Positions 1 to 64,000 of a stretch of DNA of 64,000 nucleotides are shown piece after piece. Made by a program: the position numbers and the translations under genes. Below the pieces are notes generated by a model that was given only the letters and a program-made list of their open reading frames with translations, had not been told where the DNA came from and ran no database searches. How positions within the stretch are numbered: position 1 is the stretch's first letter; each line of letters begins with the position of its first letter. Source of the stretch: Candidatus Falkowbacteria bacterium. GTDB taxonomy: Bacteria > Patescibacteriota > Patescibacteriia > Patescibacteriales > UBA12075. The stretch spans positions 22,868 through 86,867 of the forward strand of contig DOSJ01000019.1 of NCBI GenBank assembly GCA_003514005.1. The letters run 5' to 3'.

Positions 1-575
1 GGACGGCGCTGTTGATACAAACCGAGCCCGATCATTAATTTTATTTCCGGATCCGGATCGCAAACATTAAACTTGATACCAAGTGCGCCGGACTGACCAA
101 ATGCCTCCAAAAAATCACCGGCAGCGTAGTCAGCGGCATTTTTCAAAAAACCGCCAAAGCTGTCGGTTTGAAACATAGGCGCCTGCCCCTTATCTCCGGT
201 TGCGAGATAAGTAGCTGTGTCATATGCTAATTGATTAAAAAACATTTTAATACCTGACTTAAACGCAAGCGCAGCCGCAGTGTCTTTCCCCCATTTATCC
301 GTCCAGGTAAAAATTTCTTTTACAGAATTTTTTATTGACTCTATCCTTCCGCTCATTGAACTTTTTAAAACCCACTGATCTCCAACTTTTATATAATTAC
401 CAACAACCGATCCGCCCCCCAAAGAATTATACGCATTAAAATCTTCTACGGATTGCGCAAAAACATTTTTTTCTAACACAAAAAAGACATAACTAAAAAT
501 CGACAATACGACAAAGATAGTTGATAAAATTTTAATCAAATTTCCATTTTTCATGTATTTAAAATTAAAAATCAT
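1..575 (-). CDS. hypothetical secreted/membrane protein, C-terminal part beyond window edge (about 190 aa visible)
   Basis: Minus-strand frame stays open to position 1. ATG at 575-573 abuts the TAA (578-576) of the upstream ORF; alternative ATG at 554. N-terminal hydrophobic segment LIKILSTIFVVLSIFSYVFFVL. Absent from the track because no in-window stop. Confidence 0.5.
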   Translation of the reverse strand, partial: MIFNFKYMKNGNLIKILSTIFVVLSIFSYVFFVLEKNVFAQSVEDFNAYNSLGGGSVVGNYIKVGDQWVLKSSMSGRIESIKNSVKEIFTWTDKWGKDTAAALAFKSGIKMFFNQLAYDTATYLATGDKGQAPMFQTDSFGGFLKNAADYAAGDFLEAFGQSGALGIKFNVCDPDPEIKLMIGLGLYQQRR

Positions 576-1262
576 TTATGCTCCGTTTTCGGAAAGTGAT
601 TCCTGAAATGTTTCAAGCAAATCTTTATCGCTTATCTGATCCAACATAGTCTTTTCCATTCCGGCGTCAATAAGCATTTGACGCAAAGTTGCTGCGTCCA
701 TTTCAAGCGGATTAATACCGGTCTCAGTCGTACTGCCAATCATTTTTTCTTCATTTAAAGCTTTTAGCTCTTCTAAGTCAATATTATTAGCCGTACCTGG
801 ATTGGTCAAATCAGCATCTTCGTTTAAAAAAACATTACCCGAGCATTCCAATCCAGTAGGACAATTCGGGTCTTTGCTATTATTAATCTCTTCTTTATCC
901 AAAAAACCATCACTGTCCGAATCCTCGAGGTATGGTGATGTTTTATAAATATACAGCTCATCATAGTCTGATAAGCCGTCTTTGTCCGTGTCTTTGTTTT
1001 TAAGCTGTTCAATGCTAAGGTCATTACAATTTCCATCGGCGCAGGTGTTTGTGTCCATATTGTTTTTGACAATTGTTTTCGGTGTAAATGGAGCGTAGAT
1101 ACCAGAACGCAAACCGGCAATACCATAAATAATTACGATAAACGCAAAAACAGCCAGCACCGCCAAAGCAATCTTCCGACTTTTATCCAAACCGTTAAAA
1201 ATATGGACGTTTTGATTTTCGACCATCTGGTTTGATTCTTGTTCGTTGTTGTTTTCAAGCAT
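576..1262 (-). CDS. membrane-anchored protein with thrombospondin type-3-like Ca-binding repeats
   Basis: 228-aa ORF with one TM helix (IALAVLAVFAFIVIIYGIAGL). Two DxDxDGxxDxxE motifs (DTDKDGLSDYDE, DSDSDGFLDKEE; nt 888-992). Confidence 0.6.
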   Translation of the reverse strand: MLENNNEQESNQMVENQNVHIFNGLDKSRKIALAVLAVFAFIVIIYGIAGLRSGIYAPFTPKTIVKNNMDTNTCADGNCNDLSIEQLKNKDTDKDGLSDYDELYIYKTSPYLEDSDSDGFLDKEEINNSKDPNCPTGLECSGNVFLNEDADLTNPGTANNIDLEELKALNEEKMIGSTTETGINPLEMDAATLRQMLIDAGMEKTMLDQISDKDLLETFQESLSENGA

Positions 1263-1273
1263 GGGGGGGTAGT

Positions 1274-1362
1274 GATTAGTTAATTAGTTAACTGGGGGGT
1301 GAAATTAAATAAAAAATATAATAAAAAATACCCTAATTAACTAATTAACCAATTAACTAATC
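1274..1362. repeat. intergenic hairpin, TTAATTAG word family
   Basis: Imperfect inverted repeat gattagttaattagttaa / ttaactaattaaccaattaactaatc around an A-rich loop. Confidence 0.7.
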
Positions 1363-1383
1363 TTATACACATTATACCATATT

Positions 1384-2304
1384 TCACTCAATAACTCCAA
1401 ATAATCTAATCCAATCGTCAACCGAAAGCTCCTGCGCCCGGATCTTCTCATCAAAACCGCATTCTTTAAACCATTCCCCCACTTTTTCTTGGCCAATCTT
1501 ATAACAACCCGCCAAATTATTCTTAAGCATTTTCCTTCGTGAACCAAACCCAAACTTAACCATCCGAAAAAATGCTTTATTATCAATTTCTAACTTCTTA
1601 CTTCTAACTTCTAGCTTAATTACCGCACTCTCCACCGCCGGCACCGGCCAAAAAGCCACCCTCGGCACATATCCCACAATTTCCGCGTCTGCATAAAACT
1701 GCACCGAAACCGCCAAAAGACTCATTTTACCTGGTTTGGCAACAATTCTCTCAGCCACCTCTTTTTGGAGCATCAGGGTCATTGTCTCTGGTTTATTTTC
1801 GGATTCAAGAAATTTGCGGAGGAAGATTGAGGTGATGTTGTAGGGAAGGTTGGCAACGACTTTGTAATTTTTAATTTTTAATTTTAAATTTTTATTCAAT
1901 TTTAAATTTTCAATTTCTAATTTATCTTTTTTTTCAGATTCATTTATAATTAAATCATTAAAAATTGAATTAAAATTTAAAATTTCAAATTTAAAATTAA
2001 AATCAAGAATATTCTCATTAACAACCTCTACATTCTCGACTTTATCAAACCTCCGTCCAAGCAATCCTGCCAAAACGTCGTCAAGCTCCACCGCCACCAC
2101 TCTCCCCGCCTTCTCTGCCAATTTCTCTGTCAAAAACCCAAGCCCCGGCCCCACTTCCAAAACCGTATCATCTTTATTAATCCTTGCAACCTCAACAATC
2201 CGATCATAAATATTTTCCTCAATTAAAAAATTCTGCCCTTTTGAACGGGAAGGAATGATATTGTTTTTTTTACAAATTTCCTCTGTTTTTTGGAATAGGT
2301 TCAT
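1384..2304 (-). CDS. rsmA: 16S rRNA (adenine1518/1519-N6)-dimethyltransferase RsmA/KsgA
   Basis: Motifs SRSKGQNFL, VLEVGPGLGFLT and VANLPYNITS. ATG 2304 lies 1 nt after the TGA (2308-2306) of the upstream ORF; the track start 2328 would overlap that ORF. Carries a low-complexity insert. Confidence 0.85.
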   Translation of the reverse strand: MNLFQKTEEICKKNNIIPSRSKGQNFLIEENIYDRIVEVARINKDDTVLEVGPGLGFLTEKLAEKAGRVVAVELDDVLAGLLGRRFDKVENVEVVNENILDFNFKFEILNFNSIFNDLIINESEKKDKLEIENLKLNKNLKLKIKNYKVVANLPYNITSIFLRKFLESENKPETMTLMLQKEVAERIVAKPGKMSLLAVSVQFYADAEIVGYVPRVAFWPVPAVESAVIKLEVRSKKLEIDNKAFFRMVKFGFGSRRKMLKNNLAGCYKIGQEKVGEWFKECGFDEKIRAQELSVDDWIRLFGVIE

Positions 2305-2305
2305 A

Positions 2306-5068
2306 TCAATATTTTCCATATATATCATAACAATCCCTATTAATTCTATCTACAGACCAACAAGTCCCACGCGCATAACAATTCCAATGTTCAGGATGTT
2401 TGCTTATGTTTGTTTTTCTTTGAATACAAACATATTCATCATTATTTGGCCACAGATTATATGTATAGTATGTTTTACAATTAGCCGTATCTTTGTCCCA
2501 ATAAAATGACTCTGGACAAGTGCAATCTCCACAATATGTTTTTACTCCACATATTTGATGATAATCACAGACATAACCAAGTGAAGCACAGGTATCAGGA
2601 CAAAATACTACACAATTTCCATTCTTGCAAACATTTCCACCTGTGCAAGGTGTATTTTCCGCTTTATTCGTATGACTTACAATTCCGCTCGCGCAAGTAT
2701 CAATCGTGCACTCATTGCCATCATCCGCGCTTAATGTACCGGCAACTCCGATTTGAGTGCCGACACAGCTGCCAGTTTGAGTAAATGTATCACCAACACA
2801 AACCGTATTTGCCAACGGACTCCAGGTGTTTCCACTGCAACATTCAATGGTGCCACCACAACCATCATTATACGAAGATTTTATTTCAGTTACGGAAAAA
2901 TTCGCACAAGTAGCTGGCACACAGCAAGCAGCGCTTTGCGTATTCGCCCCTTGGCAAGTTTTACCACCACAGACAGGGGCGGAACAAGTTCGCGTTTGTG
3001 TGGTAAAACCATTACCATAGGTGCCGCTGTTCAGTTTGCAAACTCCGTCTACCCAGGCTGACCAAACACCATCAGTCGGATTACAACAAGCATTATTGTC
3101 ATACTGACAATTATCTTTTGTACAGGCAAGCGTACCAAATTTAAATCCAAATTTCTGACATGTTTGTTCGTTCAGCTTGGTACCATCGCATTCTTCACTT
3201 TGTCCATTACCATTCGGTTTCTGAATAATGCCATCACCGCAAAATGTATTTTTACAATTATCATAGCAGGTGTCATTGTTTTTTCCATTCTTACCGTCAT
3301 CACATTCTTCCTGTGGTGCTTCTTTGTTTTTGTTTCCGCAATACCCACCATTATATATACAGCTAGCGTCACAACCATACTGCTTATTAATATTCGAATC
3401 AATCGCATTGTTTGCGATATTGTCAATTGTATCACAGCTCTCAAAGCCATCATCCTTCGGCCCGCCTTTCTTTTCGGTATTGGGTTTTTGGGTTTTACCG
3501 TCACCGCAGTAGTTACTTACGGTTAGACCGTATTTAACATGTTCACTAGTCGCGTTATCCGCAGATACAGCGGTTAATTCAATATTGTATGATCCAGCGG
3601 AATTGATGTCTGGCGTACCATATATTTCTGCTGTTGCTGTTAATCCCGTGCTAATCTGGCGAATGCTCATCCCAGTGGGCAAATTTTTTACGTTAATGAC
3701 TATAACACTATCAAAAAGATGTGTAGCGGTAATTGTGCAGATAGGATAAACACTATTTACTCTGACACTGCGAGTGCAATTTAGAGGCTCGCTTATCTTT
3801 GGTTTTGGTTTGGATACTGTCAGATAAAAATTCTTGCTAGTTCTGCCGCCCCTACCATCATCGATAACGACTGTAAAATCATATTTACCTGGGTCGCCGG
3901 CTTTGGGTGAATAGAGCATCTTTTGTTTGTAAACCGAGGCGGCTTTGAGTATTGGCATATTAATGGCTTCCCAGCCGATCCAGACAGGAGTAACTACAAA
4001 TAGGCTATTCAATGGAAAAAAACTCCAGGTTAGGGAGTCGCCATCGGGATCAATTGCTTCGATATATGCTTTGTATTCGGTTTGAGAATAATTCAATGGA
4101 AAATTGTAGCTGGTAAATTCCGGGGCGCGATTTGGAATTGCTGTGCCGGAACAGCCAACAATATTTACGTATGCTGTTTCCATATTTGCGCACAGGCGGT
4201 ATTTACTGCCATTGGGGCTGGCTGTATACAAAAAAACATTGGCACCGATTGGCAATGTCACAGTTGGCAAAATATCAACACCCGAGGCGGGTGAGGTTAT
4301 GCTGGCAAATTCTTTTTTGTTTTCATCCCAGCAGGTAATCTTATTAAATCGATCATCTTTGCAATCACCAATATTATTTATCGGGTCAACGAACAGATTC
4401 ATTTCCAAGCTTTGCGCAAGCACTTTTTGCCAGCTGGGCCAGACAGATATGGTTATTTGGGGCAGATATGAGCCGGATTTTAGATTGGGATATGTGCCGT
4501 TTACTGTTTTTTGTTCTTCCAGTCTTTGTCTCATATTGGCAATGTCCGAAAGTCTTTTTACATCCCTAACTATCTTGGCTTTGTCGCTGTTGCAGTATTC
4601 CCCGCTTTGGCATTCTGAATCTAGTACACAAACCAACCCAGACACAGAGTCCGGCTTGATACAATTACCCTCTGTATTGATATTGGTATTAAATTTCCAT
4701 TGCTTGATGATACGACCAAAGATATCGATCGTAGCTTGTTCCACTTCTTGATTATATGAAATGATATAGATATTGGTCTGAAGCGTATTGCCGACAATAT
4801 TGGCGGCATTGATATATATTGTGCGTCCATCACGAACGGCTTCATAGCCGTCTACCAAGAGGGCTTGCGGAGAACCAGTGAATTTTTGGAATTTGTACCA
4901 ATCGTTTGGCGAAAAATGTTCCGGGTTTGAGAGAATACGGATGGCAATGGCGTCTTTTGAGAGGGCATGAGTGGGAATTGGGGTGCAAAATATTATTATG
5001 GCATAGCAAAAAAACAATATGAAAAATATTGCTATAAAATTTTTTTGATTATGCAAATTTGCAAGCAT
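2306..5068 (-). CDS. large secreted Cys-rich surface protein (putative adhesin)
   Basis: 920-aa ORF with N-terminal signal/anchor IAIFFILFFCYAIIIFC. Two Ig/cadherin-like (He_PIG-type) segments (AIDPDGDSLTWSF; GTPDINSAGSYNIELTAVSADN). C-terminal third has CGDG..EECDG repeats and a WSAW..TQTRTC..CGGKTC module. Confidence 0.75.
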   Translation of the reverse strand: MLANLHNQKNFIAIFFILFFCYAIIIFCTPIPTHALSKDAIAIRILSNPEHFSPNDWYKFQKFTGSPQALLVDGYEAVRDGRTIYINAANIVGNTLQTNIYIISYNQEVEQATIDIFGRIIKQWKFNTNINTEGNCIKPDSVSGLVCVLDSECQSGEYCNSDKAKIVRDVKRLSDIANMRQRLEEQKTVNGTYPNLKSGSYLPQITISVWPSWQKVLAQSLEMNLFVDPINNIGDCKDDRFNKITCWDENKKEFASITSPASGVDILPTVTLPIGANVFLYTASPNGSKYRLCANMETAYVNIVGCSGTAIPNRAPEFTSYNFPLNYSQTEYKAYIEAIDPDGDSLTWSFFPLNSLFVVTPVWIGWEAINMPILKAASVYKQKMLYSPKAGDPGKYDFTVVIDDGRGGRTSKNFYLTVSKPKPKISEPLNCTRSVRVNSVYPICTITATHLFDSVIVINVKNLPTGMSIRQISTGLTATAEIYGTPDINSAGSYNIELTAVSADNATSEHVKYGLTVSNYCGDGKTQKPNTEKKGGPKDDGFESCDTIDNIANNAIDSNINKQYGCDASCIYNGGYCGNKNKEAPQEECDDGKNGKNNDTCYDNCKNTFCGDGIIQKPNGNGQSEECDGTKLNEQTCQKFGFKFGTLACTKDNCQYDNNACCNPTDGVWSAWVDGVCKLNSGTYGNGFTTQTRTCSAPVCGGKTCQGANTQSAACCVPATCANFSVTEIKSSYNDGCGGTIECCSGNTWSPLANTVCVGDTFTQTGSCVGTQIGVAGTLSADDGNECTIDTCASGIVSHTNKAENTPCTGGNVCKNGNCVVFCPDTCASLGYVCDYHQICGVKTYCGDCTCPESFYWDKDTANCKTYYTYNLWPNNDEYVCIQRKTNISKHPEHWNCYARGTCWSVDRINRDCYDIYGKY

Positions 5069-5133
5069 TAAGAAATTTAAAATTTTAATTTCAACCCCAT
5101 CAACAAATCTTTGACTTTTAATTAAAATAATTG

Positions 5134-5637
5134 TTATTCTTTTTTAAATCCGACAATTATAAACTTAAATTTTTCTTTTATATTTTCTATTATCCCTAAT
5201 TTTGCCAGACAGCCCGAACAACCTGCCGCAGATGCCAAAACGCCCGAGTCCATCAAGACCGGCGACATGCCACCGGCAATCAATTGTCCGCCCGGATATA
5301 GTCCTGCTTGTGATGTTTGCGCGACTGAAAAAAGCGCGTTAGACCCCATACCTCCGGCAGGCATTCCGGACACATCATAATAATTTACGCAGGTAGCCGG
5401 ATCTTTTGTATAGCAAAGAGTGCCGCCATTGCATATCGGCGGTGTACCCGTTGTAAAACATTTTATCATCGTAACGCTTGCAAGCCCAATCTGATAAGGC
5501 ATTGACCCTGCCGCATCCACCGCCATTTTCCATTCCAACCAATTATTTGCTTTTACCCCAGAAAAAAATAACCCAAAAACTATTGCCACACTAAAACAAT
5601 ATTTGAATATTTTTCGATATTTAAATTTATTCAACAT
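5134..5637 (-). CDS. hypothetical secreted protein
   Basis: 167-aa ORF with signal-like N-terminus (FSVAIVFGLFFSGVKA). Gly/Cys-containing mature part; no family recognised. Confidence 0.5.
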   Translation of the reverse strand: MLNKFKYRKIFKYCFSVAIVFGLFFSGVKANNWLEWKMAVDAAGSMPYQIGLASVTMIKCFTTGTPPICNGGTLCYTKDPATCVNYYDVSGMPAGGMGSNALFSVAQTSQAGLYPGGQLIAGGMSPVLMDSGVLASAAGCSGCLAKLGIIENIKEKFKFIIVGFKKE

Positions 5638-5710
5638 ATCTTTATTATAGCAAATTTCCGTAAATATGTTAAACTAATAATAAGAAATAATTTATCTTTT
5701 TTATAAAATT

Positions 5711-6526
5711 ATGCGAAAAATATTTATTTTAGTTACTTTTTTCATTTTTTCTTTAATATTCTGTAAAAACATCACTTTTGCCGCCGATAATCTGGCTGAA
5801 AAACTTTCCGGCCGTATTTTACTTCAAACCGAAAAAAACGGCGAAGCTTGGTATGTTAACCCGATTGATTTAAAAAAATATTATCTCAGTCGCCCCGAAG
5901 ATGCTTTCGCGCTAATGCGTAAACTCGGTATTGGCATAAAAAATTCTGATCTGGAAAAAATTCCAAACGATAAAAATTTTACCAACAAAAATCTTGGTCG
6001 GATTTTCTTGCAAGTGGAAAGCAAAGGCGAGGCTTGGTACCTTGATCCTATCAGTAAAAATCGTTATTATTTAGCACGACCAACCGATGCCTTGTCTATC
6101 ATGCGCCGATTTAGCCTTGGCATTACAAACGCGGATCTGGGTAAAATCGAAACCGGCCTGATCAATATATCCGCTCCAATCATAACCCCATCCAATCCGC
6201 CTGTCTGCACCGATTGTGGCAATACCAATGCGGATGCGGTCATGTCCGGCGCGGCCAGCGCGATCCGCGCAAATAACAAAGAAAAAGCCGCCAGCTATTT
6301 TATTCCGGAAATGAAAAAAGCCATCGAATACACGATGGACTTTTTGGACGCTGATGGACGCTTGACGCTTGGGAATATTTTGTCCGGCTCAATACTAAGC
6401 GATTCAACCGACACAAAAAAAACATATTCCAATGAAGTCTATTTCTCTTTGGGCGGATACAAAGTTCCGTTAAAATTTTATGTCGAGAAACAGGCAGATG
6501 GCAAATGGCTACTAAGCAATCTTTAA
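5711..6526 (+). CDS. secreted protein with two tandem ~52-aa repeats
   Basis: 271-aa ORF with signal peptide ILVTFFIFSLIFCKNITFA. Repeats GRI(L/F)LQ.E..GEAWY..P....YYL.RP.DA...MR...LGI.N.DL.KI span nt 5810-6148. Confidence 0.6.
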   Translation: MRKIFILVTFFIFSLIFCKNITFAADNLAEKLSGRILLQTEKNGEAWYVNPIDLKKYYLSRPEDAFALMRKLGIGIKNSDLEKIPNDKNFTNKNLGRIFLQVESKGEAWYLDPISKNRYYLARPTDALSIMRRFSLGITNADLGKIETGLINISAPIITPSNPPVCTDCGNTNADAVMSGAASAIRANNKEKAASYFIPEMKKAIEYTMDFLDADGRLTLGNILSGSILSDSTDTKKTYSNEVYFSLGGYKVPLKFYVEKQADGKWLLSNL

Positions 6527-6574
6527 TAATTCCTAAGTCCTAAGTACCTAATCCCTAATTAACTAATCCCTAAT

Positions 6575-9148
6575 TCATTTCACCACCACATTCACAAGCT
6601 TCCCTCCCACAAAAATAACTTTCATAATCTCTTTATCATCAATAAATTTTTTCACCTTCTCGCTCTCTAGCGCGATTTTTTTTGCGTCTTCTTCGGATAT
6701 ATTTGCATCAACTTCGATAGTATCACGCAGTTTTCCGTTCACCTGGATAACCATCTGAATCTTTTCGTCTTTGATCAATTCAGGGTCATACTTTGGCCAT
6801 GACTGTTTGAAAATTGATTCAGAATTTCCTAGTCCGCTCCAAATCTCCTCGGTAATATGCGGCGCAAACGGCGCCAAAATAATCAAAAATTTTTCATACG
6901 TATCTCGGCTAATCTCTTTTTCTTTTTCCAGGGCATTAACCAATATCATCATCGCACTAATCGCCGTATTAAACTTAAACTCCAAAATATCCTCTCCAAC
7001 CTTCTTAATGGTTTTATGCAGAAGATTTAATATCGCACTTGTCCCGGCTCCCCCACCGTGTTGCATGTTGCGTGTTGCGTGTTGCATGTTATATATTCTC
7101 TCAAGAAATTTCCTCGCCCCAACCAACCCATTCGTGCTCCAAGCAACCGACTGTGAAAACGGCCCCATAAACATTTCGTAAACACGCAAAGCGTCCGCGC
7201 CGTATTTTTCTACGATATCATTAGGATTAATCACGTTACCCCAACGCTTCGACATCTTGCGCCCGTCTTCGGCCATAATCAAACCGACATGCTGTAAACG
7301 CGTAAACGGCTCTTCGTAGTTGACCGCTCCGATATCAAATAAAAATTTGTGCCAAAAACGCGCGTATATCAAATGACGAGTGGCATGCTCGGCACCGCCG
7401 ACATAAAAATCAACCGGTGACCAGTATTTGTCTTTCTTGATATCGATTAACGCGTTATTATTTTTCGGATCAATAAACCTAAGATAATACCAACTGGATC
7501 CGGCCCACTGCGGCATAGTATTTGTTTCACGCTTGCCCGCACCGCCGCATTTCGGACATTTCGTATTCACCCATTCCGGAATAGTGGCCAAAGGCGACTC
7601 GCCAGTTCCACTTGGTTCATAATGCTCAACATCCGGTAAGCGTAACGGCAATTCCGATTCCGGCACAGGTATCGCACCGCATTTTTCGCAATGCACAATC
7701 GGTATCGGTTCGCCCCAATATCTCTGCCGCGAAAATACCCAATCTTTGATTTTGTAATTCACAGCTCTCTTGCCCAATCCTTTTTCCGTAAGCCAAGCAA
7801 TCATTTTCTCTTTGGCTTCGATAGCATAATACCCATTTAAAAATCCTGAATCAAATAACCATCCATAATCCGTAATAGCATGGGACGGATCTTTATTTAT
7901 GTCTTTTTGGGCTTGTTGTTTTAACAAAGATAATAATTCTTCATCTTCAATTTTATTTCCGCTATTAACACTAGTGGGGTTAACTGTTCTTCGTGTTAAT
8001 GTTTTTTCACTCTCATTCCAAAATTCAAGATAGCTATGAAGAATTGGTTTAATTTTAATATTATACTTCTTCGCAAACTCAAAATCTCTCTCATCATGCG
8101 CCGGCACAGCCATTATTGCCCCTGTTCCATAACCCATCATGACATAATCAGCAACAAAAATAGGCAACTCTTCTCCATTCACCGGATTGATAGCAACCAA
8201 ACCCTCAATCTTAACCCCGGTCTTTTCTTTATTAAGCTCCGTCCGTTCCATGTCCGACTTCGCCCCGGCTTTTTTCATATATTCTTCAACTTCATTAAAA
8301 TTGGAAATCGACAATCGGAAATCGGAAATTAACGGATGTTCTGGCGCAACCACAAAATAAGTCGCCCCAAATAGCGTATCCGGTCGAGTGGTGAATATTT
8401 CTTGTTCAATTTTCTTTTCATTCGGAAATCGACAATCGACAATCGCAAATTTCACAATCGCTCCCGTAGACTTCCCAATCCAATTCCTCTGCATCTCTTT
8501 GATCGAATGCTCCCAATCCGGCAATTTGTCGAGATCCGCAAGCAAGCGATCGGCATAATCCGTAATGCGCAGCACCCATTGCCGCATCGGTTTGCGCTCC
8601 ACTTCGGAATCACAGCGTTCACAACGTCCACCTTCTAGGTCTTCCATGGATAAACCGGTCTTGCAAGAAGGACACCAGATAATCGGCTCAAAAGATTCAA
8701 AAGCTAACCCGCGCTCAAACATTTTCAAAAACGCCCACTGCGTCCATTTATAAAATTCCGGATCAGTCGTATTTATCTCGCGCTCCCAATCATAAGAAAA
8801 ACCGATTTTAAGCAGCTGTTTTTTAAAAGTATCAATATTCTTTGCGGTCGCAATACGTGGATGAACCTTGTGCTTAAGGGCGTAATTCTCGGTCGGCAAC
8901 CCGAACGCATCCCAGCCCATAGGATGAAGAACATTGTAACCCTGCATTTTTTTCAAACGCGCAAAAATATCGGTCGCGATATAACCTTTCGGATGCCCGA
9001 CATGCAACCCTTCACCCGACGGATACGGAAACATATCCAAAATAAAATATTTCGGTTTTGTCGTGTCTTCGCTGGTTTTATACAGCCCGTCTTTCTCCCA
9101 TTTCTCCTGCCATTTTTTTTCTACTTCTTTGTGATTATAGTTTAACAT
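6575..9148 (-). CDS. leuS: leucine--tRNA ligase
   Basis: 857 aa. HIGH-type motif (GLHVGHPKGY), KMSKRWGN (KMSKS), FTTRPDTLFGATY and Zn-finger Cys pairs. Contains three word-repeat insertions. Confidence 0.95.
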   Translation of the reverse strand: MLNYNHKEVEKKWQEKWEKDGLYKTSEDTTKPKYFILDMFPYPSGEGLHVGHPKGYIATDIFARLKKMQGYNVLHPMGWDAFGLPTENYALKHKVHPRIATAKNIDTFKKQLLKIGFSYDWEREINTTDPEFYKWTQWAFLKMFERGLAFESFEPIIWCPSCKTGLSMEDLEGGRCERCDSEVERKPMRQWVLRITDYADRLLADLDKLPDWEHSIKEMQRNWIGKSTGAIVKFAIVDCRFPNEKKIEQEIFTTRPDTLFGATYFVVAPEHPLISDFRLSISNFNEVEEYMKKAGAKSDMERTELNKEKTGVKIEGLVAINPVNGEELPIFVADYVMMGYGTGAIMAVPAHDERDFEFAKKYNIKIKPILHSYLEFWNESEKTLTRRTVNPTSVNSGNKIEDEELLSLLKQQAQKDINKDPSHAITDYGWLFDSGFLNGYYAIEAKEKMIAWLTEKGLGKRAVNYKIKDWVFSRQRYWGEPIPIVHCEKCGAIPVPESELPLRLPDVEHYEPSGTGESPLATIPEWVNTKCPKCGGAGKRETNTMPQWAGSSWYYLRFIDPKNNNALIDIKKDKYWSPVDFYVGGAEHATRHLIYARFWHKFLFDIGAVNYEEPFTRLQHVGLIMAEDGRKMSKRWGNVINPNDIVEKYGADALRVYEMFMGPFSQSVAWSTNGLVGARKFLERIYNMQHATRNMQHGGGAGTSAILNLLHKTIKKVGEDILEFKFNTAISAMMILVNALEKEKEISRDTYEKFLIILAPFAPHITEEIWSGLGNSESIFKQSWPKYDPELIKDEKIQMVIQVNGKLRDTIEVDANISEEDAKKIALESEKVKKFIDDKEIMKVIFVGGKLVNVVVK

Positions 9149-9224
9149 ATTGATATTATAATGTTTTTAAAAAATAATACTAATATTTTACCCAAAATTA
9201 AAACAAAAATCAAGCAAATTATGC

Positions 9225-9253
9225 TTGACATTATCTTGTTTTTGCGTAAAAAT
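9225..9253 (+). promoter_or_regulatory. candidate sigma70-type promoter
   Basis: TTGACA (9225-9230), then 16-17 nt, then TAAAAAT. Lies about 50 nt upstream of the GGAGGG-ATG at 9304. Confidence 0.45.
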
Positions 9254-9303
9254 AGAGTAAATTGCTCATAAAACAATAAAATAACTTAAATTTGGAGGGA
9301 AAA

Positions 9304-9705
9304 ATGATCATTTTATTAAAAGACAAAATACAAAGATTAATATTTGGAATAGTGGTATCTGCTTGTGTCTCGTTTGCTTTTTCAGTTTTTATAAATGCCA
9401 TATTGCTAGTAGCAGATTACATAAACAAAACAAATTCAAAAACAGGATTTACTTCTATTTTTCTAATCACATTTGGCATGCTCTGTATTATTTTATTCGT
9501 TGCATTCATTTGCAATTTCTTTTATTCATTATTTGAAATATACGAACTAAGTGAAAAATGGAATATTTCATCAAATGATATTGCCGACGGAATCTATAAT
9601 TACGAAATTCAAAATTATTGGATGTTGAACGTTAAGCAATTCCAAGATTTTCTAGAAGATGCTCGACGTAAAAACCGATTAAATAAAAATAGAGCATGCG
9701 GTTAA
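9304..9705 (+). CDS. hypothetical membrane protein (orphan unit)
   Basis: ATG 9304 is preceded by GGAGGG; the track start 9292 is TTG. Two or three hydrophobic helices; no family recognised. Confidence 0.55.
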   Translation: MIILLKDKIQRLIFGIVVSACVSFAFSVFINAILLVADYINKTNSKTGFTSIFLITFGMLCIILFVAFICNFFYSLFEIYELSEKWNISSNDIADGIYNYEIQNYWMLNVKQFQDFLEDARRKNRLNKNRACG

Positions 9706-9723
9706 AAACAACAAACACACAAC

Positions 9724-9757
9724 AAACCCGGAAAAAAATTCCGGGTTTATTTTTTTT
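9724..9757 (+). terminator. rho-independent terminator
   Basis: Stem aaacccggaa / ttccgggttt with an A5 loop, followed by a T8 run. Confidence 0.8.
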
Positions 9758-9766
9758 ACAATTAAT

Positions 9767-10573
9767 TCATAATTCAATCCCAACCGGACAATGATCCGAC
9801 CCAAGCACTTTATCCAAAATATACGCGCTTTTAATTTTTTTCATTAAACTATCTGATACGCAAAAATAATCAATCCGCCAACCAACATTATTTCGCCGTG
9901 CGCCGGCGCGATAGCTCCACCAGGAATATTGGATTTTATTCGGATTAAGTTCACGGAAAGTGTCTTTGAAACCGGAAACCAAAAACCTATTCATCCATTC
10001 ACGTTCACGCGGATGAAACCCCGGGTTGCCGATATTTTCTTTAGGCCGCGCCAAATCGATTTCATTATGCGCGACATTAAAATCGCCCGTAACAATTAAC
10101 GGTTTGGTTTTTTCCAATTTTTTAAAATATTTTAACAATTTATCATTAAAATCAATTTTAAAATCCAAGCGCGACAATTCATGATTAGCATTGGGAAAAT
10201 AAATATTGGCCAAATAAAATTTGCCGAGGTCGATTATCTGAACACGCCCTTCATTGTCCCAATCCAATCTATCCAAATCCACAACTTTATAACTTTCAAC
10301 TTTCAAACTTTTTACTTTGTTACTTTCAACTTTCAAACTTTTTACTAAAACCGCCGTCCCCGAATATCCCGGCCGCTGTGCCGAATTCCAAAAAATATCA
10401 TAACCGATTTTTTCTGGATGCAAAATCTCGTCCAACTCTTTCTTGCGCGCCACCTCAGAAATTTTAATCTCCTGCAAACACAAAACATCCGGCTCTTCTT
10501 TTTTCAAAAAACCGAGAAGATCTTTTTTAATTACAGCGCGCAGGCCGTTTATATTCCAAGAGATTATTTTCAT
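9767..10573 (-). CDS. xth: exodeoxyribonuclease III
   Basis: Motifs ISWNINGLRA, LCLQEIK, GYSGTAV and SDHCPV. ATG 10573 (MKIISWN) preferred over the TTG at 10582. Contains a 30-bp tandem duplication. Confidence 0.9.
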   Translation of the reverse strand: MKIISWNINGLRAVIKKDLLGFLKKEEPDVLCLQEIKISEVARKKELDEILHPEKIGYDIFWNSAQRPGYSGTAVLVKSLKVESNKVKSLKVESYKVVDLDRLDWDNEGRVQIIDLGKFYLANIYFPNANHELSRLDFKIDFNDKLLKYFKKLEKTKPLIVTGDFNVAHNEIDLARPKENIGNPGFHPREREWMNRFLVSGFKDTFRELNPNKIQYSWWSYRAGARRNNVGWRIDYFCVSDSLMKKIKSAYILDKVLGSDHCPVGIEL

Positions 10574-10618
10574 ATAATACAAATCTTAAATCGAAAATCT
10601 GAAATCGAAAATCGAAAA

Positions 10619-12337
10619 TCACCAACTCCCTCCCCCACCCCCACCAAATCCACCACCCGAGTCACCTCCGCTAAAACCACTTCCGCCAGACGATGCCGTA
10701 GACGCCATAATAGTATTAGTACTAGATTGAAAACCGCCCAAGCTATTTGTAAAAGCCAGCACGGAAAAATTTCCCATATTCGCATCGCTATACCAAGATG
10801 GATTTGTCTGATAAATATTTTCAAATTGCTTTGCCCAGGCCGCTTCAACACCCAATACCATCGCAAAAGGCAATAATTTTTCAAAAATTTGCGGATTTTT
10901 TTCTGGGGCATTGTGAAAATTAATTCTGTCCTTTTCCGCAATATTCAAATACGTTTTTAAGCCAAGGATATGCTCGCGCGCCAACACGCCTTTCTCTGAT
11001 TTTTTCGGCATAAAATTACCAAAAATCATAATAAGTAATCCTGATAACGCGAAACTAACATAACCGATTATTCCAAAAAATTGTCCAAATAAAAATCCCA
11101 AAAACACAATTACTATGCCAAATACAAAATATTTTATCCGGACAGAATTCGGATTGGAAAGAAAATAACCTTTTTCAACAACCGATTGATATACCTTTTT
11201 TGTTATTAATTGCAAATCTTTAAAAAACTTATTTTTTAAATCCGACAACTTGATTTTGTTGTCATTGCCAAATAAAGCCTGAACTAAAGTTTTTTGATAT
11301 TCGTTTAAACCGGCGCTTTCATTTTTCAATTTTGTTAATTCATAATCATCGGATTGTAAAATATTTTTTTCTTGGATTTTCTCAATTTTCAAATAACCGC
11401 GTACAGCCAAATTTATAATCTCGGCCGAAATATCTTTCTGCTGTGCCTTTTCGTCGACAATCGTTCCGATCTCGGCCGGACTTAAATTATCCGGCGCGTC
11501 GAATTGAGCGACAATAGTCCCTCGACCTTTTGGATCACGTCCATTTTTTTTCCATGAAATAAATAAAAAATAAAACACAAAAAACGGCAATAAAATAATA
11601 TAGTTATCTTTGGCAATCTCAAAAAACGTTTTGAATACTGATGGTTTTTTTACGACCCCTTTCGGCAGTCCGATAACAACGGTAACGCCCTCATGCGCGC
11701 GCAAACTGTCATCGGTAAATACCAGCTTGTCAACCATGTTTTCCGCGCTAAAATTCAAACGGCTGGAAACGCATTCTGCCGTACTGCCGGATACTCCAGT
11801 GTAGCAGATAGAGCGCAAAGATTCTTTGTTGACGCTTTCAGGCAAGGTTACCGTTGTCTTTGATCGGCTGATCGGCGTGATCCAGTTGTTGCCGGTCGCG
11901 TTCCAATAAAGCTCGTCATAATCGGCAAAATAATTGATAGCCCGTTCCACTTTATAGTGCAGTACGTATCGCATCGCTCCGGTAACAAAAACATCAGCAT
12001 CGCCAATCTTGAGACGCTTGTCATTGCCTTTGCTTTCAATCTTAAACTCAACCGCTTTTCCCTCGCCGTCTGTAACGGAAAAATCCGAATAGCGCAGTTT
12101 AAAATTCCCGCCATTATTTTTGTACTTGTACGGCAAATCGCGAAAGATGCCGTGCTTCTGTTCCGTACCAAAATCATAGGCAATGCTTTCGTCAACTTCA
12201 ATCGATGCGTCTTTGTTGATTTTGATATCTACTGTAAAATCATTAATCTGCTCCTCGGCAAATGCCGGCGATGCAAAAAATAAACAAGCTGATATTAATA
12301 GGCAAACTTGAATAAATATTTTTTTTATTTTTGACAT
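10619..12337 (-). CDS. DUF2207-type membrane protein
   Basis: 572 aa. Signal peptide, extracytoplasmic N-domain (KHGIFRDLP), TM helices and a Gly-rich tail SGGSGFSGGDSGGGFGGGGGGSW typical of DUF2207. Confidence 0.8.
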   Translation of the reverse strand: MSKIKKIFIQVCLLISACLFFASPAFAEEQINDFTVDIKINKDASIEVDESIAYDFGTEQKHGIFRDLPYKYKNNGGNFKLRYSDFSVTDGEGKAVEFKIESKGNDKRLKIGDADVFVTGAMRYVLHYKVERAINYFADYDELYWNATGNNWITPISRSKTTVTLPESVNKESLRSICYTGVSGSTAECVSSRLNFSAENMVDKLVFTDDSLRAHEGVTVVIGLPKGVVKKPSVFKTFFEIAKDNYIILLPFFVFYFLFISWKKNGRDPKGRGTIVAQFDAPDNLSPAEIGTIVDEKAQQKDISAEIINLAVRGYLKIEKIQEKNILQSDDYELTKLKNESAGLNEYQKTLVQALFGNDNKIKLSDLKNKFFKDLQLITKKVYQSVVEKGYFLSNPNSVRIKYFVFGIVIVFLGFLFGQFFGIIGYVSFALSGLLIMIFGNFMPKKSEKGVLAREHILGLKTYLNIAEKDRINFHNAPEKNPQIFEKLLPFAMVLGVEAAWAKQFENIYQTNPSWYSDANMGNFSVLAFTNSLGGFQSSTNTIMASTASSGGSGFSGGDSGGGFGGGGGGSW

Positions 12338-12380
12338 AGGGTATAATTTTTAATTTGTAATATAATATACTTAAAAATCT

Positions 12381-12520
12381 TTGTCATTCCCGCGTAGGCG
12401 GGAATCTTGGTGTCAAAATAACAAAATATTTCTACTATAAAGTTTGTTATAAAAACACCTTTTTAAATTTCTTGTTTGTTTATTCTATTACCGAGATTCC
12501 CGCTTTCGCGGGAATGACAA
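12381..12520. mobile_element. MITE-like element, GTCATTCCCGCG hairpin-end family (copy A)
   Basis: Ends ttgtcattcccgcgtaggcgggaatc (12381-12406) and gattcccgctttcgcgggaatgacaa (12495-12520) are inverted. Each end is itself an 8-bp hairpin. Interior is homologous to copy B at 30779-30913. Confidence 0.7.
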
Positions 12521-12527
12521 AAGACAC

Positions 12528-12668
12528 TCAATTCTTATCCTTAATAATTTTTTGTAGCCTCTTCACCCCCGCCCCGCTCACCTTCATCTTTAACTTCTTT
12601 TTCTTAATTCTTTTTTCCACTTTTTTAATAATCCGATCTTCTTCATTGTCCAAATTTTGTTTATTCAT
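12528..12668 (-). CDS. candidate 46-aa Lys-rich small protein
   Basis: ATG 12668 to TGA 12530-12528: MNKQNLDNEEDRIIKKVEKRIKKKKLKMKVSGAGVKRLQKIIKDKN. Sits behind a good promoter; below the track size cut-off; no homology recognised. Confidence 0.3.
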   Translation of the reverse strand: MNKQNLDNEEDRIIKKVEKRIKKKKLKMKVSGAGVKRLQKIIKDKN

Positions 12669-12696
12669 AAAAAAATGTTATAATATACTCATATAT

Positions 12697-12725
12697 ATAA
12701 TACTTTAATTCCCAAAATTTTTCAA
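12697..12725 (-). promoter_or_regulatory. candidate sigma70-type promoter
   Basis: On the minus strand: TTGAAA (12725-12720), 17 nt, TATTAT (12702-12697). Confidence 0.45.
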
Positions 12726-13405
12726 TGAACAATCCCTTAAAACCCTGGTATAAAAAATGGTGGGGCGTATTGGCATTATTAGCGCTTTTGTTTTTTATAA
12801 GCATATTTTTTGCTTTTGTTTTTTTGGTTATCAATTCCCGTGATACTGCGCCTAGCTCTGGCATCAATCCTTTGTTAACGCAAAAAGTTCCGGCGCTGGC
12901 GATCGGTACGGAAAAAAACTATTGGCTCGGAAGCGCAAATCCAAAAATTACGATTGTCGAGTTTGGCGATTTTGCCTGTTCCTACTGTCAAAAATCGTTT
13001 TCCAAAATCCGAGAAATCAGCCAATTATACAAAAACGATATCAAATACATTTACCGCGACTATCCTGTCGTATCCGATTATTCCGCCAAGCTGGCCTTGG
13101 CCGCGCGCTGTGCCGGCGAACAAGGACTTTTTTGGATAATGCATGACAAGTTGTACATCAACCAAGGCATTAGTACGGATCAAGAAATATTAAATCATTT
13201 CAAACAAACCGGAGGCAATGAAGCAAAATTTTCCACCTGTTACGACGCAAACAAATATCTTCCCGAAATCGAAAAAGACTTGAGCGACGGACAATCTCTT
13301 AACATCACCGGCACGCCGACGTGGTTTGTGAATGGACAGAGGCTCGAGGGAGATGTGCCGTATGAGTATTTTATTAACCTAATTTCTAACATATTAGGTA
13401 CTTAG
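12725..13405 (+). CDS. DsbA/thioredoxin-fold thiol:disulfide oxidoreductase, membrane-anchored
   Basis: 226 aa with an N-terminal TM helix. CxxC active site in FGDFACSYCQ and a DsbA-like C-terminal part (ITGTPTWFVNG). Confidence 0.75.
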   Translation: MNNPLKPWYKKWWGVLALLALLFFISIFFAFVFLVINSRDTAPSSGINPLLTQKVPALAIGTEKNYWLGSANPKITIVEFGDFACSYCQKSFSKIREISQLYKNDIKYIYRDYPVVSDYSAKLALAARCAGEQGLFWIMHDKLYINQGISTDQEILNHFKQTGGNEAKFSTCYDANKYLPEIEKDLSDGQSLNITGTPTWFVNGQRLEGDVPYEYFINLISNILGT

Positions 13406-13488
13406 GTGCTTGGGTACTTAGGGGTTTGGTTTATTACAATTTTACCTCAACCCTAAGCACCCAAGCACCTAAGTACCTAAGTACCTAA
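13394..13488. repeat. intergenic hairpin, CCTAAGTA word family
   Basis: ttaggtacttaggtgcttgggtacttagggg vs ccctaagcacccaagcacctaagtacctaa: about 30 bp with 1 mismatch. Left arm contains the dsbA-like stop; right arm ends 4 nt before the porG ATG. Confidence 0.75.
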
Positions 13489-13491
13489 CAA

Positions 13492-14034
13492 ATGAAACAA
13501 ATTCGCATACACGGCCGCGGCGGCCAAGGCGTAGTTACGGCAGCGGAACTTATCGCCATCGCCGCATTTAACAACAACAAAGAAGCGCAGGCCTTTCCGT
13601 CTTTTGGCGTAGAGCGCACTGGCGCACCGATCGAGGCATTCGCGCGCATTGACGACAAACCGATTCGTACGCGCGAGCATGTATACCATCCGGATATTTT
13701 GATTGTCCAAGACGCTTCAGTCATGGCCGCTGTTGATGTTGCCAAGGGCTGTGATGAAAAAACAATCGTAATCATCAACACTTCCCTTTCCAAAGACGCG
13801 ATTAAGCTTAATTTACCAAAAGAAAATATTTTCCCGATCGATGCCACAAAAATTGCTTTGGAAATTCTTGGCAAAAATATCGTCAACACAATTATCCTCG
13901 GCGCCGTCGCCAAATCGACTAACCTTTTTACAATGGACGCTGTCAAAAAAGCCATCAAACAAAAGTTTGGCGGCAAGAGCCAGGAGTTGGTTGATAAGAA
14001 TATTAAGGCGGTGGAGCTGGCCTATAACATGTAA
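13492..14034 (+). CDS. porG: 2-oxoacid (pyruvate):ferredoxin oxidoreductase gamma subunit
   Basis: 180 aa. The N-terminus IRIHGRGGQGVVTAAELIA is typical of POR/VOR gamma subunits. Confidence 0.85.
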   Translation: MKQIRIHGRGGQGVVTAAELIAIAAFNNNKEAQAFPSFGVERTGAPIEAFARIDDKPIRTREHVYHPDILIVQDASVMAAVDVAKGCDEKTIVIINTSLSKDAIKLNLPKENIFPIDATKIALEILGKNIVNTIILGAVAKSTNLFTMDAVKKAIKQKFGGKSQELVDKNIKAVELAYNM

Positions 14035-14060
14035 ACCCTATTTTTGATTAATAGAACAAA

Positions 14061-14128
14061 GTTAATTAGTTGATTAGTTAATTAGGGTATAAATATTTAC
14101 ATCCTAATTAACTAATCAACTAATTAAC
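14061..14128. repeat. hairpin between porG and porD, TTAATTAG word family
   Basis: gttaattagttgattagttaattagg (14061-14086) is the exact reverse complement of cctaattaactaatcaactaattaac (14103-14128). Confidence 0.8.
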
Positions 14129-14144
14129 TAATTAACTAACAAAT

Positions 14145-14402
14145 ATGAACATAACCGCAAACCCCCAATCAACCCCAATCAACAAAACCGGCGGCTGGCG
14201 CACATACATCCCGGCAACCGACTATAACAAATGCATCGGCTGTGGCCGTTGTGCCAAAGTCTGCCCGGAAAACGCGATCAAAATGGTCGCAAAAAACGGT
14301 AAACAAATTCCGATTACAAATTTTGATTTCTGCAAAGGCTGCGGTCTGTGCGCGCTGGAGTGTCCGGTGAAGGCGATTGAGATGAAGCTTGATGTGAAAT
14401 AA
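14145..14402 (+). CDS. porD: 2-oxoacid:ferredoxin oxidoreductase delta subunit (2x[4Fe-4S] ferredoxin)
   Basis: 85 aa with two CxxCxxCxxxCP clusters (CIGCGRCAKVCP, CKGCGLCALECP). Confidence 0.85.
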   Translation: MNITANPQSTPINKTGGWRTYIPATDYNKCIGCGRCAKVCPENAIKMVAKNGKQIPITNFDFCKGCGLCALECPVKAIEMKLDVK

Positions 14403-14408
14403 AGCTGT

Positions 14409-14902
14409 CTTTTTTGTCATCTCGACCGAGCGAAGCGAGCGGAGAGATCTATAATACATCAATAAAGCACGCGCAATGTTCAATAAAAAAAGTTATAATT
14501 TCTATATTTACATTTTAAGCAATTACGACCGCAACTGTCTATACGTTGGATTTTGCAACGATATCGCCAGAAGAATTATCGAACACACACATAGCTTCGG
14601 ATGCGAATACTCAAAAAAGTACAAAACCTTTGATTTATTATATTATGAACATTATCAATATGTTAACGAAGCAATAGCCAGAGAGAAACAAATCAAAAGA
14701 TGGGGAAGAGATAAAAAAATAGCTTTAATAAAAACTAAAAATCCGGAATTAAAAAAATTAACCAAAAATTATTCAATGATTTTAGACTTTCTGAAAAAGA
14801 TATCTCTGAAATAGCTGATATTTTAAAAGAAAAATATTCAGCTAGGGATTAAAGTATTACAGATCTCTCCACTCGCTTCGCTCGGTCGAGATGACAAAAA
14901 AG
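14409..14902. mobile_element. GIY-YIG ORF bracketed by 42-bp terminal inverted repeats (element E)
   Basis: cttttttgtcatctcgaccgagcgaagcgagcggagagatct (14409-14450) matches the reverse complement of 14861-14902 at 41/42 positions. Inserted between porD and porA. Confidence 0.7.
14476..14814 (+). CDS. GIY-YIG nuclease family protein (small stand-alone URI/COG2827 type)
   Basis: 112 aa with NFYIYIL..LYVGFCNDIARRIIEH..YYE...AIAREKQIKRW.RDKK. About 45 percent identical by eye to ORF 16292-16594. Confidence 0.85.
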   Translation: MFNKKSYNFYIYILSNYDRNCLYVGFCNDIARRIIEHTHSFGCEYSKKYKTFDLLYYEHYQYVNEAIAREKQIKRWGRDKKIALIKTKNPELKKLTKNYSMILDFLKKISLK

Positions 14903-14950
14903 AGAAATAATTATTTTAAAATAATCATAATTCAATAAACAACAAATAAC

Positions 14951-16168
14951 ATGTCAACTAATAAATCTAATAGACAAATACTCGAGGGCTCACAGGCCAT
15001 CGCCCAACTAATCAATAACATCAAACCCGGCGTCGTATCCGCTTATCCAATCACTCCACAAACACATATCGTCGAAAACTTGGCAAAGTTCAAAGCCGAT
15101 GGCAAGGCGAAGTATGAATACGTCCGCGCCGAAAGCGAATTTGCTGCCGCTTCGATTGTTCTGGGTGCAAGCGCTACCGGTCTGCGTGTTTATACGGCCA
15201 CAAGCTCGCAAGGACTTTTGCTTATGAACGAAGTGGTATACAACATTGCCGGTATGCGTTTGCCTGTCGTTATGACAGTCGCAAACCGTGGCGTATCTGC
15301 GCCGATTACTATTTGGAACGACCACCAAGACGCTATGTCTGTTCGCGATGCCGGCTGGATTATGCTATTTGCCGAGAATCATCAGGAAGCGATTGAGCAA
15401 CATCTCTTAGCATACAAGATTGCGGAAAAGAAAAAAATTCCGGTCATGGTCAATATCGATGGTTTTGTTCTTACTCATACTTACGAAGGCGTGGAAGTGC
15501 CTTCATCAACAGAAATAAAAAAATTCTTACCTGACTATAAACCAAAAGCCGGTGAATATCTTGACACAGCACACCCCCGAACCTTTGGCGCCTTTGCCGC
15601 TCCGGCGCACTATATGGAGATTCGTCATGAGTTGCACGAGGACTTGCGCAATTGTCAATCGGAAATTTTGGAAGAATATGAAAGCTTAAAAAAACTGGTT
15701 CCAAACGCCATCAAACAAACGGAAAAAAACGCGCAGATAAATAATGGCTTGGTTGAATATTATGGACCAAAAAATCCCAAAATTGTTCTGGTCGCAATGG
15801 GTTCGCTAATCGGCACCATCAAAGACGCAGTTGACAAGCTCAATATCAAAAGCCATGTCAAACACTATGTCTCCCCCACCTCTGTCGGTGTTTTGAAAAT
15901 AAAAACCTTCCGTCCCTTCCCGGATAAAGCGATTGTAGATATTTTAAAAAACGCCAAATACTGCGCCGTTATCGAAAAGGCTGTTTCCCTTGGCGCTACC
16001 GACGGTCCTTTGGCTATAGATATTAAATCAGCCGCAAAAAACAGCATCAAAACCAAAATCCAAAGCTACGTTGTTGGCCTAGGTGGACGCGATATCACGC
16101 AGGACAGAATCGCAAGGATCGTTGTCGATGTGCAAAAAAAGGATGATCGGATGAAGTTTGTGGGATAA
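14951..16168 (+). CDS. porA: 2-oxoacid:ferredoxin oxidoreductase alpha subunit
   Basis: 405 aa. ILEGSQAIAQ..SAYPITPQT..ESEFAA..GA..TATSSQGLLLM is typical of POR alpha. Confidence 0.85.
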   Translation: MSTNKSNRQILEGSQAIAQLINNIKPGVVSAYPITPQTHIVENLAKFKADGKAKYEYVRAESEFAAASIVLGASATGLRVYTATSSQGLLLMNEVVYNIAGMRLPVVMTVANRGVSAPITIWNDHQDAMSVRDAGWIMLFAENHQEAIEQHLLAYKIAEKKKIPVMVNIDGFVLTHTYEGVEVPSSTEIKKFLPDYKPKAGEYLDTAHPRTFGAFAAPAHYMEIRHELHEDLRNCQSEILEEYESLKKLVPNAIKQTEKNAQINNGLVEYYGPKNPKIVLVAMGSLIGTIKDAVDKLNIKSHVKHYVSPTSVGVLKIKTFRPFPDKAIVDILKNAKYCAVIEKAVSLGATDGPLAIDIKSAAKNSIKTKIQSYVVGLGGRDITQDRIARIVVDVQKKDDRMKFVG

Positions 16169-16203
16169 TATACTTTTTACCCCAATGGAAAAAATATTTT
16201 CTT

Positions 16204-16707
16204 TTGTCATTTCGCAGCGAAGCGGAGAAATCCCTTATCCATGAATAATCCTCCTATTAGTTTTTTTAGCAAATACTAAAAAAACCATATTATGGCTACA
16301 AAGAAAGAATATAATTTTTATATCTACATATTGGCAAGCGACACAGGAACGTTATATATCGGTTTTACAAATAATCTTGAAAGACGAATCAAAGAACATA
16401 AAAGTGGAATAATAAAAGGATTCACTCAAAAATATGGTTGCAATAAATTAGTATATTATGAACATTATACTTATGTAAACAATACGCTTGAACGTGAAAA
16501 AGAATTGAAAAAATGGAATAGAAATAAAAAGCAAGATTTAATAAAATCAATGAATCCACACTGGAAAGATATTTCAATCGAATTGTTTACATAATTTTTT
16601 GTCATTCCGTAGCAAGATGAGAAAACCTTTAAACAAGAATTGCGTACAAAATGATCAATTCATTATCAACCGTTAAGGGATCTCTCCGCTTCGCTACGAG
16701 ATGACAA
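16204..16707. mobile_element. GIY-YIG ORF with 34-bp inverted ends plus nested miniature copy (element F)
   Basis: Left end ttgtcatttcgcagcgaagcggagaaatccctta (16204-16237) vs right end 16674-16707: 31/34 as reverse complement. An extra left-end-like copy lies at 16599-16631, just after the ORF stop. Confidence 0.65.
16292..16594 (+). CDS. GIY-YIG nuclease family protein (URI/COG2827 type)
   Basis: 100 aa with NFYIYILAS..GTLYIGFTNNLERRIKEHK..YYE...LEREKELKKWNRNKK..NPHWKD. Confidence 0.85.
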   Translation: MATKKEYNFYIYILASDTGTLYIGFTNNLERRIKEHKSGIIKGFTQKYGCNKLVYYEHYTYVNNTLEREKELKKWNRNKKQDLIKSMNPHWKDISIELFT

Positions 16708-16727
16708 AAACAATTACAGAATAAAAA

Positions 16728-17528
16728 ATGAAAACCAAACTCAAAAAACTAATCTCCCTAATCCTATTCACCCAGATTTTCCTCTGTATATTTTTGCTTT
16801 TCCCAAACCCATCAAACGCTGCCGATTCCTACACATTCAAAATCCCGATTCCCGGCTTTGAATCTGTTAAATTCGACGGCACAACCCGCCCGATTGCCGA
16901 ATTTATTCAAGCCGTTTACAAATACGCCATCGGCATCGTCGCCATCCTTGCCACAGTAGTAATAATGATCGGTGGCGTTGTCTGGATAACAGCAGCCGGC
17001 GACTCCGGCCGCATCGGCGAAGCTAAACAATATATTACCGGTGCCATGACCGGTTTGGTTTTAGCGCTTTGTTCATTTATGATATTGCAGACTGTGAATC
17101 CAGATTTGGTTACGTTTAAGCCGATTGGTGTAAAAACGGTAGACCCAATACCTTCCTCTTTATTATCAGACGACTCCTGTACTTCTCAATTTGGTACTTG
17201 GATTGGGGTATCAAACCAACATGACGAAAACGCAGCCAAAATCAATTGTAACTTAATTTGTGACAACAATTATAGTGAGTTAACTGAATACTCTTCTGGA
17301 TTTAAATATTGTTGTAAATGTGCTGTTTCATTAACTCAAAATCTAACTGGAAATCCTGATGACATTGGTTGTTGCGCATATTTTGACTTAACAAGCTTAA
17401 ACTGTTCTGGCCCTCATACGAATGTGACAAGACAATGGTGTAATGCAAATATACCTAATTCAAATTTTCAACCAGGCTTTAGCACAACGCTAACAACATG
17501 CGATTGTAATTTAATGAATTATAAATAA
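16728..17528 (+). CDS. TrbC/VirB2-like two-TM pilin-type protein with Cys-rich C-terminal domain
   Basis: 266 aa. Signal peptide, then a conserved hairpin module AIGIVAILATVVIMIGGVVWITAAGDSGRIGEAKQYITGA..VNPDLV (nt 16899-17132), then a 15-Cys tail. Family assignment is from memory of CPR T4SS-pilin-like proteins. Confidence 0.5.
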   Translation: MKTKLKKLISLILFTQIFLCIFLLFPNPSNAADSYTFKIPIPGFESVKFDGTTRPIAEFIQAVYKYAIGIVAILATVVIMIGGVVWITAAGDSGRIGEAKQYITGAMTGLVLALCSFMILQTVNPDLVTFKPIGVKTVDPIPSSLLSDDSCTSQFGTWIGVSNQHDENAAKINCNLICDNNYSELTEYSSGFKYCCKCAVSLTQNLTGNPDDIGCCAYFDLTSLNCSGPHTNVTRQWCNANIPNSNFQPGFSTTLTTCDCNLMNYK

Positions 17529-17530
17529 TT

Positions 17531-18553
17531 ATGTATAGAGTAATAAAATTAAATTTTATAATCTGTTTTATTTTTTTTGCCATTACTCCATTACTTGTTT
17601 CCGCCGAAGCCAATTGGACAATGCCTGACCCCAAAATACCTATTCCCGGCATGAAAGTTTTAAAAGATTTGCAGCCTGACTGCACTGAAACAGATTCAAA
17701 TGGTAAATCAATCTGCACCATGCCTTGGCTAAATGAATACATTGCCGGAATTTACAAATACGTTATCGGCATCGTAGCAATTCTCGCCACAATCGTAATG
17801 ATGATCGGTGGAGTAATTTGGATTACAGCCGCCGGCGACTCCGGGCGTATCGGCGAAGCCAAGCAATGGATAACCGGAGCGGTTACCGGCATGGTATTAG
17901 TTTTTTCTTCTTATACGATTCTATATTTTGTAAATCCGGATTTGGTGAAGTTAAAGCCGATTAAAGTGGAAAGAATTGTTAAAATGGAGCCGTTAAAACC
18001 CGCAAATATTTCTACAAATGCCTTTGTGAGCAATGCCTGCAAAGATACCGGAAGCAATAAAGTAATTTACTTTAACAATTATTCGGAAAAAACACCTATT
18101 CCAAGCGCATGCAGTGCGTACAGCGCAGAATTTGCAAAATATGGAGTTGACAAAAAAATATTGACTGCTATAGCTTCCCAGGAGTCGGGATGTAATCCAG
18201 GCTTAACAAGCTCGGCGGGCGCCTGTGGTATAATGCAATTGATGCCAGACACTGCCAAGATATATAATAAAGATGCTAGTTGCGAATGGTTAATACAGCA
18301 TCCTGAAGAAAGTATTAAAATTGCATCTTACTACATTATTGCAAATACTAATTTAAACACAAAAACATCTGATATTTTTGCTGGATATAATAGCGGTTAT
18401 GGAACCGGGGTAGTGAATGGGAAAGTCGGCGGTCTTGCCCCGAGTAGCGATTGCAAAGGATTTAAGGCATACGAATGCTGTATCAACCCCGGTGGACTAG
18501 TTGAAACACAAGATTATGTAATGAAAACTTTAGGGTATTATAATAGTCAATAA
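17531..18553 (+). CDS. TrbC/VirB2-like two-TM module fused to lytic transglycosylase (SLT) domain
   Basis: 340 aa. Paralogous N-terminal module (nt 17735-17968). C-terminal SLT motifs AIASQESGCNP, GIMQLMPDTA and AGYNSGYG. Confidence 0.65.
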   Translation: MYRVIKLNFIICFIFFAITPLLVSAEANWTMPDPKIPIPGMKVLKDLQPDCTETDSNGKSICTMPWLNEYIAGIYKYVIGIVAILATIVMMIGGVIWITAAGDSGRIGEAKQWITGAVTGMVLVFSSYTILYFVNPDLVKLKPIKVERIVKMEPLKPANISTNAFVSNACKDTGSNKVIYFNNYSEKTPIPSACSAYSAEFAKYGVDKKILTAIASQESGCNPGLTSSAGACGIMQLMPDTAKIYNKDASCEWLIQHPEESIKIASYYIIANTNLNTKTSDIFAGYNSGYGTGVVNGKVGGLAPSSDCKGFKAYECCINPGGLVETQDYVMKTLGYYNSQ

Positions 18554-18561
18554 AACACTTT

Positions 18562-18805
18562 ATGCCAAAAAAACTAAAACCAATCCACCCTGGAGAAATA
18601 TTAATGGAAGAGTTCTTGCTACCTGAATATCAGTCAATATCGTGTAGCAAAGGATATTAATGTTCCCGCGCGTCGAATTAACGAAATTGTACATGGAAAA
18701 AGAGCAATCAGCGCGGATACCGCTCTGCGACTTGGAAAATATTTTAAAGTTTCTCCGCAGTTCTGGCTAAATTTACAATCTCGCTATATAAATAGTGGCA
18801 CTTGA
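18562..18805 (+). pseudogene. frameshifted HigA-type (XRE HTH) antitoxin
   Basis: MPKKLKPIHPGEILMEEFLLP stops at 18660. The expected continuation ISQYRVAKDINVPARRINEIVHGKRAISADTALRLGKYFKVSPQFWLNLQSRY is intact in another frame up to TGA 18803-18805. No higB is adjacent. Confidence 0.7.
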
Positions 18806-18830
18806 CATTGTATTACAATTGTAATACAAT
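18802..18830 (+). promoter_or_regulatory. sigma70 promoter with overlapping 22-bp palindromic operator
   Basis: TTGACA (18802-18807), 17 nt, TACAAT (18825-18830). The spacer plus -10 is the perfect palindrome ttgtattacaa|ttgtaatacaa (18808-18829). Sits 27 nt upstream of the antitoxin ATG. Confidence 0.7.
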
Positions 18831-18857
18831 AATACCATAACTATTAACATTAAAATT

Positions 18858-19082
18858 ATGCGACAAGTATTAAGCATTTCAATGCCAGGACAACTAATAA
18901 GCAAGGTAAAAGAACGAATCGAAAACAGGGGTTTTAAATCTGTTAGCGATTATATCAAGTTCTTGATCAAAGAAGATGATGATTTTTTAACTGATGACGA
19001 GATATTAACGGCAGTGAAAGAAGCTGATCGTGATTACAAACTTGGTAAATTAAAAGTACTTAAATCATTAGATGACCTATAA
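18858..19082 (+). CDS. ribbon-helix-helix type antitoxin (RelB/ParD-like)
   Basis: 74 aa, acidic. Directly upstream (5-nt gap) of a RelE/YafQ-like toxin ORF, behind the palindromic operator. Confidence 0.55.
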   Translation: MRQVLSISMPGQLISKVKERIENRGFKSVSDYIKFLIKEDDDFLTDDEILTAVKEADRDYKLGKLKVLKSLDDL

Positions 19083-19087
19083 CAAGT

Positions 19088-19366
19088 ATGATAGTAGGAG
19101 AAATATTATATTCTAATACTTTTTGTAATTGCTACAAAAAAATATCTGTGGAATTGCAAAATATTACGAAAAAAAAAGTAGAAATTTTCAAAACCAACCC
19201 CCTGCATCCTTCACTTCGCCTTCATGAATTACATGGCAAATTGTCTGGCTTATGGTCCATTTCTATAAACACTAATTACAGAATTATTTTTAAAAGAAAA
19301 GAAAATGGTGATATTATTTTTGTAATAATCGGCAAACACGATACCTACAAAAATCTAAATAATTAA
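19088..19366 (+). CDS. RelE/YafQ-family mRNA interferase toxin
   Basis: 92 aa with NPLHPSLRLHELHGKLSGLWSISINTNYRIIF....GDIIFVIIGKHD, typical of RelE/YafQ toxins. Confidence 0.7.
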   Translation: MIVGEILYSNTFCNCYKKISVELQNITKKKVEIFKTNPLHPSLRLHELHGKLSGLWSISINTNYRIIFKRKENGDIIFVIIGKHDTYKNLNN

Positions 19367-19368
19367 AA

Positions 19369-19399
19369 CCTGGATTCCCGCCTCCGCGGGAATGACAAG
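19369..19399. repeat. solo hairpin end of the GTCATTCC MITE family
   Basis: cctggattcccgcctccgcgggaatgacaag closely matches the right end of copy D (37638-37667). No partner end nearby. Confidence 0.6.
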
Positions 19400-19403
19400 A
19401 TGA

Positions 19404-19622
19404 ATGATTTATTTTACAAAATACTCCGAACAAAAATTTGAAATCCTGAACAAGTACCAGGTGTTTTTTCGTAAGGAAGAGATTTGTGACGCGGTTTTAA
19501 ATCCGGACAAAATTTCAAAAAAAGGGAAATATTTGTCAGCGCGGAAAGACGGGATTAAGGTTGTTTATGATAAGAAGGCGGGTGTTATTCGCGTTATTAC
19601 TTTTTATCCAATTAAAATATAA
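19404..19622 (+). CDS. small DUF4258-like protein (putative toxin)
   Basis: 72 aa. Resembles the DUF4258 pattern (..NPDKISKKGKYLSARK...KVVYDKKAGVIRVITFYP) and is followed by a DUF2283-like ORF. Weak assignment. Confidence 0.4.
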   Translation: MIYFTKYSEQKFEILNKYQVFFRKEEICDAVLNPDKISKKGKYLSARKDGIKVVYDKKAGVIRVITFYPIKI

Positions 19623-19624
19623 TA

Positions 19625-19708
19625 CGAATACTACAAATAACATTCAAATACTACAAAAATTTTTCAATTCAACATTTTGTAGTATTTGAATATCATTTGT
19701 AGCATTTG
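19625..19708. repeat. intergenic hairpin, TACTACAAA word family
   Basis: cgaatactacaaataacattcaaatactacaaaa vs ttttgtagtatttgaatatcatttgtagcatt. The same words occur at 45563-45640 and 49455-49490. Confidence 0.7.
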
Positions 19709-19732
19709 AATTATAAGTTTTTACACAAAAAC

Positions 19733-19954
19733 ATGCTCTACGACCCCGAAGCCAACATAATATCCCTGCCAATCGGCAAAGGAAAGATTACTCATACGAG
19801 TGAATTCGGTAATTTTATTATCCACCTATCCGACGCGAAAAAACCGATACTGATCGAGATTTTAGATGCGTCAAAGTTTATGGGGCAGTTTGATAAGATT
19901 AAGAATGTTGGGGATATTAAAAAAATGTTACCGACAATCAACCAATTGAATTAA
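19733..19954 (+). CDS. DUF2283-like protein (putative antitoxin partner)
   Basis: MLYDPEANIISLPIGKGKI..IIHLSDAKKPILIEILDASKF fits DUF2283. ATG 19733 preferred; the track TTG start 19706 lies inside the hairpin. Confidence 0.6.
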   Translation: MLYDPEANIISLPIGKGKITHTSEFGNFIIHLSDAKKPILIEILDASKFMGQFDKIKNVGDIKKMLPTINQLN

Positions 19955-19970
19955 AATTTTTTTAAAAAAA

Positions 19971-20036
19971 GTTAATTAGTTAATTAGTGATTAGGAGCAT
20001 AATCCACTCGGCCTAATCACTAATTAACTAATCAAC
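19971..20036. repeat. hairpin upstream of porB, TTAATTAG word family
   Basis: gttaattagttaattagtgattagg vs cctaatcactaattaactaatcaac, a near-perfect 25-bp inverted repeat. Confidence 0.75.
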
Positions 20037-20050
20037 TAATAACATATTAT

Positions 20051-20995
20051 ATGCCAATAACCACAGAACAAAAAACAATCACAAAACCAAAACCCACCCC
20101 CTCCCTCTTCGCCGCCGGCCACCGGGGTTGTGCGGGATGCGGACAGATGCTGGCCGCGCGCACTGTTATCAATGCGCTAGGGACCAATACGATTATTGCG
20201 AACGCGACCGGGTGTTTGGAAGTTACCACCACGCCTTATCCGGAAAGCGCATGGGGTGTGCCGTGGATACATTCACTTTTTGAAAATCCGGCCGCGGTTG
20301 CGTCTGGAATATTGGCGGGACTTAAACAAAAAGGCAAGGACAAAAAAGTAAAAATCCTTGTACAGGGCGGCGACGGCGGTACTTTTGATATCGGTTTTGG
20401 GCTGATCAGCGGTATGTGGGAACGAGGCGAAAATATTCTTTATGTTTGCTACGACAATGAAGCCTACTCCAATACCGGCATGCAGGCATCAGGCGCAACA
20501 CCTTGGGCATCCAATACCACGACCACCCCGGCCGGAAGCGGAACAACGATAGACGCAATCGGCTCGCATCAAAGCAAAAAAGACATGATCGCGATCGCTT
20601 TGGCGCACGGTGTCAAATACGTCGCACAATGTACAACCGGCTACCTGGAAGACATCGAGGCCAAAGTAAAAAAAGCGGCAACAATCGAAGGTCCGTCATA
20701 TATCCAGATCCTTGCTCCCTGCATACCCGGCTGGCACATAAAACCGGACCAGGCCATGAGCCTAAGCCGTCTTGCCACCCAAACCGGCCTTTATCCCCTT
20801 TTGGAATATACTGACGGAGCGTTAACCAAAGTTATGCCGGTCCCAGCTAATACGCCGCGCGTCGAAGAATATCTAAAACCGCAAGGACGCTTTTCTCATC
20901 TATTCAAAGGCGACCACGGCAAAGAATTGATCGCGCAAGTACAGGCTTTGGCGGATGGGAATATTTTGAAGTATGGATTGAAAAAAGTGACTTAA
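20051..20995 (+). CDS. porB: 2-oxoacid:ferredoxin oxidoreductase beta subunit (TPP-binding)
   Basis: 314 aa with GHRGCAGCG, GGDGGTFDIGF and YVCYDNEAYSNTG, typical of POR beta. Confidence 0.85.
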   Translation: MPITTEQKTITKPKPTPSLFAAGHRGCAGCGQMLAARTVINALGTNTIIANATGCLEVTTTPYPESAWGVPWIHSLFENPAAVASGILAGLKQKGKDKKVKILVQGGDGGTFDIGFGLISGMWERGENILYVCYDNEAYSNTGMQASGATPWASNTTTTPAGSGTTIDAIGSHQSKKDMIAIALAHGVKYVAQCTTGYLEDIEAKVKKAATIEGPSYIQILAPCIPGWHIKPDQAMSLSRLATQTGLYPLLEYTDGALTKVMPVPANTPRVEEYLKPQGRFSHLFKGDHGKELIAQVQALADGNILKYGLKKVT

Positions 20996-21042
20996 GTTAA
21001 TTAGTAATTAGTTAATTAGGGAATAAAAAATAATCCTCTTTT

Positions 21043-21153
21043 TTGTCATCTCGCAGCGAAGCGGAGAGATCCCTTAACGATTAATTATATATAGATTATT
21101 TTATTTTTTGAACCATGTTTAAGAGATTCCTCCGCTTCGCTACGGAATGACAA
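21043..21153. mobile_element. ORF-less miniature of the GIY-YIG-element ends (element G)
   Basis: ttgtcatctcgcagcgaagcggagagatccctta (21043-21076) and taagagattcctccgcttcgctacggaatgacaa (21120-21153) are inverted (about 28/34), separated by 43 nt. Confidence 0.65.
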
Positions 21154-21170
21154 AAAAAGTGAAATAACAA

Positions 21171-21208
21171 AAAATAAAAATCGGTTATTAAAACCGATTT
21201 TTATTTTA
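21171..21208. terminator. bidirectional terminator between convergent porB and rpoC
   Basis: Stem aaatcggtt / aaccgattt flanked by an A-run on the left and a T-run on the right. Confidence 0.65.
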
Positions 21209-21261
21209 TTATCTAAACAATTATCAAATCCCTATTCCCTAAGTACCTATGCCCTAATTAC

Positions 21262-24200
21262 CTAATAAATCTTCCTCTCCCGATTCCCCTTATACCCTGT
21301 CCCTGCCGGTATCAAGCGGCCGATAATAACATTCTCTTTCAATCCTTCCAGATAATCGATCTTGCCCGTAACCGCGGATTCGATCAAAACGCGAGCGGTT
21401 TCTTGGAATGATGCGGCGGATAGGAAACTGTCGGTTGACAAAGATGCTTTGGTAATACCCATAAGCAAACGAGTAGCTTTGATCTCTTTATTATTCTTGC
21501 GTCGTGCGCGCGCCAATACGCTGCCCTCGACTATTTCACCGGGCAAAAGATCAGAGTCGATCGTTTCGCTGATATAGAAGCGCGAGAACATCTGCTTGGC
21601 AATAATCTCAATATGTTTATCATTCAAAGGCTGACCTTGTGATGAATAAACGTTTTGAATTTCTTTGATAATATAGCGCTGTGTGCTTAAGCGGTCTTTG
21701 AGCGTGAATAACTGCTGTAAATCCATACTGCCGTCAGTCAATTGGTCGCCTTTCTTAACCTCTTCGCCCGCCTGCACCATAATCGACATTCCTTTGGGAA
21801 CGATAAATTCTTTTACTTTTTTCGTTTCCACCTTAATCTTTACGGACTTTTCATCAATCTCGACAACGCCGCCGTTATTCGCGATCACAACAATGTCTCC
21901 AGCCGTAAACAAGCGTGTACCGGCGCTGACTTTATCGCCTTCTTTCACTTCAATCTTCGGTTCAAAAGCTTCGGCAGATTTTTTGCCTTTGGTTTTAATA
22001 CCACTGTTTTTCTTATCACTGGCGGCTTTTTGCTGAGCTTCTTTTATGGTTTCCGCGAAATAATATTTATCAACGTCAATGCCGTCATAATTAATCTTGA
22101 GTATTTTTACCTGTGGGTTGCTGACTGTGGTTTTTCCGGTTTCATCCTCAATCGTCCGCTGTCCGGCTTCGATCGAAACCAAGCCGTCTACATCCGAAAT
22201 AAAGGCTTTGCGCTTTGGCGGCCGGCATTCGAATATTTCTTCCACGCGAGGCAAACCTTGGGTAATATCTTCACCGCCGGCAACACCACCCGAATGGAAG
22301 GTTCTCATAGTCAGCTGTGTTCCCGGCTCACCGATCGATTGCGCGGCAATAATTCCGACTGCGGTACCCAAAGAAACTTCTTTGTTGTGACCAAGATCCC
22401 AGCCATAGCAATGTGTACAAACACCGCGATCAAGTTTGCAGCTAAGCACGGAACGGATACAAGCTTCATTAACTTCTTCGTCCTGAATGGATTCAATAGT
22501 ATCTTCCACCATCAACGTGCCTTTTGGCACCAGAACCTTGCCTTTGACATTTTTCAAATCATCCGCCAAATAACGTCCGAGAATCCGATCCATTAAAGTC
22601 GTACCCATATTCTCGCTATCAATTTTTGTAAATACCAAACCTTCGGTATCGCCGCAATCATCGTCTGTGATAATAATATCTTGTGAAACATCCACCAAAC
22701 GTCTAGTCAAATAACCGGCATTAGCGGTACGCAAGGCAGTATCGGACAAACCTTTACGCACGCCATGGCTGGAAATAAAGTACTCCAAAACATCAAAACC
22801 GCGTTTGAAGTTTCCTTTGACAGGCAATTCGATAATATCACCCGAAGGAGAAGTCACAAGGCCCTTCATGCCCAGAATCTGCGTCAACTGTGCCCAGCTT
22901 CCACGGGCGCCGGAATCGATCATAGAAAATACCGGACCGTCTTTTGGCAAGCCCTTTTTACAAATATCCGTCACTCTTTCTTTTACACCTGACCAAAGCT
23001 CAATAACCTTGGCATAACGCTCGGAGTCGGTCAAAAGACCTTCGTCGTATTGATCTTGGATTTTTTCAACCATCTCTTGCGTATCAGAAATCAAAACATC
23101 TTTTTCCTCAAAGCGCGGCAAATCGCCCATACCCCAAGAAAGTCCGCTTTTTGTAATATAGCTAAAGCTTTTTTCTTTCAAATCATCCAAAAATTCACCG
23201 GTCTGTTTCGGACCATAATAGCGATAGCACAATTTTACCAAATTTTTCAATTTTCCTTTATCAACGACATGATTAACAAAGCGCAATTTTTCCGGCAAGA
23301 TATCATTAAAAATAATTCGTCCAACCGTAGTCTTGGTAACGCCGATATTTTCAAGTTTTACGAATATCGGATCATGCAGTTTGATGACTTTTGATTCATA
23401 AGCCAAGCGCGCTTCTTCACCAGATGAAAAACGCTTGATGTTTTTTTCTTCAATACTGCTTTTTACTTCGTTGGTAATATAATAAGTTCCCCAAACAATA
23501 TCTTGACCGGGCGCGACCACCGGGTCACCAGTAGCCGGCTTCAGCAGGTTCTTTGCAGAAAGCATGATGTTTTTTGCTTCATCCACCGCTTCTTTTGTCA
23601 ATGGAACATGTACGGCCATTTGATCACCATCAAAGTCAGCGTTAAACGCACTGCAAACCAAAGGGTGAATCTGAATCGCCTTGCCCTCAATCAAGATCGG
23701 CTTGAAGGCTTGGATACCCAAGCGATGAAGCGTTGGCGCACGGTTTAACATAACATAAGCGCCGTCAATGATTTTTTCCAAAATATCCCAAACAATATCT
23801 GCGCCGGATTCGATAAAACGCGAAGCACTGCGTACATTGTGTACTACTTCTTTTTCAATCAATTTGCTTATGATAAAAGGTTTGAAAAGCTCGATAGCCA
23901 TCAATTTTGGCAAACCGCATTGATCAAGTTTCAGTTTCGGATTTACCACGATAACGCTACGTCCGGAATAATCAATACGTTTCCCAAGCAAGTTCTGACG
24001 GAAACGGCCTTGTTTTCCTTTGAGCGAATCAGCCAAAGATTTTAACATGCGTTTCTGTCCAGTAGACGCGATAACGGTCTTGCCATGACGAGCAGAGTTG
24101 TCAATCAAAGCATCGACCGCTTCCTGCAACATTCTTTTCTCATTGCGCTGAATAACTTCCGGTGCGTTCAGGTCAATCAGCTGGCGAAGACGATTGTTAC

Positions 24201-25245
24201 GGTTAATAACCCTGCGATACAGATCGTTCAAATCGCTGGTCGCAAATCGTCCGCCGTCCAAAGCCACCATCGGTCGCAAATCCGGAGGGATAACCGGCAG
24301 AACCGTCAAAATCATCCATTCCGGCTTGATATCATTCGCGCGCAAGCTCTTGCAAAGCTTTAAGCGGCGCATCAATTTTTCTTTTTTAGAATCAATCGCT
24401 TCGATTAATTCGTTTTCCAGCCGAGTAATGGTCTTTTCGATATCAATCTTTTCCAAAAGCTTGCGAATCGCTTCCGCGCCGATACCAGCTTCAAAAATAT
24501 GCCCGTACTTAAGACTAAGATTCTGATAAGCGGTTTCCGAAATTATCAAAAGTGGTTTTAATTCTTTTAATTCACGCTGGGCGGTTTCCAAAGCATCCTG
24601 TAAATTCTCCATCTTCTCTTCTTTTACCTTGTCCAAAGCCTCGATATCCGCGGCAATTTTGGCATCCGCTTCGATTGCCGACATGCCTTCGTGCATCAAT
24701 TTTGCCTTGTGGTCTTTGATTGCCCGTGTTTGATTGGCAAAATCAGATTCGATTGATTTTTTCTTCTGTTTGAATTCATTCTTGATCTGTTCAACTGTCG
24801 CGTTTTTCAGATCTTCATCAACCGCGGTAACAATAAAGCTGGCAAAATAAACCACTTTTTCCAAAGCTTGCATGGACAAATCCAAAATCAACCCGACCTT
24901 CGAGGACAAACCGCGCAAAAACCAGATATGCGTGCATGGCGATTCCAAAACAATGTGTCCCATGCGTTCGCGGCGCACTTGACTGCGGGTTACTTCTACT
25001 CCGCATTTGTCGCAAATAATGCCTTTATAGCGGATTTTTTTATATTTTCCACAATAACATTCCCAGTCTTTTGAGGGACCGAAAATTTTCTCGCAGAACA
25101 AGCCGTCTTTTTCCGGCTTTTGCGTGCGATAATTGATGGTTTCCGGACGGACGACATGTCCATACGACCATTTTGTTATGACCTCCGGTGAAGCAAGCTT
25201 CAGCTTGATCGCATCAAAATCCGTTGTCTTTATCGGGTTAAGCAT
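21262..25245 (-). CDS. rpoC: DNA-directed RNA polymerase subunit beta prime
   Basis: 1327 aa with a Zn-binding CYCGKYKKIRYKGIICDKCG, the catalytic NADFDGDQMAVH, and trigger-loop and bridge-helix regions. Confidence 0.97.
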   Translation of the reverse strand: MLNPIKTTDFDAIKLKLASPEVITKWSYGHVVRPETINYRTQKPEKDGLFCEKIFGPSKDWECYCGKYKKIRYKGIICDKCGVEVTRSQVRRERMGHIVLESPCTHIWFLRGLSSKVGLILDLSMQALEKVVYFASFIVTAVDEDLKNATVEQIKNEFKQKKKSIESDFANQTRAIKDHKAKLMHEGMSAIEADAKIAADIEALDKVKEEKMENLQDALETAQRELKELKPLLIISETAYQNLSLKYGHIFEAGIGAEAIRKLLEKIDIEKTITRLENELIEAIDSKKEKLMRRLKLCKSLRANDIKPEWMILTVLPVIPPDLRPMVALDGGRFATSDLNDLYRRVINRNNRLRQLIDLNAPEVIQRNEKRMLQEAVDALIDNSARHGKTVIASTGQKRMLKSLADSLKGKQGRFRQNLLGKRIDYSGRSVIVVNPKLKLDQCGLPKLMAIELFKPFIISKLIEKEVVHNVRSASRFIESGADIVWDILEKIIDGAYVMLNRAPTLHRLGIQAFKPILIEGKAIQIHPLVCSAFNADFDGDQMAVHVPLTKEAVDEAKNIMLSAKNLLKPATGDPVVAPGQDIVWGTYYITNEVKSSIEEKNIKRFSSGEEARLAYESKVIKLHDPIFVKLENIGVTKTTVGRIIFNDILPEKLRFVNHVVDKGKLKNLVKLCYRYYGPKQTGEFLDDLKEKSFSYITKSGLSWGMGDLPRFEEKDVLISDTQEMVEKIQDQYDEGLLTDSERYAKVIELWSGVKERVTDICKKGLPKDGPVFSMIDSGARGSWAQLTQILGMKGLVTSPSGDIIELPVKGNFKRGFDVLEYFISSHGVRKGLSDTALRTANAGYLTRRLVDVSQDIIITDDDCGDTEGLVFTKIDSENMGTTLMDRILGRYLADDLKNVKGKVLVPKGTLMVEDTIESIQDEEVNEACIRSVLSCKLDRGVCTHCYGWDLGHNKEVSLGTAVGIIAAQSIGEPGTQLTMRTFHSGGVAGGEDITQGLPRVEEIFECRPPKRKAFISDVDGLVSIEAGQRTIEDETGKTTVSNPQVKILKINYDGIDVDKYYFAETIKEAQQKAASDKKNSGIKTKGKKSAEAFEPKIEVKEGDKVSAGTRLFTAGDIVVIANNGGVVEIDEKSVKIKVETKKVKEFIVPKGMSIMVQAGEEVKKGDQLTDGSMDLQQLFTLKDRLSTQRYIIKEIQNVYSSQGQPLNDKHIEIIAKQMFSRFYISETIDSDLLPGEIVEGSVLARARRKNNKEIKATRLLMGITKASLSTDSFLSAASFQETARVLIESAVTGKIDYLEGLKENVIIGRLIPAGTGYKGNRERKIY

Positions 25246-25256
25246 ATATTTTATTA

Positions 25257-25329
25257 AATTCTAATTTCTAATTTCTAAAGCCTAAATTTATGATTAAATT
25301 TAGAAATTAGAAATTAGAAATTAGAAATT
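25257..25329. repeat. rpoB-rpoC intergenic hairpin, TTAGAAA word family
   Basis: aattctaatttctaatttctaaagcctaaattt vs aaatttagaaattagaaattagaaattagaaat. The right arm is 4 units of a 7-nt period. Confidence 0.8.
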
Positions 25330-25346
25330 TTATTTAATTTTATTTA

Positions 25347-28300
25347 TTATTTATTGCTCTCTGCTTCTGAATTCTCAACATCTTCAACCGCACCAGCCAC
25401 ATACCCTTCTTCATCTTTCGCGCCCAAAAGCTCAACGTCCAGGCACAGGCCTTTTAATTCGCGCACGAGTACGTTGAATGATTCCGGCACGTTCATTTTT
25501 CTGATGGTTTCACCCTTAATAATCGCTTCATATGCTTTACTGCGTCCAGGAACATCGTCGGATTTGATGGTTAAAATTTCCTGCAAAGTATGGGATGCGC
25601 CATATGCTTCAAGCGCCCACACTTCCATTTCTCCGAAACGCTGTCCGCCGAACTGTGCTTTTCCGCCCAAAGGCTGCTGGGTAATCAGCGAATAAGGACC
25701 GATGGACCTCTGATGGATTTTGTCATCCACCATATGGTTCAGCTTTAGCATGTATTTATACCCAACCGTAATCGCGTTATCAAAAACATCACCGGTTTTT
25801 CCATTATACAAGGATACTTTGCCGTTTTCAGGCAATCCGGCTTTGACCAGTTCTTCTTTGATCTGCTCTTCGAATAAACCATCAAGCACAGGCGTCGCAA
25901 CCTTGTAGCCAAGCTTGTGTGCGGCAAAACCCAAATGGGTTTCCAAAAGCTGTCCCAAGTTCATACGGGAAATAATACCCAAAGGCGATAAAATAATATC
26001 AATCGGCGTGCCGTCTTCCATATATGGCATATCTTCTACCGGTACGATTTTGGAAATAACACCTTTGTTGCCATGGCGTCCGGCCATCTTGTCACCGGCT
26101 TGGATTTTTCTTAGATTCGCGACCGTAACTTGGATAGATTGTAAAACACCAGCCGCTAGCTTATCGCCGGCTTCACGTGAAAATATCTTGATATCAACCA
26201 CTTTGCCGTGCTCGCCATGCTCCAAGTACAGCGAAGAATCGCGCACGTCTTTGGCTTTTTCACCAAAGATGGCGCGCAAAAGCTTTTCTTCCGCCGATAA
26301 TTCGGTTTCACCTTTCGGCGTAATTTTTCCAACCAAAATATCACCTGAAGATACTTCCGCGCCGATGCGGATAATGCCTCTTTCATCCAAATCTTTTAAT
26401 TTTTCTTCACCGATATTCGGAATATCGCTCGTAACCACCTCGGAACCGAGCTTGGTATCGCGCACGTCAATTTTATAATCTTCAATATGAATCGAGGAAT
26501 ACACGTCATTCTGCACAACCTTTTCCGAAACGATAATAGCGTCTTCATAGTTAAAGCCTTCCCAGGTCATAAACGCGACCAAGACATTTTTTCCCAAAGC
26601 CAATTCGCCTTTATCAATCGAAGGACCATCGGTCAATACATCGCCGGCTTTGATCTGATCGCCAACATTGACAAGCGGCCGTTGGTTAATGCAGGTCGAA
26701 GCGTTGGAACGCAAAAATTTTGTAAGCTGATGAACCTTGGTTTTGCCTTCCGTGTTCCGTATCTCAATCGTTGCGGCATCAGCCTTGATAACCGTACCGT
26801 CTTCTTCCGCAATGATAATGTGTCCTGAATCGCGCGCGGCTCTGGCCTCTACGCCCGTACCGACAATCGGCGAGTCCGCTTTGATCAAAGGTACGGCTTG
26901 GCGCTGCATGTTCGTACCCATAAGCGAGCGCTGTCCGTCGTTATGCTCTGCAAATGGAATCAAAGACGTCGCAACCGAAAATATCTGATTCGCGGCCACA
27001 CCCATAAAATCAATCATATTCGCCTCGGCAGTCGCGGGTTGTCCGTATTTTCTTACTTCGCATTTATTTTGTAAAAAATAACCGTTTTCATCTATCGGAA
27101 TAGTCGCCGCAGTTGTTATGTATTTTTCTTCTTCAAAAGCGTCAAGATAAACGATTTCATCCGTAACAACCGGTTTTATCGGAATCAAAGTTTCTTTTCC
27201 CAATTTTTCCTGCAAACTTTTCGCGATTTTTTCATTAATCAATTCGCCGGCTTTTACTATAATATTGTCTTTTGTATCTTTTATATCTTCACGCGTAATT
27301 TTTCCAATCGTAATTTCCGGATTATTTTCGATATCATGCAAAACGCGCCGATAAGCAGCTTCCAAAAAGCCGTATTTATTCAATTTGGAATAACTAGCCA
27401 AATGTCCGACCAAACCGATATTCGGACCTTCGGGAGTAGCAATCGGACAGATGCGGCCATAGTGGGTTGTGTGCACATCACGCACGTCAAAACCGGCGCG
27501 TTCGCGAGTCAAACCGCCCGGACCCATAGCTGACAAGCGTCGTTTATGTTCAAGCTCGGCCAAAGGATTGGTCTGGTCCATGAACTGCGACAGCTGTGAT
27601 GACATAAAAAACTCCTTAACCACACTGATAACCGGCCGCGCGTTAATCAATTTATTCGGCGTAATCGCGTTAATATCGGCCGTGCTCATGCGATCTTTGA
27701 TAATTCTTTCCATACGAGCCAAACCGACGCGGAATTTATTCTGTACCAATTCGCCTATCGCGCGAACACGGCGATTGCCCAAGTGATCAATATCATCTTC
27801 TTTGTCTTGAGTTATATTCAATCGGATAACTTCTTTTATAATAGCAATCAAATCATCGATTCTTAATATTCTGGTTTCTTTGTTATTCGGGGTATCAAAT
27901 CCGAATTTTCGATTCAATTTATAGCGTCCGACTCGGTCAAAGTCATAACGGTCAAAACGGAAAAACATCGCGTAAATAAGCTGGCGGGCATTGTCAGTCG
28001 TAGCCAAATCGCCCGGACGGATTCTTTTGTATACTTCTTTCAAGCCTTCCGCTTCGTTTTTTGCCAAATCCTTTCCGATCGTCGCGTCAATATATCCGCC
28101 TTCATCAGAGTCTAATGCTCCCGGCACGTCTTTGAATCTTTCTTTGATATCTTCGTCCGTGGCAATACCAAAAGCGCGCAAAAGCGATGTAATCGCCACT
28201 TTGCGCTTGCGGTCGATGCGTACCCAGATAACTTTGTTAACATCGGTTTCGATTTCAAGCCAAGCGCCGCGGTTTGGAATAATCTTCGCGCCATAATATT

Positions 28301-28772
28301 TTTTTCCTTTGATAAATTCCGAGGTAAAAATAACACCAGCACTACGGATTAGCTGAGAAACAACCACGCGTTCAATTCCGTTAACGATAAAAGTTCCGTT
28401 CTTTGTCATCAAAGGAAAATCACCAAGAAATACTTCCTGCGAGCTGGATTCGCCGGTACGCTTGTTTTCCAAGCGGACTTTAACGCGCAAAGGAGCTTCG
28501 TAGGTGGTGTTCTTCGCACGACTCTCTACTTCGTCAAATTTCGGCTCGTCCAAATAATATTTTTCAAAATACAGGCCAAGATCGCGCCCAATAAAATCCG
28601 TTACTGGTGATATTTCATCAAAAAGATCAGCCAGCCCTTCTTCCAAAAACCAATTATACGAATTTTTCTGAACCTCGATCAAATCGGGCATGGGCATAAA
28701 ATTGTGAAACCCGGTAAAAAATTTTCTTTTTGATATTGTCCCCACTGCAATATCTTTTGATTTATTGGCCAT
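25347..28772 (-). CDS. rpoB: DNA-directed RNA polymerase subunit beta
   Basis: 1141 aa with conserved blocks FMDQTNPLAELEHKRRLSA, GRHGNKGV and FGEMEVWALEAYGA. Confidence 0.97.
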   Translation of the reverse strand: MANKSKDIAVGTISKRKFFTGFHNFMPMPDLIEVQKNSYNWFLEEGLADLFDEISPVTDFIGRDLGLYFEKYYLDEPKFDEVESRAKNTTYEAPLRVKVRLENKRTGESSSQEVFLGDFPLMTKNGTFIVNGIERVVVSQLIRSAGVIFTSEFIKGKKYYGAKIIPNRGAWLEIETDVNKVIWVRIDRKRKVAITSLLRAFGIATDEDIKERFKDVPGALDSDEGGYIDATIGKDLAKNEAEGLKEVYKRIRPGDLATTDNARQLIYAMFFRFDRYDFDRVGRYKLNRKFGFDTPNNKETRILRIDDLIAIIKEVIRLNITQDKEDDIDHLGNRRVRAIGELVQNKFRVGLARMERIIKDRMSTADINAITPNKLINARPVISVVKEFFMSSQLSQFMDQTNPLAELEHKRRLSAMGPGGLTRERAGFDVRDVHTTHYGRICPIATPEGPNIGLVGHLASYSKLNKYGFLEAAYRRVLHDIENNPEITIGKITREDIKDTKDNIIVKAGELINEKIAKSLQEKLGKETLIPIKPVVTDEIVYLDAFEEEKYITTAATIPIDENGYFLQNKCEVRKYGQPATAEANMIDFMGVAANQIFSVATSLIPFAEHNDGQRSLMGTNMQRQAVPLIKADSPIVGTGVEARAARDSGHIIIAEEDGTVIKADAATIEIRNTEGKTKVHQLTKFLRSNASTCINQRPLVNVGDQIKAGDVLTDGPSIDKGELALGKNVLVAFMTWEGFNYEDAIIVSEKVVQNDVYSSIHIEDYKIDVRDTKLGSEVVTSDIPNIGEEKLKDLDERGIIRIGAEVSSGDILVGKITPKGETELSAEEKLLRAIFGEKAKDVRDSSLYLEHGEHGKVVDIKIFSREAGDKLAAGVLQSIQVTVANLRKIQAGDKMAGRHGNKGVISKIVPVEDMPYMEDGTPIDIILSPLGIISRMNLGQLLETHLGFAAHKLGYKVATPVLDGLFEEQIKEELVKAGLPENGKVSLYNGKTGDVFDNAITVGYKYMLKLNHMVDDKIHQRSIGPYSLITQQPLGGKAQFGGQRFGEMEVWALEAYGASHTLQEILTIKSDDVPGRSKAYEAIIKGETIRKMNVPESFNVLVRELKGLCLDVELLGAKDEEGYVAGAVEDVENSEAESNK

Positions 28773-29171
28773 ATAATTTATATTATTTTTATTATTAATA
28801 TTTTGTTATAATATTTGCCCAATTCTTTCCAGTACACAAAAAAACCTCAATCACTTTGAGTTCTATCAGTTTCGTATTAAATTTACTTCAGAAAAATAAT
28901 TCCCACCTAAATTCGTTTATTAATAAACAGCATGGAGATTTTCTATTTTTTTTCTAATATCAGCAAAACAAAAGAACAACACAGATACGCATTTTTCTAT
29001 ACGTTGCTTTCTTATTCACCTTATTATTGCTTATATTATTTACAATAAGAGATATACACAGTAAATATTCGTATTGATATATTAACAAGCTTAAAAATAT
29101 TTGTCAAGTGCAGTTTTTACAATAAAATTTTATATTTTTTTATATTTCCGAAATTCTCACTAACCCGTTCC

Positions 29172-29287
29172 GTAAGGACTTGAATTAGTTATTATCTCAC
29201 TGCGGAACTCGACTTTTTTCTTTATTATTTATTTTGGAAGCGTCTCTAACAGTCCTCGCTTCGATAATAACTAATTCAAGTCCTTAC
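29172..29287. repeat. 24-bp perfect inverted repeat with 68-nt interior
   Basis: gtaaggacttgaattagttattat (29172-29195) is the exact reverse complement of ataataactaattcaagtccttac (29264-29287). Lies in the 570-bp non-coding gap upstream of rpoB. Confidence 0.8.
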
Positions 29288-29342
29288 TACACTACCATTT
29301 TATATTTCTAAAACTAATCCTATTCCCGCACCTATGCCCTAA

Positions 29343-30737
29343 TCACCTTTTTAGCTCATTCAAAAGCCCTCTCACCACCGCCCGATCATCCCAAGGAATT
29401 TTCTCGCCGTTTGCGATACAAATCGCTTGTTCACTACCCTTGCCGGTAATAAGTACAATGTCATTTTCAGTCGCCAATTCCAGCGCCTTTTTAATCGCTT
29501 CGCGTCTGTCCAAAATCTTGAATAAATTTTCGCCGATTTTCTTTCCGGCATGTTCCGCGCCCAAAGCGACTTGATCGATTATTATCTCTGGGTCATCATC
29601 ATAAGGGTCTTCATTGGCAACTATTACATAGTCAGCATTCATTCCAGCTAGCTTGCCCAAAACAGGCCGGCGCGCGACATCGCGTCCGCCGCCGGTCGAA
29701 CCAAGGACATGGATTATTTTTCCATGAGGAATATACTTTAGCGCGCCATATAATTTTTCTACGGCATTCGGTTCAAAGGCATAATCGACAATCACGGCAA
29801 ATGGCTGGCCTTCCTCGATTTTTTCCAACCGGCCGTCAATCCCCTTTATTTTTTCCAAACCGCTTTTGATTATGGTCATATCCAAACCGATTGCCTGCCC
29901 GACGCTAACGGCATTCATGGCATTAACCGCGTTAAACTCTCCGAGCAATCCAAGATTGATAACAGCCCCGTCTACCACAAAGCTGGTACCCTTACCGCTT
30001 GCTTTTATATCGCCAAATATAATTTTTTTCAAATTCTTTATTGCCAACTGTAAATCATTATTTTTCGTATAGGCAATCTTTTTTACAGCGCTAAAGCCCA
30101 AAAAATACTCTGCCTGCTCATCATCGCCGTTCGCGATAATTACTTTTTCGATTTGTTGTAGCTCAATCTTTCTAATGCCGGATTCGGATTTTATAATCCG
30201 CCCGCTGTCATCCATTCGTTTGATTTTACAATTTTTTAGATGCGCGAACAATCTGCCCTTTGCTTCTTTATATTTTTCAAAACTGCCGTGCGAATCAATA
30301 TGCTCCGGATACAACCCGGTAAAAACCAAAATATCAAAATTAATAAAGCGATGACGATATTGCACTATCCCCTCGGACGTTGTTTCAATAACGGTATAAC
30401 GACAGCCGTTTTTCACCATATGCCGGAGCATCTTCTGCGTAAAAAAACGGCCGACCATTGTCATCTTTTTATCATTCAACCATTCTTTCTTGCCATCATT
30501 AAAAGCCGCGGTCGAAGTAAACCCGGTCTTAAGTCCCGCCTCTTCCAACATTTTTGCAATCAAATATACGCTCGTTGTTTTGCCAGTCGTTCCAGTCACG
30601 CCGATAACGATTATATCTTCGCTCGGATGCCGATACACAAAAGCCGAAAACCAGCTCATAAAGAAATGGTATGGAGGTTGGAGCGTTTTAAAAAGTTTTT
30701 TTGGGATTAGTTTTTTTATTTTGAAAATTATACTCAT
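29343..30737 (-). CDS. murE: Mur ligase, MurE-like (UDP-MurNAc-L-Ala-D-Glu:diamino-acid ligase)
   Basis: GVTGTTGKTT P-loop, VDYAFEPNA and GSTGGGRDVARRP...ADYVIVANEDP resemble MurE. ATG 30737 preferred, because the track start 30785 is the CAT of a MITE end. Confidence 0.7.
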   Translation of the reverse strand: MSIIFKIKKLIPKKLFKTLQPPYHFFMSWFSAFVYRHPSEDIIVIGVTGTTGKTTSVYLIAKMLEEAGLKTGFTSTAAFNDGKKEWLNDKKMTMVGRFFTQKMLRHMVKNGCRYTVIETTSEGIVQYRHRFINFDILVFTGLYPEHIDSHGSFEKYKEAKGRLFAHLKNCKIKRMDDSGRIIKSESGIRKIELQQIEKVIIANGDDEQAEYFLGFSAVKKIAYTKNNDLQLAIKNLKKIIFGDIKASGKGTSFVVDGAVINLGLLGEFNAVNAMNAVSVGQAIGLDMTIIKSGLEKIKGIDGRLEKIEEGQPFAVIVDYAFEPNAVEKLYGALKYIPHGKIIHVLGSTGGGRDVARRPVLGKLAGMNADYVIVANEDPYDDDPEIIIDQVALGAEHAGKKIGENLFKILDRREAIKKALELATENDIVLITGKGSEQAICIANGEKIPWDDRAVVRGLLNELKR

Positions 30738-30778
30738 AATTAAATTACAAATTTGAAATTTAAAAAGTATTTTTAACT

Positions 30779-30913
30779 TTGTCATTCCCGCGAAGGCGGG
30801 AATCTTGGTTAAAAAATAACAATATATTTTTCCGTTATGTAGTTTTAAAACATTTTATATTAATCTTATTTATCTATTTTAGCACCGAGATTCCCGCCTT
30901 CGCGGGAATGACA
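30779..30913. mobile_element. MITE-like element, GTCATTCCCGCG hairpin-end family (copy B)
   Basis: ttgtcattcccgcgaaggcgggaatc (30779-30804) and gattcccgccttcgcgggaatgaca (30889-30913). Interior aligns with copy A. Confidence 0.7.
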
Positions 30914-30938
30914 GAAAAAAAGTTGTCTCAATTTGTAA

Positions 30939-31976
30939 TCACTTTATCTTCCTTCTCACCCACCTAAGCCAATTATACATCTTATACAAAACCGAATCAA
31001 ACACCGCATCAAAAGTCCCCGGATAGTCAACTTCTTCTCCGCCATAACCTTTTTTAAACCGCGTAACTCCCGGCCATTTACTCTCGTCAATGCCAAAAAA
31101 ATCATAATATCGACAACCACGCGCCTTTGCTTCGCGAATACTCTGCCACTGCAAAGCATAAGTCGCCATCAAATTCCGATATTCATTTGAAGAAGCGCCA
31201 TGCACATAGGTCACGGTATCGCCAAAAAACGCAACAATATTTCCGGCAATAATTTTGTTTTGATATTTTGCAATAAATAATTTAATAGACAAACCTGATA
31301 TTGAATATTGATTATTGGAAATTGAATTATTATTGGATATTGAATGATTATTGAGTATTGAATATTGAACATTAAAAAGCATTTTCCAATAATACTCCTT
31401 ACCATGCAAGCGAAACCCATCACGCTCATTCGTTTCCCGCATAATCTCCCAAAACTCTTCAAAATCCTCTTTCTTAGCCTCACTAATTTCTATCCCCTTC
31501 TTTTCTGTCAAACGAATATTATAACGAGTCTTCGGATGCATCTGTTTCAATATTTCATCTTCTGATTTTGAAATATCAAGTATCAATGTCTTTTTCGGCT
31601 GCAAAGAAATTGTTTCTATAATTTTATACTTCTTACTTCTAACTTCTAACTTCACAACCGGTTCAAAACGCAAAAATATACATTTTTCTTTTTTCGCAAT
31701 TTTTTTTATCTCCAAAAACAAATCGGAAATCGCAAATCGCAAATCGCAAATCCCCACCCTTGGCGCATAAAAATACCCCAACCCCAAAAACAATCTTTTT
31801 CTAATCAAAGTAACCACGCCAACCAACTCTCCGTTTTCCTCAATCCCAAACCGAAAAACCTTATTCCCAGCCGCTTCCTGAAATTCTCCCCACTCGAAAG
31901 ACTGCAAAAATTGGCTTTGTTTTTGTTTAGTTAAATAATTATTTAATTGTTCTTTAGTTATATCTATTAATCTCAT
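30939..31976 (-). CDS. FemAB-family peptidoglycan interpeptide-bridge aminoacyltransferase
   Basis: 345 aa with FLQSFEWGEFQ, HGASSNEYRNLMATYALQW and RYYDFFGI, typical of the FemAB/FemX family. Three word-repeat insertions. Confidence 0.75.
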   Translation of the reverse strand: MRLIDITKEQLNNYLTKQKQSQFLQSFEWGEFQEAAGNKVFRFGIEENGELVGVVTLIRKRLFLGLGYFYAPRVGICDLRFAISDLFLEIKKIAKKEKCIFLRFEPVVKLEVRSKKYKIIETISLQPKKTLILDISKSEDEILKQMHPKTRYNIRLTEKKGIEISEAKKEDFEEFWEIMRETNERDGFRLHGKEYYWKMLFNVQYSILNNHSISNNNSISNNQYSISGLSIKLFIAKYQNKIIAGNIVAFFGDTVTYVHGASSNEYRNLMATYALQWQSIREAKARGCRYYDFFGIDESKWPGVTRFKKGYGGEEVDYPGTFDAVFDSVLYKMYNWLRWVRRKIK

Positions 31977-31977
31977 C

Positions 31978-32006
31978 TTGACTTAATTTTAATATTTTTA
32001 TATAAT
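31978..32006 (+). promoter_or_regulatory. near-consensus sigma70 promoter (plus strand, antisense to neighbours)
   Basis: TTGACT (31978-31983), exactly 17 nt, TATAAT (32001-32006). Confidence 0.6.
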
Positions 32007-32013
32007 ATTAACA

Positions 32014-32413
32014 TATATTGGGTAAGAGCGTATCTTGCCAGTGGTGATGCATTATAACCGTCAAACCGGAATTCTGCTTAGCCAACGCCTGTGCAGATTC
32101 CAAAAAGGAGAAACGCCTATGTTTGCACTAACCATTAATTGTACGGGGATGTTCGCTTGCTGAATTATTGACGTAACCAAAAAAAACGCGAACGCAAAAA
32201 GTTAACCGCTTATATTAAAAGGAGACATCGCCTATGTATACGTCAAAAGATAACACCATGTAATGCAGAGGGCTTAGGCACAGGAAAGCCGCTTACACGC
32301 GAATGTCTTTCGCCTAAAGACGCTTTATTCGCGTGTAAGCGCAACCCCACTTTGTTCTTTTTCAAAAAAGTTTTCAAGTATCAACTGGTATTCAAACACC
32401 AGTTTTTATTTTA
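32014..32413 (+). ncRNA. candidate ~400-nt orphan RNA with two SD-led micro-ORFs
   Basis: Bounded by the promoter above and terminator 32383-32413. Micro-ORFs at 32119-32163 (MFALTINCTGMFAC) and 32234-32263 (MYTSKDNTM), each behind AAAAGGAGA-N7-ATG. Hairpin of 15+6 bp at 32290-32341. Visibly more GC-rich than other spacers. Confidence 0.4.
32383..32413 (+). terminator. rho-independent terminator (plus strand)
   Basis: Stem aactggt / accagtt with an 8-nt loop, followed by tttttatttta. The minus-strand reading has no U-run. Confidence 0.7.
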
Positions 32414-32463
32414 TTCTTAATTCTAACTTCTTACTTCTTCCTTCTAACTTCTAACTTCTCACT

Positions 32464-33048
32464 TCATCTCCCAATCAACCGCAACGCCGCTCGAATTCTC
32501 TCACCCGAACCCTTAATACTCGGATCAACCTGCCGCAAAACATCACGCGCTTCAAACATGGAATAACCCAGGGCCATCAAAGCGTCAATCTCTTCCCCCG
32601 AAGTAATCATCCCTTTACCATCTGTCGCTTGCAGTACGCCATGTGAAATATGCGCAATCTTGTCACGCAAATCTAAAACCACACGCTCGGCAGTCTTCTT
32701 ACCGATCCCTGAAACTTTTATCAAAAGCGAAGAATCACCACGCGATATCGAATCCTTGATATCATCGACACTCGCGATGCCAATAACAGCAAGCGCCGAT
32801 TTCGGCCCAATACCGCTAATCGTCAAAAGTAATTCAAACATCTCTAATTGTTCTAATGATTTAAAACCGTACAGGGTGTGGGCATCCTCACGAATATGCT
32901 GATGAATATACAGCTCTATTTCCTGTCCGATTTCAAGGTCAACAAAAATAGTTTCACTGACAAAAACCAGGTAACCAATGTCACGCACGTTCAAAATAAT
33001 ATAATTCTTTTGTTTGTTTTGAATTTTTCCTCGTAAATACGCTATCAT
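32464..33048 (-). CDS. ruvA: Holliday junction DNA helicase subunit RuvA
   Basis: 194 aa with MIAYLRGK.., HhH motifs (ISGIGPKSALAV, VSGIGKKTAERV) and a C-terminal domain III. Confidence 0.9.
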   Translation of the reverse strand: MIAYLRGKIQNKQKNYIILNVRDIGYLVFVSETIFVDLEIGQEIELYIHQHIREDAHTLYGFKSLEQLEMFELLLTISGIGPKSALAVIGIASVDDIKDSISRGDSSLLIKVSGIGKKTAERVVLDLRDKIAHISHGVLQATDGKGMITSGEEIDALMALGYSMFEARDVLRQVDPSIKGSGERIRAALRLIGR

Positions 33049-33122
33049 AAATTTCTAAATCCTAAATTATAATTTCTAAATTAATGCATTTATTAGACAT
33101 TAGAAATTATAATTTAGAAATT
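33049..33122. repeat. hairpin, TTAGAAA word family
   Basis: Right arm 33093-33122 is the reverse complement of a 30-mer (aatttctaaattataatttctaatgtctaa) found identically at 39613-39642. The right arm supplies the last 5 codons and stop of the U32 ORF. Confidence 0.8.
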
Positions 33123-34399
33123 TTTCTTCTTATCACACTAAACTCCACCACCATCTCATCCAACTCCAACCACACCAAAGCCCCCTGCCCACCATGCGCC
33201 TCTGCAATTTCCGCCCCGGTTTTAGCGTCCCAAAGCCTTTCCACCTTCAGCTTAATTATATCATACTTCGGCTTCACAATCTCAATCTCATCGCCAACTC
33301 TAATTGAATTATGAACTTTAATTAAAACCTTCTCACTTCTTGCTTTGAACTTCTTACTTCTAACTTCTAACTTCTTACTTACCACAACTCCGCAAAACTC
33401 CCACTCACTTTTCTCATGCGAATTATCCAAATTCTGATCCGCCTTATCTCCCAACAAAAACCCGGTCGTATAACCACGATGCACAAGTTTTGTTTCCAGC
33501 TCTTTTTGTAAATATTCCATTTCAACGATCTGATTTTTTTTATTTTTAATACCAAGCAATTCTATCGCCCGTGAATAAATACCCGCAACTACCGCCTGAT
33601 AATAAACGCTCTTTGCTCGTCCCTCGATCTTAAAACTTGAAATCCCAGCTTCTTGAAGTTCCTTTAAATATTTCACCAAACACAAATCCTTCGAATTCAA
33701 AATATACGACCCATGTTCTTCTTCAACAATTTCAAACTCATCACCTTTCTCATTTCTTACTTCTAACTTCTCACTTCTCACATCCCCCTTCCATCTACAA
33801 GGCTGCACGCAATCCCCCAAATTCGCGCTCCTATCCGCATAATATTTTGACAAAAAACAACGCCCTGAATAAGCCATGCACATCGCGCCATGCACGAAAT
33901 ATTCTAATTCCAAATCAGGACATTTTTTATGAATCATTTTGATTTCCGGCAAAGTCGTTTCACGACCCAGAATAATTCTTTTCACTCCTTGCGCTTGCCA
34001 AAATTTTGCCGCCTGCCAATTTGTGCAATTAGCCTGCGTGGAAAGATGAATTTCAACTTCTGGCCAAATTTCTTTTACAATCTCAATCACGCCAGGGTCA
34101 GAAATAATCAAAGCATCGACTTTTATTTTTTTTAATTTTTTAATATATACTGGCAATTTTTCCAAATGTCGATTATGCGCAAAAATATTTACGGTGATAT
34201 AAATCTTCTTACCGATTTTATGGCAATATTCAGTAGCCTCCTTAATTTTCTCCAAATCAAAATCATTAATCCTCACCCGTAAAGAAAAATCCGGAATCCC
34301 GGCATAAACCGCATCCGCCCCAAAAACAAGAGCCGTCTTCATCTTCTCCATATTCCCAGCCGGAGCAAGCAATTCAATTTTACTAAATTTTTTATCCAT
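33107..34399 (-). CDS. peptidase U32 family protein
   Basis: 430 aa with ELLAPAGN, YFVHGAMCMAYSGRCFLS, CVQPCRW and FKIEGR, typical of U32. Confidence 0.85.
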   Translation of the reverse strand: MDKKFSKIELLAPAGNMEKMKTALVFGADAVYAGIPDFSLRVRINDFDLEKIKEATEYCHKIGKKIYITVNIFAHNRHLEKLPVYIKKLKKIKVDALIISDPGVIEIVKEIWPEVEIHLSTQANCTNWQAAKFWQAQGVKRIILGRETTLPEIKMIHKKCPDLELEYFVHGAMCMAYSGRCFLSKYYADRSANLGDCVQPCRWKGDVRSEKLEVRNEKGDEFEIVEEEHGSYILNSKDLCLVKYLKELQEAGISSFKIEGRAKSVYYQAVVAGIYSRAIELLGIKNKKNQIVEMEYLQKELETKLVHRGYTTGFLLGDKADQNLDNSHEKSEWEFCGVVVSKKLEVRSKKFKARSEKVLIKVHNSIRVGDEIEIVKPKYDIIKLKVERLWDAKTGAEIAEAHGGQGALVWLELDEMVVEFSVIRRKISKL

Positions 34400-34535
34400 A
34401 TATTATTACCCTAAATATAACCCTAAACAAAGAAAAAATCAACCAAAAAACCGACTCAAAAAAAGTCGATTTTTTTAAAATTAATAATAATATAAATCCT
34501 ATTCCCTAAGTACCTAATTACCTAATCCCTAACCC

Positions 34536-35366
34536 CTATTTCCCCAATATCTTCTTAATCTTCGCCACTATTTCCTCAGTCGTAAAATGCGCTTTTACCA
34601 GATAATCATTCGCCCCCATATCCATCGCTTTTTTAATATCATCGTCTTGTCCAAGATTCGAAAGCATGATTACCGGCACTTTGGCGATTTTTTCTTCTGT
34701 GCTTGTCCTGATTTGATTCAGTACTTGGAATCCATCAATCGCCGGCAAAATTATGTCCAAAAGCACAATGTCAGGCTTTATCGCTTTCACACCATCAATC
34801 GCTTGACTACCGTCAACCGCCTCAAAAACCGTATAACCCTCTTTAGTCAATTTTTTGCTCGAAATTTCACGCAAAAAAGAATCGTCTTCAACCAACAAAA
34901 CTTTAACACCCAAATTTCTTACCTTTGGATCTTCACGCGGTATCAAAACCTGCATATCCGCGTCGCTCTTCAGCGCCTTGCCGTCATTGCTTAGACATAA
35001 CTGCACTTTCTTTAAAACATCCAATGGGCTGAATTCGGTTTTGATAAGATGATCAACCGCTCCTAGCATTTTTGTTTTTTCAATTTCCACCGGCTGTCCA
35101 GAATTGGATATGATGATGACCGGAATTTTAACATTGTTCATGTTCATCTTCTCTAGGACTTCATACCCATCCATCTTGGGCATAACAATATCCAAAAGGA
35201 TTAAATTCGGCTGCCAATCAATAATTTTTTTATAACCGTCTTCGCCGTCATAAGCCGCTTCAACGATAAACCCTTCCTTTTTTAATTTTGTCACTAAAAG
35301 ATCAATCAAAGAACGCTCGTCTTCAATGATCAAAATCTTGATTTCGCTATTGATTATTTCTGTCAT
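34536..35366 (-). CDS. response regulator with two tandem receiver domains, no output domain
   Basis: 276 aa. REC1 (ILIIEDE..LILLDIVMPKMDG) and REC2 (VLLVEDD..IVLLDIILPAIDG). Confidence 0.8.
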   Translation of the reverse strand: MTEIINSEIKILIIEDERSLIDLLVTKLKKEGFIVEAAYDGEDGYKKIIDWQPNLILLDIVMPKMDGYEVLEKMNMNNVKIPVIIISNSGQPVEIEKTKMLGAVDHLIKTEFSPLDVLKKVQLCLSNDGKALKSDADMQVLIPREDPKVRNLGVKVLLVEDDSFLREISSKKLTKEGYTVFEAVDGSQAIDGVKAIKPDIVLLDIILPAIDGFQVLNQIRTSTEEKIAKVPVIMLSNLGQDDDIKKAMDMGANDYLVKAHFTTEEIVAKIKKILGK

Positions 35367-35459
35367 ATGATTTAATAATTTGAGACTTAAAAAAAACTCT
35401 TTTATTTCTTAAAAAATATAGTTTTTCTCAGATCTCAATTTATATTAAAATTAACATTA

Positions 35460-37361
35460 TTACTCAGGTTTTTCCAAAGGAATCGTAAAAACAAACTCAG
35501 TGCCAATGCCTTCCTTGCTATCAAAGGTAATCTCGCCGCCGTGCTTTCGGACAACATTTTTGACGATAAATAGTCCAAGACCCGAGCCTTCAGTTTGCAT
35601 ACGGATTACATTATCAGCTCTGAAAAATTTTGAAAACAGCTTGCTTTGATCCTTTTCCGGAATACCGACGCCGTTATCCTTTATCCTGACTTTCAAAAAT
35701 GTGCTTCCCAAAGCCAAAGTCACTTCAATCTTGCCAAACTCCGGAGTATACTTAACCGCGTTTTCCAAGATATTCTGCAAAACCAAAATCATTTTACTTC
35801 GATCAAAATATATCTTTGGTAAATTGCCAGGCTTATTCAAAATATATTTGATTTTCTTTGTCTTTATCTGATTCTCTAGACTTTCCATAACAATATTCAA
35901 TACATCTGAAAAATCATCAAGAACAAAAGCATACCCAAAGCGCCCTTCCTCAATACGGGATACATTTAACATATCATTCACAAGACCGATAATCCTTTCA
36001 TTGCTCTGATAGCCCTTAAACAGCATCTTTTTCTGTTCTTCGTTCAATTTACCCAAATCCCCGTCTATTACCATCTTGATAATCCATTTAACGGCAGACA
36101 AAGGTGTACGCAGTTGATGGGCGGCAATAGAAATAAAATCTGACTTAAGCTTATCAATCATCTTTTCTCTAGTCAAGTTATAAAAAATCTTCATGACCCC
36201 CAAATACTCATGTCGGACATCGACTACTTCGGCGGTAATGACTTTGTAGGTCAATTCTTGGTTGGCAAAATTTATCACCAGCTCCTCCTCGTTCAAAGGC
36301 GCTTTCAAATCCTTGGAAGTCTTTACCGTAAAATCCTGTTTGATAACTGACTTGAAATTTATCATCGAGTAGTTATCACTCTTATTTATTTCTTTTCCAA
36401 TATCCGCAGTCAGAAAGCCGAACATCTGCCTGGCCGCGGGATTAATCAAATTCAAACGGCTGTCTTTATCGATTACGATAATCGGATCAACAAAATTTGA
36501 AATAATCGCATTGGTTTTTTCTTTTTCCTTGTCCGCCAGCTGTCTCGCGACTTGCAAATCGCTAAAAGCGCGGAACAATGACTTTTCTGAATTCTCCAAT
36601 TGCTTGATTTTTTTATTCAACTGTTCGTTGATATTCATTATCAAACGATCATGCTTGGCTAATTTAGCAGAATCTTCGCCCAGCTTTTCTACGTTCTTTT
36701 CTTCTTGCTTTTTTTCTTCAAGCAAGTGCGCGGTTTGAATTATCAATCTTTGTTCGCGGCGCAATAAAAGCTTGGAACTATAACCGGATACAACGGCAAT
36801 CACCAGATAAAAATTAGACGTAATTAATATTTTTATCATGGAAAAAGTCGCTTGGCGTAATTCTAAAATTTCTTCACGCAAAAAACTTTTTTGATCAGTC
36901 AAAAACCGAAAAACCACGTTGATGTATTCCAAAACAAAAAGCCCGTTGACCAAAGCAGCTGAGATTAAGGCTGTAATGACTGCGCCTCTTATCCCAAAAA
37001 TTATAGATGAAGAAATTATCGGCAAAAAGAAAAAAACACTGGCAACCGGCTTATCACCGATCAGATAAAAAATCGAAGTAAATATTATAAGTTCCAAAAC
37101 GATCTGCCAAATGCTAAGCAGTCTTAATTTTTCCCGGGAGCCCGTTTTTTTAATAAGCGTTAGATAATGGTAGAGAAAAGCGTTGGAAATCAGGAATAAT
37201 AAAAGCAAAATCCCGATATAAAAAAAAGACGAACGCAAAGAAAAAAGACTCAGAAGCGAATTACCCAAAATCCCAATCAAAAACACCGCCACCATATAAA
37301 ACCAGCGGGTAGTAATTATCCATTCGTTTATCTCCAGCTTACGATCGTAGTTATAATCCAT
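35460..37361 (-). CDS. sensor histidine kinase (multi-TM, PAS-like, HisKA, HATPase_c)
   Basis: 633 aa with about 6 N-terminal TM helices, a coiled coil, the H-box FISIAAHQLRTPL, an N-box and G-boxes (DNGVGIP, GSGLGL). Confidence 0.85.
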   Translation of the reverse strand: MDYNYDRKLEINEWIITTRWFYMVAVFLIGILGNSLLSLFSLRSSFFYIGILLLLFLISNAFLYHYLTLIKKTGSREKLRLLSIWQIVLELIIFTSIFYLIGDKPVASVFFFLPIISSSIIFGIRGAVITALISAALVNGLFVLEYINVVFRFLTDQKSFLREEILELRQATFSMIKILITSNFYLVIAVVSGYSSKLLLRREQRLIIQTAHLLEEKKQEEKNVEKLGEDSAKLAKHDRLIMNINEQLNKKIKQLENSEKSLFRAFSDLQVARQLADKEKEKTNAIISNFVDPIIVIDKDSRLNLINPAARQMFGFLTADIGKEINKSDNYSMINFKSVIKQDFTVKTSKDLKAPLNEEELVINFANQELTYKVITAEVVDVRHEYLGVMKIFYNLTREKMIDKLKSDFISIAAHQLRTPLSAVKWIIKMVIDGDLGKLNEEQKKMLFKGYQSNERIIGLVNDMLNVSRIEEGRFGYAFVLDDFSDVLNIVMESLENQIKTKKIKYILNKPGNLPKIYFDRSKMILVLQNILENAVKYTPEFGKIEVTLALGSTFLKVRIKDNGVGIPEKDQSKLFSKFFRADNVIRMQTEGSGLGLFIVKNVVRKHGGEITFDSKEGIGTEFVFTIPLEKPE

Positions 37362-37513
37362 AATTAACAGGCAATATTTATATATTTATTATACCATTTT
37401 TCAATAAAAAAAAATAGCTTTTTGCAAAAACCATTTTTTTATATAAGTCTATTTACCTCAAAGTTTTCTTGCCTTTTTATAATTATTTGGTTTGTTATAC
37501 TGTTTATATTATT

Positions 37514-37667
37514 TTGTCATTCCTGACACACAATAGCCCCGCAGGGAAATAAATATTAAATGATCAGGAATCCAGGGGAAATAAATTTGAATATTTTTAA
37601 ACGTCAGAATGTTTAATAACGCATACGCCATTTTCACCTGGATTCCTGCCTTCGCAGGAATGACAAA
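37514..37667. mobile_element. MITE-like element, GTCATTCC family (copy D, left end disrupted)
   Basis: ttgtcattcctga...tcaggaatccagg on the left vs cctggattcctgccttcgcaggaatgacaa on the right (37638-37667). Confidence 0.55.
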
Positions 37668-37678
37668 GTAATAGATAA

Positions 37679-38620
37679 TCAACGTTTAAAACGTGTAAGC
37701 CCAGAACAAACTTCAACCTTAACACCCTTTTCTTCCAATTTATCCAAAAACAAATTCATACCAAGTGAATCAGACGACATGTGTCCGGCGATTACGACAT
37801 TCAGATGATATTTTTCCGCTTCTTTTCGATGTTCTTCGCTCATATGCATGCCGATAATCGTACCAATTCCGGCTTGCGCCATTTTCTCATAGATTTCTTT
37901 AGCACCCGATGTTCCACCGGTAAATTCGGTAACAACAATCTTGCCACAACTGTTATCAGGTGCGCCAACAAATATTTTTGGTCCCGCATTGTATTCAACC
38001 GCACTTTTGTATTCCGGGATTTTTTTTAGCATCGCAATTAAATCAGAAACAAATTCGGGCTTTTCTTTTTTAATTGCTTTAACTAAAAAATCCGCGCCAA
38101 GATTATCGGCGATAGTATGTGTACACATATAATCCAGCTTAAGGTGGCGGGCAAAATCAACACTGCGGTTATGATTGATAGGTGATACTCCGCGTCCGAC
38201 CTCGGATATGCGCGGACGCAAAACCGATTCGGCAATATTGATCGGCACGCCATAGTCTGCCAAAACTTGCGCCTGCAGATCCATCACACTATGCAAGTCC
38301 GCTAGCGCTTTTCCGCTCGGATGATGTGATATCACCAAATCAATATCCCCCATCTCTTTCGCCAAAAGCATTTCCGAACCATCAATATCAATCCCAGCCA
38401 AAACTTTTTTGATCACTTTTTTCTTATTATCAACGAGAACGCGCGTATCACTATACGGATTTATCATTTTCTCTTTATCAAATTCCGCCTGCGCATTTTT
38501 GTCCAGTCTTTCAAACTGTTTTTTCGCCCGTTCCAAATATTTTTTCACGCCATTCTCCCCACGCAAATCAGATTTCATTCCCATGTTTACCGCTAATTCA
38601 TAGATTTGTTTTGTTGTCAT
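37679..38620 (-). CDS. NIF3-family (dinuclear metal centre) protein
   Basis: 313 aa with DLVISHHP, MCTHTIADN and VIAGHMSSD resembling NIF3/YbgI metal ligands. Moderate confidence. Confidence 0.55.
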   Translation of the reverse strand: MTTKQIYELAVNMGMKSDLRGENGVKKYLERAKKQFERLDKNAQAEFDKEKMINPYSDTRVLVDNKKKVIKKVLAGIDIDGSEMLLAKEMGDIDLVISHHPSGKALADLHSVMDLQAQVLADYGVPINIAESVLRPRISEVGRGVSPINHNRSVDFARHLKLDYMCTHTIADNLGADFLVKAIKKEKPEFVSDLIAMLKKIPEYKSAVEYNAGPKIFVGAPDNSCGKIVVTEFTGGTSGAKEIYEKMAQAGIGTIIGMHMSEEHRKEAEKYHLNVVIAGHMSSDSLGMNLFLDKLEEKGVKVEVCSGLTRFKR

Positions 38621-38688
38621 ATTGTTGAATTTAAATATTTTTTATAATAGTTTTTTACTATAAATTTAGTACCGGATTTTTTCTTTTA

Positions 38689-39603
38689 TCAAATCTCAAT
38701 CCCTCGCAAAGCCGCAATTCTCTCCTCAACCGGCGGATGGGTCATAAACGCTTTTTTGAAAAAACTTTTTTTATCGCGCTCGTCGCTTTTGCCTTCAAAG
38801 GGTGATGCGATATATAAATGCGCGGTTGCGCGATTGGCGACTTCAAGCGGCTCGGTATCGGCCGAAATTTTTTCCAAAGCGCGCGCCAATCCTTCCGGAT
38901 AGCGCGTCAAAAGCGCGCCGTCGGCGTCAGCGGCAAATTCGCGCTTGCGGGAAATGGCAAATTGCATCATGTAGGCAAAAAACGGAGCAAGGATCGAAAG
39001 CAATACCGCCGCGATCATAATGACGACTTGCAGTTGTCCGCCACCTTCACTATTGCGTTTCCGGCCCCAAAATGTCCAACGACGAAACCAATCAGCCAAA
39101 AGTACGATTACACCGACAAGTACGGTTACGATTGTCGCAAGCAAAATATCACGATTGCCAATATGCGAAAGTTCGTGCGCGATTACGCCCTCTAGTTCAC
39201 TCTTGTCAAGTTTTTGTAAAAGTCCGGCTGTAACCGCAACCACGGCATGCTCCGGGTCGCGCCCTGTGGCAAATGCGTTTGGAGCAGTATCATTAATGAT
39301 ATATATTTTCGGCACAGGTAAACCGGCGGTAATACAAAGATTTTCAACCAAACGATATAGCTCCTTATTATCCTCAAAAGAGACTTGCTTGGCATCGGAC
39401 ATCGCAAGAACAATCTTGTCGCTCCACCAATAGCTGATGAAGCTAGAAACAATACTAAAAGCCACGGCAAAATAAAGAACTTCCGGCGAATCCATTGCTG
39501 TACCAAATACGAAACCGGCAAGCATTATAAACACAAAAAACCCGGACAAAAGCAACCAAGTTTTTCGTTTGTTTGAGTCTGAGTGGTTGTAGAGAGTGGG
39601 CAT
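38689..39603 (-). CDS. htpX: zinc metalloprotease HtpX (M48)
   Basis: 304 aa with 4 TM segments and the HELSHIGNRD HExxH motif. Confidence 0.9.
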   Translation of the reverse strand: MPTLYNHSDSNKRKTWLLLSGFFVFIMLAGFVFGTAMDSPEVLYFAVAFSIVSSFISYWWSDKIVLAMSDAKQVSFEDNKELYRLVENLCITAGLPVPKIYIINDTAPNAFATGRDPEHAVVAVTAGLLQKLDKSELEGVIAHELSHIGNRDILLATIVTVLVGVIVLLADWFRRWTFWGRKRNSEGGGQLQVVIMIAAVLLSILAPFFAYMMQFAISRKREFAADADGALLTRYPEGLARALEKISADTEPLEVANRATAHLYIASPFEGKSDERDKKSFFKKAFMTHPPVEERIAALRGIEI

Positions 39604-39612
39604 AGATTTTTT

Positions 39613-39696
39613 AATTTCTAAATTATAATTTCTAATGTCTAAAGATTTATTAAATATGCAAAAATTTAGACATTAGAAATTAATAATTTAGAAATT
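39613..39696. repeat. hairpin, TTAGAAA word family
   Basis: aatttctaaattataatttctaatgtctaaa vs tttagacattagaaattaataatttagaaatt. Lies between htpX and the tRNA. Confidence 0.8.
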
Positions 39697-39708
39697 CATA
39701 AAAAACTG

Positions 39709-39780
39709 TGCTCTCGATAGGAATCGAACCTATATTACAAGTTCCGGAAACTTGCGTTCTATCCATTGAACTACGAAAGC
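39709..39780 (-). tRNA. tRNA-Arg (anticodon CCG)
   Basis: Hand-folded cloverleaf: GCTTTCG/CGAGAGC acceptor, GTTC/GAAC D-stem, CAAGT-TTCCGGA-ACTTG anticodon arm, ATAGG-TTCGATT-CCTAT T-arm, discriminator A. CCA is not encoded. Confidence 0.9.
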
Positions 39781-39785
39781 TAAAA

Positions 39786-39853
39786 AATTTCTAAGTTCTA
39801 ATTCCTAATTTCTAATCTTTTATTTAGAAATTATAATTTAGGACTTAGAAATT
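39786..39853. repeat. hairpin, TTAGAAA word family
   Basis: aatttctaagttctaattcctaatttctaa vs ttagaaattataatttaggacttagaaatt. Confidence 0.8.
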
Positions 39854-39940
39854 TATATTAATATAATATCTTATTTTAAATAAAAAAACAATAAAAAAAC
39901 ACCCATCTTTTAAAGACGGGCATTTTAAATATATTCGTAA

Positions 39941-41647
39941 TCAAGCGGGATTTTTTCCTAGTTTTTCAAGATAAAGCTCTTTGACCGCAAAATAAGTCCG
40001 CATATATATCTTGTTTTCTTCAAACTTTTTACAATAAAAGCTTTCGTTCTGCAATCTTTGCTTGATAACCGGATTAACACCTGATAAATACACTTGGCAA
40101 CCGTTTTGTTTTAAAATACCGATCAATTCTTCCAAATATTTAACACCGTCGGTATCGATATAATATGCATGTCTTAAAGAAATGATTACGATATTTCCGG
40201 ATTTAATCTTTTCAATTGCTTCGATATGCGCCGGCATATTGATGTAGGTCAAGGCTCCGGAAATTTTATATACGACTAAATCGGAATGAATATCTGATTT
40301 TTTAATAAAATCGTCTTTCAGCAAGCTTTCAAACATTTTTCCGTCTTTCCAAAGCAGCACCTCTGTTTGTCCCTTGGAAACGTTTTGCACAAAAATCAAC
40401 AAAGCCAAAATTGACCCAACCATTATTCCAATAATCGGGTCCTCGGCAACCGTTATCACCGCCACCAAGACTGAAAGCCAAAACGCGGTTTTTTCATTTT
40501 CAATCAAATAAATAAAATGCTCTTTTTCAAGCATGGAAATCGCGACATAAACCAAGATAGACGCAACAACCACCAAAGGCAAAAATTGGAAAAAATTTAT
40601 CAAAAGTAGGATAATCAGCATAATAAAAAACGAGCTGATAACGGCCGAAGTTTTATGCGTTGCCTTGCTTTTGATATTCAAAGAAGTTCTGGCCAGCGCC
40701 GCTGTTGCCGGAATTCCTCCGGCCAGTCCGGAAAAAACATTAGCCAGACCAAGTCCAAAAACTTCTTTTTGGCGATTAAATTTCACTTTGGTCATATTTT
40801 CGGCAATCTGGCCGGAAAGCAATGTTTCCAAAATAGAAATCATAGCTGTCGCCGCGGCAATAACCCACAATTGTTTTGAATATAAGATTGTCCAGGAAAA
40901 AGATGACCAAACATTAAGAAATACTTGTCCGCTTAGATCATGATATTTATCAGCCAAGGTCAAAACATTGGGTAATGGCAAAAGACCGCTGTGCTGTGAC
41001 CACGCCGCGCCGATACCGATTGCGGTCAAGACAATAGCACCCGGCAATTTGGGAAATTTTTTATTCCAAGCAAAAATAAATACCGTGCCGATCAAAAATA
41101 TCAAGAATGTCCCCCACTGAAATTCGGAAATACGGCTAAAAATTGTAATTATATTTTCTATGTTATTGTCGGTTTTGTGAACGTCCGCCAGTCCGAAAAT
41201 ATTATCAAGCTGACCAAGCCCGATGATCATGGCAACGCCGAGCGTAAACCCGTGGACTACGCTTCTAGGAATAAAGATTATATAGCGATCCAGATGAAAA
41301 TAATAAGCGAAAAGAATCATCAGCCCCGATATTATCGCCAACAACGGCAAATAAATCGAGCCGTTTGCCAAGGCAAAAACTATTAATATTCCCGACAAAG
41401 CCCCGGTCGGTCCGATGATGTTAAAATGGCTGCCACCAAAAATAGCCCCGATTAATCCCGCCCACAAAGCGGTAATCACTCCTTGAGTTGGAGTCGCGCC
41501 GCTCGCAATTGCCAAAGCGATTGAGAGAGGAATACTGACCAAAGCGACGGTCAATCCTGATTTCCAGTTAAAGCGGATTAATTGGCCAAAGTTTTTTGAA
41601 TTAAACATACTTGCGAAATGCTCCCAAACCAAAAAAGCGGCAATCAT
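39941..41647 (-). CDS. SulP-family anion transporter with C-terminal STAS domain
   Basis: 568 aa with about 11 TM helices. N-terminal GLTVALVSIPLSIALAIASG is typical of SulP, followed by a STAS-like tail. Confidence 0.85.
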   Translation of the reverse strand: MIAAFLVWEHFASMFNSKNFGQLIRFNWKSGLTVALVSIPLSIALAIASGATPTQGVITALWAGLIGAIFGGSHFNIIGPTGALSGILIVFALANGSIYLPLLAIISGLMILFAYYFHLDRYIIFIPRSVVHGFTLGVAMIIGLGQLDNIFGLADVHKTDNNIENIITIFSRISEFQWGTFLIFLIGTVFIFAWNKKFPKLPGAIVLTAIGIGAAWSQHSGLLPLPNVLTLADKYHDLSGQVFLNVWSSFSWTILYSKQLWVIAAATAMISILETLLSGQIAENMTKVKFNRQKEVFGLGLANVFSGLAGGIPATAALARTSLNIKSKATHKTSAVISSFFIMLIILLLINFFQFLPLVVVASILVYVAISMLEKEHFIYLIENEKTAFWLSVLVAVITVAEDPIIGIMVGSILALLIFVQNVSKGQTEVLLWKDGKMFESLLKDDFIKKSDIHSDLVVYKISGALTYINMPAHIEAIEKIKSGNIVIISLRHAYYIDTDGVKYLEELIGILKQNGCQVYLSGVNPVIKQRLQNESFYCKKFEENKIYMRTYFAVKELYLEKLGKNPA

Positions 41648-41787
41648 TGTCCAATTCGTTCTTGAATTCGTTCATATTGGCATACACGAATATAAACTGG
41701 TCAAAAACGAATAACAGCCAACTTTTGCCTATTTCTTGATTTAAAAATTAATAATTAGTTTTTGTTATTAAAACATTTTGTGAATTA

Positions 41788-41950
41788 GGCCGAAAATAAA
41801 TAATTGATTTTTATTAAATTACTGCTTGAAGCGGATCATATTACCTACTCGAATGTTTATGTATGAATCTAACTAATATCCAATTCTCTACTTCTGCGCT
41901 TTTGCTGAGCTGAGCTTAATTTAATAAAAATCAATTATTTATTTTCGGCC
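41788..41950. mobile_element. 163-bp element with perfect 34-bp terminal inverted repeats (copy 1)
   Basis: ggccgaaaataaataattgatttttattaaatta (41788-41821) is the exact reverse complement of 41917-41950. A second copy lies at 55027-55190 in the same orientation. Confidence 0.75.
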
Positions 41951-42086
41951 GATACGAATCTATAATTTTCCACAAAATAAGTTAATTAACCAAATTTTTA
42001 AACAAAAAAAACACGCGATTGCGTTTCTTGATTATATCTTAATCCTTTAAAATAATTTTGTAAAGTCCGATTTTCAAACCAACACA

Positions 42087-42109
42087 AAGCCCGCCGAAAA
42101 GGCGGGCTT
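42087..42109 (-). terminator. GC-rich hairpin terminator after the ABC/DUF4340 operon
   Basis: Stem aagcccgcc / ggcgggctt with a GAAAA loop. The minus-strand tail TTGTGTTGGTTTG is only partly U-rich. Confidence 0.55.
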
Positions 42110-42124
42110 AAATTAAAAAATGAT

Positions 42125-43057
42125 TTACCGCAAATCCCAAATATTCTTGTCCAAAGCCTGACGATTGCTTTTTGTAACCAAATAAATATTGTCGCTCACG
42201 CCTTTTTTTGCATAGTAATATTCCTGCTCGCCGGCATCTTCTCCTTTGTAAATATTGCCGATCATGATCGTGTTATCAATGCCTTCGCCGGTAGCCTGGA
42301 CAATAACGCCGGATTTTTCCAGTCCGGTACCCGCAAAGCTTTGCTCTGGAATTTTTGCCGACAAAATACCGGACATCAAAGTCAAGATTTCAGAAAGTTT
42401 TTCCGCATTGACCGTAAACTTGCTCGGCGCGACTCCTGTCCAAACATCATCTTTCTTTTCAATCGTAAATTCCCGATTCGGATATTGGAATCGGATTTTC
42501 GTTATTCTATCCTTATCCGAAGAGAATATTTTTTTATCATGCCAATCTTCGTGCGCGAACAATCCGTTAAGCGGCGACTTTAGCAAATATGTTTTGTCAT
42601 CACCAACCGGACTGATGTATGCGGCTGAAAAATTATTTGAGGCCTTGCCGATAAAGAACTCGCTTAAAGCCTTGTCGCCTTGGCGCAATTTTACCAAAAT
42701 TCCGCCTGCCTCATCAGTCTCAAAATCAGCTTTCTTATCCTTGTTTTCACTGGCAAGCTCCATGTCCGCTTTCTGCGCCTCTGCCAATCCGCTTGTAAGC
42801 GTAGTTACCAAAGCATCTTCTACATAAAAATCTTTCGTGCCGCCGATCTTCCAACGATCACCGTTCTTTTCCAAAACAATCGTCTTGCCCAAAGCGCTAA
42901 CATCGATAAAATCAATGTCTTCAACATTTATTTTTGACAAAAAATTTTTCACCTTGCCTTTATCCGCCTGCATTTTTTGCCATGGACCGTTGTAGAAATA
43001 TGCGGCAATAACCAATACGATTAACAGACCTCCTAAGTATAGATTTTTTTTAGACAT
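42125..43057 (-). CDS. DUF4340-like protein (last gene of gldA/F/G-like operon)
   Basis: 310 aa with an N-terminal TM. Position after a GldG-like gene and the repeated beta-rich pattern fit DUF4340. Confidence 0.55.
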   Translation of the reverse strand: MSKKNLYLGGLLIVLVIAAYFYNGPWQKMQADKGKVKNFLSKINVEDIDFIDVSALGKTIVLEKNGDRWKIGGTKDFYVEDALVTTLTSGLAEAQKADMELASENKDKKADFETDEAGGILVKLRQGDKALSEFFIGKASNNFSAAYISPVGDDKTYLLKSPLNGLFAHEDWHDKKIFSSDKDRITKIRFQYPNREFTIEKKDDVWTGVAPSKFTVNAEKLSEILTLMSGILSAKIPEQSFAGTGLEKSGVIVQATGEGIDNTIMIGNIYKGEDAGEQEYYYAKKGVSDNIYLVTKSNRQALDKNIWDLR

Positions 43058-43095
43058 AGTTGTAAATTTCTAAATTATAATTTCTAATTCCTAAA

Positions 43096-43137
43096 AATCC
43101 GCGTTAATCCGCGTTAATCCGCGTTTGAATCCGCGTC
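43096..43137. repeat. 10-bp direct repeats AATCCGCGTT x3 plus one degenerate unit
   Basis: aatccgcgtt at 43096, 43106 and 43116, then aatccgcgtc at 43128. Lies between the GldG-like stop and the DUF4340 start. Confidence 0.75.
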
Positions 43138-43148
43138 CATACGCGTTT

Positions 43149-44702
43149 TTACAGGTCATCAGCGAAACGGCTTTTGCGGCGCAAATAGTATCTGACAAGA
43201 CCGAAAACGATTACCACGAAAGTTATTCCAAAAATATTAAAATAACGAATCGCGACCCGTCCACTGTCAGACAGCTCTTTGATCGGCCGGCTGGAAACGC
43301 CCTTGGAACGGATATTGATCAAGTCTTCGTCAAGACTTAGACTGTCTACCAAATTCTGGAACATAACTAGATTATCCGGAGTATTGCGGACAAAATTATC
43401 ATTGACAAAATCGCTGTCCCCGACCACTACCAAGCGTCCGCTAAACTTATCCGGCGCGTCATCCTTGCTCTCCGGATACGCGTTTGCAAGTAAACCGTTG
43501 ACTGCGACCGCTATCGTATACTCATCTTGCGCGCCTTTGGCAGTATTGGCATTATTGGGCGTTACGTCAAAATTGCTTTTAACGAGCCAAGCTTTGGGCG
43601 TAGTAAACGCCAATGCTTTATATTCGCCCTCGTCAATTTTTCCGGCATCAATATTGATACTGCTTGCCCAAGGGAAAATTACGTTCTCCAAACTGGAAAC
43701 CGCGCTGTGGTCTTTGGCAAATCCTTCGCTGGTAACTTTTGGCCAAAAAGAATAGTTGCTGGAAAAGGTAAAAAATCCCTGGGAAAAAGAAGCCATGCCG
43801 CTACGCGTATCCGCCACCAAGTCTTTATTAACGGTTACGCCGTATTTTTTCAAAAGTTCCGGCAAGTTCGATTTGTTCTCACTGGCCGCAAGCCCTTGTC
43901 CGATATTTACGCCATCAAACAAAACCAAAAGCGATCCGCCATGCGCGACAAATTTGTTTATTGCCTTAAACTGGTCTTCATTAAAATTTTCTTTTGGACC
44001 GACGATGATTAATGTATTGATATTTTCCGGAATTTTCGGATCCTTTTCTGCAAGCTGAACGTTAGATATCGTATAAATCTCGGCCAACTCCGTACTTGCC
44101 AGTTTGAGGGCGCTTTCCATGTCTGTAGTCCCGTGCGAAGTCAAAAAACCAATACTCGCAATCTGATCAGCAGTAATTTTTTTAATCGCGGTAGTCAGTT
44201 GGTATTCAAGATCTCCCGTACTTTGCTTAACCGCGGGAATCGCCTCGACTTTGTCGCCAAAACTGATCGCAATCCCCATATAGCCGTTGACCAACTGGGT
44301 TTTGTCTTTTTCATAAACCTCAAACGTCAATTGCGGAATACCGATCGACATTAGTTCGCGCTTCAATGCTTCGTCATTCGCAGGGTCAATAAATTCCACG
44401 CGCAATTTACCGTTGGAAAATGCTTGATATTCATCCAGAATATCTTTTACTTCTTGGCGCGCGCCAATAAATTGGCTTGGCAAGTTCTCGCTAAAATACG
44501 CCTTTACCGTAACAACATCGGATAATTCAGAAACCGTTTTCTTGCTTGCTTTGGAAATCGAAAATTCCTTGCCGTCCGTCAAATCCCAACGATAAAAAAT
44601 CTGATAAGAAAAAAAGTTTACTACGATCAAGATGCCAATCAAAAGAATCACTGTAATCGATAAATCTGCTTTTTTTATTTTTTTAGTTATTTTTTCGTTC
44701 AT
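43149..44702 (-). CDS. GldG-like ABC-transporter auxiliary protein
   Basis: 517 aa with terminal TM anchors. N-terminal YRWDLTDGKEFSISKASKKTVSELSDVVTVKAYFS is typical of the GldG family. Confidence 0.75.
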   Translation of the reverse strand: MNEKITKKIKKADLSITVILLIGILIVVNFFSYQIFYRWDLTDGKEFSISKASKKTVSELSDVVTVKAYFSENLPSQFIGARQEVKDILDEYQAFSNGKLRVEFIDPANDEALKRELMSIGIPQLTFEVYEKDKTQLVNGYMGIAISFGDKVEAIPAVKQSTGDLEYQLTTAIKKITADQIASIGFLTSHGTTDMESALKLASTELAEIYTISNVQLAEKDPKIPENINTLIIVGPKENFNEDQFKAINKFVAHGGSLLVLFDGVNIGQGLAASENKSNLPELLKKYGVTVNKDLVADTRSGMASFSQGFFTFSSNYSFWPKVTSEGFAKDHSAVSSLENVIFPWASSINIDAGKIDEGEYKALAFTTPKAWLVKSNFDVTPNNANTAKGAQDEYTIAVAVNGLLANAYPESKDDAPDKFSGRLVVVGDSDFVNDNFVRNTPDNLVMFQNLVDSLSLDEDLINIRSKGVSSRPIKELSDSGRVAIRYFNIFGITFVVIVFGLVRYYLRRKSRFADDL

Positions 44703-44813
44703 AAGTTTTAGTTGAAAGTTGAAAGTTAAAAGTTATAAAGTATAAAGTTATAAAGTTAATAAATTTAAAGTTTAAAAATTACTTTCAACTTTATAACTTT
44801 AAACTTTTTACTT
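44703..44813. repeat. hairpin, AGTTGAAAGT word family
   Basis: agttgaaagttgaaagttaaaagttataaagt... vs actttcaactttataactttaaactttttactt. The same words lie inside xth (10292-10346). Confidence 0.75.
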
Positions 44814-44820
44814 AGTGATA

Positions 44821-45552
44821 TTATTTCCATCCCCTGCTCTCAATCACGCGTGCATTCAACCAGAGGAACAGAAAAATAAAAGACCCATAATAGATAATAT
44901 CTTTAGAATCAATCACACCTTTGGCAATATTATAGAAATGACTGCCAAGGCCCAAGAATTTAAAAAATGGAACAATAAATTTTGGCACGCCGATCAAAAC
45001 GAATTCCGTTCCGATTATAAAAAAAACAAAACACGCGACCAATCCCAAAACAAAAGCAATAATCTGGTTTTTTGTCAGACTGGAAATAAACAAACCTAGT
45101 GCAAGATACGAACCGCCCAAAAGAAGCGAGCCCAGGTAACTGCCGATAACAGGGCCAAGCTCCAAATTACCAAGAAGCGCCAAGCTAATCGGCAAAGAAA
45201 TGCTTAAAAGCAAAGCGATAAACATAAAGCTGAGCGCACCCAAAAATTTTGCCCAAACAACCTGCCAGTCAGTTACCGGCAAGGTTAATAAAAACTCGAT
45301 CGTTCCGCTCTTTTTTTCCTCTGCCCACAGGCGCATCGTCAAAGCCGGCGATAAGAATAAAAATATCCAAGGCAGTAGGTCAAAATATCCGCGCATGGAG
45401 ATCTGGCCGATCAGAAAAAAGCTCTTAAAAAACATCCAATTGCCGACAACCAAAAAAACCCCGATAAAAATATAAGCAATCGGAGAATTAAAATAAGACA
45501 TTAATTCTTTTTTAAATAAGACGTAAATTGTTCTAAGGTATTCTTTACTCAT
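44821..45552 (-). CDS. ABC-2 type permease (GldF-like)
   Basis: 243 aa with 6 TM helices, located between the ATPase and the GldG-like gene. Confidence 0.7.
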   Translation of the reverse strand: MSKEYLRTIYVLFKKELMSYFNSPIAYIFIGVFLVVGNWMFFKSFFLIGQISMRGYFDLLPWIFLFLSPALTMRLWAEEKKSGTIEFLLTLPVTDWQVVWAKFLGALSFMFIALLLSISLPISLALLGNLELGPVIGSYLGSLLLGGSYLALGLFISSLTKNQIIAFVLGLVACFVFFIIGTEFVLIGVPKFIVPFFKFLGLGSHFYNIAKGVIDSKDIIYYGSFIFLFLWLNARVIESRGWK

Positions 45553-45562
45553 AAAAATTATA

Positions 45563-45640
45563 ATTCAAATCTACAAATGATATTCGAATACTACAAATAA
45601 TATTTTTGTAGTATTTGAATATCATTTGTAGTATTCGTAT
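45563..45640. repeat. hairpin, TACTACAAA word family
   Basis: attcaaatctacaaatgatattcgaatactacaaa vs tttgtagtatttgaatatcatttgtagtattcg. Confidence 0.75.
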
Positions 45641-45651
45641 TAATTTATCAT

Positions 45652-46581
45652 TTATTTTGTCAATTCCCGAAACACATCCTCCAAACTCATACTCTTCTTG
45701 GAAAATTCCAATATACTCCAATTTTTATTCATGACAGTCTGCGAAAGCGCTTCGCGCAAATCAACTCCGGCTTTCGGCTCGATTTCATATCCAAAAATAT
45801 TTTCGCTTTCACGGTCTTTGCTTTCAACTTTTTCTACGTTTTCCAGATCTCGCAACGCTGTTTCCACTTCTGCTTTCGGCCCTTTGATTTTAACATAAAT
45901 CAACTCTTTGGAACCGATCTTTTGCGCCAGTTCGTTCGGATTGCCCTCGCCGACTATTTTTCCGTTATTAATAATAACAACGCGGTCGCAAGTCGCGCTG
46001 ACTTCGCCCAAGATATGCGTGGAAAAAATAACGGTTTTTTCTTTGCCGATTTTTTTGATCAAATCGCGGATTTCCGTGATCTGATTCGGATCCAAACCGG
46101 TAGTTGGCTCGTCCAAAATCAGGATATCCGGCTTATGCATAATCGCTTGCGCCAAACCGACTCTTTGCCGATAACCTTTTGACAGCTCTTCAATCGGCTT
46201 GCGGATGACTTTGGAAAGACCACAATCACTAACTACTTCCTTGATTCTTTCACGGATTTTATCCTTTGCGATTCCGCGCACTTCAGCAATGAATTTTAAA
46301 TATTCATAAACGCGCATATCCTCGTACAAAGGCACAGTTTCCGGCAGATAGCCGATTTTTGCGCGTGACACTAGTGTGTCTTGGGTAATGTTTACTCCAT
46401 CAATCAAAACACTACCGCTGGTCGGAGTCCAAAAAGATGTGATAATTTTCATGGTTGTGGATTTACCGGCGCCATTTGGCCCAAGAAAACCCAAAATTTC
46501 ACCTTTTTTCACTTCTAGACTAATGTCATCAAGAATAGTGGTATTACCAAATTTTTTTGTTAAGTTTTTTATTTCTATCAT
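45652..46581 (-). CDS. ABC transporter ATP-binding protein (GldA-like)
   Basis: Walker A GPNGAGKST, signature LSKGYRQR and Walker B ILILDEPT. ATG 46581 preferred over the TTG at 46587. Confidence 0.9.
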   Translation of the reverse strand: MIEIKNLTKKFGNTTILDDISLEVKKGEILGFLGPNGAGKSTTMKIITSFWTPTSGSVLIDGVNITQDTLVSRAKIGYLPETVPLYEDMRVYEYLKFIAEVRGIAKDKIRERIKEVVSDCGLSKVIRKPIEELSKGYRQRVGLAQAIMHKPDILILDEPTTGLDPNQITEIRDLIKKIGKEKTVIFSTHILGEVSATCDRVVIINNGKIVGEGNPNELAQKIGSKELIYVKIKGPKAEVETALRDLENVEKVESKDRESENIFGYEIEPKAGVDLREALSQTVMNKNWSILEFSKKSMSLEDVFRELTK

Positions 46582-46592
46582 ATACAAATTTT

Positions 46593-46673
46593 AATTTCTA
46601 ATTTCTAAATTATAATTTCTAATAAATATAATTAAAAAATAATTTAGAAATTAGTAATTATAATTTAGAAATT
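46593..46673. repeat. hairpin in 5-prime leader of the ABC operon, TTAGAAA word family
   Basis: aatttctaatttctaaattataatttctaa vs ttagaaattagtaattataatttagaaatt. Lies between candidate promoter 46687-46714 and the ATG. Confidence 0.8.
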
Positions 46674-46686
46674 ATTAATTAATAAA

Positions 46687-46714
46687 ATTATAGTAAATTC
46701 TCCACATCTGACAA
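46687..46714 (-). promoter_or_regulatory. candidate sigma70 promoter of the ABC operon
   Basis: On the minus strand: TTGTCA (46714-46709), 16 nt, TATAAT (46692-46687). Confidence 0.5.
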
Positions 46715-46743
46715 GACCCGCACTGTGGATAAATAACAACCAT

Positions 46744-47883
46744 TTATTTCATCTCTCCCAACTCAACGATCTTGACTATCACCTTGTCACCACGTAATAT
46801 TTTTAGTCCGATTTTTTTGCCGGGTGAAAAACGCTGGACAATTGATAACAAAGTATTTCGGCCTTCGATTTTTATGGTGTCAACTTCGTAAATAATGTCT
46901 CCGGGTAAGAGGCCGGCCTTCTCCGCCGGTGAGCCGGGAATAACCGCCGGTATTTTTCTTTCTCCATCTGTCGTAATCCAGGCTCCGCTTTCGCGCTTCA
47001 GTTTGTTGTCGATAGCGACTTGCGGCGTCAACATAGTGTATTGGATACCCAAAAACGGACGGCTGATTTTTCCATTTTTAATAATGCTTTCAATCGTAAC
47101 TTTCGCGTCATTGATCGGTATCGCAAATCCGATCAAAGAACCGCTTTCCTCGGTTGCCGTATTGATTCCGATAACTTTTCCATAAAGATCGACAAGCGGG
47201 CCACCGGAATTGCCGCGATTAATCTTTGCGTCGGTCTGAATGACATTGTCCAGCTGTTCAAAAGTATCACTGCCGTCGCTCGCCGACACGCTTCGGTCAA
47301 GCGCGCTCACAATCCCCTTTGTTACACTGTTTTCATATCGCCCCAGGGCATTGCCAATCGCCAGCACAGTCGTGCCGACTTCCAGCTTATTGCTATCGCC
47401 AAGCTCAACACTGGGCAGATTTTTGTCATATATTTTCAAAACTGCCAAATCAAATATCGGATCTTCGGCAATAAATTGCGCGTAATATTCTTTTCCGGAA
47501 TTTAATATCACTCTGTATTCTCCGGTTTTTCTATCAATACCGCTGACAACATGGCGATTTGTCAAAATATAGCCGGCAGAAGAAATAATAAATCCAGTCC
47601 CTCTTTGTTTTTCCACGCGCTTTTTCGGCGTCTTGATGCTTCCCTGCGCGGTTTCGATTTCGATTATTGAATCAAGGTCATAAACAATAATACTGACAAC
47701 CGCGGGTTTGATTTTTTTTATCGCCCTGATCGTCGCTTCTTGGTCATCCAAACGAAAATCTTCCGCTGTCGCTTCCCTGTAAATTTTCTCTTTTGCAAAA
47801 AATAAAAAACCGCCACTAATAAAAAATACTAAAAAAATCATTAATATAATTTTATCAATTCGGTTTTTTAACATATGCGACAA
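46744..47883 (-). CDS. htrA: HtrA/DegP-family serine protease with PDZ domain
   Basis: 379 aa with an N-terminal TM and the catalytic triad context TNRHVV, DLAVLK and GNSGGPL, plus a C-terminal PDZ domain. Confidence 0.9.
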   Translation of the reverse strand: MSHMLKNRIDKIILMIFLVFFISGGFLFFAKEKIYREATAEDFRLDDQEATIRAIKKIKPAVVSIIVYDLDSIIEIETAQGSIKTPKKRVEKQRGTGFIISSAGYILTNRHVVSGIDRKTGEYRVILNSGKEYYAQFIAEDPIFDLAVLKIYDKNLPSVELGDSNKLEVGTTVLAIGNALGRYENSVTKGIVSALDRSVSASDGSDTFEQLDNVIQTDAKINRGNSGGPLVDLYGKVIGINTATEESGSLIGFAIPINDAKVTIESIIKNGKISRPFLGIQYTMLTPQVAIDNKLKRESGAWITTDGERKIPAVIPGSPAEKAGLLPGDIIYEVDTIKIEGRNTLLSIVQRFSPGKKIGLKILRGDKVIVKIVELGEMK

Positions 47884-47904
47884 GCATTAACAAGTTTTAA
47901 AATC

Positions 47905-48309
47905 TTATACGTAATTTGCTAATTTTTCCATCTCTACTTCGGATAATTCATTGTACGGCCTTCCAAAAATCCGCATCGCTTCTTCGTCGATCTTTTTTTG
48001 CGCGCCTTGCATTTGTGCTTGCTGATTCGCGCGATAAGAATCAAAAGCGGCACTTTCTTTATTTAATAAAAATTTAATCGTTTTGGCAGGTAATTTCGTT
48101 TCGTATCTATCGCTACCTTCATTATGCTGGCTGATTAATATCAGCTTAGTTCCGGAAAAATCAAAACATACTACCCAATTCTCATCAACCACTTCAATCT
48201 GTTTCTTGTTTTTATCCAAAAAAATATTTTCTGCGATTTGAATTGGTTTTTCAGTATTATTTTCAATTTTCTCTGAATAAAAATTTTGTTCGCCAATCAT
48301 AATTTTCAT
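47905..48309 (-). CDS. hypothetical protein
   Basis: 134-aa ORF between dnaJ and htrA. No recognisable motifs. Confidence 0.5.
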   Translation of the reverse strand: MKIMIGEQNFYSEKIENNTEKPIQIAENIFLDKNKKQIEVVDENWVVCFDFSGTKLILISQHNEGSDRYETKLPAKTIKFLLNKESAAFDSYRANQQAQMQGAQKKIDEEAMRIFGRPYNELSEVEMEKLANYV

Positions 48310-48338
48310 TTTAGCTTGCGTTTATATCTAGAAAATAA

Positions 48339-49445
48339 CTACAAATCTAGGTCTTCTAATAATTTCTTTTGCTTCCGGCTAATTGATGTCGGAATTTTGA
48401 CTTTTATCTCAACATAATGATCACCTTTACCGCTTTCTCTTAGCCTGCTAATACCCTTACCCTTCAGCTTAAAAACCGTTTCCGATTGAGTGCCGGCCGG
48501 TACTTTCAGCTCTACTTCGCCGTCAACGGTTTCTATATCAATCTTAGCACCCAAAACTGCCTCTGTAAAGCTAATAAATTTTTGCGATTTGACATCATAG
48601 CCTTCGCGCGCGAATTTTTTACTGCCTCGGACTTGAAGCTTGATATACAAATCGCCGGCTCCGGCGCCTTGTTCACCGGCCTCGCCATGGCCGCTCAAAC
48701 GAATACTTTCGCCATTATCAATTCCCGCGGGAATTTTCACATTCAACTTAACACTATCCATTGCTACGCCGCTACCTTTGCATTTTTTGCATTTTTGCGT
48801 ATAGGTCTTGCCTTCACCGTCACAATTGTCGCAAGGCGCCTGTACCTGCATATTGCCAAGTATCGTCCTTTGTATGCGCGTAACTCTTCCTGTCCCTTTG
48901 CAAACTCCGCAAGTATCGATTTTTGTACCAGGCTCGGCCAGATTGCCATGACAATGGTCGCAAACAACCTTTTTTTCAATATTAATCTCTTTTTCCACGC
49001 CAAAAACCGCTTCTTCAAAATCGATAGTTAAAAGCACCTGCAAATCCCGTCCTCGCTGTTTCTGCCGTCTTTGTCCGCGGCCGCCGGAAAAGCCGAAGAT
49101 ATCGCCAATACCGCTAAAGATATCGCCCAAATCTTCATACTCAACTCCGCCTTGTGCGCCGCTAAAACCGCTCGCAAAGCCGGAAAAATCGCGAAAACCT
49201 TCAAAGCCGCTGAATCCGCCCTGTCCCCTGGCTTGTTCAAAGGTCGAGCCGTATTGATCATATTGCGCCCGTTTTTCTTTGTTACCCAAAACCTGATAAG
49301 CCTCGTTCAGCTCCTTGAATTTCGCTTCATCGCCACCGCTCTTGTCCGGATGATATTGATGCGCCTTTTTCCGAAATGCCTGTTTAATCTCTTCTTCACT
49401 GGCACCCTTGGATACGCCGAGAGTATTGTAATAGTCTTTACCCAT
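48339..49445 (-). CDS. dnaJ: molecular chaperone DnaJ
   Basis: J-domain (DYYNTLGV..HPD), G/F region and four CxxCxGxG zinc motifs. ATG 49445 (MGKDYY) preferred; the track extension to 49478 translates the TACTACAAA repeat. Confidence 0.93.
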   Translation of the reverse strand: MGKDYYNTLGVSKGASEEEIKQAFRKKAHQYHPDKSGGDEAKFKELNEAYQVLGNKEKRAQYDQYGSTFEQARGQGGFSGFEGFRDFSGFASGFSGAQGGVEYEDLGDIFSGIGDIFGFSGGRGQRRQKQRGRDLQVLLTIDFEEAVFGVEKEINIEKKVVCDHCHGNLAEPGTKIDTCGVCKGTGRVTRIQRTILGNMQVQAPCDNCDGEGKTYTQKCKKCKGSGVAMDSVKLNVKIPAGIDNGESIRLSGHGEAGEQGAGAGDLYIKLQVRGSKKFAREGYDVKSQKFISFTEAVLGAKIDIETVDGEVELKVPAGTQSETVFKLKGKGISRLRESGKGDHYVEIKVKIPTSISRKQKKLLEDLDL

Positions 49446-49520
49446 AAATATAATGCAAATACTACAAATGTAATTCAAATGCTACAAATAAATAATTTCT
49501 TACTTCTAACTTCTCACTTC

Positions 49521-51431
49521 TTATTTATTCTTCTTTTCCGTAAACACCCCTTCCAACGGATCATCTTTCTTGTCAGCCTTTTGTTCACCCTCCGCCGCGC
49601 CTTCCGTCTTCCCGGCCGCATCCGCTTGCGCCTGCGCTGAATACATAGCCGCGCCGATGCGCTGAGCCACCTGACTCATCTCTTCCATCTTCTTTTTGAT
49701 ATCTTCCGCGTCATCGCCGTCTTTGATTTTTTTCAATGCTTCGAGCTTTTCTTCCAGCTCTTTTTTGTCTTCCGCTTTCATCTTATCGCCAGATTCTTTC
49801 AGGAGTTTTTCCGTGGTAAAGACTACGGTCTCGGCTTGATTCTTTATTTCAATATTCTCTTTTTTCTTTTTATCTTCTTCGGCATGCGCTTCCGCTTCTT
49901 TTTTCATGCGCTCGATTTCTTCTTTACTTAATCCGGATGATGCTGTAATTGAAATGCTTTGCTGTTTGCCGGTCGCTTTGTCTTTTGCACTTACGTTCAA
50001 TATGCCATTTGCGTCGATATTGAAAGAAACTTCAATCTGCGGAACACCGCGCGGTGCCGGCGGAATGCCATCGAGCATAAATCTTCCCAAGGTCTTATTA
50101 TCTGCCGCCATCCCGCGTTCGCCTTGAACAATGTGGATTTCCACGCTGGTCTGACTGTCAGCCGCAGTTGAAAATACTTGTGATTTACCGGTCGGAATGG
50201 TTGTATTGCGCTCAATCAAAGCGGTTGAAATACCGCCAAGTGTTTCAATACCAAGTGACAAGGGTGTAACATCCAAAAGCAAAACGTCCTTAACCTCCCC
50301 GCGCAATACACCGGCCTGCACAGCCGCGCCAATCGCAACCACTTCATCCGGATTAACGCTCAAATTCGGCTCTTTGCCAAAAAATTCTTTTACCTTTTGC
50401 TGAACCAAGGGCATGCGTGTCATACCACCGACCAAAATAACTTCTTCAATGTCGCTCGTTTTAAAACCGGCATCACGCAAAGCCTCACGACAAGGATGCA
50501 TGGTTTTTTCTACCAAATGTCCGACCAATTCTTCCAATTTCGCCCGTGTAATTTTCATCACCAAATGCTTCGGACCGTTTTCGTCAGTCGTAATAAACGG
50601 CTGATTGATTTCCGATTCCATAGTGGTGGAAAGCTCGATTTTCGCTTTTTCCGCCGCTTCTTTGATTCTTTGCAAAGCCAATTTGTCATTGCCAAGATTT
50701 AGACCAGTGTCTTTCTTAAATTCTTCAATAATCCATTTGATGATAATCTGGTCAAAATCTTCTCCGCCCAAATGCGTATCGCCGTTTGTGGCTTTCACTT
50801 CAACCGTATCTTCGGATACATCCAAAATCGAAACATCAAAAGTACCGCCACCAAGGTCATACACAGCAATCTTCTGTCCTTTCTTTTTTTCAAAACCATA
50901 AGCCAAGGCCGCGGCTGTCGGCTCATTGATAATGCGCAAAACATCCAAGCCGGCAATCTTGCCCGCGTCCTTTGTCGCTTGACGCTGTGAATCATTAAAA
51001 TATGCGGGAACGGTAATTACCGCTTCAGTAATTTTTTCTCCGATTTTCGCTTCGACGTCTGCCTTGATTTTTGACAAAATCATAGCCGACACTTCTTGCG
51101 GCGAATAATCTTTATCATTCATCTTAACGCTAACGCCTTCACCGGTTTTTACGATCTTGTAAGGCACGTGATTAATATCGCGCTGTACTTCTTCGTCTTC
51201 AAACTTTCTGCCAATCAAGCGCTTAACAGCATAAACCGTATTTTCCGGATTGGTAACAGCCTGACGCTTCGCAGTTTGCCCGATCAATCTTTCGCCATTT
51301 TTAGAAATAGCAACAATCGAAGGCGTCGTGCGATTGCCTTCCACATTCTCAATTATCTTCGGCTGTCCGCCTTCCATTATCGCGACAGCACTATTAGTGG
51401 TACCCAAATCGATACCAATTATTTTTGACAT
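49521..51431 (-). CDS. dnaK: molecular chaperone DnaK
   Basis: 636 aa with [18 protein letters not shown] and [11 protein letters not shown]. Confidence 0.97.
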
Positions 51432-51496
51432 ATTTTTTGTTGTTAGTTAATTATTTATAATAATATATTTATTATTTTACACTTGATGAATCAACT

Positions 51497-51602
51497 CGTT
51501 CATCAGGTACTTAGGTACTTAGGGCTTAGGGATTTTTAAAATAATATTTGACTATAAATCCCTATTCCCCAAGTACCTAAGTACCTAAGTACCTGATGAA
51601 CG
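51497..51602. repeat. hairpin upstream of dnaK, CCTAAGTA word family
   Basis: cgttcatcaggtacttaggtacttagggcttagggattt vs aaatccctattccccaagtacctaagtacctaagtacctgatgaacg. Confidence 0.75.
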
Positions 51603-51651
51603 TCTATTCTTTCACGAACGATATATACGAAATCTTCTTACTTCTAAATTC

Positions 51652-52611
51652 TTACTTAACCTCCACTGATTTTAACATCTCTTCAAAACCCTCCATCGGC
51701 ATCAATCCAAAATCCATATTAACAAACGCCACTCCCTTGTATTTTTCTTTTTTCAAATTAAGCAATGCCCCGACATTTTCACCGATATCAACGAATGGTT
51801 TTCCGGCGTTTTTGCTAAAGTCATCTTGGCCGATAAAACTTTTTTTATTTATCACGAGCGCTTCACCGCCACGATAACCGATTATCTTGGCTGGTTGAAT
51901 TTCAAATTTGGTTGAATCTCTTTTTCCTGGTTCTTCAAAATAGTATTTATTCTTTTGGTCCAAAAATCCCAAAGTCTCTTTAAAGTCATAAATGCTTGAT
52001 GTTGCTTCCCGTACAAAATTTGTGCTCACTCCGCCAAAAACCAACTTATCATTCAAAGAAAATTTGCCGTTAAAAATCGTGCTCGAGGCTTTTTCGGTAA
52101 ATTCAACCGTAACTTCGCCGAATACCGCCGGATACAAAAACGATAAACCTAAATCATTATTCGTATATTGTTTTTTAGCGGATTTTAACAATTCCGCCTT
52201 TTCTTCAAGCTCTTTTTTCGATGCCAAAAGATCTTCTTTCTCCTTTTCCGTTCCGCTTAATTTTTCCTTAAGATTTTCCAAGCGCTTTTCAAACTCTTCT
52301 TTGCTCGCGGTCGCCTCCGCGCTGATTTTTTTAAGATTCTTTCCGGTCGTACTGTTCTGCCAAAAATATATTCCACCGCCGACGATTATCGCGGTAACAA
52401 CAACTGAAGTTATCAAAGACATTAGTCCGCCAGAATCCTTTGCGCGCTCAAAATTTCTTGATTCATCTTTTTTTTCACTTACGCTTTTTTTGCGAAGCGT
52501 TGTTTTCTTTTTCGCAGCCGGCTTTGCTTCTTTTTTTTCAACTTCATTCACAGTATCGTTTTCACTTTCATCATTCACTAATATTTTTACTCCGTCCATT
52601 TTTGTATTCAT
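51652..52611 (-). CDS. hypothetical membrane-anchored coiled-coil protein
   Basis: ATG 52611 (MNTKMDGV) preferred over 52647, which overlaps a conserved upstream block. Lys/Glu-rich N-terminus, one TM (LITSVVVTAIIVGGGIYF), a coiled coil and a C-terminal domain. Confidence 0.5.
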   Translation of the reverse strand: MNTKMDGVKILVNDESENDTVNEVEKKEAKPAAKKKTTLRKKSVSEKKDESRNFERAKDSGGLMSLITSVVVTAIIVGGGIYFWQNSTTGKNLKKISAEATASKEEFEKRLENLKEKLSGTEKEKEDLLASKKELEEKAELLKSAKKQYTNNDLGLSFLYPAVFGEVTVEFTEKASSTIFNGKFSLNDKLVFGGVSTNFVREATSSIYDFKETLGFLDQKNKYYFEEPGKRDSTKFEIQPAKIIGYRGGEALVINKKSFIGQDDFSKNAGKPFVDIGENVGALLNLKKEKYKGVAFVNMDFGLMPMEGFEEMLKSVEVK

Positions 52612-52648
52612 ATATTTTTTTATTAATAAATAGCTTATACACTTCAAA

Positions 52649-52751
52649 GTTTTCTTGTCTTTTTATTTTTTTTATCGGGAGGCAGCCTCTTTATTGTATT
52701 TTGTTATAAAGGCATTGCAAGGAGATAAAAAAAATAAAAAGACAAGAAAAC
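52649..52751. repeat. 28-bp perfect inverted repeat with 47-nt loop
   Basis: gttttcttgtctttttattttttttatc (52649-52676) is the exact reverse complement of 52724-52751. Confidence 0.8.
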
Positions 52752-52850
52752 AGGTTGTATGCGATTTAAACGGGTAAATCAAAAATTGTTAAATCGTCAT
52801 ATTGTTATACTTTCCAAAAAGTATAACAATATAGCTATCCAGCAATCGCT

Positions 52851-53279
52851 TTATTTTTTCTTAGTTTCAATTTTAATAGTCTTCGGCTTCGCTTCCGGTG
52901 CCTTGGGGATGAATATTTTCAAAACCCCATCAACCGCCTCGGCGCGCGCCTTATCGCTTTCGACATGCGTCGGCAAAGGAATACTCCGATAAAAACTGCC
53001 ACGCCGGATTTCTTTGCGGTAATAATTCTTATCCTCCACCTCGCTCTTCTTTTCACTCTCACCACGAACGCATAGTACGTCATTTTCAATCGAAATATCT
53101 ACTTTCTCCGGATCAATTCCGGCTAATTGCGTTTCCACAATTACATTATCATTGTCTTCATAAACATCTACAGCCGGCATAAAGCCTGTTTGATTGCCCC
53201 GCATAACAGGCCAATCAGATAACATTTTGTCCATTTCCTCGAATGGCTCAAGGAACGGACTCCATTTTATTAAAGCCAT
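52851..53279 (-). CDS. Hsp20/alpha-crystallin small heat-shock protein
   Basis: 142 aa with an alpha-crystallin domain (PAVDVYEDNDNVIVETQLAGI..F.RSIPLP..V....A....GVL.I.IPK). Confidence 0.9.
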   Translation of the reverse strand: MALIKWSPFLEPFEEMDKMLSDWPVMRGNQTGFMPAVDVYEDNDNVIVETQLAGIDPEKVDISIENDVLCVRGESEKKSEVEDKNYYRKEIRRGSFYRSIPLPTHVESDKARAEAVDGVLKIFIPKAPEAKPKTIKIETKKK

Positions 53280-53355
53280 ACGCTTTTTGTGCCGAATCAG
53301 CTATTTCATATATATAGATATGTACGAAAAAGCTGAATTGGCAAATTACTATATT

Positions 53356-53452
53356 AATATTCAATTTTCAATATTCAATATACAATTTTCAACAATTATT
53401 ATTTTTTATAATTGATCATTGAAAATTTATTGAAAATTGATTATTGATTATT
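53356..53452. repeat. hairpin, ATTGAATATTG word family
   Basis: aatattcaattttcaatattcaatatacaattttcaacaat vs attgatcattgaaaatttattgaaaattgattattgattatt. The right arm overlaps the grpE stop. The same words lie inside femAB (31297-31370). Confidence 0.75.
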
Positions 53453-53945
53453 GGTTATTATCCTGCTCTCCCACCTCCACCCTCGCCGCCATCACAACCC
53501 GTCCATTCAAACAATACCCCGGTTTCAAATCCTTAACGACAATCTCGCCTTGTCCGGAAATCGCTTCCATAGTATTCGGGTCGAATTTCTCGCCTACGGT
53601 TTTAATTTCCGTAACACCAAAATTATCCAAGACTTCTTTAAATTGTTTAACAATAAATTTGATACCCTCGCCCCATCCGCTCGTCTGCGCTGTTTCATCA
53701 ATATGAGACAAAGAAATTTTTAAATTATCGTAAACGGGTATTATCTCATGAAGCATCCTTTCATTCGCGTACTTGATATATTCCATTTTTTCGCTTGCTG
53801 TCTGTTTCGCCAAGTTTTGATAATCCGCTAAAGCGCGCATATATTTGTTGTTTAGCTCTTCACAACAATTCTCTTCATGTTTTTCTTCTGTCTCAACTTT
53901 TTCAACTTTTTCCTCTTCAATTTTTTTTGTTTTTTTTGACATCAT
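53448..53945 (-). CDS. grpE: nucleotide exchange factor GrpE
   Basis: 165 aa with RALADYQN, a coiled-coil N-terminus and a C-terminal beta domain (GYCLNGRVVMAARV). Confidence 0.9.
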   Translation of the reverse strand: MMSKKTKKIEEEKVEKVETEEKHEENCCEELNNKYMRALADYQNLAKQTASEKMEYIKYANERMLHEIIPVYDNLKISLSHIDETAQTSGWGEGIKFIVKQFKEVLDNFGVTEIKTVGEKFDPNTMEAISGQGEIVVKDLKPGYCLNGRVVMAARVEVGEQDNNQ

Positions 53946-53980
53946 AAAATTCTTTTTTAAAACGTTTTCAAGACCTCTGA

Positions 53981-54121
53981 GCTTTCGAAATTAGATATAT
54001 TTTTGTGCATACATAATTGTAGCTATTTTTTAAAAAATTATTCCTTATTTTATCATAATTCATAATTTTTTAAAAAATGCACAAATTCTGTCAGCACAAA
54101 AATATATCTAATTTCGAAAGC
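53981..54121. repeat. 28-bp perfect inverted repeat in the hrcA-grpE spacer
   Basis: gctttcgaaattagatatatttttgtgc (53981-54008) is the exact reverse complement of 54094-54121. Nested smaller palindromes lie inside. Confidence 0.8.
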
Positions 54122-54144
54122 GGTGGTGATTTAAAATATATAGC

Positions 54145-54831
54145 TTAAGCATTATTTATCTTATTATAAACAAAATCGATCAAGGCTAAATTCCTTTCAT
54201 AATCCATGCGCATCGGCCCAAGCAAGCCAAATAAACCTTCATGTTCGCCAAACTTGTATTTGGCCATAATCGAACCACTAAAATCACCGAACGGGCTTTT
54301 TGTTCCGATTTTCGTATCAAGCCCATTTGGAATATCTGAAAAAACTTCATTAATAATCTCGTCAATGCGGTCTATAATCGCGGAAATATCAAAGATAATA
54401 TTCAAACGGGAAAACTCGGGTTGCTGAAACAGATTGGATATACCCGTGTAATAAAGATTGTGCCGATGAAAAGCCCAGAAAACCGCGACTCCGGATAACT
54501 GTGAAAGATGCTTGGCAACATTTTTAAAACTCTCTTCCGTATTTTCTTTTAATATTTCTTCCAAGCTGTCTTTGTCTGATTTGCTGATTTTTTTCATCTG
54601 CATTTTTTGCAGATAATAATTATACGCAATCTCGGTCGGAATCCTTCCGGCGGAAGTATGCGGCTGGACAATATAGCCTTCGGCTTCCAAATCCGCCATT
54701 TCGTTCCGTGCTGTTGCCGGAGAAATATCCAGCTTATACTTTTCCACCAAAATGCCTGATCCGACGGGCGCTCCGGTCTTTATATGCTCTTTAATAATCG
54801 TATTTAATATCAATTCTTTTCTCGGGTCCAT
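54145..54831 (-). CDS. hrcA: heat-inducible transcription repressor HrcA (short form)
   Basis: N-terminal wHTH ILNTIIKEHIKTGAPVGSG...SPATARNEMADLEAEGYI.QPHTSAGRIPT. ATG 54831 preferred over the TTG at 54846. Only about 228 aa. Confidence 0.8.
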   Translation of the reverse strand: MDPRKELILNTIIKEHIKTGAPVGSGILVEKYKLDISPATARNEMADLEAEGYIVQPHTSAGRIPTEIAYNYYLQKMQMKKISKSDKDSLEEILKENTEESFKNVAKHLSQLSGVAVFWAFHRHNLYYTGISNLFQQPEFSRLNIIFDISAIIDRIDEIINEVFSDIPNGLDTKIGTKSPFGDFSGSIMAKYKFGEHEGLFGLLGPMRMDYERNLALIDFVYNKINNA

Positions 54832-54885
54832 AGCTTTTATCCACAAATATAAAAAAATCTTTTTTACTTTTATATTTTATACTAT

Positions 54886-54912
54886 TTAGCACTCAAGTGT
54901 CAAGAGTGCTAA
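54886..54912. promoter_or_regulatory. CIRCE operator overlapping the hrcA promoter
   Basis: TTAGCACTC-N9-GAGTGCTAA exactly. On the minus strand the N9 spacer contains TTGACA (54903-54898), followed 16 nt later by TATAAA (54881-54876). Confidence 0.9.
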
Positions 54913-54940
54913 TAATAAATTAATTTTGTTTTATTTTAGC

Positions 54941-54978
54941 AAAAAAACATTCAGTCAAAATGACTGAATGTTTGGTTT
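54941..54978. terminator. bidirectional-looking terminator downstream of mrdA
   Basis: Stem cattcagtc / gactgaatg flanked by A7 on the left and tttggttt on the right. Confidence 0.6.
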
Positions 54979-55026
54979 ATAAAAAATAATTTTATTTTTC
55001 CAGTTCTTCAAAACATTCCGTGGCTA

Positions 55027-55190
55027 GGCAGAAAATAAATAATTGATTTTTGTTAAATTACCAGCTTGAAGCGGATCATATTACCTACTCGAATGTTTAT
55101 GTGTGTATCTAACTATTATTTAACTCGCAACTTCTGCGCTTTTGCTGAGCTGAGCTTAATTTAATAAAAATCAATTATTTATTTTCGGCC
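55027..55190. mobile_element. 163-bp TIR element (copy 2)
   Basis: The right 70 nt are identical to copy 1. The left TIR differs at 2 positions (ggcAgaaa.., ..ttttGtt..). Confidence 0.75.
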
Positions 55191-55238
55191 GATACGGCCT
55201 TGAAATACCCACAAAAGGATGTTAAAGATCCATTTTTC

Positions 55239-57245
55239 TCAATCCAACGCTTTCCGATATTCCCCAAAATACCATTCCAAAAATTCCTTGGCGATGGGGA
55301 CGGCGACGGAACTGCCTTCTCCGCCTTCTTCGACCAAAACCGTAATCACAAGCTCCGGATTGTCATATGGCGCGAAGCCGGTAAACCAGGCGTGCGTATT
55401 TTTTTTGCTTGACCATTGCGCCGTACCGGTCTTGCCCGCTACCGGAACCGGCACCGATTGCATACTGCGTGCTGAACCGTCGCTAACCGTCTGACGCATC
55501 CCCTCCCGAACAACGTGGACATTGTAGCTATCGATAAAATCCGCGCGAATCGGATCATCTGCGACCATGCTGATAACCTCGTCCTCGCTAGACAAGATTT
55601 CACGAATGAAATGCGGGCGATAAAGTTTTCCGCCATTGGCAAAAACGCCGGTAAAAGCCGCTACTTGCAAAGGCGTAACCGAAAGATCACCCTGGCCGAT
55701 CGACAAATGATATGTATCACCGATATACCATCTTTCCCCTTTTGCTTCTTCTTTCCATTCACGCGTCGGCAAAAAGCCACTAGCCTCGCCGGCAATATCC
55801 ACGCCTAGCTGTGAGCCAAGCCCGAACAAACGCTCATACTCGACAATCTTGTCGACTCCCAAACCCTGAAAATCTTCATAGCCACCGCCGATGTAGTAAA
55901 AAAAGGTGTTGACCGATTGCGCGATCGCTTTTTTTACATTTGTGCGGCCATGTCCACCCGACTGCCAATCGGGAAAAAACCACTCGCCGATACGGATACC
56001 GCCCGTACTGAGAAAAGCCGTATTCTCGCTGATAACTTTTTCCTGCAAAGCCGCCACCGCCATTACCGGCTTGATTGTAGAGCCGGACGGATACTCTCCG
56101 CTCACGGACCGATTGAACAAAGGCTTGTCCGGATGGTTGATTAGGATATCATATTCGTTTTTTGATATGCCACGCGCAAAGGTATTATTGTCAAAGGCCG
56201 GCAAACTGACCATAGACAAAATCTCGCCGTTACCCGGGTCCAATATTATCGCCGAAGCCTTGCTCAATCCCAGCTTTTCCAAATGCTTTTTTAAAATCTC
56301 TTCCAACTTGATCTGCGCCATCGCGTCCAATGACAAAACCAGATTATGCCCGTCTTCCGGCGCGCTAACGCCGATAATCTTTTTTTCTTTGCCCAAAGCA
56401 TCAACTTCAATCTGCTTGATCCCGCTTTTTCCCTTAAGCTCATTTTCCCAAAAATACTCGATCCCCATCTTTCCGATATAATCAATCGGTAAATATTCTT
56501 GCCCGAATCGCTTTAATTCATCTTGATTTATCTTTCCCGTATAGCCCATCACATGCGACAGAGAATAATAAAAATTTTCCTGTTTTTCTTTGTCTGGAAG
56601 CCCATATACCAAATAATCACGATTTGTGCGATTTGACAAAACAACACCCGGCCAATAATCCGAAAGCAGATAAAGCTTCATGGCTTTTTCGTATTCAATA
56701 TTATCGGCAATAAACAAAGGCTGATAAGCCTCAAGCGAATCTTGCGAAATAGCGCCATACATTTTTTCCAAATCATCCGGCACAATACCGCCTAAAATTT
56801 CGCTTAATTCGGAAAAAATCCGATTACGTTCTGTATAATCGTCGGGAAGATCAAAAGGAATAAAATACAGCATGAAATTCGCGCGATTCCTTACTAAGGG
56901 AAGATGGAATCGGTCATAAATAACGCCACGTTTCGGCTCTATCCGTTCTGTCCGGATGCGATTTCCCTCGGCCGCGGAATAATAATAATCGCCCTTGACA
57001 ATCTGCAACCAGACTGTCTTTGCCATAAGCATGGAAAGGAAAAATACGACAAAAACGCCGACCACGATCAATTTGGAATCTTCAAAACTTTTACCGATCA
57101 ACTCGCGTTCTTTCGTGTCGGCAATAAAAACATCCTCCGCCCAAGCCGAACGAAAAGCCGGATTGATATGCCCGTCTTTTATTTTTCCGCTCTGGATTAC
57201 AAACGGATTACTGACATTATTTTTTATTTTTTTATTATTTAGCAT
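55239..57245 (-). CDS. mrdA: penicillin-binding protein 2 (elongasome transpeptidase)
   Basis: 668 aa with an N-terminal TM, a dimerisation domain, SGSTIKP (SxxK) and KTGTAQ. Located downstream of mreBCD. Confidence 0.9.
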   Translation of the reverse strand: MLNNKKIKNNVSNPFVIQSGKIKDGHINPAFRSAWAEDVFIADTKERELIGKSFEDSKLIVVGVFVVFFLSMLMAKTVWLQIVKGDYYYSAAEGNRIRTERIEPKRGVIYDRFHLPLVRNRANFMLYFIPFDLPDDYTERNRIFSELSEILGGIVPDDLEKMYGAISQDSLEAYQPLFIADNIEYEKAMKLYLLSDYWPGVVLSNRTNRDYLVYGLPDKEKQENFYYSLSHVMGYTGKINQDELKRFGQEYLPIDYIGKMGIEYFWENELKGKSGIKQIEVDALGKEKKIIGVSAPEDGHNLVLSLDAMAQIKLEEILKKHLEKLGLSKASAIILDPGNGEILSMVSLPAFDNNTFARGISKNEYDILINHPDKPLFNRSVSGEYPSGSTIKPVMAVAALQEKVISENTAFLSTGGIRIGEWFFPDWQSGGHGRTNVKKAIAQSVNTFFYYIGGGYEDFQGLGVDKIVEYERLFGLGSQLGVDIAGEASGFLPTREWKEEAKGERWYIGDTYHLSIGQGDLSVTPLQVAAFTGVFANGGKLYRPHFIREILSSEDEVISMVADDPIRADFIDSYNVHVVREGMRQTVSDGSARSMQSVPVPVAGKTGTAQWSSKKNTHAWFTGFAPYDNPELVITVLVEEGGEGSSVAVPIAKEFLEWYFGEYRKALD

Positions 57246-57274
57246 TTTTTTAATTTTTCAAAAACTTTTACCGA

Positions 57275-57814
57275 TTAAATCAACTTCCTTTTCCTTAAAA
57301 ATACCGGCTTGAAATTTGCGCCAAAATGATTAAGCGCGTACAGGGTAATGCCGACTAATACCAGATTGATTCCTAATCCGTAAAATTTATATAGCAAAGC
57401 ATGACCATCGATCGCGGATGCAAAACTGCGAAAAAATATGTAATCATAAGTATTTATAATCAAAAATGAAAAAACCTCATAACTAATTATTGCAAAACTA
57501 ATCAAAACCAAAAAAGAGTACAACGAACGGTTAGTAAGAAAATTCGCCAATAAAAAATTGCTAAACACGACCGTAATCAAAAGACTTGCAATGTTTACGC
57601 CAAAAGGCACGAACAGATAAATATCAAGCATCACGCCCAAGCCGAAACCCCACCAATACGCAATCCGCGAACCGCTAAAACCAAGCAACAGTATCAAAGC
57701 TATAATCATCAGATTGATTTCGCGAAACCAAACAGGCAAACCGCTGACAAAAGCAATCTGGACAATGCCCAGAATAACGATTGCTATCAAATTTGCGATT
57801 ATTTTTAAATACAT
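57275..57814 (-). CDS. mreD: rod shape-determining protein MreD
   Basis: 179 aa with 5 TM helices, positioned between mreC and mrdA. Confidence 0.6.
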   Translation of the reverse strand: MYLKIIANLIAIVILGIVQIAFVSGLPVWFREINLMIIALILLLGFSGSRIAYWWGFGLGVMLDIYLFVPFGVNIASLLITVVFSNFLLANFLTNRSLYSFLVLISFAIISYEVFSFLIINTYDYIFFRSFASAIDGHALLYKFYGLGINLVLVGITLYALNHFGANFKPVFLRKRKLI

Positions 57815-57833
57815 ATCAACTTAACAATAAATT

Positions 57834-57923
57834 TTTTCGTTAATTTCGTATATATTCGTTTTTTTCGTGTCTTTGTTATAAACAGAAACACAAAAAAAAC
57901 GAATATATACGAAATAACGAAAA
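57834..57923. repeat. hairpin between mreC and mreD, CGTATATATTCG word family
   Basis: ttttcgttaatttcgtatatattcgtttttttcgtgtctttg vs cagaaacacaaaaaaaacgaatatatacgaaataacgaaaa. Confidence 0.75.
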
Positions 57924-57948
57924 CACTGAATTCTATAATAATATTTAC

Positions 57949-58764
57949 TTACTGGTTATCCGGCAAAACCACGGAAACAATGATCAAATCACCAAGATCC
58001 TGAATCGGTTCAATGGTCGCGGTCTGCCAAAGATCGTTATTTTCTTTTTGGATTTCGGTAACCTTGCCGATAACCAGTCCGCGCGGAATCGGCTGTTCCA
58101 AACCGGATGTCGCAACCATATCTCCAGCTTTGATGATAGTCGCCTGCGGGATATAGCCCATCTTTATCACAAGCCCCAGACTGCCTTGCGCAATGCCGCT
58201 GGTATGTTCTTCACCCAAAACTGTAGCCGCAAACTTACATTTATCGCTGTTCACAAGATGAACTTGCGCGCTATTTTCTTTCACTTCCGCGATCTTACCG
58301 ATTACTACGCCCTGCTTGTTGATAACGGCAAGTCCGCTGTAAAGCCCATCTTTGCCGCCTTTGTCAATGATAATACTTTCCGTCTGTCCACTGACATTAA
58401 GCACATCCTCGCGGGAAATAACGTTCGCCATTACATATTTATATTTATTGCGTTCCAAAAAACCAAGATGCTCGCGCAAAATTTCATTCTCATTTTTTAT
58501 GGACAAAAGGCTGGCATTCTCCTCGCTCAAACGCCCGACTTCCGTTTCCAAGTCTTTCACAATCTGAGCAAAATCGCTTTTTGCCGTCTGTTTCTGAAAA
58601 GCAACCCTGATTTTCGTACTTGCCAAAAACAATTTTCCCGCCAACGGATTCAAAATTTTTACAGCAGAATTTTCCAATGGTCGAAGTACGCCGATTGCAT
58701 GCAAAAAAACAAGCAGCCCCAGTGCTGCCAGCCAGAATACTTTTTTTCGGTGTTTGATTAACAT
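57949..58764 (-). CDS. mreC: rod shape-determining protein MreC
   Basis: 271 aa with an N-terminal TM, a coiled coil (ENASLLSIKNENEILRE) and beta-barrel repeats (GLVIGKV). Confidence 0.85.
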   Translation of the reverse strand: MLIKHRKKVFWLAALGLLVFLHAIGVLRPLENSAVKILNPLAGKLFLASTKIRVAFQKQTAKSDFAQIVKDLETEVGRLSEENASLLSIKNENEILREHLGFLERNKYKYVMANVISREDVLNVSGQTESIIIDKGGKDGLYSGLAVINKQGVVIGKIAEVKENSAQVHLVNSDKCKFAATVLGEEHTSGIAQGSLGLVIKMGYIPQATIIKAGDMVATSGLEQPIPRGLVIGKVTEIQKENNDLWQTATIEPIQDLGDLIIVSVVLPDNQ

Positions 58765-58774
58765 AATATATAAA

Positions 58775-58844
58775 AATTTCTAATGTCTAAATTATAATTT
58801 CTAATTCTTTGGTTTAGAAATTAGAAATTATAATTTAGACATTA
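58775..58844. repeat. hairpin between mreB and mreC, TTAGAAA word family
   Basis: aatttctaatgtctaaattataatttctaatt vs tttagaaattagaaattataatttagacatta. Confidence 0.8.
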
Positions 58845-58847
58845 AAT

Positions 58848-59891
58848 CTAATATTCTTCACTCGCCGGTGTCAAAACTTTGCGCAAAAGCTCTTCGTCTT
58901 CCAAGAGCATGCCGGCGCCGCGGACAACGCAGGTCAGGGCATCGTCGGCAACGCGGACCGGGATTTTCGTGGCTTGGGCGATTTCTTTGTCTAGTCCGCG
59001 AAGCAAAGCGCCGCCGCCGGTCAACGTAATACCATGTTCGTAAATATCGGAAACCAACTCGGGCGGAGTCGTCTCCAAGGTTGTTTTGATATTATCGATT
59101 ATCAGATGGATGGTACGGCTAATCGCTTCACGGATCTGGATATCACTGACTTTAACTGCTTTCGGCAATCCGTTTATTAGGTCGCGCCCGCGCACTTCCA
59201 TCTCCATCGGCTCTTTTAACGGTCCGGCGGATCCGATTTTGATTTTTACCTGTTCCGCTACCTGTTCGCCAATCAAGATGCTAAATTCATCTCGAAAATA
59301 TTGAATAATATTATTATCCAACTGATTGCCCGCGTGCCTTAGCGATTTCCAGGCCACAACACCGCCCAAAGAGATTACGGAAATTTCTGTCGTACCGCCG
59401 CCGATATCAACGATCATAGTCGCGGTCGGGTCTGCCACCGGCAAATGCGCCCCGATAGCGGCCGCCATGGATTCTTCGATCAAAAAAACTTGGCGCGCGC
59501 CTGCGGATTTGGCGGCGTCTTCCACGGCCTTTTTTTCCACTTCGGTAATATCCAAAGGAATGCCGATAACCACGCGCGGACGCGGAATCAAGGTAAAGCT
59601 TTCGGCATGGACCTTGTCAATAAAATACTTCAACATTTTCTCAGTAACCTCAAAATCGGAAATAACCCCGTCCACCAAAGGCTTAATCGCCTGAATATGC
59701 CCCGGCGTTTTTCCGATCATCTTTTTCGCCTCTTCACCTACCGCCAACACTTCGTTTGTCCTGGTATTCACAGCCACCACCGAAGGCTCGTTAATCACAA
59801 TCCCTTTTTCCGTAGTATAAACCAAGGTATTTTTCGTACCTAGGTCTATGCCTAAATCTTTACTGAATTTTCCTAAAAACTTATTGAACAT
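58848..59891 (-). CDS. mreB: rod shape-determining actin homologue MreB
   Basis: 347 aa with GIDLGTKNT, DIGGGTTE and TLTGGGALLRGLD. Confidence 0.95.
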   Translation of the reverse strand: MFNKFLGKFSKDLGIDLGTKNTLVYTTEKGIVINEPSVVAVNTRTNEVLAVGEEAKKMIGKTPGHIQAIKPLVDGVISDFEVTEKMLKYFIDKVHAESFTLIPRPRVVIGIPLDITEVEKKAVEDAAKSAGARQVFLIEESMAAAIGAHLPVADPTATMIVDIGGGTTEISVISLGGVVAWKSLRHAGNQLDNNIIQYFRDEFSILIGEQVAEQVKIKIGSAGPLKEPMEMEVRGRDLINGLPKAVKVSDIQIREAISRTIHLIIDNIKTTLETTPPELVSDIYEHGITLTGGGALLRGLDKEIAQATKIPVRVADDALTCVVRGAGMLLEDEELLRKVLTPASEEY

Positions 59892-59930
59892 TAATATTAG
59901 AATTTAATAAATCATCTTGCGTAGGTTACA

Positions 59931-61367
59931 TTAATAACTTTTTGCAAATAGCCAATCATGTTTCGCTTCTGCGCCTGTAATAAAACATTTTTTATTTTTT
60001 GACTCTTTTTCCATATTCGCAAATGGTAATACGCGGGAAACCATGGAAAACTTTTCTTTTAATAATTTTTCCGATTCTTTTGATTCGCACCAACTTGCTT
60101 CAAAAAAACCAACCTGGTCTTTTATTTCGTCAATACTTTCGATTCTATGGATATGCTTTTCTGAAAAATCTTTTGCCTGATCATAAAGACTAATATGAAT
60201 TTCTTTAAACAATTCCGGAATCATATTTTTCAATTCTGATCTATTTATTTTTATTTTTGTTTCATTATCTCTTCGAAAAATCGTAATCTCGTTATTATCT
60301 TTTTCTTTCTGACCGATTTCAAGGCGTACTGGCACGCCCTTCACTTCCCAATGATTAAATTTAAAGCCAGGTGTCATGCCATCTCGTGCATCTAGTTTTA
60401 CACGATAAGGTGTTAACTCTTTTTTCAATTCCTCGGCATATGCTATAACTTCTTGTTTATTTTCATCTTTGTATATCGGTACGATAACAATCTGGATCGG
60501 CGCGATATTTGGAGGCAAACGAAGACCGTTGTCATCACCATGAGCCATAATTACTGCGCCAACCGATCGCCAAGAAAAACCCCAGCTATTTTGATGGCAA
60601 AAATGACGCTCACCATCATCACCAAGATATGTTACATCAAAAACTTTGGCAAAATTTGTACCCAAATAATGACTAGTTCCGCCTTGTATTGCCTTGCCAT
60701 CTTTAACCATTATCTCTGCGGTTGTCGTCATAACTGCACCAGCAAATTTTTCTGCTTCAGATTTTTTTCCCTTCATGACCGGCAATGCCATAAATTGATA
60801 TGTTTTTTCATAAACATCTAGCATTTGCCACATTTCTGCTTCAGCTTCAGCCTGTTTTGCAAAAACCGTATGTCCTTCTTGCCACAAAAATTCACTCCAA
60901 CGCAAGAAAGGTCTTGGTCTTTTTTCCCAGCGTACAACATTATTCCATTGGTTCAATCGCAAAGGCAGGTCTTTATAGCTTTGGATCCACTTTGCATAAG
61001 TCTTGTACATGGATGTTTCCGACGTAGGTCTGACCGCCAGCTTATTCACCAATTTTTCTCCGCCGCCATGAGTTACAACAGCAAGCTCCGGTGAAAATCC
61101 TTCAACATGATCTTTCTCTGCTTCCAAGTTTTCCATTGGAATAAAAATTGGAAAATAAACATTTTCAACCCCGGTTTCTTCAATCAAACGCGAAAGCTCG
61201 GCTTTTATCAATTCCCATATTTTATAACCATAGGGCCTTACAATACCGCAACCTCGTACTTCTGAATTTTCTGCCAATTCGGCTTCTTTTACAACATCCT
61301 GATACCATTCCGAAAAGTTTTCTTTTTGTGGTGTAATATTTTTTTTCACATTCATATAGTTGTACAA
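59931..61367 (-). CDS. proS: proline--tRNA ligase (archaeal/eukaryote-like type)
   Basis: 478 aa with class II motifs (FSPELAVVT.., RPTSET, FRWE-type), no INS editing domain, and a C-terminal Zn-type domain ending in ..FAKSY. Alternative start at 61355. Confidence 0.9.
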   Translation of the reverse strand: MYNYMNVKKNITPQKENFSEWYQDVVKEAELAENSEVRGCGIVRPYGYKIWELIKAELSRLIEETGVENVYFPIFIPMENLEAEKDHVEGFSPELAVVTHGGGEKLVNKLAVRPTSETSMYKTYAKWIQSYKDLPLRLNQWNNVVRWEKRPRPFLRWSEFLWQEGHTVFAKQAEAEAEMWQMLDVYEKTYQFMALPVMKGKKSEAEKFAGAVMTTTAEIMVKDGKAIQGGTSHYLGTNFAKVFDVTYLGDDGERHFCHQNSWGFSWRSVGAVIMAHGDDNGLRLPPNIAPIQIVIVPIYKDENKQEVIAYAEELKKELTPYRVKLDARDGMTPGFKFNHWEVKGVPVRLEIGQKEKDNNEITIFRRDNETKIKINRSELKNMIPELFKEIHISLYDQAKDFSEKHIHRIESIDEIKDQVGFFEASWCESKESEKLLKEKFSMVSRVLPFANMEKESKNKKCFITGAEAKHDWLFAKSY

Positions 61368-61402
61368 ATTATTTGAACACTAAATTATTGATTTATGAAT
61401 AT

Positions 61403-61432
61403 ATAATACAGTATATCCCCCCTCTTTGTCAA
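61403..61432 (-). promoter_or_regulatory. candidate proS promoter
   Basis: On the minus strand: TTGACA (61432-61427), 18 nt, TATTAT (61408-61403). Confidence 0.45.
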
Positions 61433-61456
61433 AGCGATTTTTGCCGCCTCAAATTA

Positions 61457-61518
61457 CAAAAAAGGCTAAAATTTCCAAATCATTCAAATATTTGATAGGG
61501 AAATTTTAGCCTCTTTTT
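61457..61518. terminator. terminator after secDF
   Basis: 14-bp stem aggctaaaatttcc / ggaaattttagcct, flanked by A-runs and T-runs on both sides. Confidence 0.7.
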
Positions 61519-61537
61519 ATATTTTCTTTCGCAATTT

Positions 61538-62467
61538 TTAGTCTTTCTTAAATTTCTCCCAAATAACAATAATCGGACTGGCAACAAATATCGAGGAATA
61601 TGTACCGACAAAAACACCGATAGTCAGAGCCAAAACAAAGTCGCGAATCGTGCTACCGCCAAATATTATAATAGCGACTAGGGCCAAGATAACTGTCATA
61701 GAAGTATTGATTGAGCGGCCCCATGTTTGATTGATGCTTGTATTTACCGTGTTTTCAAAATCTTCATGGCTTTTTGGCAGATTCTCACGAATACGATCAA
61801 ACACCACGATAGTATCATTGACGCTATAACCCAAAAGTGTCAAAATCGCAGCCACAAAAGGCGTGTTAATTTCCATGTTATAAAAATGACCCAATACCGC
61901 AAATACGCCCAATGTAATAATAACATCATGAAACAAGGCAACAGTCGCCGCAACACCGTATTTCCAGGAAGCAACCGGTTTGGAAACCTTGCTGAATGTC
62001 CAAGCGATAAAAAGGACAATAGCGATCAGAACAATTATGATTGCCCAAAAAGATTTTGACTTTAACTCTTGACCAATGCTCGGGCCAACAGAGTCAAAAC
62101 GCAATTCTTCAACATTGTTTTGCGCGTTTTCGGTTTTTTCTTTTTCATCTGCCTCATTTTTACCAATGCCGTTCAAGCGCTTAATTGCTTCCACGTGTTT
62201 ATCCTCGCTAGTTTCTTTAAACCGGATAATCATGTTTTTTTCATCAATCGGTTGTACGGTCAAACTGCCCAAATCCAAATCTGCCAACGCCACTTGCACG
62301 TCATTAACCGCCGGACGCTCACCCAAAAAACGCACTTCCAAAAGACTGCCGCCGGTAAAATCGATACCAAAATTCAATCCCCAAACGAATAGTGCGACAA
62401 TCGATAGCGCCACTAACACTCCGGAAATAGAAAGCCAAATTTTTCTTGTTTGAATAAATGGATACAT
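61538..62467 (-). CDS. secF: protein translocase subunit SecF
   Basis: 309 aa with GIDFTGGS and 6 TM helices, the last ones containing SVNDTIVVFDRIRE. Confidence 0.9.
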   Translation of the reverse strand: MYPFIQTRKIWLSISGVLVALSIVALFVWGLNFGIDFTGGSLLEVRFLGERPAVNDVQVALADLDLGSLTVQPIDEKNMIIRFKETSEDKHVEAIKRLNGIGKNEADEKEKTENAQNNVEELRFDSVGPSIGQELKSKSFWAIIIVLIAIVLFIAWTFSKVSKPVASWKYGVAATVALFHDVIITLGVFAVLGHFYNMEINTPFVAAILTLLGYSVNDTIVVFDRIRENLPKSHEDFENTVNTSINQTWGRSINTSMTVILALVAIIIFGGSTIRDFVLALTIGVFVGTYSSIFVASPIIVIWEKFKKD

Positions 62468-62494
62468 ATGTATGAATTATTAATTTTTAAATGA

Positions 62495-64000
62495 TTAATT
62501 TTTAGTTTTGGATCCGATCAACCAAAGCCTTTTTTCCAACATTTTTACAGGCAAAAGGTTTAAAAGATTTTTTGTAATAATAATTGCCGAAAACATGGAA
62601 ACCAAAATACCAAGGCTAAGGGTGATCGCAAAACCTTTGATCGTACTGGTAGAGAACCAGATTAGAACCAAGCAAGTTATCAGGGTGGAAAGATTGCCAT
62701 CGCGAATAGACGGCCAAGCGCGTGTAAACGAATTCTCGATAGCTGAGCCCATTGGCCGGCCGGAACGAAGTTCGTCTTTTAGGCGTTCAAATATCAGAAC
62801 ATTTGCGTCCACGGCCATACCAATCGACAGGATAAAGCCGGCAATACCGGACAATGTTAGCGTAACTGGCCAGATTTTGAATATTGCCAAAACCAAAATG
62901 CCATAAGCTATCAAAGAGATAACCGATAAAACGCCAGGCAGACGATAAAAAATAATCATAAAAATCGCAATCAATAGTACGCCATATATTCCGGCTCTAA
63001 GACTGGAATCCATAGATGTTTTACCAAGGCTGGCGCCGACTGTCTGCTGGTTGGCAAGCGCAATCGGTACCGGCAGGGCGCCGGCATTTAGGCGCTGGAC
63101 CAATTGTTTTGCTTCTTGAATATTAAAATTGCCGTTAATCACAGCTTTGCCGCCGCTGATTTTTTCATTTACATTTGGCGTGCTGATCGGTTCGCCATCC
63201 AAAAATATCGCAACCGGTTTGCCGACATTGCGTCCGGTAATCTCGGCAAAAAGTTCACCGCCTTCGCTGTCAAATTCCAGTCCGACTTCCGGCATATTAT
63301 CGTTCGGGTTAAATTGCACGACTGAACGCTTTAAATATTTTCCGGTAAGCTTGGTGTTTGTCCAATCTTTTTGATCTTGGGTAATATCTTTTTCGGTCAT
63401 GGCGCGAACAATCAAGCGGCTAACTTTATATTCAGTAATATCACGTTCGTCTTGCTTGTATATCAAGTGGTATCCAAACTGTGTTTCCACTACGTAAGAA
63501 ATCGTTCCTTTTTCTTGCGCAAATACCGCGTCCTCAAAAGGTTTGACCATGTCGCCAGTTCCAAACCAGCCCAAATCACCGTTTCGCTCTGCCGCGCCCG
63601 GTTCGGTTGAAAACTCTTTTACCAAAGCGGCAAAGTTTTTCGTTGTTGCTTTGGCTTTTATTTCCTTGATTTTTGCATAAGCTTCGTCTTTGCTCAAATC
63701 ATTTGTACAGCCCTCTATATCTTTGTAGCACAAAAGCAGATGTGAAGCTTTCACTTCTTTCTCGGTTTTCGTATCATCAAAAGAATTTTTCTTTATTCTT
63801 TTTTCAAAGAGTTTATAGATAGAAAAGCCTTGTTCTTCTTTTACCAAGTCTTTCGTGATCTGTCCGTCTTTAAGGTCTTTGACGCTCGCGATTATTTGCG
63901 GCGCGTCTTTTTCCGTAATCCAGCCAAGATCTCCGCCGGTTTCTTTGGTGTTCTGATCATCGCTAAATTCTTTTACCAAAGCCGCGAAATCACCCCCTGA
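62495..64000 (-). CDS. secD: SecD with N-terminal/periplasmic parvulin (PpiC) repeats, 5-prime end beyond window
   Basis: SecD core (LTLSGIAGFILSIGMAVDANVLIFERLKDE). Upstream lie two parvulin units (GGDLGW.., ASHLLL, FGYHLIYK). The frame stays open past 63979 to the window edge (..GGDFAALVKEF), so the track start is not the true start. Confidence 0.85.
   Translation of the reverse strand, partial: SGGDFAALVKEFSDDQNTKETGGDLGWITEKDAPQIIASVKDLKDGQITKDLVKEEQGFSIYKLFEKRIKKNSFDDTKTEKEVKASHLLLCYKDIEGCTNDLSKDEAYAKIKEIKAKATTKNFAALVKEFSTEPGAAERNGDLGWFGTGDMVKPFEDAVFAQEKGTISYVVETQFGYHLIYKQDERDITEYKVSRLIVRAMTEKDITQDQKDWTNTKLTGKYLKRSVVQFNPNDNMPEVGLEFDSEGGELFAEITGRNVGKPVAIFLDGEPISTPNVNEKISGGKAVINGNFNIQEAKQLVQRLNAGALPVPIALANQQTVGASLGKTSMDSSLRAGIYGVLLIAIFMIIFYRLPGVLSVISLIAYGILVLAIFKIWPVTLTLSGIAGFILSIGMAVDANVLIFERLKDELRSGRPMGSAIENSFTRAWPSIRDGNLSTLITCLVLIWFSTSTIKGFAITLSLGILVSMFSAIIITKNLLNLLPVKMLEKRLWLIGSKTKN

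Follow-up and report, generated by a model that had tools for sequence, protein, structure and literature searches.

A por operon of a Patescibacterium with pilin genes between porA and porB and spacers probably colonised by selfish and repeat elements

The porGDAB genes of Thermotoga and Pyrococcus provide the closest described counterpart of the locus analyzed here: the subunits and their gamma, delta, alpha, beta order are alike, as are the cofactor motifs (two [4Fe-4S] in delta; TPP GDG...N and four Cys in beta). However, in the window, i.e. the whole 64,000-nucleotide stretch of DNA that was analyzed, a VirB2-like pilin gene and a DUF4258-like/DUF2283 pair lie between alpha and beta, and dsbA precedes gamma. 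A further relevant system is Ssn/NTS (SRM), in which hairpin repeats lie on either side of single-domain GIY-YIG site-specific ssDNA nucleases (Chenal et al. 2025, PMC11893778), and whose NTS-gene-NTS arrangements in Neisseria are proposed to limit locus replacement by transformation (PMC11893778).

The por locus and its subunit genes

The host of the window is a tiny groundwater bacterium. We compared the locus with 80 related Patescibacteria loci (L numbers), the best 80 matches, every one of them centred on por. The window is identical to contig LBUC01000003.1 of GCA_000992375.1 and an identical PorB occurs on 23 contigs; thus, the por arrangement is probably no assembly artefact. Mostly the same neighbour genes were reported at 19 further places. 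The subunit genes and the gene preceding them are:

12725-13405, + strand: dsbA-like thioredoxin-fold gene (Pfam Thioredoxin_4 and DSBA)
13492-14034, + strand: porG, gamma subunit (Pfam POR 1.3e-41; NCBIfam PRK08534, 225.8 bits, cutoff 225)
14145-14402, + strand: porD, delta subunit, 2x[4Fe-4S] ferredoxin (Pfam Fer4 families; NCBIfam PorD_KorD, 86.8 bits, cutoff 60)
14951-16168, + strand: porA, alpha subunit (Pfam POR_N 3.7e-72 and PFOR_II)
20051-20995, + strand: porB, beta subunit, TPP and [4Fe-4S] binding (Pfam TPP_enzyme_C; best NCBIfam match PorB, 2e-99)

Pfam and NCBIfam matches bore out the order and identity of the four codirectional genes given in an earlier note on this DNA, and its claim that all are intact with their cofactor motifs also held. 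The genes are full length, with full-length porA matches in the 80 relatives (best 80 matches). The PorD translation has two CxxCxxCxxxCP motifs, and PorB residues C27, C30, C55 and C224 as well as GDG107-109...N141 are invariant in an alignment of 45 sequences (the window and 44 relatives). All four genes are strongly constrained: compared to relatives of ~80% identity, dN was 0.11-0.18 across the four subunits (porG 0.11-0.12, porB 0.14-0.15); dS was saturated, so that omega values are rough only. PorG alone among the subunits reaches an NCBIfam equivalog cutoff, and the substrate may thus be pyruvate or another 2-oxoacid. The dsbA-like gene lies directly upstream of porG in most of the 80 best-matching loci. 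The alpha-beta separation of about 3.9 kb noted earlier measured 3,882 nt, and porG to porB spans 7,504 nt in the window versus 3,034-6,438 nt in relatives.

Genes between porA and porB

Apart from the elements described in the next section, the porA-porB gap holds the following features:

16728-17528, + strand: VirB2-like pilin gene 1 (Pfam T4SS_pilin)
17531-18553, + strand: VirB2-like pilin gene 2, with SLT lytic transglycosylase fusion (Pfam T4SS_pilin and SLT)
18562-18800, + strand: orphan HigA-like HTH antitoxin pseudogene (two-frame translation; joined sequence matches HTH_3, 1.3e-7)
18802-18830, + strand: promoter-like TTGACA-17-TACAAT (11/12 matches, best site of the region)
18858-19366, + strand: RHH-RelE module
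18858-19082, + strand: RHH-like antitoxin
19088-19366, + strand: RelE/HigB-like toxin (Pfam HigB-like, 31.8 bits, cutoff 27)
19404-19622, + strand: 72-aa, weakly DUF4258-like gene, partner of DUF2283 (5/16 orthologues match DUF4258, best E 7.8e-4)
19733-19954, + strand: DUF2283 gene (Pfam DUF2283 1.5e-4)

The earlier note had regarded this stretch as a 3.9-kb accessory islet interrupting genes that are normally contiguous; the relatives do not support a recent split of this kind. Of 45 relatives, 42 have a porA-porB gap of 934 nt or more, and 38 of the 40 complete clusters have a T4SS_pilin-family gene inside it, where spacers often measure -17 to +18 nt; the Pfam domain was confirmed in all six distant examples tested. 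The arrangement can be compact: in L038 the order, with spacers in nt, is porG-10-porD-14-porA-4-pil-8-unk-5-DUF2283-12-porB, and L063 has a 4-nt overlap of porA with pil, and 2 nt between pil and porB. Near-contiguous porA and porB were seen only in three distant lineages (L058, L080, L053); the interrupted order is thus common to the relatives, which comes close to refuting the earlier view. The DUF4258-like/DUF2283 pair is fixed just before porB across the window's whole subclade, and loci with both the pilin gene and the pair form a monophyletic clade that includes the window in a neighbour-joining tree without support values. With dN of 0.125-0.165 for the DUF4258-like gene and 0.11-0.12 for DUF2283 (0.11-0.17 for the pair), this small toxin-antitoxin-like pair is conserved as strongly as the POR enzyme. 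The two genes are separated by -4 to +18 nt in relatives, or have a cassette in the spacer. The DUF2283 start had been listed as the TTG at 19706; we revised it to the ATG at 19733, which is probably the true start, as orthologues begin M(I/L)YDPEAN.

By synteny, the pilin gene after porA is a conserved operon member, since relatives have a gene of this family in that position. Because this gene is present in 38/40 clusters and the DUF pair is conserved like the enzyme, the core of the islet appears to be ancestral operon content and not a recent accessory insert. The product of pilin gene 1 has a signal peptide, two TM segments and a Cys-rich C-terminal region, while the second pilin gene is present in only a subset of relatives. 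The RHH-RelE module shows a patchy distribution, L003 and L007 carrying it at the same position. Furthermore, the three toxin-antitoxin modules counted earlier turned out to be the RHH-RelE pair, which is intact, an orphan HigA-like gene with a frameshift, and the conserved DUF4258-like/DUF2283 pair. The promoter-like site at 18802-18830 overlaps a perfect 24-nt palindrome (18807-18830) and is likely the autoregulated promoter/operator of RHH-RelE; it could also read through to porB.

Elements and hairpins in the spacers

The spacers in and around the array contain the following repeat structures:

12382-12519, unstranded: ORF-less inverted pair upstream of dsbA with canonical SRM/NTS-type motifs (TGTCATTCCCGCGTAGGCGGGAATCTTG and inverted partner)
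14408-14903, + strand: Ssn-type element 1 (56-nt inverted arms, 93% complementary, beginning TTTGTCATCTCG, a variant SRM)
14476-14814, + strand: GIY-YIG gene of element 1, 112 aa (Pfam GIY-YIG 4.7e-14)
16195-16716, + strand: Ssn-type element 2 (55-nt inverted arms; extra internal arm copy at 16596-16613)
16292-16594, + strand: GIY-YIG gene of element 2, 100 aa (Pfam GIY-YIG 2.3e-17)
19368-19398, - strand: solo SRM/NTS-type hairpin directly after the RelE stop (GGATTCCCGCCTCCGCGGGAATGACAA; 87% identical to the copy at 12490-12520; z -2.9)
21039-21157, unstranded: ORF-less SRM pair after porB, 39-nt arms (76-81% identical to element 2 termini)
13394-13488, unstranded: 8-nt-periodic hairpin of TACTTAGG units without ORF (37-nt arms, -55.6 kcal/mol, z -9.6)
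14060-14139, unstranded: 8-nt-periodic hairpin before porD, TTAATTAG units, without ORF (35-nt arms, z -10.3)
19618-19715, unstranded: hairpin of TACTACAAA/ATTCAAA units (41-nt arms, z -9.2)
19970-20037, unstranded: 8-nt-periodic hairpin of TTAATTAG units (26-nt arms, z -8.1)
20995-21263, unstranded: periodic hairpin split open after porB (left arm 20995-21025, right arm 21233-21263)

The two GIY-YIG genes, whose proteins are 49% identical, and their inverted arms fit the Ssn/SRM system of site-specific ssDNA nucleases and hairpin motifs described in 2025. The degenerate SRM pattern published there (PMC11893778) had 4 matches in the window versus 0.04 in shuffles, including both arms of the pair upstream of dsbA, whose TGTCATTCCCGCGTAGGCGGGAATCTTG we set against the NTS consensus CGTCATTCCCGCGMAVGCGGGAATCYRG. 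The strict published pattern was not matched by the arms flanking either GIY-YIG gene. The arms on both sides of single-domain GIY-YIG genes begin with a common leader, TTTGTCATYYCG, and 9 of its 12 matches lie within 12.4-21.2 kb (P ~3e-6 by sites, ~8e-4 by elements). None of the 80 relatives (best 80 matches) has a GIY-YIG gene in its por spacers, which supports the earlier view that mobile elements entered the operon: these genes with their terminal inverted repeats, like the ORF-less miniature copy, were inserted in this lineage. The miniature copy noted earlier downstream of porB was confirmed (21039-21157), and its termini indicate derivation from an element-2-type copy.

The hairpins previously noted before porG, porD and porB are present and stable, whereas a por-specific role for them did not hold up. 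The first overlaps the dsbA stop and ends 3 nt before the porG ATG, and the third ends 13 nt before the porB ATG; a further hairpin (19618-19715) separates the DUF4258-like gene from DUF2283, two genes that normally overlap. Hairpins occupy 22 of the 51 window spacers, rpoB|rpoC included, about 12-16 of them being periodic (7-8 nt); in relatives, the proportions of orthologous por spacers with a hairpin were only 6/62, 10/64, 9/63, 7/22 and 5/19. In three of the four closest relatives (L001-L003), the porG|porD, porD|porA and DUF2283|porB spacers are 11-43 nt and have no long stem. Thus, the hairpins are not por-specific and are no dedicated por signals. Hairpin-type arms in relatives bracket small cassette genes (23S_rRNA_IVP, PDDEXK_3), and the arm flavour of hairpin 14060-14139 brackets a 23S_rRNA_IVP cassette in L010. 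The loop of the split hairpin after porB holds the SRM pair and a terminator-like hairpin (21171-21207), and in L004 the same terminator-like hairpin sits inside a periodic hairpin of another flavour.

Expression, origin and comparison with known systems

The array consists of 13 consecutive genes on the + strand. From porG to porB, our scan gave no terminator-like site on the + strand that was convincing; the four weak matches (13401, 15289, 17037 and 19578) belong to a total no higher than in shuffles, and the terminator-like hairpin at 21171-21207, downstream of porB, is bidirectional. Promoter predictions were overall no better than shuffles (34 sites versus 28.7 expected), and a Shine-Dalgarno core precedes only 2 of 52 genes. 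Expression of porB by read-through, plus the added toxin-antitoxin promoter, seems likeliest; the presence of a like hairpin between rpoB and rpoC also makes read-through plausible. Against this, stable stems (-30 to -56 kcal/mol) with their ends 3-13 nt short of start codons could cause transcriptional pausing or prevent initiation. Moreover, five relatives (L051, L055, L056, L062, L072) have dsbA-porG-porD as a block in the opposite orientation to porA, so that por can work as two transcription units.

We consider it likely that this is a clade-specific por operon with an ancestral pilin gene, whose spacers were later colonised by selfish and repeat elements while the array is still read through. 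The ancestral order would be (dsbA)-porG-porD-porA-[VirB2-like pilin gene(s)]-porB, to which the window's subclade would have added the DUF4258-like/DUF2283 pair just before porB. Nearly every operon spacer of the window genome would then have been colonised: by two GIY-YIG nuclease genes of Ssn type, each with a set of SRM-like inverted arms around it, by ORF-less SRM pairs and one solo SRM, by four ORF-less 7-8-nt-periodic hairpins and a fifth split open after porB, and by the RHH-RelE module and the decayed HigA-like gene. All insertions would have gone between genes, with inserted genes oriented like the operon and none bringing a recognisable intrinsic terminator, so that the coding sequences stayed intact. 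Transcription starting upstream of porG (or dsbA) would continue to the terminator-like hairpin that follows porB, probably with additional transcripts from the RHH-RelE promoter that include porB as well, and translation would be independent of Shine-Dalgarno sites. The hairpins would be tolerated passengers, with stabilisation or segmentation of the mRNA as a possible incidental effect.

The model of the earlier note, in which a contiguous porGDAB was recently split and porB is expressed from a new promoter of its own or by RNase III-type processing at the hairpins, appears quite improbable. In its favour, the intervening sequences of 23S rRNA are RNase III substrates, and their architecture, an ORF within a long stem, recurs in relatives, which show ORFs in such stems; furthermore, the existence of the hairpins is confirmed and their stability is high, three of them reach to within 3-13 nt of por start codons, and the GIY-YIG elements are lineage-specific. 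However, the porA-porB split is ancient and conserved, the hairpins are window-wide and missing from most orthologous spacers, and a DUF2283-porB spacer of only 2-12 nt in L030, L038 and L077 leaves no room for a dedicated ancestral porB promoter. It is unlikely that the hairpins are under selection as regulatory RNA (REP-like stabilisers, attenuators or decoupling devices) that tunes relative expression in long operons such as por, although they are strictly intergenic, often fill the whole spacer, occur also inside obligate operons such as rpoB-rpoC, have no U-tract and so are not classic terminators, and keep arm complementarity while the sequence differs between sites and genomes. Their presence varies at the same spacer among close relatives, an Rfam search matched them to no family, and the selfish-looking cassettes (23S_rRNA_IVP, PDDEXK_3) carried by such arms in relatives fit mobile or self-propagating DNA better.

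The SRM/Ssn cluster around por might itself be functional, with Ssn nucleases cutting incoming motif-bearing ssDNA and so limiting locus replacement by transformation, much as SsnA in Neisseria cleaves ssDNA carrying NTS and reduces transformation. The por cluster shows a strong concentration of SRM-type termini, and ORF-less SRM pairs recur in the por spacers of L012, L015, L026 and L027, but every relative locus was centred on por, which biases this comparison, and SRMs are confined to spacers, of which a cluster of many short genes has many; we regard this possibility as very improbable. Hardly credible is that the cluster is a decaying duplicate of an active, contiguous por operon elsewhere in the genome: we found no support for it in the 64 kb of genome examined, no por paralogue lies within the window, and no genome had two loci among the best 80 matches, while the four full-length genes keep invariant cofactor residues and a dN as low as that of the relatives' single copies.

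In the preferred reading, the colonising elements resemble several described systems. Like published Ssn proteins, the window proteins, putative nucleases, are GIY-YIG-only (100-112 aa versus 94 aa for SsnA) and encoded between inverted arms (40-56 nt), and the NTS-type motifs are almost identical to the Neisseria consensus and likewise cluster around particular genes. However, the gene-flanking arms are variants and the canonical SRM copies are ORF-less pairs; Patescibacteria, to which the host belongs, are not mentioned in PMC11893778. Like REP/BIME and MITEs, the hairpins are short intergenic repeats at many sites, tolerated inside operons, with ORF-less copies beside ORF-bearing ones, but their arms are tandem 7-8-nt units of many flavours and not one consensus, neither a RAYT nor an IS200/IS605 transposase was observed, and the cargo in relatives is 23S_rRNA_IVP or PDDEXK_3 proteins. 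The 23S rRNA intervening sequences (PF05635 ORF) and CPR rRNA non-intron insertions (PMC11270868) share the ORF families (23S_rRNA_IVP, GIY-YIG) and the small-ORF-in-long-stem architecture, whereas the elements here lie between protein-coding operon genes and the window por copies are empty. Finally, the pilin genes share Pfam PF18895, tandem copies and variable C-terminal parts with Patescibacteria VirB2-like pilin arrays (PMC12102498, which does not mention por or ferredoxin), and the VirB1-like SLT fusion is a further likeness; in contrast to those arrays, they are not beside virB4 or another T4SS gene but belong to a metabolic operon, in which their position is fixed throughout a large clade.

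Gene order and content of the por array

The order of the por genes and the separation of about 3.9 kb between porA and porB described in an earlier note were borne out by the ORF list and by Pfam and NCBIfam scans, which placed the two genes 3,882 nt apart.

Features of the por array and its 3' neighbours (coordinates, strand, feature, basis)
13492-14034, +, porG (gamma subunit); Pfam/NCBIfam scans of the ORF list
14145-14402, +, porD (delta subunit); Pfam/NCBIfam scans
14476-14814, +, GIY-YIG gene 1; Pfam scan
14951-16168, +, porA (alpha subunit); Pfam/NCBIfam scans
16292-16594, +, GIY-YIG gene 2; Pfam scan
16728-17528, +, T4SS_pilin gene 1; Pfam scan
17531-18553, +, T4SS_pilin gene 2, with a fused SLT domain; Pfam scan
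18858-19082, +, RHH-like gene
19088-19366, +, RelE/HigB-like gene; Pfam
19404-19622, +, 72-aa ORF
end 19954, start probably 19733, +, DUF2283 gene; Pfam
20051-20995, +, porB (beta subunit); Pfam/NCBIfam scans
21262-25245 and 25347-28772, -, rpoC and rpoB, two large ORFs 3' of the array

The start of the DUF2283 gene was placed at 19733 because its orthologues begin M(I/L)YDPEAN, and the two large ORFs were called rpoC and rpoB because beta-prime and beta RNA polymerase domains occur in the called genes of an identical public MAG contig, LBUC01000003.1 (GCA_000992375.1). Misassembly is unlikely, since the identical PorB recurs on 23 contigs and mostly the same neighbour genes are reported at 19 further places.

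Gamma, delta, alpha and beta are separate genes that carry the Pfam domains POR, Fer4, POR_N plus PFOR_II, and TPP_enzyme_C, respectively. Their best NCBIfam matches were PorG, PorD, PorA and PorB, of which PorG alone reached its equivalog cutoff (225.8 vs 225), with PorA, PorB and PorD below theirs. Translated PorD shows both CxxCxxCxxxCP motifs, and in an alignment of 45 PorB sequences (the window and 44 relatives) C27, C30, C55, C224, GDG107-109 and N141 are invariant. By its family domains and cofactor motifs the enzyme is predicted to be an ordinary four-subunit POR/VOR-type oxidoreductase, with pyruvate as a candidate substrate. The claim that all four genes are intact despite the interposed elements also held, as no por gene is damaged and these PorB residues are invariant; the gamma-delta-alpha-beta contiguity that is absent in the window is a trait of gene order, not of the enzyme.

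The same note counted three toxin-antitoxin modules between porA and porB. The RHH-RelE pair is intact, whereas one of the three, the HigA-like gene at 18562-18800, is a decayed, frameshifted orphan. RHH-RelE is laid out as a type II module, in which the gene for a RelE-fold toxin starts 5 nt after that for a small antitoxin; the RelE/HigB-like toxin scored 31.8 bits against a Pfam cutoff of 27, and the RHH-like antitoxin had no Pfam match. PADLOC returned nothing significant for the proteins of the islet, the 3.9-kb stretch from porA to porB.

The porA-porB gap in relatives

A PorA search yielded 80 loci (with L numbers as handles) from Falkowbacteria, Parcubacteria and other Patescibacteria MAGs at 82-48% identity, onto which we mapped the window proteins by tblastn. 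Among them a dsbA-porG-porD-porA ... porB order and a convergent rpoC are widely kept. The porA-porB gap measures at least 934 nt in 42 of the 45 loci with both genes, and the pilin-family gene of the window lies in this gap in 38 of 40 complete clusters. Both figures speak against a recent split of a contiguous operon by an accessory islet. The synteny comparison that the note had called for found the interrupted order to be common; porA and porB are near-contiguous only in L058 (166 nt), L080 (145 nt) and L053 (528 nt), where PorA identity is at most 57%. The por genes of Thermotoga and Pyrococcus are contiguous, which, judged from the 80 loci, is the wrong baseline for the window's Patescibacteria clade.

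Arrays of compact relatives are as tight as any operon. L038 reads porG-10-porD-14-porA-4-pil-8-unk-5-DUF2283-12-porB (spacers in nt; pil, pilin-family gene; unk, small gene in the position of the 72-aa ORF), and L063 has a 4-nt overlap of porA with pil and only 2 nt between pil and porB; a second ORF listing agreed in both cases. The span from porG to porB is 7,504 nt in the window and 3,034-6,438 nt in relatives. Evolutionary rates were compared with relatives of about 80% identity using dN alone, because dS was saturated or undefined: the four POR subunits had a dN of 0.11-0.18, the 72-aa ORF one of 0.125-0.165 and DUF2283 one of 0.11-0.12, while the pilin genes evolve faster (0.23-0.52).

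In five loci (L051, L055, L056, L062 and L072, at about 7000-11200 of each) dsbA, porG and porD form a block that runs opposite to porA, and the por subunits therefore need not all share one transcript. In this subclade the divergent block lies upstream of porA, after which come the pilin gene and porB in loci that reach that far, so that the genes stand in two transcription units.

The pilin genes are well supported as a family. Pfam T4SS_pilin scored above cutoff in both window genes and in six of six distant orthologues examined, and two TM helices together with the pilin domain identify them as VirB2/TrbC-like (PF18895). No other T4SS component (VirB4 etc.) was present among the window proteins scanned or the called genes of L081, and their neighbours are por genes. 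In a neighbour-joining tree of PorA+PorB, drawn without support values, pilin-bearing L076 and L079 branch outside two ingroup lineages that have no pilin gene, which suggests that these two lineages lost it. VirB2-like pilins are abundant in Patescibacteria, in some cases as arrays, in an account that leaves por unmentioned (PMC12102498), and in the literature searched we came across no account of a pilin gene as a fixed part of a por operon. A gene for a pilin-like membrane protein is built into the por operon of a large Patescibacteria clade, with overlapping start and stop codons, and por is not contiguous there; this raises the testable question of what role such a protein plays beside a core fermentative enzyme. 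A DsbA-like disulfide oxidoreductase gene (12725-13405) is kept directly upstream of porG, and the in-operon pilin-like proteins (e.g. that of 16728-17528) are rich in Cys in their extracytoplasmic C-terminal regions. DsbA and pilin may thus form an envelope pair whose genes are interleaved with those of the cytoplasmic enzyme.

The 72-aa ORF and DUF2283 occur together in 21 loci and the 72-aa ORF alone in one more. The same tree, in which 22 loci are marked as having the pair, groups these loci in one clade that contains the window. DUF2283 of the window scored 22.3 bits, just under the Pfam cutoff of 23, and DUF4258 was matched by five of 16 orthologues of the 72-aa ORF (best E 7.8e-4), the window copy being unmatched. 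The 72-aa family had no match in a PDB profile search, and a single-sequence AF2 model of the ORF was unusable (pLDDT 49). The fixed synteny and slow evolution of this DUF4258-like/DUF2283 pair appear atypical of mobile toxin-antitoxin modules. RHH-RelE is patchy in relatives, occurring in the same position in L003 and L007, with RelE elsewhere in the array in L002. We found no paper pairing DUF4258 with DUF2283, and no description in the literature of a syntenic, slowly evolving pair of this kind beside porB. Altogether, the conserved gap, the genes within it, the tight compact arrays, the clade distribution and the low dN mark the core of the islet as, by all sequence indications, old and conserved operon content.

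Probable selfish repeats in the operon spacers

The hairpins reported before porG, porD and porB were recovered at 13394-13488, 14060-14139 and 19970-20037, their arms being 26-37 nt long and their folding z-scores between -8 and -10, and a fourth lies between the 72-aa ORF and DUF2283 (19618-19715). Stems scoring at least 14 were present in 22 of 51 intergenic spacers of the window, and about 12-16 of these 22 consist of tandem 7-8-nt units: TTAATTAG, TACTTAGG, AATTTCT, AAAGTTA and TACTACAAA/ATTCAAA. Such periodic hairpins are not por-specific; they are spread window-wide, with one between rpoB and rpoC. Rfam has no family that matches them, its sole match in the window being one tRNA.

Other tandem-unit hairpins lie at 1274-1362, 25255-25323, 33062-33117, 39626-39682, 39785-39866, 44722-44807, 45571-45637, 46591-46682, 51497-51602, 53356-53445 and 58781-58844, among them the rpoB/rpoC copy and copies that flank a tRNA-Arg gene on either side. 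Many take up a whole spacer and end 25 nt or less from a start codon, and several flavours coexist in one genome. Long inverted repeats without 7-8-nt units occupy large spacers at 29172-29287 (within a 570-nt gap upstream of rpoB), 52649-52751, 53981-54121 and 57843-57915.

At orthologous por spacers, such stems were found in only 6/62, 10/64, 9/63, 7/22 and 5/19 relatives. L004 has stems in all five por spacers; in L001-L003 the por-array spacers are 11-43 nt long and essentially without a long stem, apart from one marginal stem in the dsbA|porG spacer of L001. Relatives' por spacers often hold single small genes, 23S_rRNA_IVP (26 copies) or PDDEXK_3 (five copies), and many of these cassette genes are bracketed by inverted arms of the periodic type, 0-40 nt from the start and stop codons. 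The unk|DUF2283 spacer holds an empty GCTAATCTGCGAATAAATGC-flavour hairpin in L017 (13255-13380) and L004 (13365-13455), and in L019 (4440-4925) it has GCTAATCTGCGAATAAATGC-flavour arms with a 125-aa PDDEXK_3 ORF in the loop. Furthermore, close relatives carry differing cargo in the same spacer, PDDEXK_3 in L023 (8560-9060) and L030 and 23S_rRNA_IVP in L068 (3440-3950). From these empty and filled forms, the hairpins before porG, porD and porB can be read as putative empty members of a class of cassette-bearing palindromes, and the small genes in periodic hairpin loops may represent an undescribed kind of miniature cassette element.

A 23S_rRNA_IVP cassette also sits in a periodic hairpin loop in L010 (9577-9948). 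Upstream of two 23S_rRNA_IVP cassettes (L016 2285-2485, L010 8040-8200) the periodic arm is expanded to long tandem arrays, of GAAAATATGAAATTAT repeats for example, which suggests that the arms grow by slippage. Among hairpin literature judged by titles and abstracts, no description of periodic-arm hairpins with cassette genes in CPR was found, and a large hairpin survey leaves CPR unmentioned. Through the empty and filled forms, the spread of small cassette genes among uncultured bacteria could be studied.

The two GIY-YIG genes fit a different kind of element. Ssn proteins are single-domain GIY-YIG nucleases that cut ssDNA beside a hairpin motif (SsnA has 94 aa); this motif, NTS or more generally SRM, has the consensus CGTCATTCCCGCGMAVGCGGGAATCYRG, typically stands on both sides of the nuclease gene and clusters around particular genes, and the paper that describes them (Chenal et al. 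2025, PMC11893778) leaves Patescibacteria unmentioned. The window proteins have 112 and 100 aa with GIY-YIG as sole confident Pfam domain, and among solved structures the single-domain UPF0213 proteins 1zg2 and 1ywl come closest to them. Each gene lies between inverted arms, of 56 nt and 55 nt, beginning TTTGTCATYYCG (element 1, 14408-14903; element 2, 16195-16716). The ORF-less miniature element claimed 3' of porB is present at 21039-21157, and we regard it as an ORF-deleted derivative because its termini share 76-81% identity with the element 2 termini. The arms of both genes and of the miniature element are SRM variants, the gene arms failing the strict degenerate pattern. That published pattern had 4 matches in the window against 0.04 in shuffles: TGTCATTCCCGCGTAGGCGGGAATCTTG and three copies resembling it are arranged as two inverted pairs without an ORF (12382/12492 and 30780/30886). 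The leader motif had 12 matches against 2.3 by chance, nine of them within 12.4-21.2 kb, a tract that makes up 14% of the window (P is about 3e-6 counted by sites and about 8e-4 counted by elements), and a solo near-copy of the SRM lies at 19368-19398. The proteins of elements 1 and 2 are 49% identical and their arms differ, a divergence consistent with separate enzyme-motif pairs.

The canonical SRM/NTS pair at 30780-30913 and an ORF-less inverted pair at 37513-37667, with a divergent interior (TTTGTCATTCCTGACAC...), both have a TTTGTCATTCC leader. At the 3' end of porB, the SRM pair of the miniature element and a terminator-like hairpin both lie between periodic arms (20995-21025 / 21233-21263); in L004 the same small terminator-like hairpin lies within periodic arms of another flavour, and L002 has only about 4 nt at this site.

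No por spacer of the 80 relatives' loci holds a GIY-YIG gene, which upholds the proposal that these elements are later additions. ORF-less SRM pairs occur in por spacers of L012, L015, L026 and L027, a comparison biased by every locus being centred on por. Target-site duplications were not evident around the Ssn-type elements, whose spacers, at about 80% protein identity, can no longer be aligned to those of relatives.

Expression of the array and comparison with known systems

All insertions are intergenic and every inserted gene is on the + strand. The array has 13 consecutive + strand genes. We scanned for promoter and terminator consensus sites, and their counts were not above those of shuffles. 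Only two sites stood out: TTGACA-17-TACAAT upstream of RHH-RelE (18802-18830), the best promoter-like site of the region, which overlaps a perfect 24-nt palindrome as a candidate operator, and a bidirectional hairpin after porB (21171-21207), the first strong terminator candidate. Between porG and porB the + strand has four weak terminator-like matches (13401, 15289, 17037 and 19578), none of them convincing. By eye, -10-like hexamers were also seen in hairpin loops; they have no properly spaced -35, and AT-rich loops give them by chance. A GGAG/GAGG/AGGA core within 20 nt 5' of the start codon was found in only 2 of 52 window genes, so translation seems to start independently of a Shine-Dalgarno core.

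The earlier note had offered two accounts of porB expression, its own promoter or a long transcript processed at the hairpins. Since only those two sites stood out in the scan, there are no grounds to claim a promoter specific to porB. A dedicated ancestral one is also unlikely, given that DUF2283 and porB are a mere 2-12 nt apart in L030, L038 and L077. Processing of an RNase III type at the hairpins, like that of rRNA intervening sequences, is possible, but nothing in the data requires it. The location of one copy between rpoB and rpoC argues that the hairpins do not stop transcription. We favour read-through, in which the whole array would be transcribed as one long RNA, as the compact relatives imply, with the RHH-RelE promoter as a second entry that would also reach porB and the hairpins as tolerated passengers. 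The statement that the operon is split by mobile DNA yet intact is true as written. What explains it is for the most part ordinary: the gene order is specific to the clade, and selfish repeats settled in its spacers. On this reading, very small genomes would tolerate operon spacers densely filled with selfish repeats of several kinds and yet lose no genes.

Two leads are of greater interest, the pilin gene embedded in the operon and the periodic hairpins with their empty and filled forms, and a bolder reading joins them; we consider this reading rather doubtful. In the first, the VirB2-like Cys-rich protein and, in the subclade, also the DUF pair may be functional partners of the oxidoreductase and not passengers, for example as a membrane tether or as a regulatory pair co-translated with PorB, which would make the operon a five- to seven-gene unit. 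In the second, the hairpins with 7-8-nt periodicity may represent empty copies of undescribed miniature mobile cassettes whose loop can hold one small gene (23S_rRNA_IVP, PDDEXK_3) or a terminator, and these cassettes and the Ssn/SRM elements may prefer the operon spacers of streamlined CPR genomes.

Among known systems, the putative GIY-YIG elements match the description of Ssn/SRM in every feature examined, which would extend this recently described nuclease-repeat system to CPR bacteria. The periodic hairpins differ from REP/RAYT (IS200/IS605-like), which has one REP consensus with GTAG or CGTC heads, whereas the window arms have many unrelated flavours; no RAYT/transposase-like ORF was found among the window proteins scanned, a minority of the window ORFs. 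TIGR arrays, which emerged from the literature search, are unlike the short unit repeats here. The 23S rRNA intervening sequences, which gave PF05635 its name, have a layout that the periodic hairpins of the window resemble. The ORF families 23S_rRNA_IVP and GIY-YIG also occur in non-intron insertions of CPR rRNA genes (PMC11270868).

Follow-up and report, generated by a model that had tools for sequence, protein, structure and literature searches.

GIY-YIG nuclease genes enclosed by CGTC/TGTC-tagged REPs: a candidate enzyme for a REP class described without a dedicated transposase

INTRODUCTION

Two small GIY-YIG nuclease genes lie in the por region of a Candidatus Falkowbacteria contig, each between inverted ends that also occur nearby as gene-less doublets. 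What relation do these genes have to the repeats that enclose them? We addressed this question starting from the window, by which we mean the whole 64,000-nucleotide stretch that was analysed (contig DOSJ01000019.1, positions 22,868 to 86,867). An earlier note on this DNA had proposed the logic of REP elements and their RAYT transposases with a different nuclease in the RAYT position. REPs rank among the commonest repeats of bacteria, and to our knowledge a partner enzyme, RAYT, has been identified for the GTAG class alone.

The proposal is sharpened because the REP class concerned had already been described without a known dedicated transposase. CGTC-tagged REPs were presented in 2013 as a superfamily "apparently lacking a dedicated transposase" (Di Nocera, De Gregorio and Rocco; PMC3733652). 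The class is defined by a CGTC, TGTC or CCTC tag, an 8-9 bp stem starting with AT, a loop of 4-5 nt and a CCA tail, and most of its members are head-to-head dimers 20-100 bp apart (PMC3733652). No dedicated enzyme was reported and GIY-YIG genes were not considered in that work, whose authors consider that the repeats function mainly as RNA elements located 3′ of genes (PMC3733652). Our search of the full-text literature, with subscription-only papers outside its scope, found no paper linking GIY-YIG nucleases with REPs.

RESULTS

Two GIY-YIG genes lie between inverted, tagged arms

The window contains two GIY-YIG genes only. Both proteins matched Pfam PF01541, bearing out their earlier identification, and neither matched the HUH Y1 transposase family PF01797. 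The genes and the repeats around them are as follows.

14476..14814, plus strand: GIY-YIG nuclease gene 1, 112 aa (PF01541, E 4.7e-14)
16292..16594, plus strand: GIY-YIG nuclease gene 2, 100 aa (PF01541, E 2.3e-17)
14408..14463, plus strand: left arm of cassette 1, inverted repeat with 14848..14903, conserved in locus L235
14848..14903, minus strand: right arm of cassette 1, tag on the minus strand, ATGACA on the plus strand at 14891-14896, conserved in L235
16195..16249, plus strand: REP upstream of gene 2, tag 16205-16208, hairpin 16209-16231 (ATTTC...GAAAT)
16596..16635, plus strand: degenerate REP, left half of the dimer 3′ of gene 2
16662..16716, minus strand: REP, right half of the same dimer, pairing with 16195-16249

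The two proteins are 47% identical to each other, and both cassettes share the orientation of the por operon. Gene 1 has an intact core and a C-terminal tail that is frameshifted relative to its homologues. Comparison of gene 2 with its ortholog in locus L001 revealed 16 synonymous and 7 nonsynonymous codon changes; the GIY-YIG gene is under purifying selection.

The arms of cassette 1 form an inverted repeat of 56 nt at 93% identity, and those of cassette 2 one of 55 nt at 80%; the shorter end matches given previously (41/42 and 31/34) were reproduced exactly. In the left arm of cassette 1 a TGTC tag (14415-14418) is followed by an imperfect, G.A-interrupted hairpin (14419-14448) and then by a conserved ATCTATAATACATCAAT. 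A conserved TATAAT lies 3′ of this arm, and the ATGACA tips score as −35-like hexamers. The sequence TTTGTCAT occurs 18 times in the window against an expectation of 4.3, a count that none of 100 shuffles reached. The arms that the earlier note had read as a second terminal inverted repeat pair (16204-16237/16674-16707) are real, but cassette 2 is better described as a single REP 5′ of the gene and a complete dimer 3′ of it. In L001 the gene is enclosed by a complete dimer on each side.

The same note had called the ends long hairpins, a description that holds for the paired arms but not for single arms, which are weak and G.A-interrupted. When folded as DNA or RNA with nearest-neighbour energies, single gene-flanking arms were no more stable than shuffles (z −0.7 to +0.4), so that the argument for their structure comes from covariation of the outer stem. 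They have a 5-bp outer stem, with an A-T first pair, followed by the G.A-interrupted core, and thus depart from the 8-9 bp stem of the published class.

Gene-less copies of the repeats in the window

Five gene-less dimers and one singleton were found in the 64 kb, all of them intergenic. Besides the dimer 3′ of gene 2, the following units were recorded.

21040..21156, no strand: ORF-less head-to-head REP heterodimer 3′ of porB, arms ATCTC..GAGAT and ATTCC..GGAAT
12380..12521, no strand: ORF-less head-to-head dimer of compact TGTC REPs, stem ATTCCCGC, loops GTAG/GAAA
19369..19397, minus strand: single compact TGTC REP with a CCA tail, 42.5 bits
30778..30915, no strand: ORF-less head-to-head dimer of compact TGTC REPs
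37513..37667, no strand: ORF-less head-to-head dimer, stem ATTCCTGC, with a 41-nt insert in the loop of the left unit

Both ORF-less doublets reported before (21043-21153 and, nested, 16599-16707) exist, and they are the same dimer in opposite orientation (21042-21154 and 16596-16710); the degenerate REP at 16596..16635 and the right arm of the dimer at 21042-21154 share 79% identity. Each arm of the dimer 3′ of porB retains its own stem, and the dimer as a whole folds at z −8.3. A compact relative of the ends, TGTC-ATTCCCGC-GNAG-GCGGGAAT, accounts for further ORF-less units beyond those of the earlier note. Among these, the dimers at 12380-12521 and 30778..30915 belong to one family that shares the spacer as well.

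The compact units (12382, 12491, 19369, 30780, 30885 and 37637) have the stem ATTCC(C/T)GC and a GTAG, GAAA, GAAG or GGAG loop, and they fold clearly (nearest-neighbour z against shuffles −3.2 to −4.8). Their 3′ tail is CCA at 19369 and 37637, as it is in most of the other lineages, and CTT or CTC at 12382, 12491, 30780 and 30885. No cognate gene for the compact REPs lies within the 64-kb window. Other palindromes also occupy spacers between por genes.

The repeats and the CGTC/TGTC REP class

On their sequence, the repeats of the window appear to belong to the CGTC/TGTC-tagged REP class already described. The tag precedes the stem as TGTC in every unit of the window, and the units are mostly head-to-head dimers, multi-copy and intergenic, as the class requires. 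The compact units match the published definition in tag, stem and loop, with a CCA tail in two of the six, and the units of Azospirillum and Sinorhizobium match it point by point; the gene-flanking arms are longer and have a G.A-interrupted core (GAGCGAAGCGA-type); within the window, an 8-9 bp stem and a 4-5 nt loop are found in the compact units only. Against the compact REP model R1 the gene-flanking arms scored 9-14 bits (E 0.3-4). They are a variant family that shares the tag and the outer stem with the compact REPs.

The stems of the window (ATCTC/GAGAT, ATTTC/GAAAT and ATTCC/GGAAT) illustrate the covariation of the outer pairs. In the alignment, 98.7% of cells were paired and double changes were seen in seven of eight pairs, with no one-sided (G-U type) change among 33 compensatory cells and no wobble intermediates. 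Two stem positions left free in the pattern used on metagenomes also covaried (Fisher 1e-16).

Members of the class with a GIY-YIG gene were also found in culturable bacteria. Azospirillum lipoferum 4B carries such a gene (AZOLI_RS22735) between sufB and sufC, flanked by CGTC-ATCCCCGC-GAAG-GCGGGGAT-CCA dimers, and is among the species that were used to define CGTC REPs (PMC3733652). A GIY-YIG gene of Sinorhizobium meliloti is flanked by CCTC-tagged dimers.

Several known kinds of element were tried and rejected for the ends and the cassettes. The ends, which are dispersed, are not intrinsic terminators, since their T-run is on the 5′ side of the hairpin, and none of 11 terminator-like calls fell on a REP. 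No Rfam family matched at its gathering score; below threshold there were only weak matches, to models of miRNA hairpins and of the sRNAs FtrB, WsnRNA46, BTnc060 and CbSR9. Group I or II introns and IStrons were rejected because no intron model matched and the insertions are intergenic. A phage homing cassette was rejected because viral contigs hardly contain the family (IMG/VR yielded 10 relatives) and its PHROG matches are marginal.

Gene and repeat are associated across phyla

We then asked whether other GIY-YIG genes carry such ends, using 81 homologous genes from one-per-species genomes of many phyla, the tag TGTCA[TC] and a range of 160 nt. The tag was present within this distance of 76 of the 81 genes, compared with 11-27 for eight control hexamers, and outward-facing tags stood on both sides of 51, compared with 0-3. 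When a hairpin was also required, 36 of 81 GIY-YIG genes were bracketed, as opposed to 1 of 304 control ORFs of the same loci. The distance from the upstream REP to the start codon was regular, with a median of 28 nt. The arrangement itself differs from locus to locus, being an inverted pair, a direct pair or complete dimers on both sides. The association holds across phyla and was found in groups including CPR/Patescibacteria, Acidobacteriota, Chloroflexota, Bacteroidota, Clostridia and others. A strict perfect-stem detector associated only 18 of 78 genes, a strong under-count because many lineages have G.A-interrupted stems or an A.C first pair; its counts were replaced by the tag-based counts with controls.

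The reverse sample gave the same picture. Among 120 metagenome contigs picked by REP sequence only (615 kb), seven GIY genes were found, all of them about 40-110 nt from a REP and none elsewhere in the contigs. A third count, taken from a sample independent of the tag counts, used mis-called N- or C-terminal extensions of family representatives: REP-derived peptides were present in 22 of 40 and 19 of 48 cases, where 3.9 and 3.2 were expected. No gene lay near about 95% of the REP copies, and singletons make up most of the copies in metagenomes; the spread of REPs could therefore be independent of the GIY-YIG gene.

Boundaries of the cassette and empty sites

The cassette is a discrete unit of about 490-510 bp. 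Cassette 1 was compared with L235, where a protein 70% identical has other neighbours; the alignment ran from TTTGTCAT to ATGACAAA with none beyond, and the unit has sharp TTTGTCAT...ATGACAAA boundaries in unrelated loci. At these two contexts of cassette 1 no target-site duplication was visible.

Presence and absence also vary among relatives, as had been foreseen. In loci L088, L007 and L005/L006 both cassettes are absent together with their hairpins, although gene order is the same and porA is 88-81% identical; the intergenic DNA of these relatives is too diverged for the insertion point to be placed to the base. The gene occupies the orthologous position in L001 and L234. The porA-pilin junction of L004 holds another small ORF. 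No recent transposition, in the form of identical proteins in differing contexts, was seen: proteins P0048 and P0065 each had one context across samples, so there is no sign of recent jumping.

Fold and family of the nuclease

A profile search matched the UPF0213 structures 1zg2 and 1ywl (E 8.9e-11 and 2.8e-8). An AlphaFold2 model (pLDDT 92) gave the same two structures as Foldseek ranks 1-2, followed at ranks 3-10 by Slx1 in complexes with branched or 5′-flap DNA, above UvrC. The protein is thus predicted to have the UPF0213/Slx1-like fold of structure-specific nucleases. In alignment A1 the Tyr/Arg/His/Glu core is kept, with Y22, R32, H36 and E69 invariant and Y12 nearly so, and a C-terminal Asn (N88) is invariant or nearly so in the subfamily. 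Weak matches to models of group I intron endonucleases and phage homing endonucleases were also obtained.

Family members are single-domain proteins with a median length of 123 aa, a figure that includes mis-called extensions; many database entries for the family are extended by spurious translation of the flanking repeats. Stand-alone GIY-YIG proteins of UPF0213/COG2827 form more than 10,000 clusters at 50% identity.

DISCUSSION

A nuclease in the place of RAYT

Our preferred reading, to which we give somewhat better than even chances, is that the cassette is an insertable unit, a 'REPtron', in which an Slx1-like (UPF0213/COG2827) GIY-YIG nuclease takes RAYT's place and is enclosed by outward-tagged (T/C)GTC REPs. 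The same REPs are dispersed through the genome as gene-less singletons and as head-to-head dimers resembling REPINs. The nuclease may recognise tag plus hairpin, either extruded from the duplex or on single-stranded DNA, and may nick at the junction of single and double strand; such nicking would maintain or spread the REPs and the cassette. No covalent intermediate with DNA arises in GIY-YIG catalysis, and spread would therefore need host repair, replication or recombination rather than strand transfer. The nuclease alone cannot explain integration.

The earlier proposal of a REP/RAYT-like arrangement with a different nuclease is supported by the bracketing across phyla, the empty sites and the non-terminator character of the ends. 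Each observation that had been named as speaking against it (other GIY-YIG copies without ends, no polymorphism among relatives, ends confined to these loci and acting as terminators) turned out otherwise.

The GIY-YIG nuclease is accordingly put forward as a candidate for the missing enzyme of CGTC/TGTC-tagged REPs. The broader claim is that UPF0213/COG2827 proteins are the dedicated enzymes of these REPs, a second and mechanistically distinct REP-nuclease partnership found in most phyla including CPR, which drives propagation of both the hairpin repeat and a cassette of about 0.5 kb; we hold this tentatively, at slightly under even odds.

Alternatives

An unlikely alternative is a homing-type selfish gene. 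A free-standing endonuclease would target the REP/REP dimer, and a gene-less dimer, once cut, would be repaired from a gene-bearing copy through REP homology, with the REPs as landing pads spread by other means. GIY-YIG is a classical homing-endonuclease fold, in keeping with the weak profile matches, gene-less dimers with the same arms exist, and the cassettes sit within operons (por, suf) as free-standing homing genes do. The genes of L001 and Azospirillum, which lie between two complete dimers and not within one, would also fit. However, the empty por sites of relatives lack any REP, the boundary of the unit is the REP tips and not the gene, and copies within a genome are divergent (47%) except for one tandem amplification. 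The near absence of the family from viral contigs, and a single domain of about 100 aa without the DNA-binding module of I-TevI or Seg, also count against homing.

Less probable again is a structural or regulatory role in cis for the REPs. They might, for instance, stabilise mRNA or mark its processing sites, act as insulators or autoregulatory operators, or supply outward −35-like hexamers, and would accompany a small, horizontally moving cassette whose nuclease has an unrelated repair function. The RNA role proposed for REPs downstream of genes (PMC3733652), the co-orientation of both cassettes with the por operon, the regular distance to the start codon, the conserved TATAAT and the −35-like tips are all compatible with this idea. 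Yet the absence of one-sided changes in the stems indicates a DNA-level or strand-symmetric constraint, the ends have no terminator architecture, and the specific bracketing of one gene family and the hundreds of gene-less copies would go unexplained. Coincidence, with REPs and small accessory genes gathering in the same permissive intergenic hot spots (as the different ORF of L004 and the other por palindromes might suggest), is strongly disfavoured and very improbable, given the very strong enrichment in unrelated phyla and its specificity for orientation and distance, the position of all seven GIY genes on REP-picked contigs, and the conservation of gene and arms as one unit.

Significance

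The nuclease in RAYT's place provides a concrete candidate enzyme for the CGTC/TGTC class and makes the question of its partner testable, with culturable hosts available in Azospirillum, Sinorhizobium and flavobacteria. If this reading is correct, the very large 'hypothetical' nuclease family UPF0213, bacterial relatives of Slx1, would gain a role, and a route of DNA mobility or repeat maintenance would lie outside current transposon classifications. On the broader claim, few autonomous mobile units as small as the cassette of about 0.5 kb would be known.

Comparison with known systems

Slx1 cleaves branched and flap DNA in a structure-specific manner. The window proteins share domain, fold and a minimal single-domain size of about 90-110 aa with the 'prokaryotic Slx1 family' UPF0213/COG2827 (1zg2, 1ywl; PMC1564403), and domain and fold with eukaryotic Slx1, which differs in requiring Slx4 and in having a RING domain; the invariant C-terminal Asn sets the window's subfamily apart from both. 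Prokaryotic Slx1-family proteins have been regarded as housekeeping nucleases with vertical inheritance and no assigned role, with no link to repeats described (PMC1564403).

GIY-YIG homing endonucleases (I-TevI, free-standing Seg) have in common with the window family the catalytic domain, a small selfish-looking gene and insertion within operons. Unlike them, the window family has no DNA-binding extension, is nearly absent from phage contigs, and has its own flanking repeats with boundaries at the repeat tips. IS200/IS605 elements resemble the cassette in their hairpin-defined ends, small size and lack of a visible target-site duplication, but their ends are not inverted repeats and their Y1 HUH enzyme acts on one strand, whereas the cassette has inverted ends and an unrelated enzyme.

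The closest likeness is to REP/REPIN-RAYT (TnpA-REP) systems. There, too, a nuclease gene is flanked by short palindromes with their tags outward, an unpaired 4-nt tag stands 5′ of the stem, and the same palindromes are dispersed as gene-less singletons or inverted dimers, which replicate as whole units, spacer included. The gene of those systems is low in copy number, stable in position and under purifying selection. The GIY-YIG gene is likewise under purifying selection and keeps its position in L001 and L234, but it is missing from relatives with porA identities of 81-88% and has another context in L235. The two systems differ in distribution, in tag, (T/C)GTC here instead of GTAG, and in enzyme: instead of an HUH Y1 protein (PF01797) there is here a GIY-YIG hydrolase (PF01541), to which covalent strand transfer is not available.

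GIY-YIG cassettes in the por operon

Both cassettes, each a GIY-YIG gene with its flanking inverted arms, are located in the pyruvate:ferredoxin oxidoreductase (por) operon of this CPR/Patescibacteria genome. Pfam matches (4.7e-14 for gene 1 and 2.3e-17 for gene 2) bore out the identification of both ORFs as GIY-YIG genes, and no further GIY-YIG gene is present within the 64-kb window.

Features of the por operon
13492-14034, porG
14145-14402, porD, followed by GIY-YIG gene 1
14408-14463 and 14848-14903, inverted arms of cassette 1 (56 nt, 93%)
14476-14814, GIY-YIG gene 1
14951-16168, porA, between GIY-YIG genes 1 and 2
16195-16249 and 16662-16716, inverted arms of cassette 2 (55 nt, 80%)
16292-16594, GIY-YIG gene 2
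Between GIY-YIG gene 2 and porB, two T4SS-pilin-like/SLT genes, then small toxin-antitoxin-like ORFs
20051-20995, porB, with rpoC convergent beyond

The earlier note had described long hairpin TIRs whose ends match at 41/42 and 31/34 positions. These counts were exact on recount and the inverted arm pairs were confirmed, although the single arms beside both genes are weak hairpins by nearest-neighbour rules. Each has a 5-bp outer stem, inside which tandem G.A mismatches interrupt the core around GCGAAGC, and folding z scores were −0.9 to +0.4 as DNA or RNA. Cassette 2 is better parsed as one upstream REP (a short palindrome with a TGTC, CGTC or CCTC tag 5′ of the stem), followed by the gene and then by a complete dimer of two head-to-head REPs. 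In a relative whose protein is 94% identical to that of gene 2 (L001), a full dimer lies on either side of the gene. The arm start TTTGTCAT occurs 18 times in the window versus 4.3 expected.

Compared with its homologues, gene 1 contains, in region 14756-14858, a frameshift in an A7 run; the nuclease core is intact and the ancestral C-terminal tail (KLFNDFRLSEKDISEIADILKEKYSARD) is still readable in another frame. Gene 1 of a strain variant (L234) also has a 6-nt in-frame deletion immediately before the catalytic Glu. A TATAAT sequence directly 3′ of the cassette 1 left arm, with some 20-35 nt between it and the start codon, is conserved between the window (14451-14456) and contig L235 (441-446). 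At 12514, 16701 and 21147, the ATGACA tips resemble −35 hexamers that face outward. Promoter functions of the ends are thus possible.

Long AT-rich palindromes fill the spacers 5′ of porG (13394-13484), porD (14060-14129), ORF 19706 (19625-19706) and porB (19966-20040), as well as the spacer 3′ of porB (20996-21035). They consist of stop-codon-rich words (TTAATTAG..., GGTACTTAGG...CCTAAGTACC) with no relation to TGTC REPs, and relative L006 has comparable word-rich spacers. Between porA and porB (16728-19954), the por operon is split by T4SS-pilin-like genes, SLT transglycosylase genes and toxin-antitoxin genes of the RelE/YafQ type; L005, L006, L004 and L001 have kept this block.

The cassettes as discrete, movable units

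The common gene order in relatives is DUF2207, DsbA, porG, porD, porA, pilin, pilin/SLT, TA, porB and rpoC. A search for empty por junctions, as the earlier note had proposed, identified relatives with this order in which both cassettes are missing together with their hairpins.

Empty cassette sites in relatives
L088, porA 88% identical, gaps of 45 and about 70 bp
L007, porA 82% identical, gaps of 36 and 74 bp
L005/L006, porA 81% identical, gaps of 33 and 33 bp

Cassette 2 is in place in L001 and cassette 1 is kept in L234. L235 has a homologue of gene 1 (70% identical) between glycosyltransferase and asparagine synthase genes, and the DNA alignment of this locus with cassette 1 runs precisely from TTTGTCAT to ATGACAAA, between flanks that are unrelated. 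No target duplication was visible at these two contexts. Flavivirga (L026) has three tandem copies of the complete 508-bp unit at 98-100% identity, two of which contain stop codons. Gene 2 and its L001 ortholog differ by 16 synonymous and 7 nonsynonymous codon changes; the gene is under purifying selection.

Identical proteins were never found in differing contexts; across samples, P0048 and P0065 each had one context. Because of this, and because the two window genes are only 47% identical, movement is taken to be rare. A homing-type gene, for which the REPs would be landing pads and homology arms, is an unlikely alternative explanation of such units. In relative L004 (porA 86% identical), the porA-pilin junction, which holds gene 2 in the window, is occupied by another ORF (1394-1678) of 94 aa that looks NYN/LabA-like by eye; small accessory genes appear to have a hot spot here.

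The repeats as CGTC-tagged REPs

Both gene-less doublets reported previously are present. The left arm of the one at 21042-21154 has 2 differences from the cassette 2 right arm over 42 aligned positions, and the ‘nested’ one at 16596-16710 is this same heterodimer in reverse orientation with a related spacer. We also found a compact relative of the ends that was absent from the earlier list, TGTC-ATTCC(C/T)GC-GNAG-GC(G/A)GGAAT.

Compact REPs, all intergenic
12380-12521, head-to-head dimer
30778-30915, head-to-head dimer
37513-37667, head-to-head dimer
19369-19397, singleton

Since they have a common spacer sequence, the first two are copies of one dimer family. The left unit of the third (37515-37571) has a 41-nt insertion in its loop (ATTCCTGA...TCAGGAAT) and is thus an interrupted REP. 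Folded as DNA, the compact units have z scores of −3.2 to −4.8; folded as RNA, whole dimers have −8 to −12. Sub-threshold Rfam matches of the compact dimer in region 12340-12560 to sRNA families of bacteria (Francisella FtrB, 38 bits; Wolbachia WsnRNA46; Bacteroides BTnc060; Coxiella CbSR9) suggest that some annotated sRNAs may be transcribed REP dimers of the CGTC/TGTC class.

By their sequence, the window repeats match the ‘CGTC-tagged REPs’ of Di Nocera, De Gregorio and Rocco (BMC Genomics 2013, PMC3733652), which form mostly head-to-head dimers with tags outside, spaced 20-100 bp. A covariance model built on 19 units from about 15 lineages recovered the window's six compact units at E values of 1e-8 to 5e-7. 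All six arms of the two cassettes and the 21042 dimer were found weakly (9-14 bits), so we treated them as a variant family with the tag and outer stem in common with compact REPs.

Covariation was examined in 19 units from different lineages, picked by tag and arm-to-arm similarity rather than self-complementarity. Pairing was found in 98.7% of cells, and no shuffle or slid register approached the observed stem pairing. Changes on both sides affected 7 of the 8 stem pairs (33 cells), with no one-sided change of the G-U/G-T type. Two outer-stem positions left free on both sides in the metagenome pattern also covary (T-A 112, C-G 14, mismatched 2); the Fisher value of 1e-16 is supportive rather than a probability, as REP copies are not independent events. 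Even arms within one window dimer differ, and yet every arm retains a stem of its own (ATCTC/GAGAT, ATTTC/GAAAT, ATTCC/GGAAT). Wobble intermediates are absent, which points to a constraint that acts on DNA or is symmetric between strands rather than one on RNA alone. That the REPs are instead regulatory or structural elements accompanying a wandering cassette is, in our judgement, quite improbable.

Association of nuclease genes with REPs across bacteria

Homology to the nuclease protein was the sole criterion for selecting 80 loci from a one-genome-per-species collection; they span Patescibacteria, Acidobacteriota, Chloroflexota, Bacteroidota, Alpha-, Gamma- and Deltaproteobacteria, Clostridia, Verrucomicrobiota, Planctomycetota and others. 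In 45 of 76 cases, the two 260-nt flanks of a gene gave a best inverted repeat that exceeded the cross-locus control, and the arms nearly always start with TGTCA. A tag-plus-stem detector found outward-tagged repeats bracketing 36/81 genes, compared with 1/304 ORFs (≥120 aa) from these loci and none with scrambled tags. Because this detector is blind to lineages with G.A-interrupted stems, tags alone were also counted. TGTCA[TC] lies within 160 nt of 76/81 genes (11-27 for eight control hexamers) and outward on either side of 51/81 (0-3 for the controls); thus, other nuclease ORFs do carry such ends. The repeats lie close to the genes, at a median of 28 nt upstream of the start and 21 nt beyond the end.

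In the reverse direction, a metagenome scan with the 29-nt REP pattern of cassette 2 matched at least 120 contigs (615 kb). These contain 7 GIY-YIG genes, all about 40-110 nt from such a REP and none elsewhere, and about 95% of the REP copies have no gene nearby. A third, independent sample was drawn from a 1.84-billion-protein library and comprised the family's best 150 cluster representatives. Here, tag- and stem-derived peptides occurred in 22/40 N-terminal (3.9 expected) and 19/48 C-terminal (3.2 expected) ORF-call extensions. Given such counts, chance co-location of gene and REPs is hardly credible.

Azospirillum lipoferum 4B, one of the species used to define CGTC REPs (PMC3733652), carries the nuclease gene AZOLI_RS22735 between sufB and sufC with a canonical CGTC-ATCCCCGC-GAAG-GCGGGGAT-CCA head-to-head dimer on each side. 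CCTC-tagged dimers flank the Sinorhizobium meliloti homologue.

Several further arrangements were observed. In L090-L093 the GIY-YIG gene P0048 is back-to-back with a gene for a 151-aa PF01797 Y1 transposase (IS200/RAYT-like). In metagenome contigs, many soil and peat REP copies are preceded by 1-3 truncated copies in tandem (TTTGTCATTCCGCAGC followed by about 8 nt; L110, L111, L123, L125, L127, L129, L130, L136, L142, L152 and L163), which look like REPs whose hairpin is missing its 3′ half and may have been left by repeated processing or slippage. In L109, L122, L135, L138, L144, L165 and L168 a larger conserved inverted repeat (TAGAGCATTTTCGGAATTGCTATAGACC ... GGACTACACCATTACCGAAAATGCTCTAA) has the REP in its loop, which makes a composite MITE-like element.

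The nuclease family and a proposed mechanism

A profile of 29 members matched only UPF0213 structures in the PDB (1zg2, 8.9e-11; 1ywl, 2.8e-8), which belong to the UPF0213/COG2827 proteins termed the ‘prokaryotic Slx1 family’ (2006, PMC1564403). The same structures were the best matches of an AlphaFold model (pLDDT 92.3), followed by Slx1 with branched and 5′-flap DNA (6seh, 7cq2-4, 4xlg and 4xm5) and then UvrC. Catalytic positions are invariant or nearly so in the alignment. The family comprises 10,536 clusters of single-domain proteins at E ≤1e-10 and is almost absent from viral contigs.

We infer that the nuclease binds, cleaves and mobilises REPs. It would recognise the tagged hairpin, either extruded or on single-stranded DNA, and nick the REP at the tag; this position is proposed because the nearest characterised relative cuts ss/ds junctions, where the conserved tag sits. 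Through host repair or replication, such nicks would then lead to REPs, dimers and the cassette being copied or lost.

The REP/RAYT-like arrangement with another nuclease, as first suggested for this locus, is backed by association, unit boundaries, polymorphism, covariation and fold. Full-text searches of the openly accessible literature yielded no paper connecting GIY-YIG nucleases with REPs, and an earlier description may exist. The locus would represent a REP-nuclease partnership with a new enzyme class, for a repeat class previously without a partner. By analogy, the anatomy is that of a REPtron, the REP-flanked gene for a RAYT transposase, with a different enzyme, and rare movement is common to RAYTs and GIY-YIG cassettes.

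Follow-up and report, generated by a model that had tools for sequence, protein, structure and literature searches.

Long hairpins built of tandem 7- and 8-base words in the intergenic gaps of a Falkowbacteria genome

Most intergenic gaps in a groundwater Falkowbacteria (CPR) genome hold long, very stable hairpins, and many of these are made of tandem words of 7 or 8 bases. The analysis covered one stretch of 64 kb, called here the window. A helix of at least 18 pairs was present in 30 of the 40 spacers of 60 nt or more; 12 of these 30 are clear hairpins of 7/8-nt words, and an additional one occupies the 58-nt spacer at 33049-33106. We propose, with about even confidence, that slippage-prone arrays of 7- and 8-nt words spread in a REP-like manner, were turned into inverted pairs and are tolerated by means of their self-closing stems.

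Structure and placement of the word hairpins

Sixteen spacer hairpins with words of 7-9 nt and predicted stems of about 24-42 pairs were folded as RNA and compared with 200 dinucleotide shuffles. The z score lay between -4.1 and -12.6 in 15 of the 16 and was -2.4 in the remaining one (1263-1383), which bears out that the hairpins are not random. Periodicity was evident in the autocorrelation of intergenic DNA, with maxima at lag 7 (z 8.1), lag 8 (z 9.5) and lag 15 (z 5.9). Within the 64 kb, TRF returned 29 arrays of period 7 and 13 of period 8. Expressed per 100 kb, arrays of at least three copies amount to 45 for period 7 and 20 for period 8, with at most 8 for any other period. Period-7 arrays reach 20 per 100 kb in syntenic Patescibacteria loci, 4.4 in CPR rpoB loci and 1.3 in non-CPR loci, so that their frequency in the window is about 35 times that of non-CPR loci. 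About 70% of the intergenic arrays are inverted pairs, while arrays within ORFs are mostly single. The contig and its proteins were found again in 10-24 independent assemblies, and an assembly artefact is therefore unlikely. A scan of the whole window at Rfam gathering thresholds returned tRNA-Arg only, leaving the hairpins outside every known RNA family. An alternative genetic code was ruled out, as TGA serves as stop in about 14 of the 50 genes and long ORFs are intact. A Shine-Dalgarno-like motif precedes only 2 of the 50 genes.

The earlier note had stated that a few word families build the hairpins, and the words it described are present at every site. For the TTAGAAA/TTTCTAA family the hairpins are at 25257-25329, 33049-33122, 39613-39696, 39786-39853, 46593-46673 and 58775-58844, and an identical 30-mer is shared by 33093-33122 (reverse complement) and 39613-39642. 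The folded members of this family and one solitary core are as follows.

25260-25325, minus strand: TTTCTAA/TTAGAAA hairpin in the rpoB-rpoC spacer, the site first flagged; 29 pairs, dG -30.8, z -9.2; begins 21 nt past the rpoB stop and finishes 14 nt ahead of the rpoC ATG
33060-33119, minus strand: hairpin in the peptidase U32/ruvA spacer; z -5.0; the U32 stop TAA (33107-33109) lies within the 5' arm, and 11 nt separate the stem end from the ruvA ATG
39613-39696, minus strand: hairpin just 3' of tRNA-Arg; z -10.2; 9 nt from 39613 to the ATG of an M48 peptidase
39785-39854, minus strand: hairpin on the 5' side of tRNA-Arg (39708-39780); z -5.7; ends 4 nt from the 5' end of the tRNA
46591-46682, minus strand: hairpin 9 nt upstream of an ABC ATPase start; z -5.8
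58779-58846, minus strand: hairpin in the mreB/mreC spacer; z -10.4; begins 1 nt past the mreB TAG and finishes 14 nt ahead of the mreC ATG
43058-43148, minus strand: solitary core (43067-43088, 0 mismatches), then a AATCCGCGTT array of five units

The family shares a 22-mer core, TTTCTAAATTATAATTTCTAAT, with 13 copies at three or fewer mismatches against 0.01 expected. The copies are spread over 7 loci, mostly as inverted pairs, and three further words also recur above expectation. The centre of the core is a 12-nt perfect palindrome, AAATTATAATTT, with a perfect TATAAT, which is found in both arms of most copies. Private covariation between the arms of each TTAGAAA hairpin was ruled out: complementarity was 0.86 between arms of different hairpins and 0.85 between an arm and its own partner. 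As the two values are equal, the arms are copies of one unit and provide no evidence of compensatory evolution. When viral sequences were scanned with the TTAGAAA core, 11 matches were obtained; these were judged, without a formal expectation, to be compatible with chance for an AT-rich 18-mer.

Hairpins of the TTAATTAG family (1274-1362, 14061-14128 and 19971-20036) and of the CCTAAGTA family (13394-13488 and 51497-51602) were likewise located, and the families TACTACAAA, AGTTGAAAGT, ATTGAATATTG and CGTATATATTCG were all found in the window.

1270-1359, minus strand: TTAATTAG (8-mer) hairpin between ksgA and the next ORF; z -2.4, the weakest of the set
14060-14129, plus strand: TTAATTAG hairpin between porG and porD; 32 pairs, z -12.6; 15 nt to the porD ATG
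19970-20037, plus strand: TTAATTAG hairpin 13 nt upstream of porB; z -9.4
13394-13480, plus strand: TTAGGTAC/CCTAAGTA (8-mer) hairpin between a DsbA-like gene and porG; dG -55.6, z -9.8; the stop TAG (13403-13405) lies within the 5' arm, and the stem ends 11 nt from the porG ATG
51497-51602, minus strand: CCTAAGTA-family hairpin upstream of dnaK; z -11.5
44716-44813, minus strand: AAAGTTn/AGTTGAAAGT heptamer hairpin making up the whole spacer between two ABC-transporter genes; z -4.1; the same word style also makes a hairpin in a Zambryskiibacteria locus (L048)
45561-45642, minus strand: TACTACAAA-family hairpin past an ABC ATPase stop; z -10.2
19631-19702, plus strand: second TACTACAAA-family hairpin; z -9.2
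53356-53452, minus strand: ATTGAATATTG-family hairpin past grpE; z -4.1; the grpE stop (53448-53450) is in the 5' arm
57834-57923, minus strand: CGTATATATTCG-family hairpin in the gap from mreC to the following gene (probably mreD); 42 pairs, z -9.6
20995-21263, no strand assigned: split word hairpin with arms at 20995-21025 (TTAATTAG) and 21233-21263 (CCCTAA type), 77% complementary, parted by an inserted MITE (21039-21157) and a terminator-like hairpin (21171-21207)

It can be seen that the stems keep close to the neighbouring genes. In 13 of the 16 hairpins only 2-19 nt separate the stem's 3' base from the following start or tRNA, and in 11 the 5' base is within 25 nt of a stop. The residual spacer, taken as the sum of the flanks, ranges from -2 to 267 nt with a median of about 38, compared with about 27-39 nt in co-directional spacers that carry no hairpin. 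Several arms had been said to supply the natural stop of the upstream gene, and positions 13405, 33107 and 53448 indeed all fall within hairpin arms. Pfam matches agree with the placement of hairpins inside conserved operons: rpoB-rpoC, MreB-MreC, porG-porD and the hrcA-grpE-hsp20-ORF-dnaK-dnaJ cluster.

Unpaired arrays, copies inside genes and relatives

The same words also occur unpaired. Runs of the CCCTAA/TTAGGG type are present at 6527-6574, 21225-21262, 29318-29345 and 34495-34540, and each of the four comes immediately after the stop codon of a minus-strand gene. Their folding dG is about 0, and single units do not fold. The unpaired features are listed below.

6527-6574, no strand assigned: 7/8-nt run filling a convergent spacer, TTAGGG-type right after the leuS stop
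29318-29345, minus strand: TTAGGG-type run right after a Mur ligase stop
34495-34540, minus strand: TTAGGG/TTAGGTA run right after a response-regulator stop
32414-32465, minus strand: GTTAGAA heptamer array of 7 units, the first of which, GTGAGAA, holds the ruvA TGA stop
49493-49521, minus strand: GTTAGAA-family array right after the dnaK stop
10583-10618, minus strand: TCGATTT/AAATCGA heptamer array making up the whole 36-nt intercistronic spacer

In addition, words of the same kind are found in frame within essential genes (ksgA, leuS and femAB), as well as in peptidase U32 and an Exo_endo_phos-family gene.

1873-1991, minus strand: heptamer-word hairpin in frame in the ksgA ORF; z -5.05
1588-1617, minus strand: GTTAGAA array in ksgA, 'KLEVRSKK', which aligns residue for residue with native KsgA sequence
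31298-31373, minus strand: CAATATT heptamer array in a variable-length segment of femAB
31628-31653 (GTTAGAA) and 31719-31752 (GATTTGC): further in-frame femAB arrays
33329-33380, minus strand: GTTAGAA array in peptidase U32, with a second array at 33747-33781
8298-8329, minus strand: ATTTCCG heptamer array in a variable loop of leuS, with further arrays at 8427-8445 and 7059-7090
10283-10346, minus strand: AGTTGAAAGT-family array in an Exo_endo_phos-family gene, 'SLKVESNKVKSLKVES'; non-folding, z +0.3

These in-frame arrays occupy variable loops and change the protein length little or not at all. In peptidase U32 every third unit of the array at 33329-33380 is mutated, so that it contains no in-frame TAG. 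The ksgA hairpin is an in-frame palindrome that adds residues to a conserved ORF: it codes for about 29 extra residues ahead of the NLPY motif, residues 114-156 of KsgA standing against 13 residues in B. subtilis KsgA.

Comparison with relatives showed that unit number and sequence change at the same locus. After the ruvA stop, 7 GTTAGAA units in the window stand against about 3 in the orthologous spacer of one relative (L082). At one site in femAB the units have changed in concert: five orthologues carry GTTAGAA (window and L203), a TTAGAAA-like unit (L082), TAAATAC (L083) or TTCAAAA x4.5 (L084). The hairpins are not conserved at the orthologous spacers of relatives. Their rpoB-rpoC spacers measure 18-134 nt, mostly with no similar stem, and in L084 the gap between U32 and ruvA is 3 nt. 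Cluster members of at least 90% identity (two members per cluster) did not differ in unit number; the only differences between them were single substitutions outside the arrays. Among the matches listed, the closest match to the RpoB C-terminus in genome contigs was 87%, and the best identity for the ABC auxiliary protein in a metagenome scan was 63%.

Relation to known repeats

The earlier note did not recognise a described repeat system. This has to be revised, since heptameric long simple-sequence repeats are a reported class (PMC4692102, PMC4679880). Heptamers are the commonest class of long simple-sequence repeat, and polymerase slippage has been proposed for them, as summarised in PMC4679880 and PMC4692102, which cite Mrazek 2007. 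In the window, at least three head-to-tail units of 7-8 nt recur above the expectation from composition, and they favour gaps between aligned ORFs near stop and start codons, as in Xanthomonas. The word hairpins are an extreme hairpin-forming variant of heptamer repeats known in a few other bacteria. A literature search returned no report that connects heptamers or intergenic hairpins with the CPR, Patescibacteria or Falkowbacteria.

The closest counterparts are GGGAATC, or (GGGANTN)n, in Xanthomonas and GGGGA(C/T)T in Nostoc, which are tandem heptamers with variable units and a mostly intergenic location (Rehm et al. 2015, PMC4692102). Repeats of the GGGAATC type are concentrated between aligned ORFs and seldom stand between divergent ORFs; their G-rich strand lies up to 50 bp after stops, sometimes overlapping them, or antisense just upstream of starts, and length and sequence differ among close species (PMC4692102). 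Xanthomonas has 70-75 convergent inverted pairs of them capable of forming stem-loops (PMC4692102). The unpaired TTAGGG/GGGATTA runs directly after stops match the (GGGANTN)n pattern, and no word array is present in the three divergent spacers of the window. In contrast to the Xanthomonas and Nostoc repeats, the window has many co-existing AT-rich families of periods 7 and 8 (one of 9), whose words are mostly paired in stems of 24-42 pairs that fill operon spacers and have weak G-quadruplex potential; the host belongs to the CPR, and its essential genes contain in-frame words as well.

TAACTGA direct repeats of Beggiatoaceae, cyanobacteria and Bacteroidetes carry stops in all three forward frames (MacGregor 2015, PMC4679880). 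They overlap ORF ends or lie a few nt upstream of starts where Shine-Dalgarno sites are rare, occur in ribosomal and RNA polymerase operons, and have occasional in-frame copies at protein peripheries (PMC4679880). TAACTGA, however, is a single word, nearly always direct (one indirect repeat in 170 sets) and of no predicted structure (PMC4679880), whereas the words of the window are many, mostly inverted and strongly structured. The STRR heptamers of heterocystous cyanobacteria (Calothrix) are, by the account cited in PMC4692102, dispersed intergenic families of tandem heptanucleotides. The present arrays are likewise dispersed intergenic tandem heptamer families, the STRR being direct arrays in cyanobacteria. 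We know of no systematic hairpin arrangement among STRR heptamers.

REP/BIME units and MITEs, too, are dispersed, extragenic and short, often alternate in orientation, and form stem-loops after stops inside operons (review PMC3184786). The 22-mer core resembles them in its many dispersed extragenic units of about 20-40 nt, often in inverted clusters. The unit itself, however, is not an imperfect palindrome, only its 12-nt centre being self-complementary; it is made of tandem sub-repeats and has a variable copy structure. In E. coli, REP elements act as mRNA stabilisers. Unlike a MITE, the word hairpins have no terminal inverted repeats of nearly constant length and sequence; word order, unit number and loop vary from copy to copy. 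True MITEs, with terminal inverted repeats and a roughly constant length and sequence, are present in the same window. In Rickettsia, palindromic elements are inserted in frame in essential genes and translated. The ksgA hairpin at 1873-1991, the single such case in the window, resembles them in behaviour only, and most of the other copies inside ORFs are single arrays standing in place of native residues instead of adding to them. CRISPR or TIGR-Tas-type guide arrays were ruled out, each locus having two arms and one loop, with no regular arrays and no Rfam match. A viral scan with TTAGTTAA x2.5 returned 98 matches, which were direct arrays in unrelated phage and giant-virus contigs and not hairpins.

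Origin of the hairpins and their possible roles

The arrays may be regarded as lineage-amplified heptameric and octameric long simple-sequence repeats that would arise and change in length by replication slippage. A few word combinations would then have been dispersed genome-wide as REP-like units of about 20-30 nt, and the inverted pairs in spacers probably stem from snap-back or template-switch copying. The transcript is predicted to form a self-contained AU-rich stem set in an otherwise ordinary intercistronic spacer. As such a stem would close on itself, the upstream stop and the downstream start would stay close to each other, so that RNA polymerase and ribosomes could tolerate it in these operons devoid of Shine-Dalgarno sites. 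The same words would invade any unconstrained DNA, surface loops of essential proteins included, and selection in ORFs would strip the in-frame stop from every third unit. The free pairing between arms of different hairpins and the location of hairpins inside essential operons both speak for this origin. So do the bias to periods 7 and 8, the differences in copy number and unit between orthologous arrays, the dispersed core, the geometry of the stems, the lack of a T-run behind them, the turnover of hairpins at orthologous spacers, the rarity of Shine-Dalgarno-like motifs, the location of in-frame arrays in variable loops and a stop content that is not shared by all families. Any function at the RNA level would be secondary: the stems might block 3' exonucleases, serve RNase III processing or protect 5' ends, and a part in RNA processing or stability is plausible. 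The uniform unit number among cluster members of high identity speaks against slippage. Slippage alone does not account for identical 22-30-mers at distant loci. It also leaves unexplained why most intergenic arrays are inverted and most in-ORF arrays single, for which selection for pairing or a dedicated mechanism is possible. Moreover, the stems are placed so regularly, a few nt before starts and on either side of a tRNA, that function and not tolerance may be the reason.

A tentative alternative is that the stems are selected RNA punctuation: RNase III sites dividing polycistronic mRNAs and the tRNA precursor into units, barriers to 3' exonucleases, or 5' caps that set the half-life of segments. 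Phage T7 intercistronic sites and REP stabilisers work in this way. The predicted stems exceed the roughly 20 bp of near-perfect double-stranded RNA that RNase III needs. In operons whose genes call for separate dosage, they part the stop of one gene from the start of the following one; they also flank tRNA-Arg. The stem at 46591-46682 may be a 5'-leader hairpin, because a strong promoter-like site (46714-46687, 11/12 matches) lies just upstream. The frequency of long helices of any family in the long spacers suggests a general demand for structure. Against selected punctuation, most relatives have no hairpin at the corresponding spacers, and the words are also found without a pairing partner and within ORFs.

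That the hairpins are mobile, inserted as ready-made palindromes of a non-autonomous transposable or REP/RAYT type, we regard as unlikely. Multiple near-identical copies, the 30-mer identical at two loci, the likeness of the ksgA insertion to Rickettsia palindromic elements, an occupancy that varies among relatives and the genuine MITEs in the window would all fit such an origin. However, target-site duplications were absent, the longest string shared by the flanks of one hairpin averaging 4.4 nt against 4.2 nt for cross-pairs, and no RAYT or transposase was among the Pfam matches in the 64 kb and 10-kb flanks. Neither length nor termini are fixed, and some in-ORF arrays replace native residues with no added length.

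Transcription terminators or attenuators independent of a U-tract are an improbable reading. The stems are very stable and stand shortly after stops, as intrinsic (Rho-independent) terminators do, in co-directional and convergent spacers; their absence from divergent spacers is not significant, only three such spacers being present. Yet they have no G+C-rich stem, short loop or U-tract, and the bases past them read, for example, ATTTAATAAAAT, CCCCCCC or GTACCTAACAA. A terminator scan of the window flagged none of the word hairpins on the sense strand, while canonical terminators with a G+C stem and T-run occur elsewhere in it, in keeping with the earlier view that the hairpins are not simply terminators. 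Nor do they mark the ends of transcription units, as they lie between rpoB and rpoC, mreB and mreC, porG and porD, and ABC subunits, and with only 2-19 nt before the next start there is no room for a promoter.

Very improbable is the suggestion that the words were selected as stop-codon traps which end read-through, frameshifted or spurious translation. Stops in all six frames, as initially claimed, are indeed present in 11 of 11 hairpins of the three named families, three arms give a natural stop, and TAACTGA repeats share this property (PMC4679880). But 47-81% of dinucleotide shuffles show the same, and at 11-25% G+C six-frame stops are the expected state. Stop density is raised in the TTAATTAG family (shuffle P ~0), at 25257 (P 0.000) and at 39786 (P 0.016); it does not differ significantly from shuffles in the other TTAGAAA hairpins and the CCTAAGTA hairpins, shows no enrichment in AGTTGAAAGT and ATTGAATATTG hairpins, and is depleted in TACTACAAA and CGTATATATTCG hairpins. 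At 57841-57917 stops fall in 3 of 6 frames, with 4 against 12.4 expected. An excess over composition-matched shuffles is therefore absent for most families in the window. The argument that the periods are not multiples of 3 fails as a rationale, since it leaves the use of 7 and 8, and not 4, 5, 10 or 11, unexplained, as it does the pairing, and the words persist inside ORFs even though this requires every third unit to be mutated. The hairpin system is not a purpose-built stop-codon device; all-frame stops would rather be a by-product of AT-rich words with TAA or TAG than a selected feature. Equally improbable are DNA-level sites, that is, promoters or binding sites for nucleoid or regulatory proteins: the palindrome with TATAAT in the TTAGAAA core would suit them, but the other families have nothing like a -10 motif, the hairpins do not stand out in the promoter scan, and a period of 7-8 nt is out of step with the helical repeat of DNA.

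A more speculative reading, to which we attach little confidence, is that a peculiarity of replication or repair in Patescibacteria writes arrays in 7-nt steps into unconstrained DNA, including loops of essential proteins, with this Falkowbacteria lineage as the extreme, and that inverted arrays were co-opted as ribosome hand-over stems in operons devoid of Shine-Dalgarno sites. If true, the stems would set stop and start side by side and couple the translation of neighbouring genes across an insert of 60-100 nt.

Heptamer repeats, known but little studied in Xanthomonas, cyanobacteria and Beggiatoa, thus reach an extreme in a CPR genome and take a different form there, as stable stems that occupy the gaps in essential operons and stand on either side of a tRNA. 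In CPR genomes such repeats can mislead gene callers, terminator predictors and assemblers. The in-frame arrays are a concrete case of simple-sequence DNA shaping the loops of essential proteins, and the different heptamers at the same codons of orthologues open a way to measure how slippage proceeds in uncultured bacteria. Should the stems prove to be processed or to influence coupling, they would form a principal layer in the punctuation of gene expression where Shine-Dalgarno sites are lacking.

Hairpins built of short words

All hairpins and runs listed in the earlier note were found where it had placed them, and the 30-mer said to be shared by 33093-33122 (reverse complement) and 39613-39642 was an exact match. 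RNA folding of 16 spacer word hairpins (stems of tandem 7-9-nt words) was scored as z against 200 dinucleotide-preserving shuffles per hairpin, the control that the note had named. Fifteen of the 16 folded far better than shuffled sequence (z −4.1 to −12.6), with at most one shuffle per hairpin folding equally well; the weakest was 1263-1383 (z −2.4). Autocorrelation of the intergenic sequence gave sharp peaks at lags 7 (z 8.1), 8 (z 9.5) and 15 (z 5.9) and none elsewhere. The 22-mer TTTCTAAATTATAATTTCTAAT, core of the TTAGAAA family, occurs in 13 copies at up to three mismatches against 0.01 expected, and three further word strings in 9-13 copies each against at most 0.03. The pattern is genuine, holds up statistically and is of unusual density. 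Long hairpins do fill most spacers, since 30 of the 40 spacers that measure 60 nt or more contain a helix of 18 or more pairs, but the proposed 7-8-nt word make-up holds for slightly under half of these: 12 are clearly built of period-7/8 words (13 counting the 58-nt spacer 33049-33106), the others being MITE-like elements, longer unique palindromes or word families with other periods.

Arms of the TTAGAAA family match one another as well across hairpins (mean complementarity 0.86) as within them (0.85); all are therefore copies of a single dispersed unit, ~20-30 nt long, at whose centre lies the 12-nt palindrome AAATTATAATTT. This comparison gave no sign of private compensatory evolution between the arms of individual TTAGAAA hairpins. 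A lone unpaired copy lies at 43067-43088. No target-site duplications were found at the stem flanks, and no two copies are alike in word order, unit number and loop. The GTTAGAA family shows another pattern: its 13 matches are all on the sense strand, none is paired, and they sit immediately 3' of stops or within ORFs.

The words had been described as placing stop codons in all six frames. Six-frame stops were indeed present in 11 of 11 hairpins of the three families named, but 47-81% of dinucleotide shuffles of these sequences have them as well, a consequence of the spacers' low G+C content (11-25%). A clear excess of stops was seen in the TTAATTAG family (22-26, with 12-18 expected) and in hairpin 25257 (20, with 14.2 expected), and a borderline one in hairpin 39786 (shuffle P 0.016); the other TTAGAAA hairpins gave P 0.06-0.16. 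In TACTACAAA and CGTATATATTCG hairpins stops were depleted; 57841-57917, for example, has 4 against 12.4 expected, in three frames only. Since some families are depleted or unenriched, every-frame stops belong to some words and not to the system. A period not divisible by three, offered as the cause, leaves the unused periods 4, 5, 10 and 11 unexplained. The stop-codon reading is largely a composition effect.

Position relative to genes and other elements

Pfam scans confirmed the gene context (rpoB-rpoC; MreB-MreC-(MreD?)-PBP2; porG-porD; an ABC-transporter cluster; hrcA-grpE-hsp20-ORF-dnaK-dnaJ). In 13 of 16 word hairpins the stem's 3' base stands 2-19 nt ahead of the next start codon or tRNA 5' end, and in 11 of 16 its 5' base is at most 25 nt past the upstream stop; in three of these 11 an arm itself supplies the natural stop (13405, 33107, 53448), as had been noticed before. 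When the stem is left out, the flanks together come to −2 to 267 nt (median ~38), and co-directional spacers without a hairpin measure 27-39 nt. Word hairpins are absent from all three divergent spacers, a number too small for significance.

Landmarks:
39708-39780, tRNA-Arg, flanked by two TTAGAAA-family hairpins, one 4 nt upstream of its 5' end, the other at most ~11 nt from its 3' end
46714-46687, strong promoter-like site just upstream of stem 46591-46682
42109-42087, 39926-39896, 34475-34445 and 54973-54945, canonical terminators (G+C stem plus T-run) from a consensus scan of the same window

The stems are not intrinsic terminators: no T-run follows any word hairpin, and the consensus scan, which finds canonical sites elsewhere, flagged none on the sense strand. 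The remark that they are not simply terminators is borne out, as they lack a T-run and lie within operons such as rpoB-rpoC and porG-porD. Stem 46591-46682 could be a 5' leader, given the promoter-like site just upstream.

Other elements in the window:
14408-14903, between porD and porA, element with a small GIY-YIG nuclease gene (14476-14814) and 56-nt terminal inverted repeats (93% complementary) that start TTTTTTGTCAT
16292-16594, second GIY-YIG gene, with ends of the same kind
16205-16237, 16596-16710, 12380-12521, 21039-21157, 30780-30913 and 37507-37673, spans with GIY-YIG-type termini (ends of the second gene and gene-less MITE-like spacer copies); partial copy near 19368-19398
~41788-41950 and ~55018-55197, second MITE-like family, two ~165-nt palindromic copies with ~33-nt terminal inverted repeats (GGCCGAAAATAAATAATTGATTTTTATTAAATTA), unrelated to word hairpins
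52649-52751 and 53973-54127, very long near-perfect non-word hairpins in two spacers of the heat-shock cluster (hsp20 and hrcA-grpE), one stem with 28/28 pairs, the other with ~65
54886-54912, perfect CIRCE operator (TTAGCACTC-N9-GAGTGCTAA) overlapping promoter-like site 54903-54874 upstream of that cluster
31977-32463 (minus strand), ruvA-femAB spacer of ~490 nt
18554-19087, 534 nt treated as spacer

An element similar to the GIY-YIG-type MITE-like copies lies in the femAB-murE spacer of a syntenic relative (L083 11018-11147). The pyruvate:ferredoxin oxidoreductase operon (13492-20995) is interrupted, in the order porG, porD, GIY-YIG element, porA, GIY-YIG element, two T4SS-pilin-like genes, SLT transglycosylase, HigB-like toxin and porB. 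Upstream of the toxin, 18554-19087 holds by eye an apparent HigA/VapI-type HTH antitoxin fragment (…NVPARRINEIVHGKRAISADTALRLGKYF…) and could be a small or decayed gene that fell below the ORF cut-off. The ruvA-femAB spacer is ~75% identical to that of the closest relative (L082 190-785), has G+C-rich helices with compensatory changes (CTGGTGTTTGAATACCAG vs CCAGTATTTGTATACTGG) and repeated CATAGGCGnTnTCTCC boxes, and matched no Rfam family at E ≤0.01; it may represent a leader or non-coding RNA not yet described.

Words in genes and in relatives

The same word families occur in frame within genes:
GTTAGAAGTTAGAAGTAAGAAG, encoding KLEVRSKK, in ksgA and femAB, with two variant copies in peptidase U32
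AGTTGAAAGT words, encoding SLKVESNKVKSLKVES, in an Exo_endo_phos-family gene
GATTTCC/GATTTGC words in leuS and femAB
CAATATT words in femAB

In longer GTTAGAAGTTAGAAGTAAGAAG copies a mutation in each third unit removes the in-frame TAG. When aligned to solved structures of KsgA and LeuRS, the arrays fell in variable segments, with little or no gain in length, except for a complete heptamer hairpin (1873-1991, z −5.05) that lengthens KsgA by ~29 residues immediately ahead of the NLPY motif. The femAB arrays map to three variable segments in an alignment with 18 Patescibacteria homologues, and at one of these sites orthologous codons of five Patescibacteria carry different in-frame heptamers.

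Heptamers at one femAB site:
Window, 31628-31653: GTTAGAA
L203, 366-397: GTTAGAA
L082, 1107-1133: TTAGAAA-like word
L083, 10336-10365: TAAATAC
L084, 10329-10360: perfect TTCAAAA x4.5

The loop peptide is thus the three-frame translation of a 7-nt unit, and the comparison suggests that long-lived arrays undergo concerted evolution within an essential gene.

Array density (at least three copies, pooled counts per 100 kb):
This window: period 7, 45; period 8, 20
Syntenic Patescibacteria loci: period 7, 20
CPR rpoB loci: period 7, 4.4
Non-CPR loci: period 7, 1.3; periods 6 and 9 dominant

Period 7 is the modal period throughout Patescibacteria in these counts. The RpoB-closest species representatives among the matches listed (85-87% identity) are almost without 7/8-nt arrays, and their rpoB-rpoC spacers (18-78 nt) hold no comparable stem. 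The closest FemAB relative found, L082 (74% identity), is array-rich (5 in 1.8 kb), with TTTCTAA immediately 3' of the femAB stop and ~3 units past the ruvA stop against 7 in the window. CTAAT-type heptamer arrays lie directly upstream of rpoC in the syntenic loci L083 and L084, that of L084 being one half of an imperfect hairpin, and an unpaired nnnCTAA run is placed likewise in L004. An AAAGTnn heptamer hairpin at a Zambryskiibacteria locus resembles 44716-44813, and another Falkowbacteria genome (L202, 47% G+C) has one spacer-filling 9-mer word hairpin and few arrays overall. No array polymorphism was seen among near-identical population members, at two members per cluster only. The octamer TTAGTTAA (exact 20-mer) forms arrays on 98 IMG/VR viral contigs (L104-L183; e.g. 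L125 4-119, L110 6841-6884), among them giant-virus bins and one recurrent phage group; these arrays are direct, not inverted, and exceed 20 units by far on some contigs.

The host is a groundwater bacterium of the candidate phyla radiation (Patescibacteria). Exact-protein look-up placed the window's proteins also on LBUC01000003.1 of GCA_000992375.1, and four carry the source names Candidatus Falkowbacteria bacterium GW2011_GWC2_38_22, GWE1_38_31 and GWF2_38_1205. An assembly artefact is unlikely, because 10-24 independent assemblies share this contig or its proteins. TGA ends ~14 of 50 genes, so the standard genetic code applies. Shine-Dalgarno-like motifs stand within 20 nt of the start in 2 of 50 genes across the window, and leaders are rich in A/T and poor in G; initiation therefore appears to proceed without Shine-Dalgarno pairing.

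Interpretation

Among long simple-sequence repeats, those with a heptanucleotide unit are reported as the commonest in most prokaryotic genomes, and it was proposed that ~7 nt is the DNA segment held by polymerase, favouring slippage (Mrazek et al. 2007, as cited in PMC4679880 and PMC4692102). Rehm et al. described ~185 (GGGANTN)n heptamer repeats per genome in two Xanthomonas genomes, preferring spacers between aligned ORFs: on the sense strand up to 50 bp past stop codons, sometimes overlapping the stop, alternatively on the antisense strand just upstream of ORFs, with convergent inverted pairs (potential stem-loops) in 70-75 cases (PMC4692102). MacGregor's TAACTGA repeats put stops in three frames, overlap ORF ends, lie a few nt before start codons without Shine-Dalgarno sites and have occasional in-frame copies at protein peripheries (PMC4679880). 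Given these precedents, the repeat kind, which the note had not recognised as a described system, is known, if poorly understood. Our literature search found no paper connecting CPR, Patescibacteria or Falkowbacteria with such repeats.

The stems are neither intrinsic terminators nor conserved at orthologous spacers, and look like self-contained inserts in ordinary intercistronic spacers. To judge by their geometry, the predicted stems could plausibly have a selected role, as RNase III sites, as barriers to exonucleases or as stabilisers of 5' ends. The best fit, a reading we consider evenly balanced, is that heptamer and octamer arrays prone to slippage would have multiplied strongly in this lineage, with a small number of unit combinations dispersed as REP-like copies, in spacers mostly as inverted pairs. 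A self-closing RNA stem would be tolerated because stop and next start codon stay adjacent, which would explain why paired arrays prevail in spacers (~16 paired loci vs 7 unpaired) and single arrays within ORFs. What is new here is the presence of AT-rich, multi-family, hairpin-forming repeats in a CPR genome, with in-frame copies.
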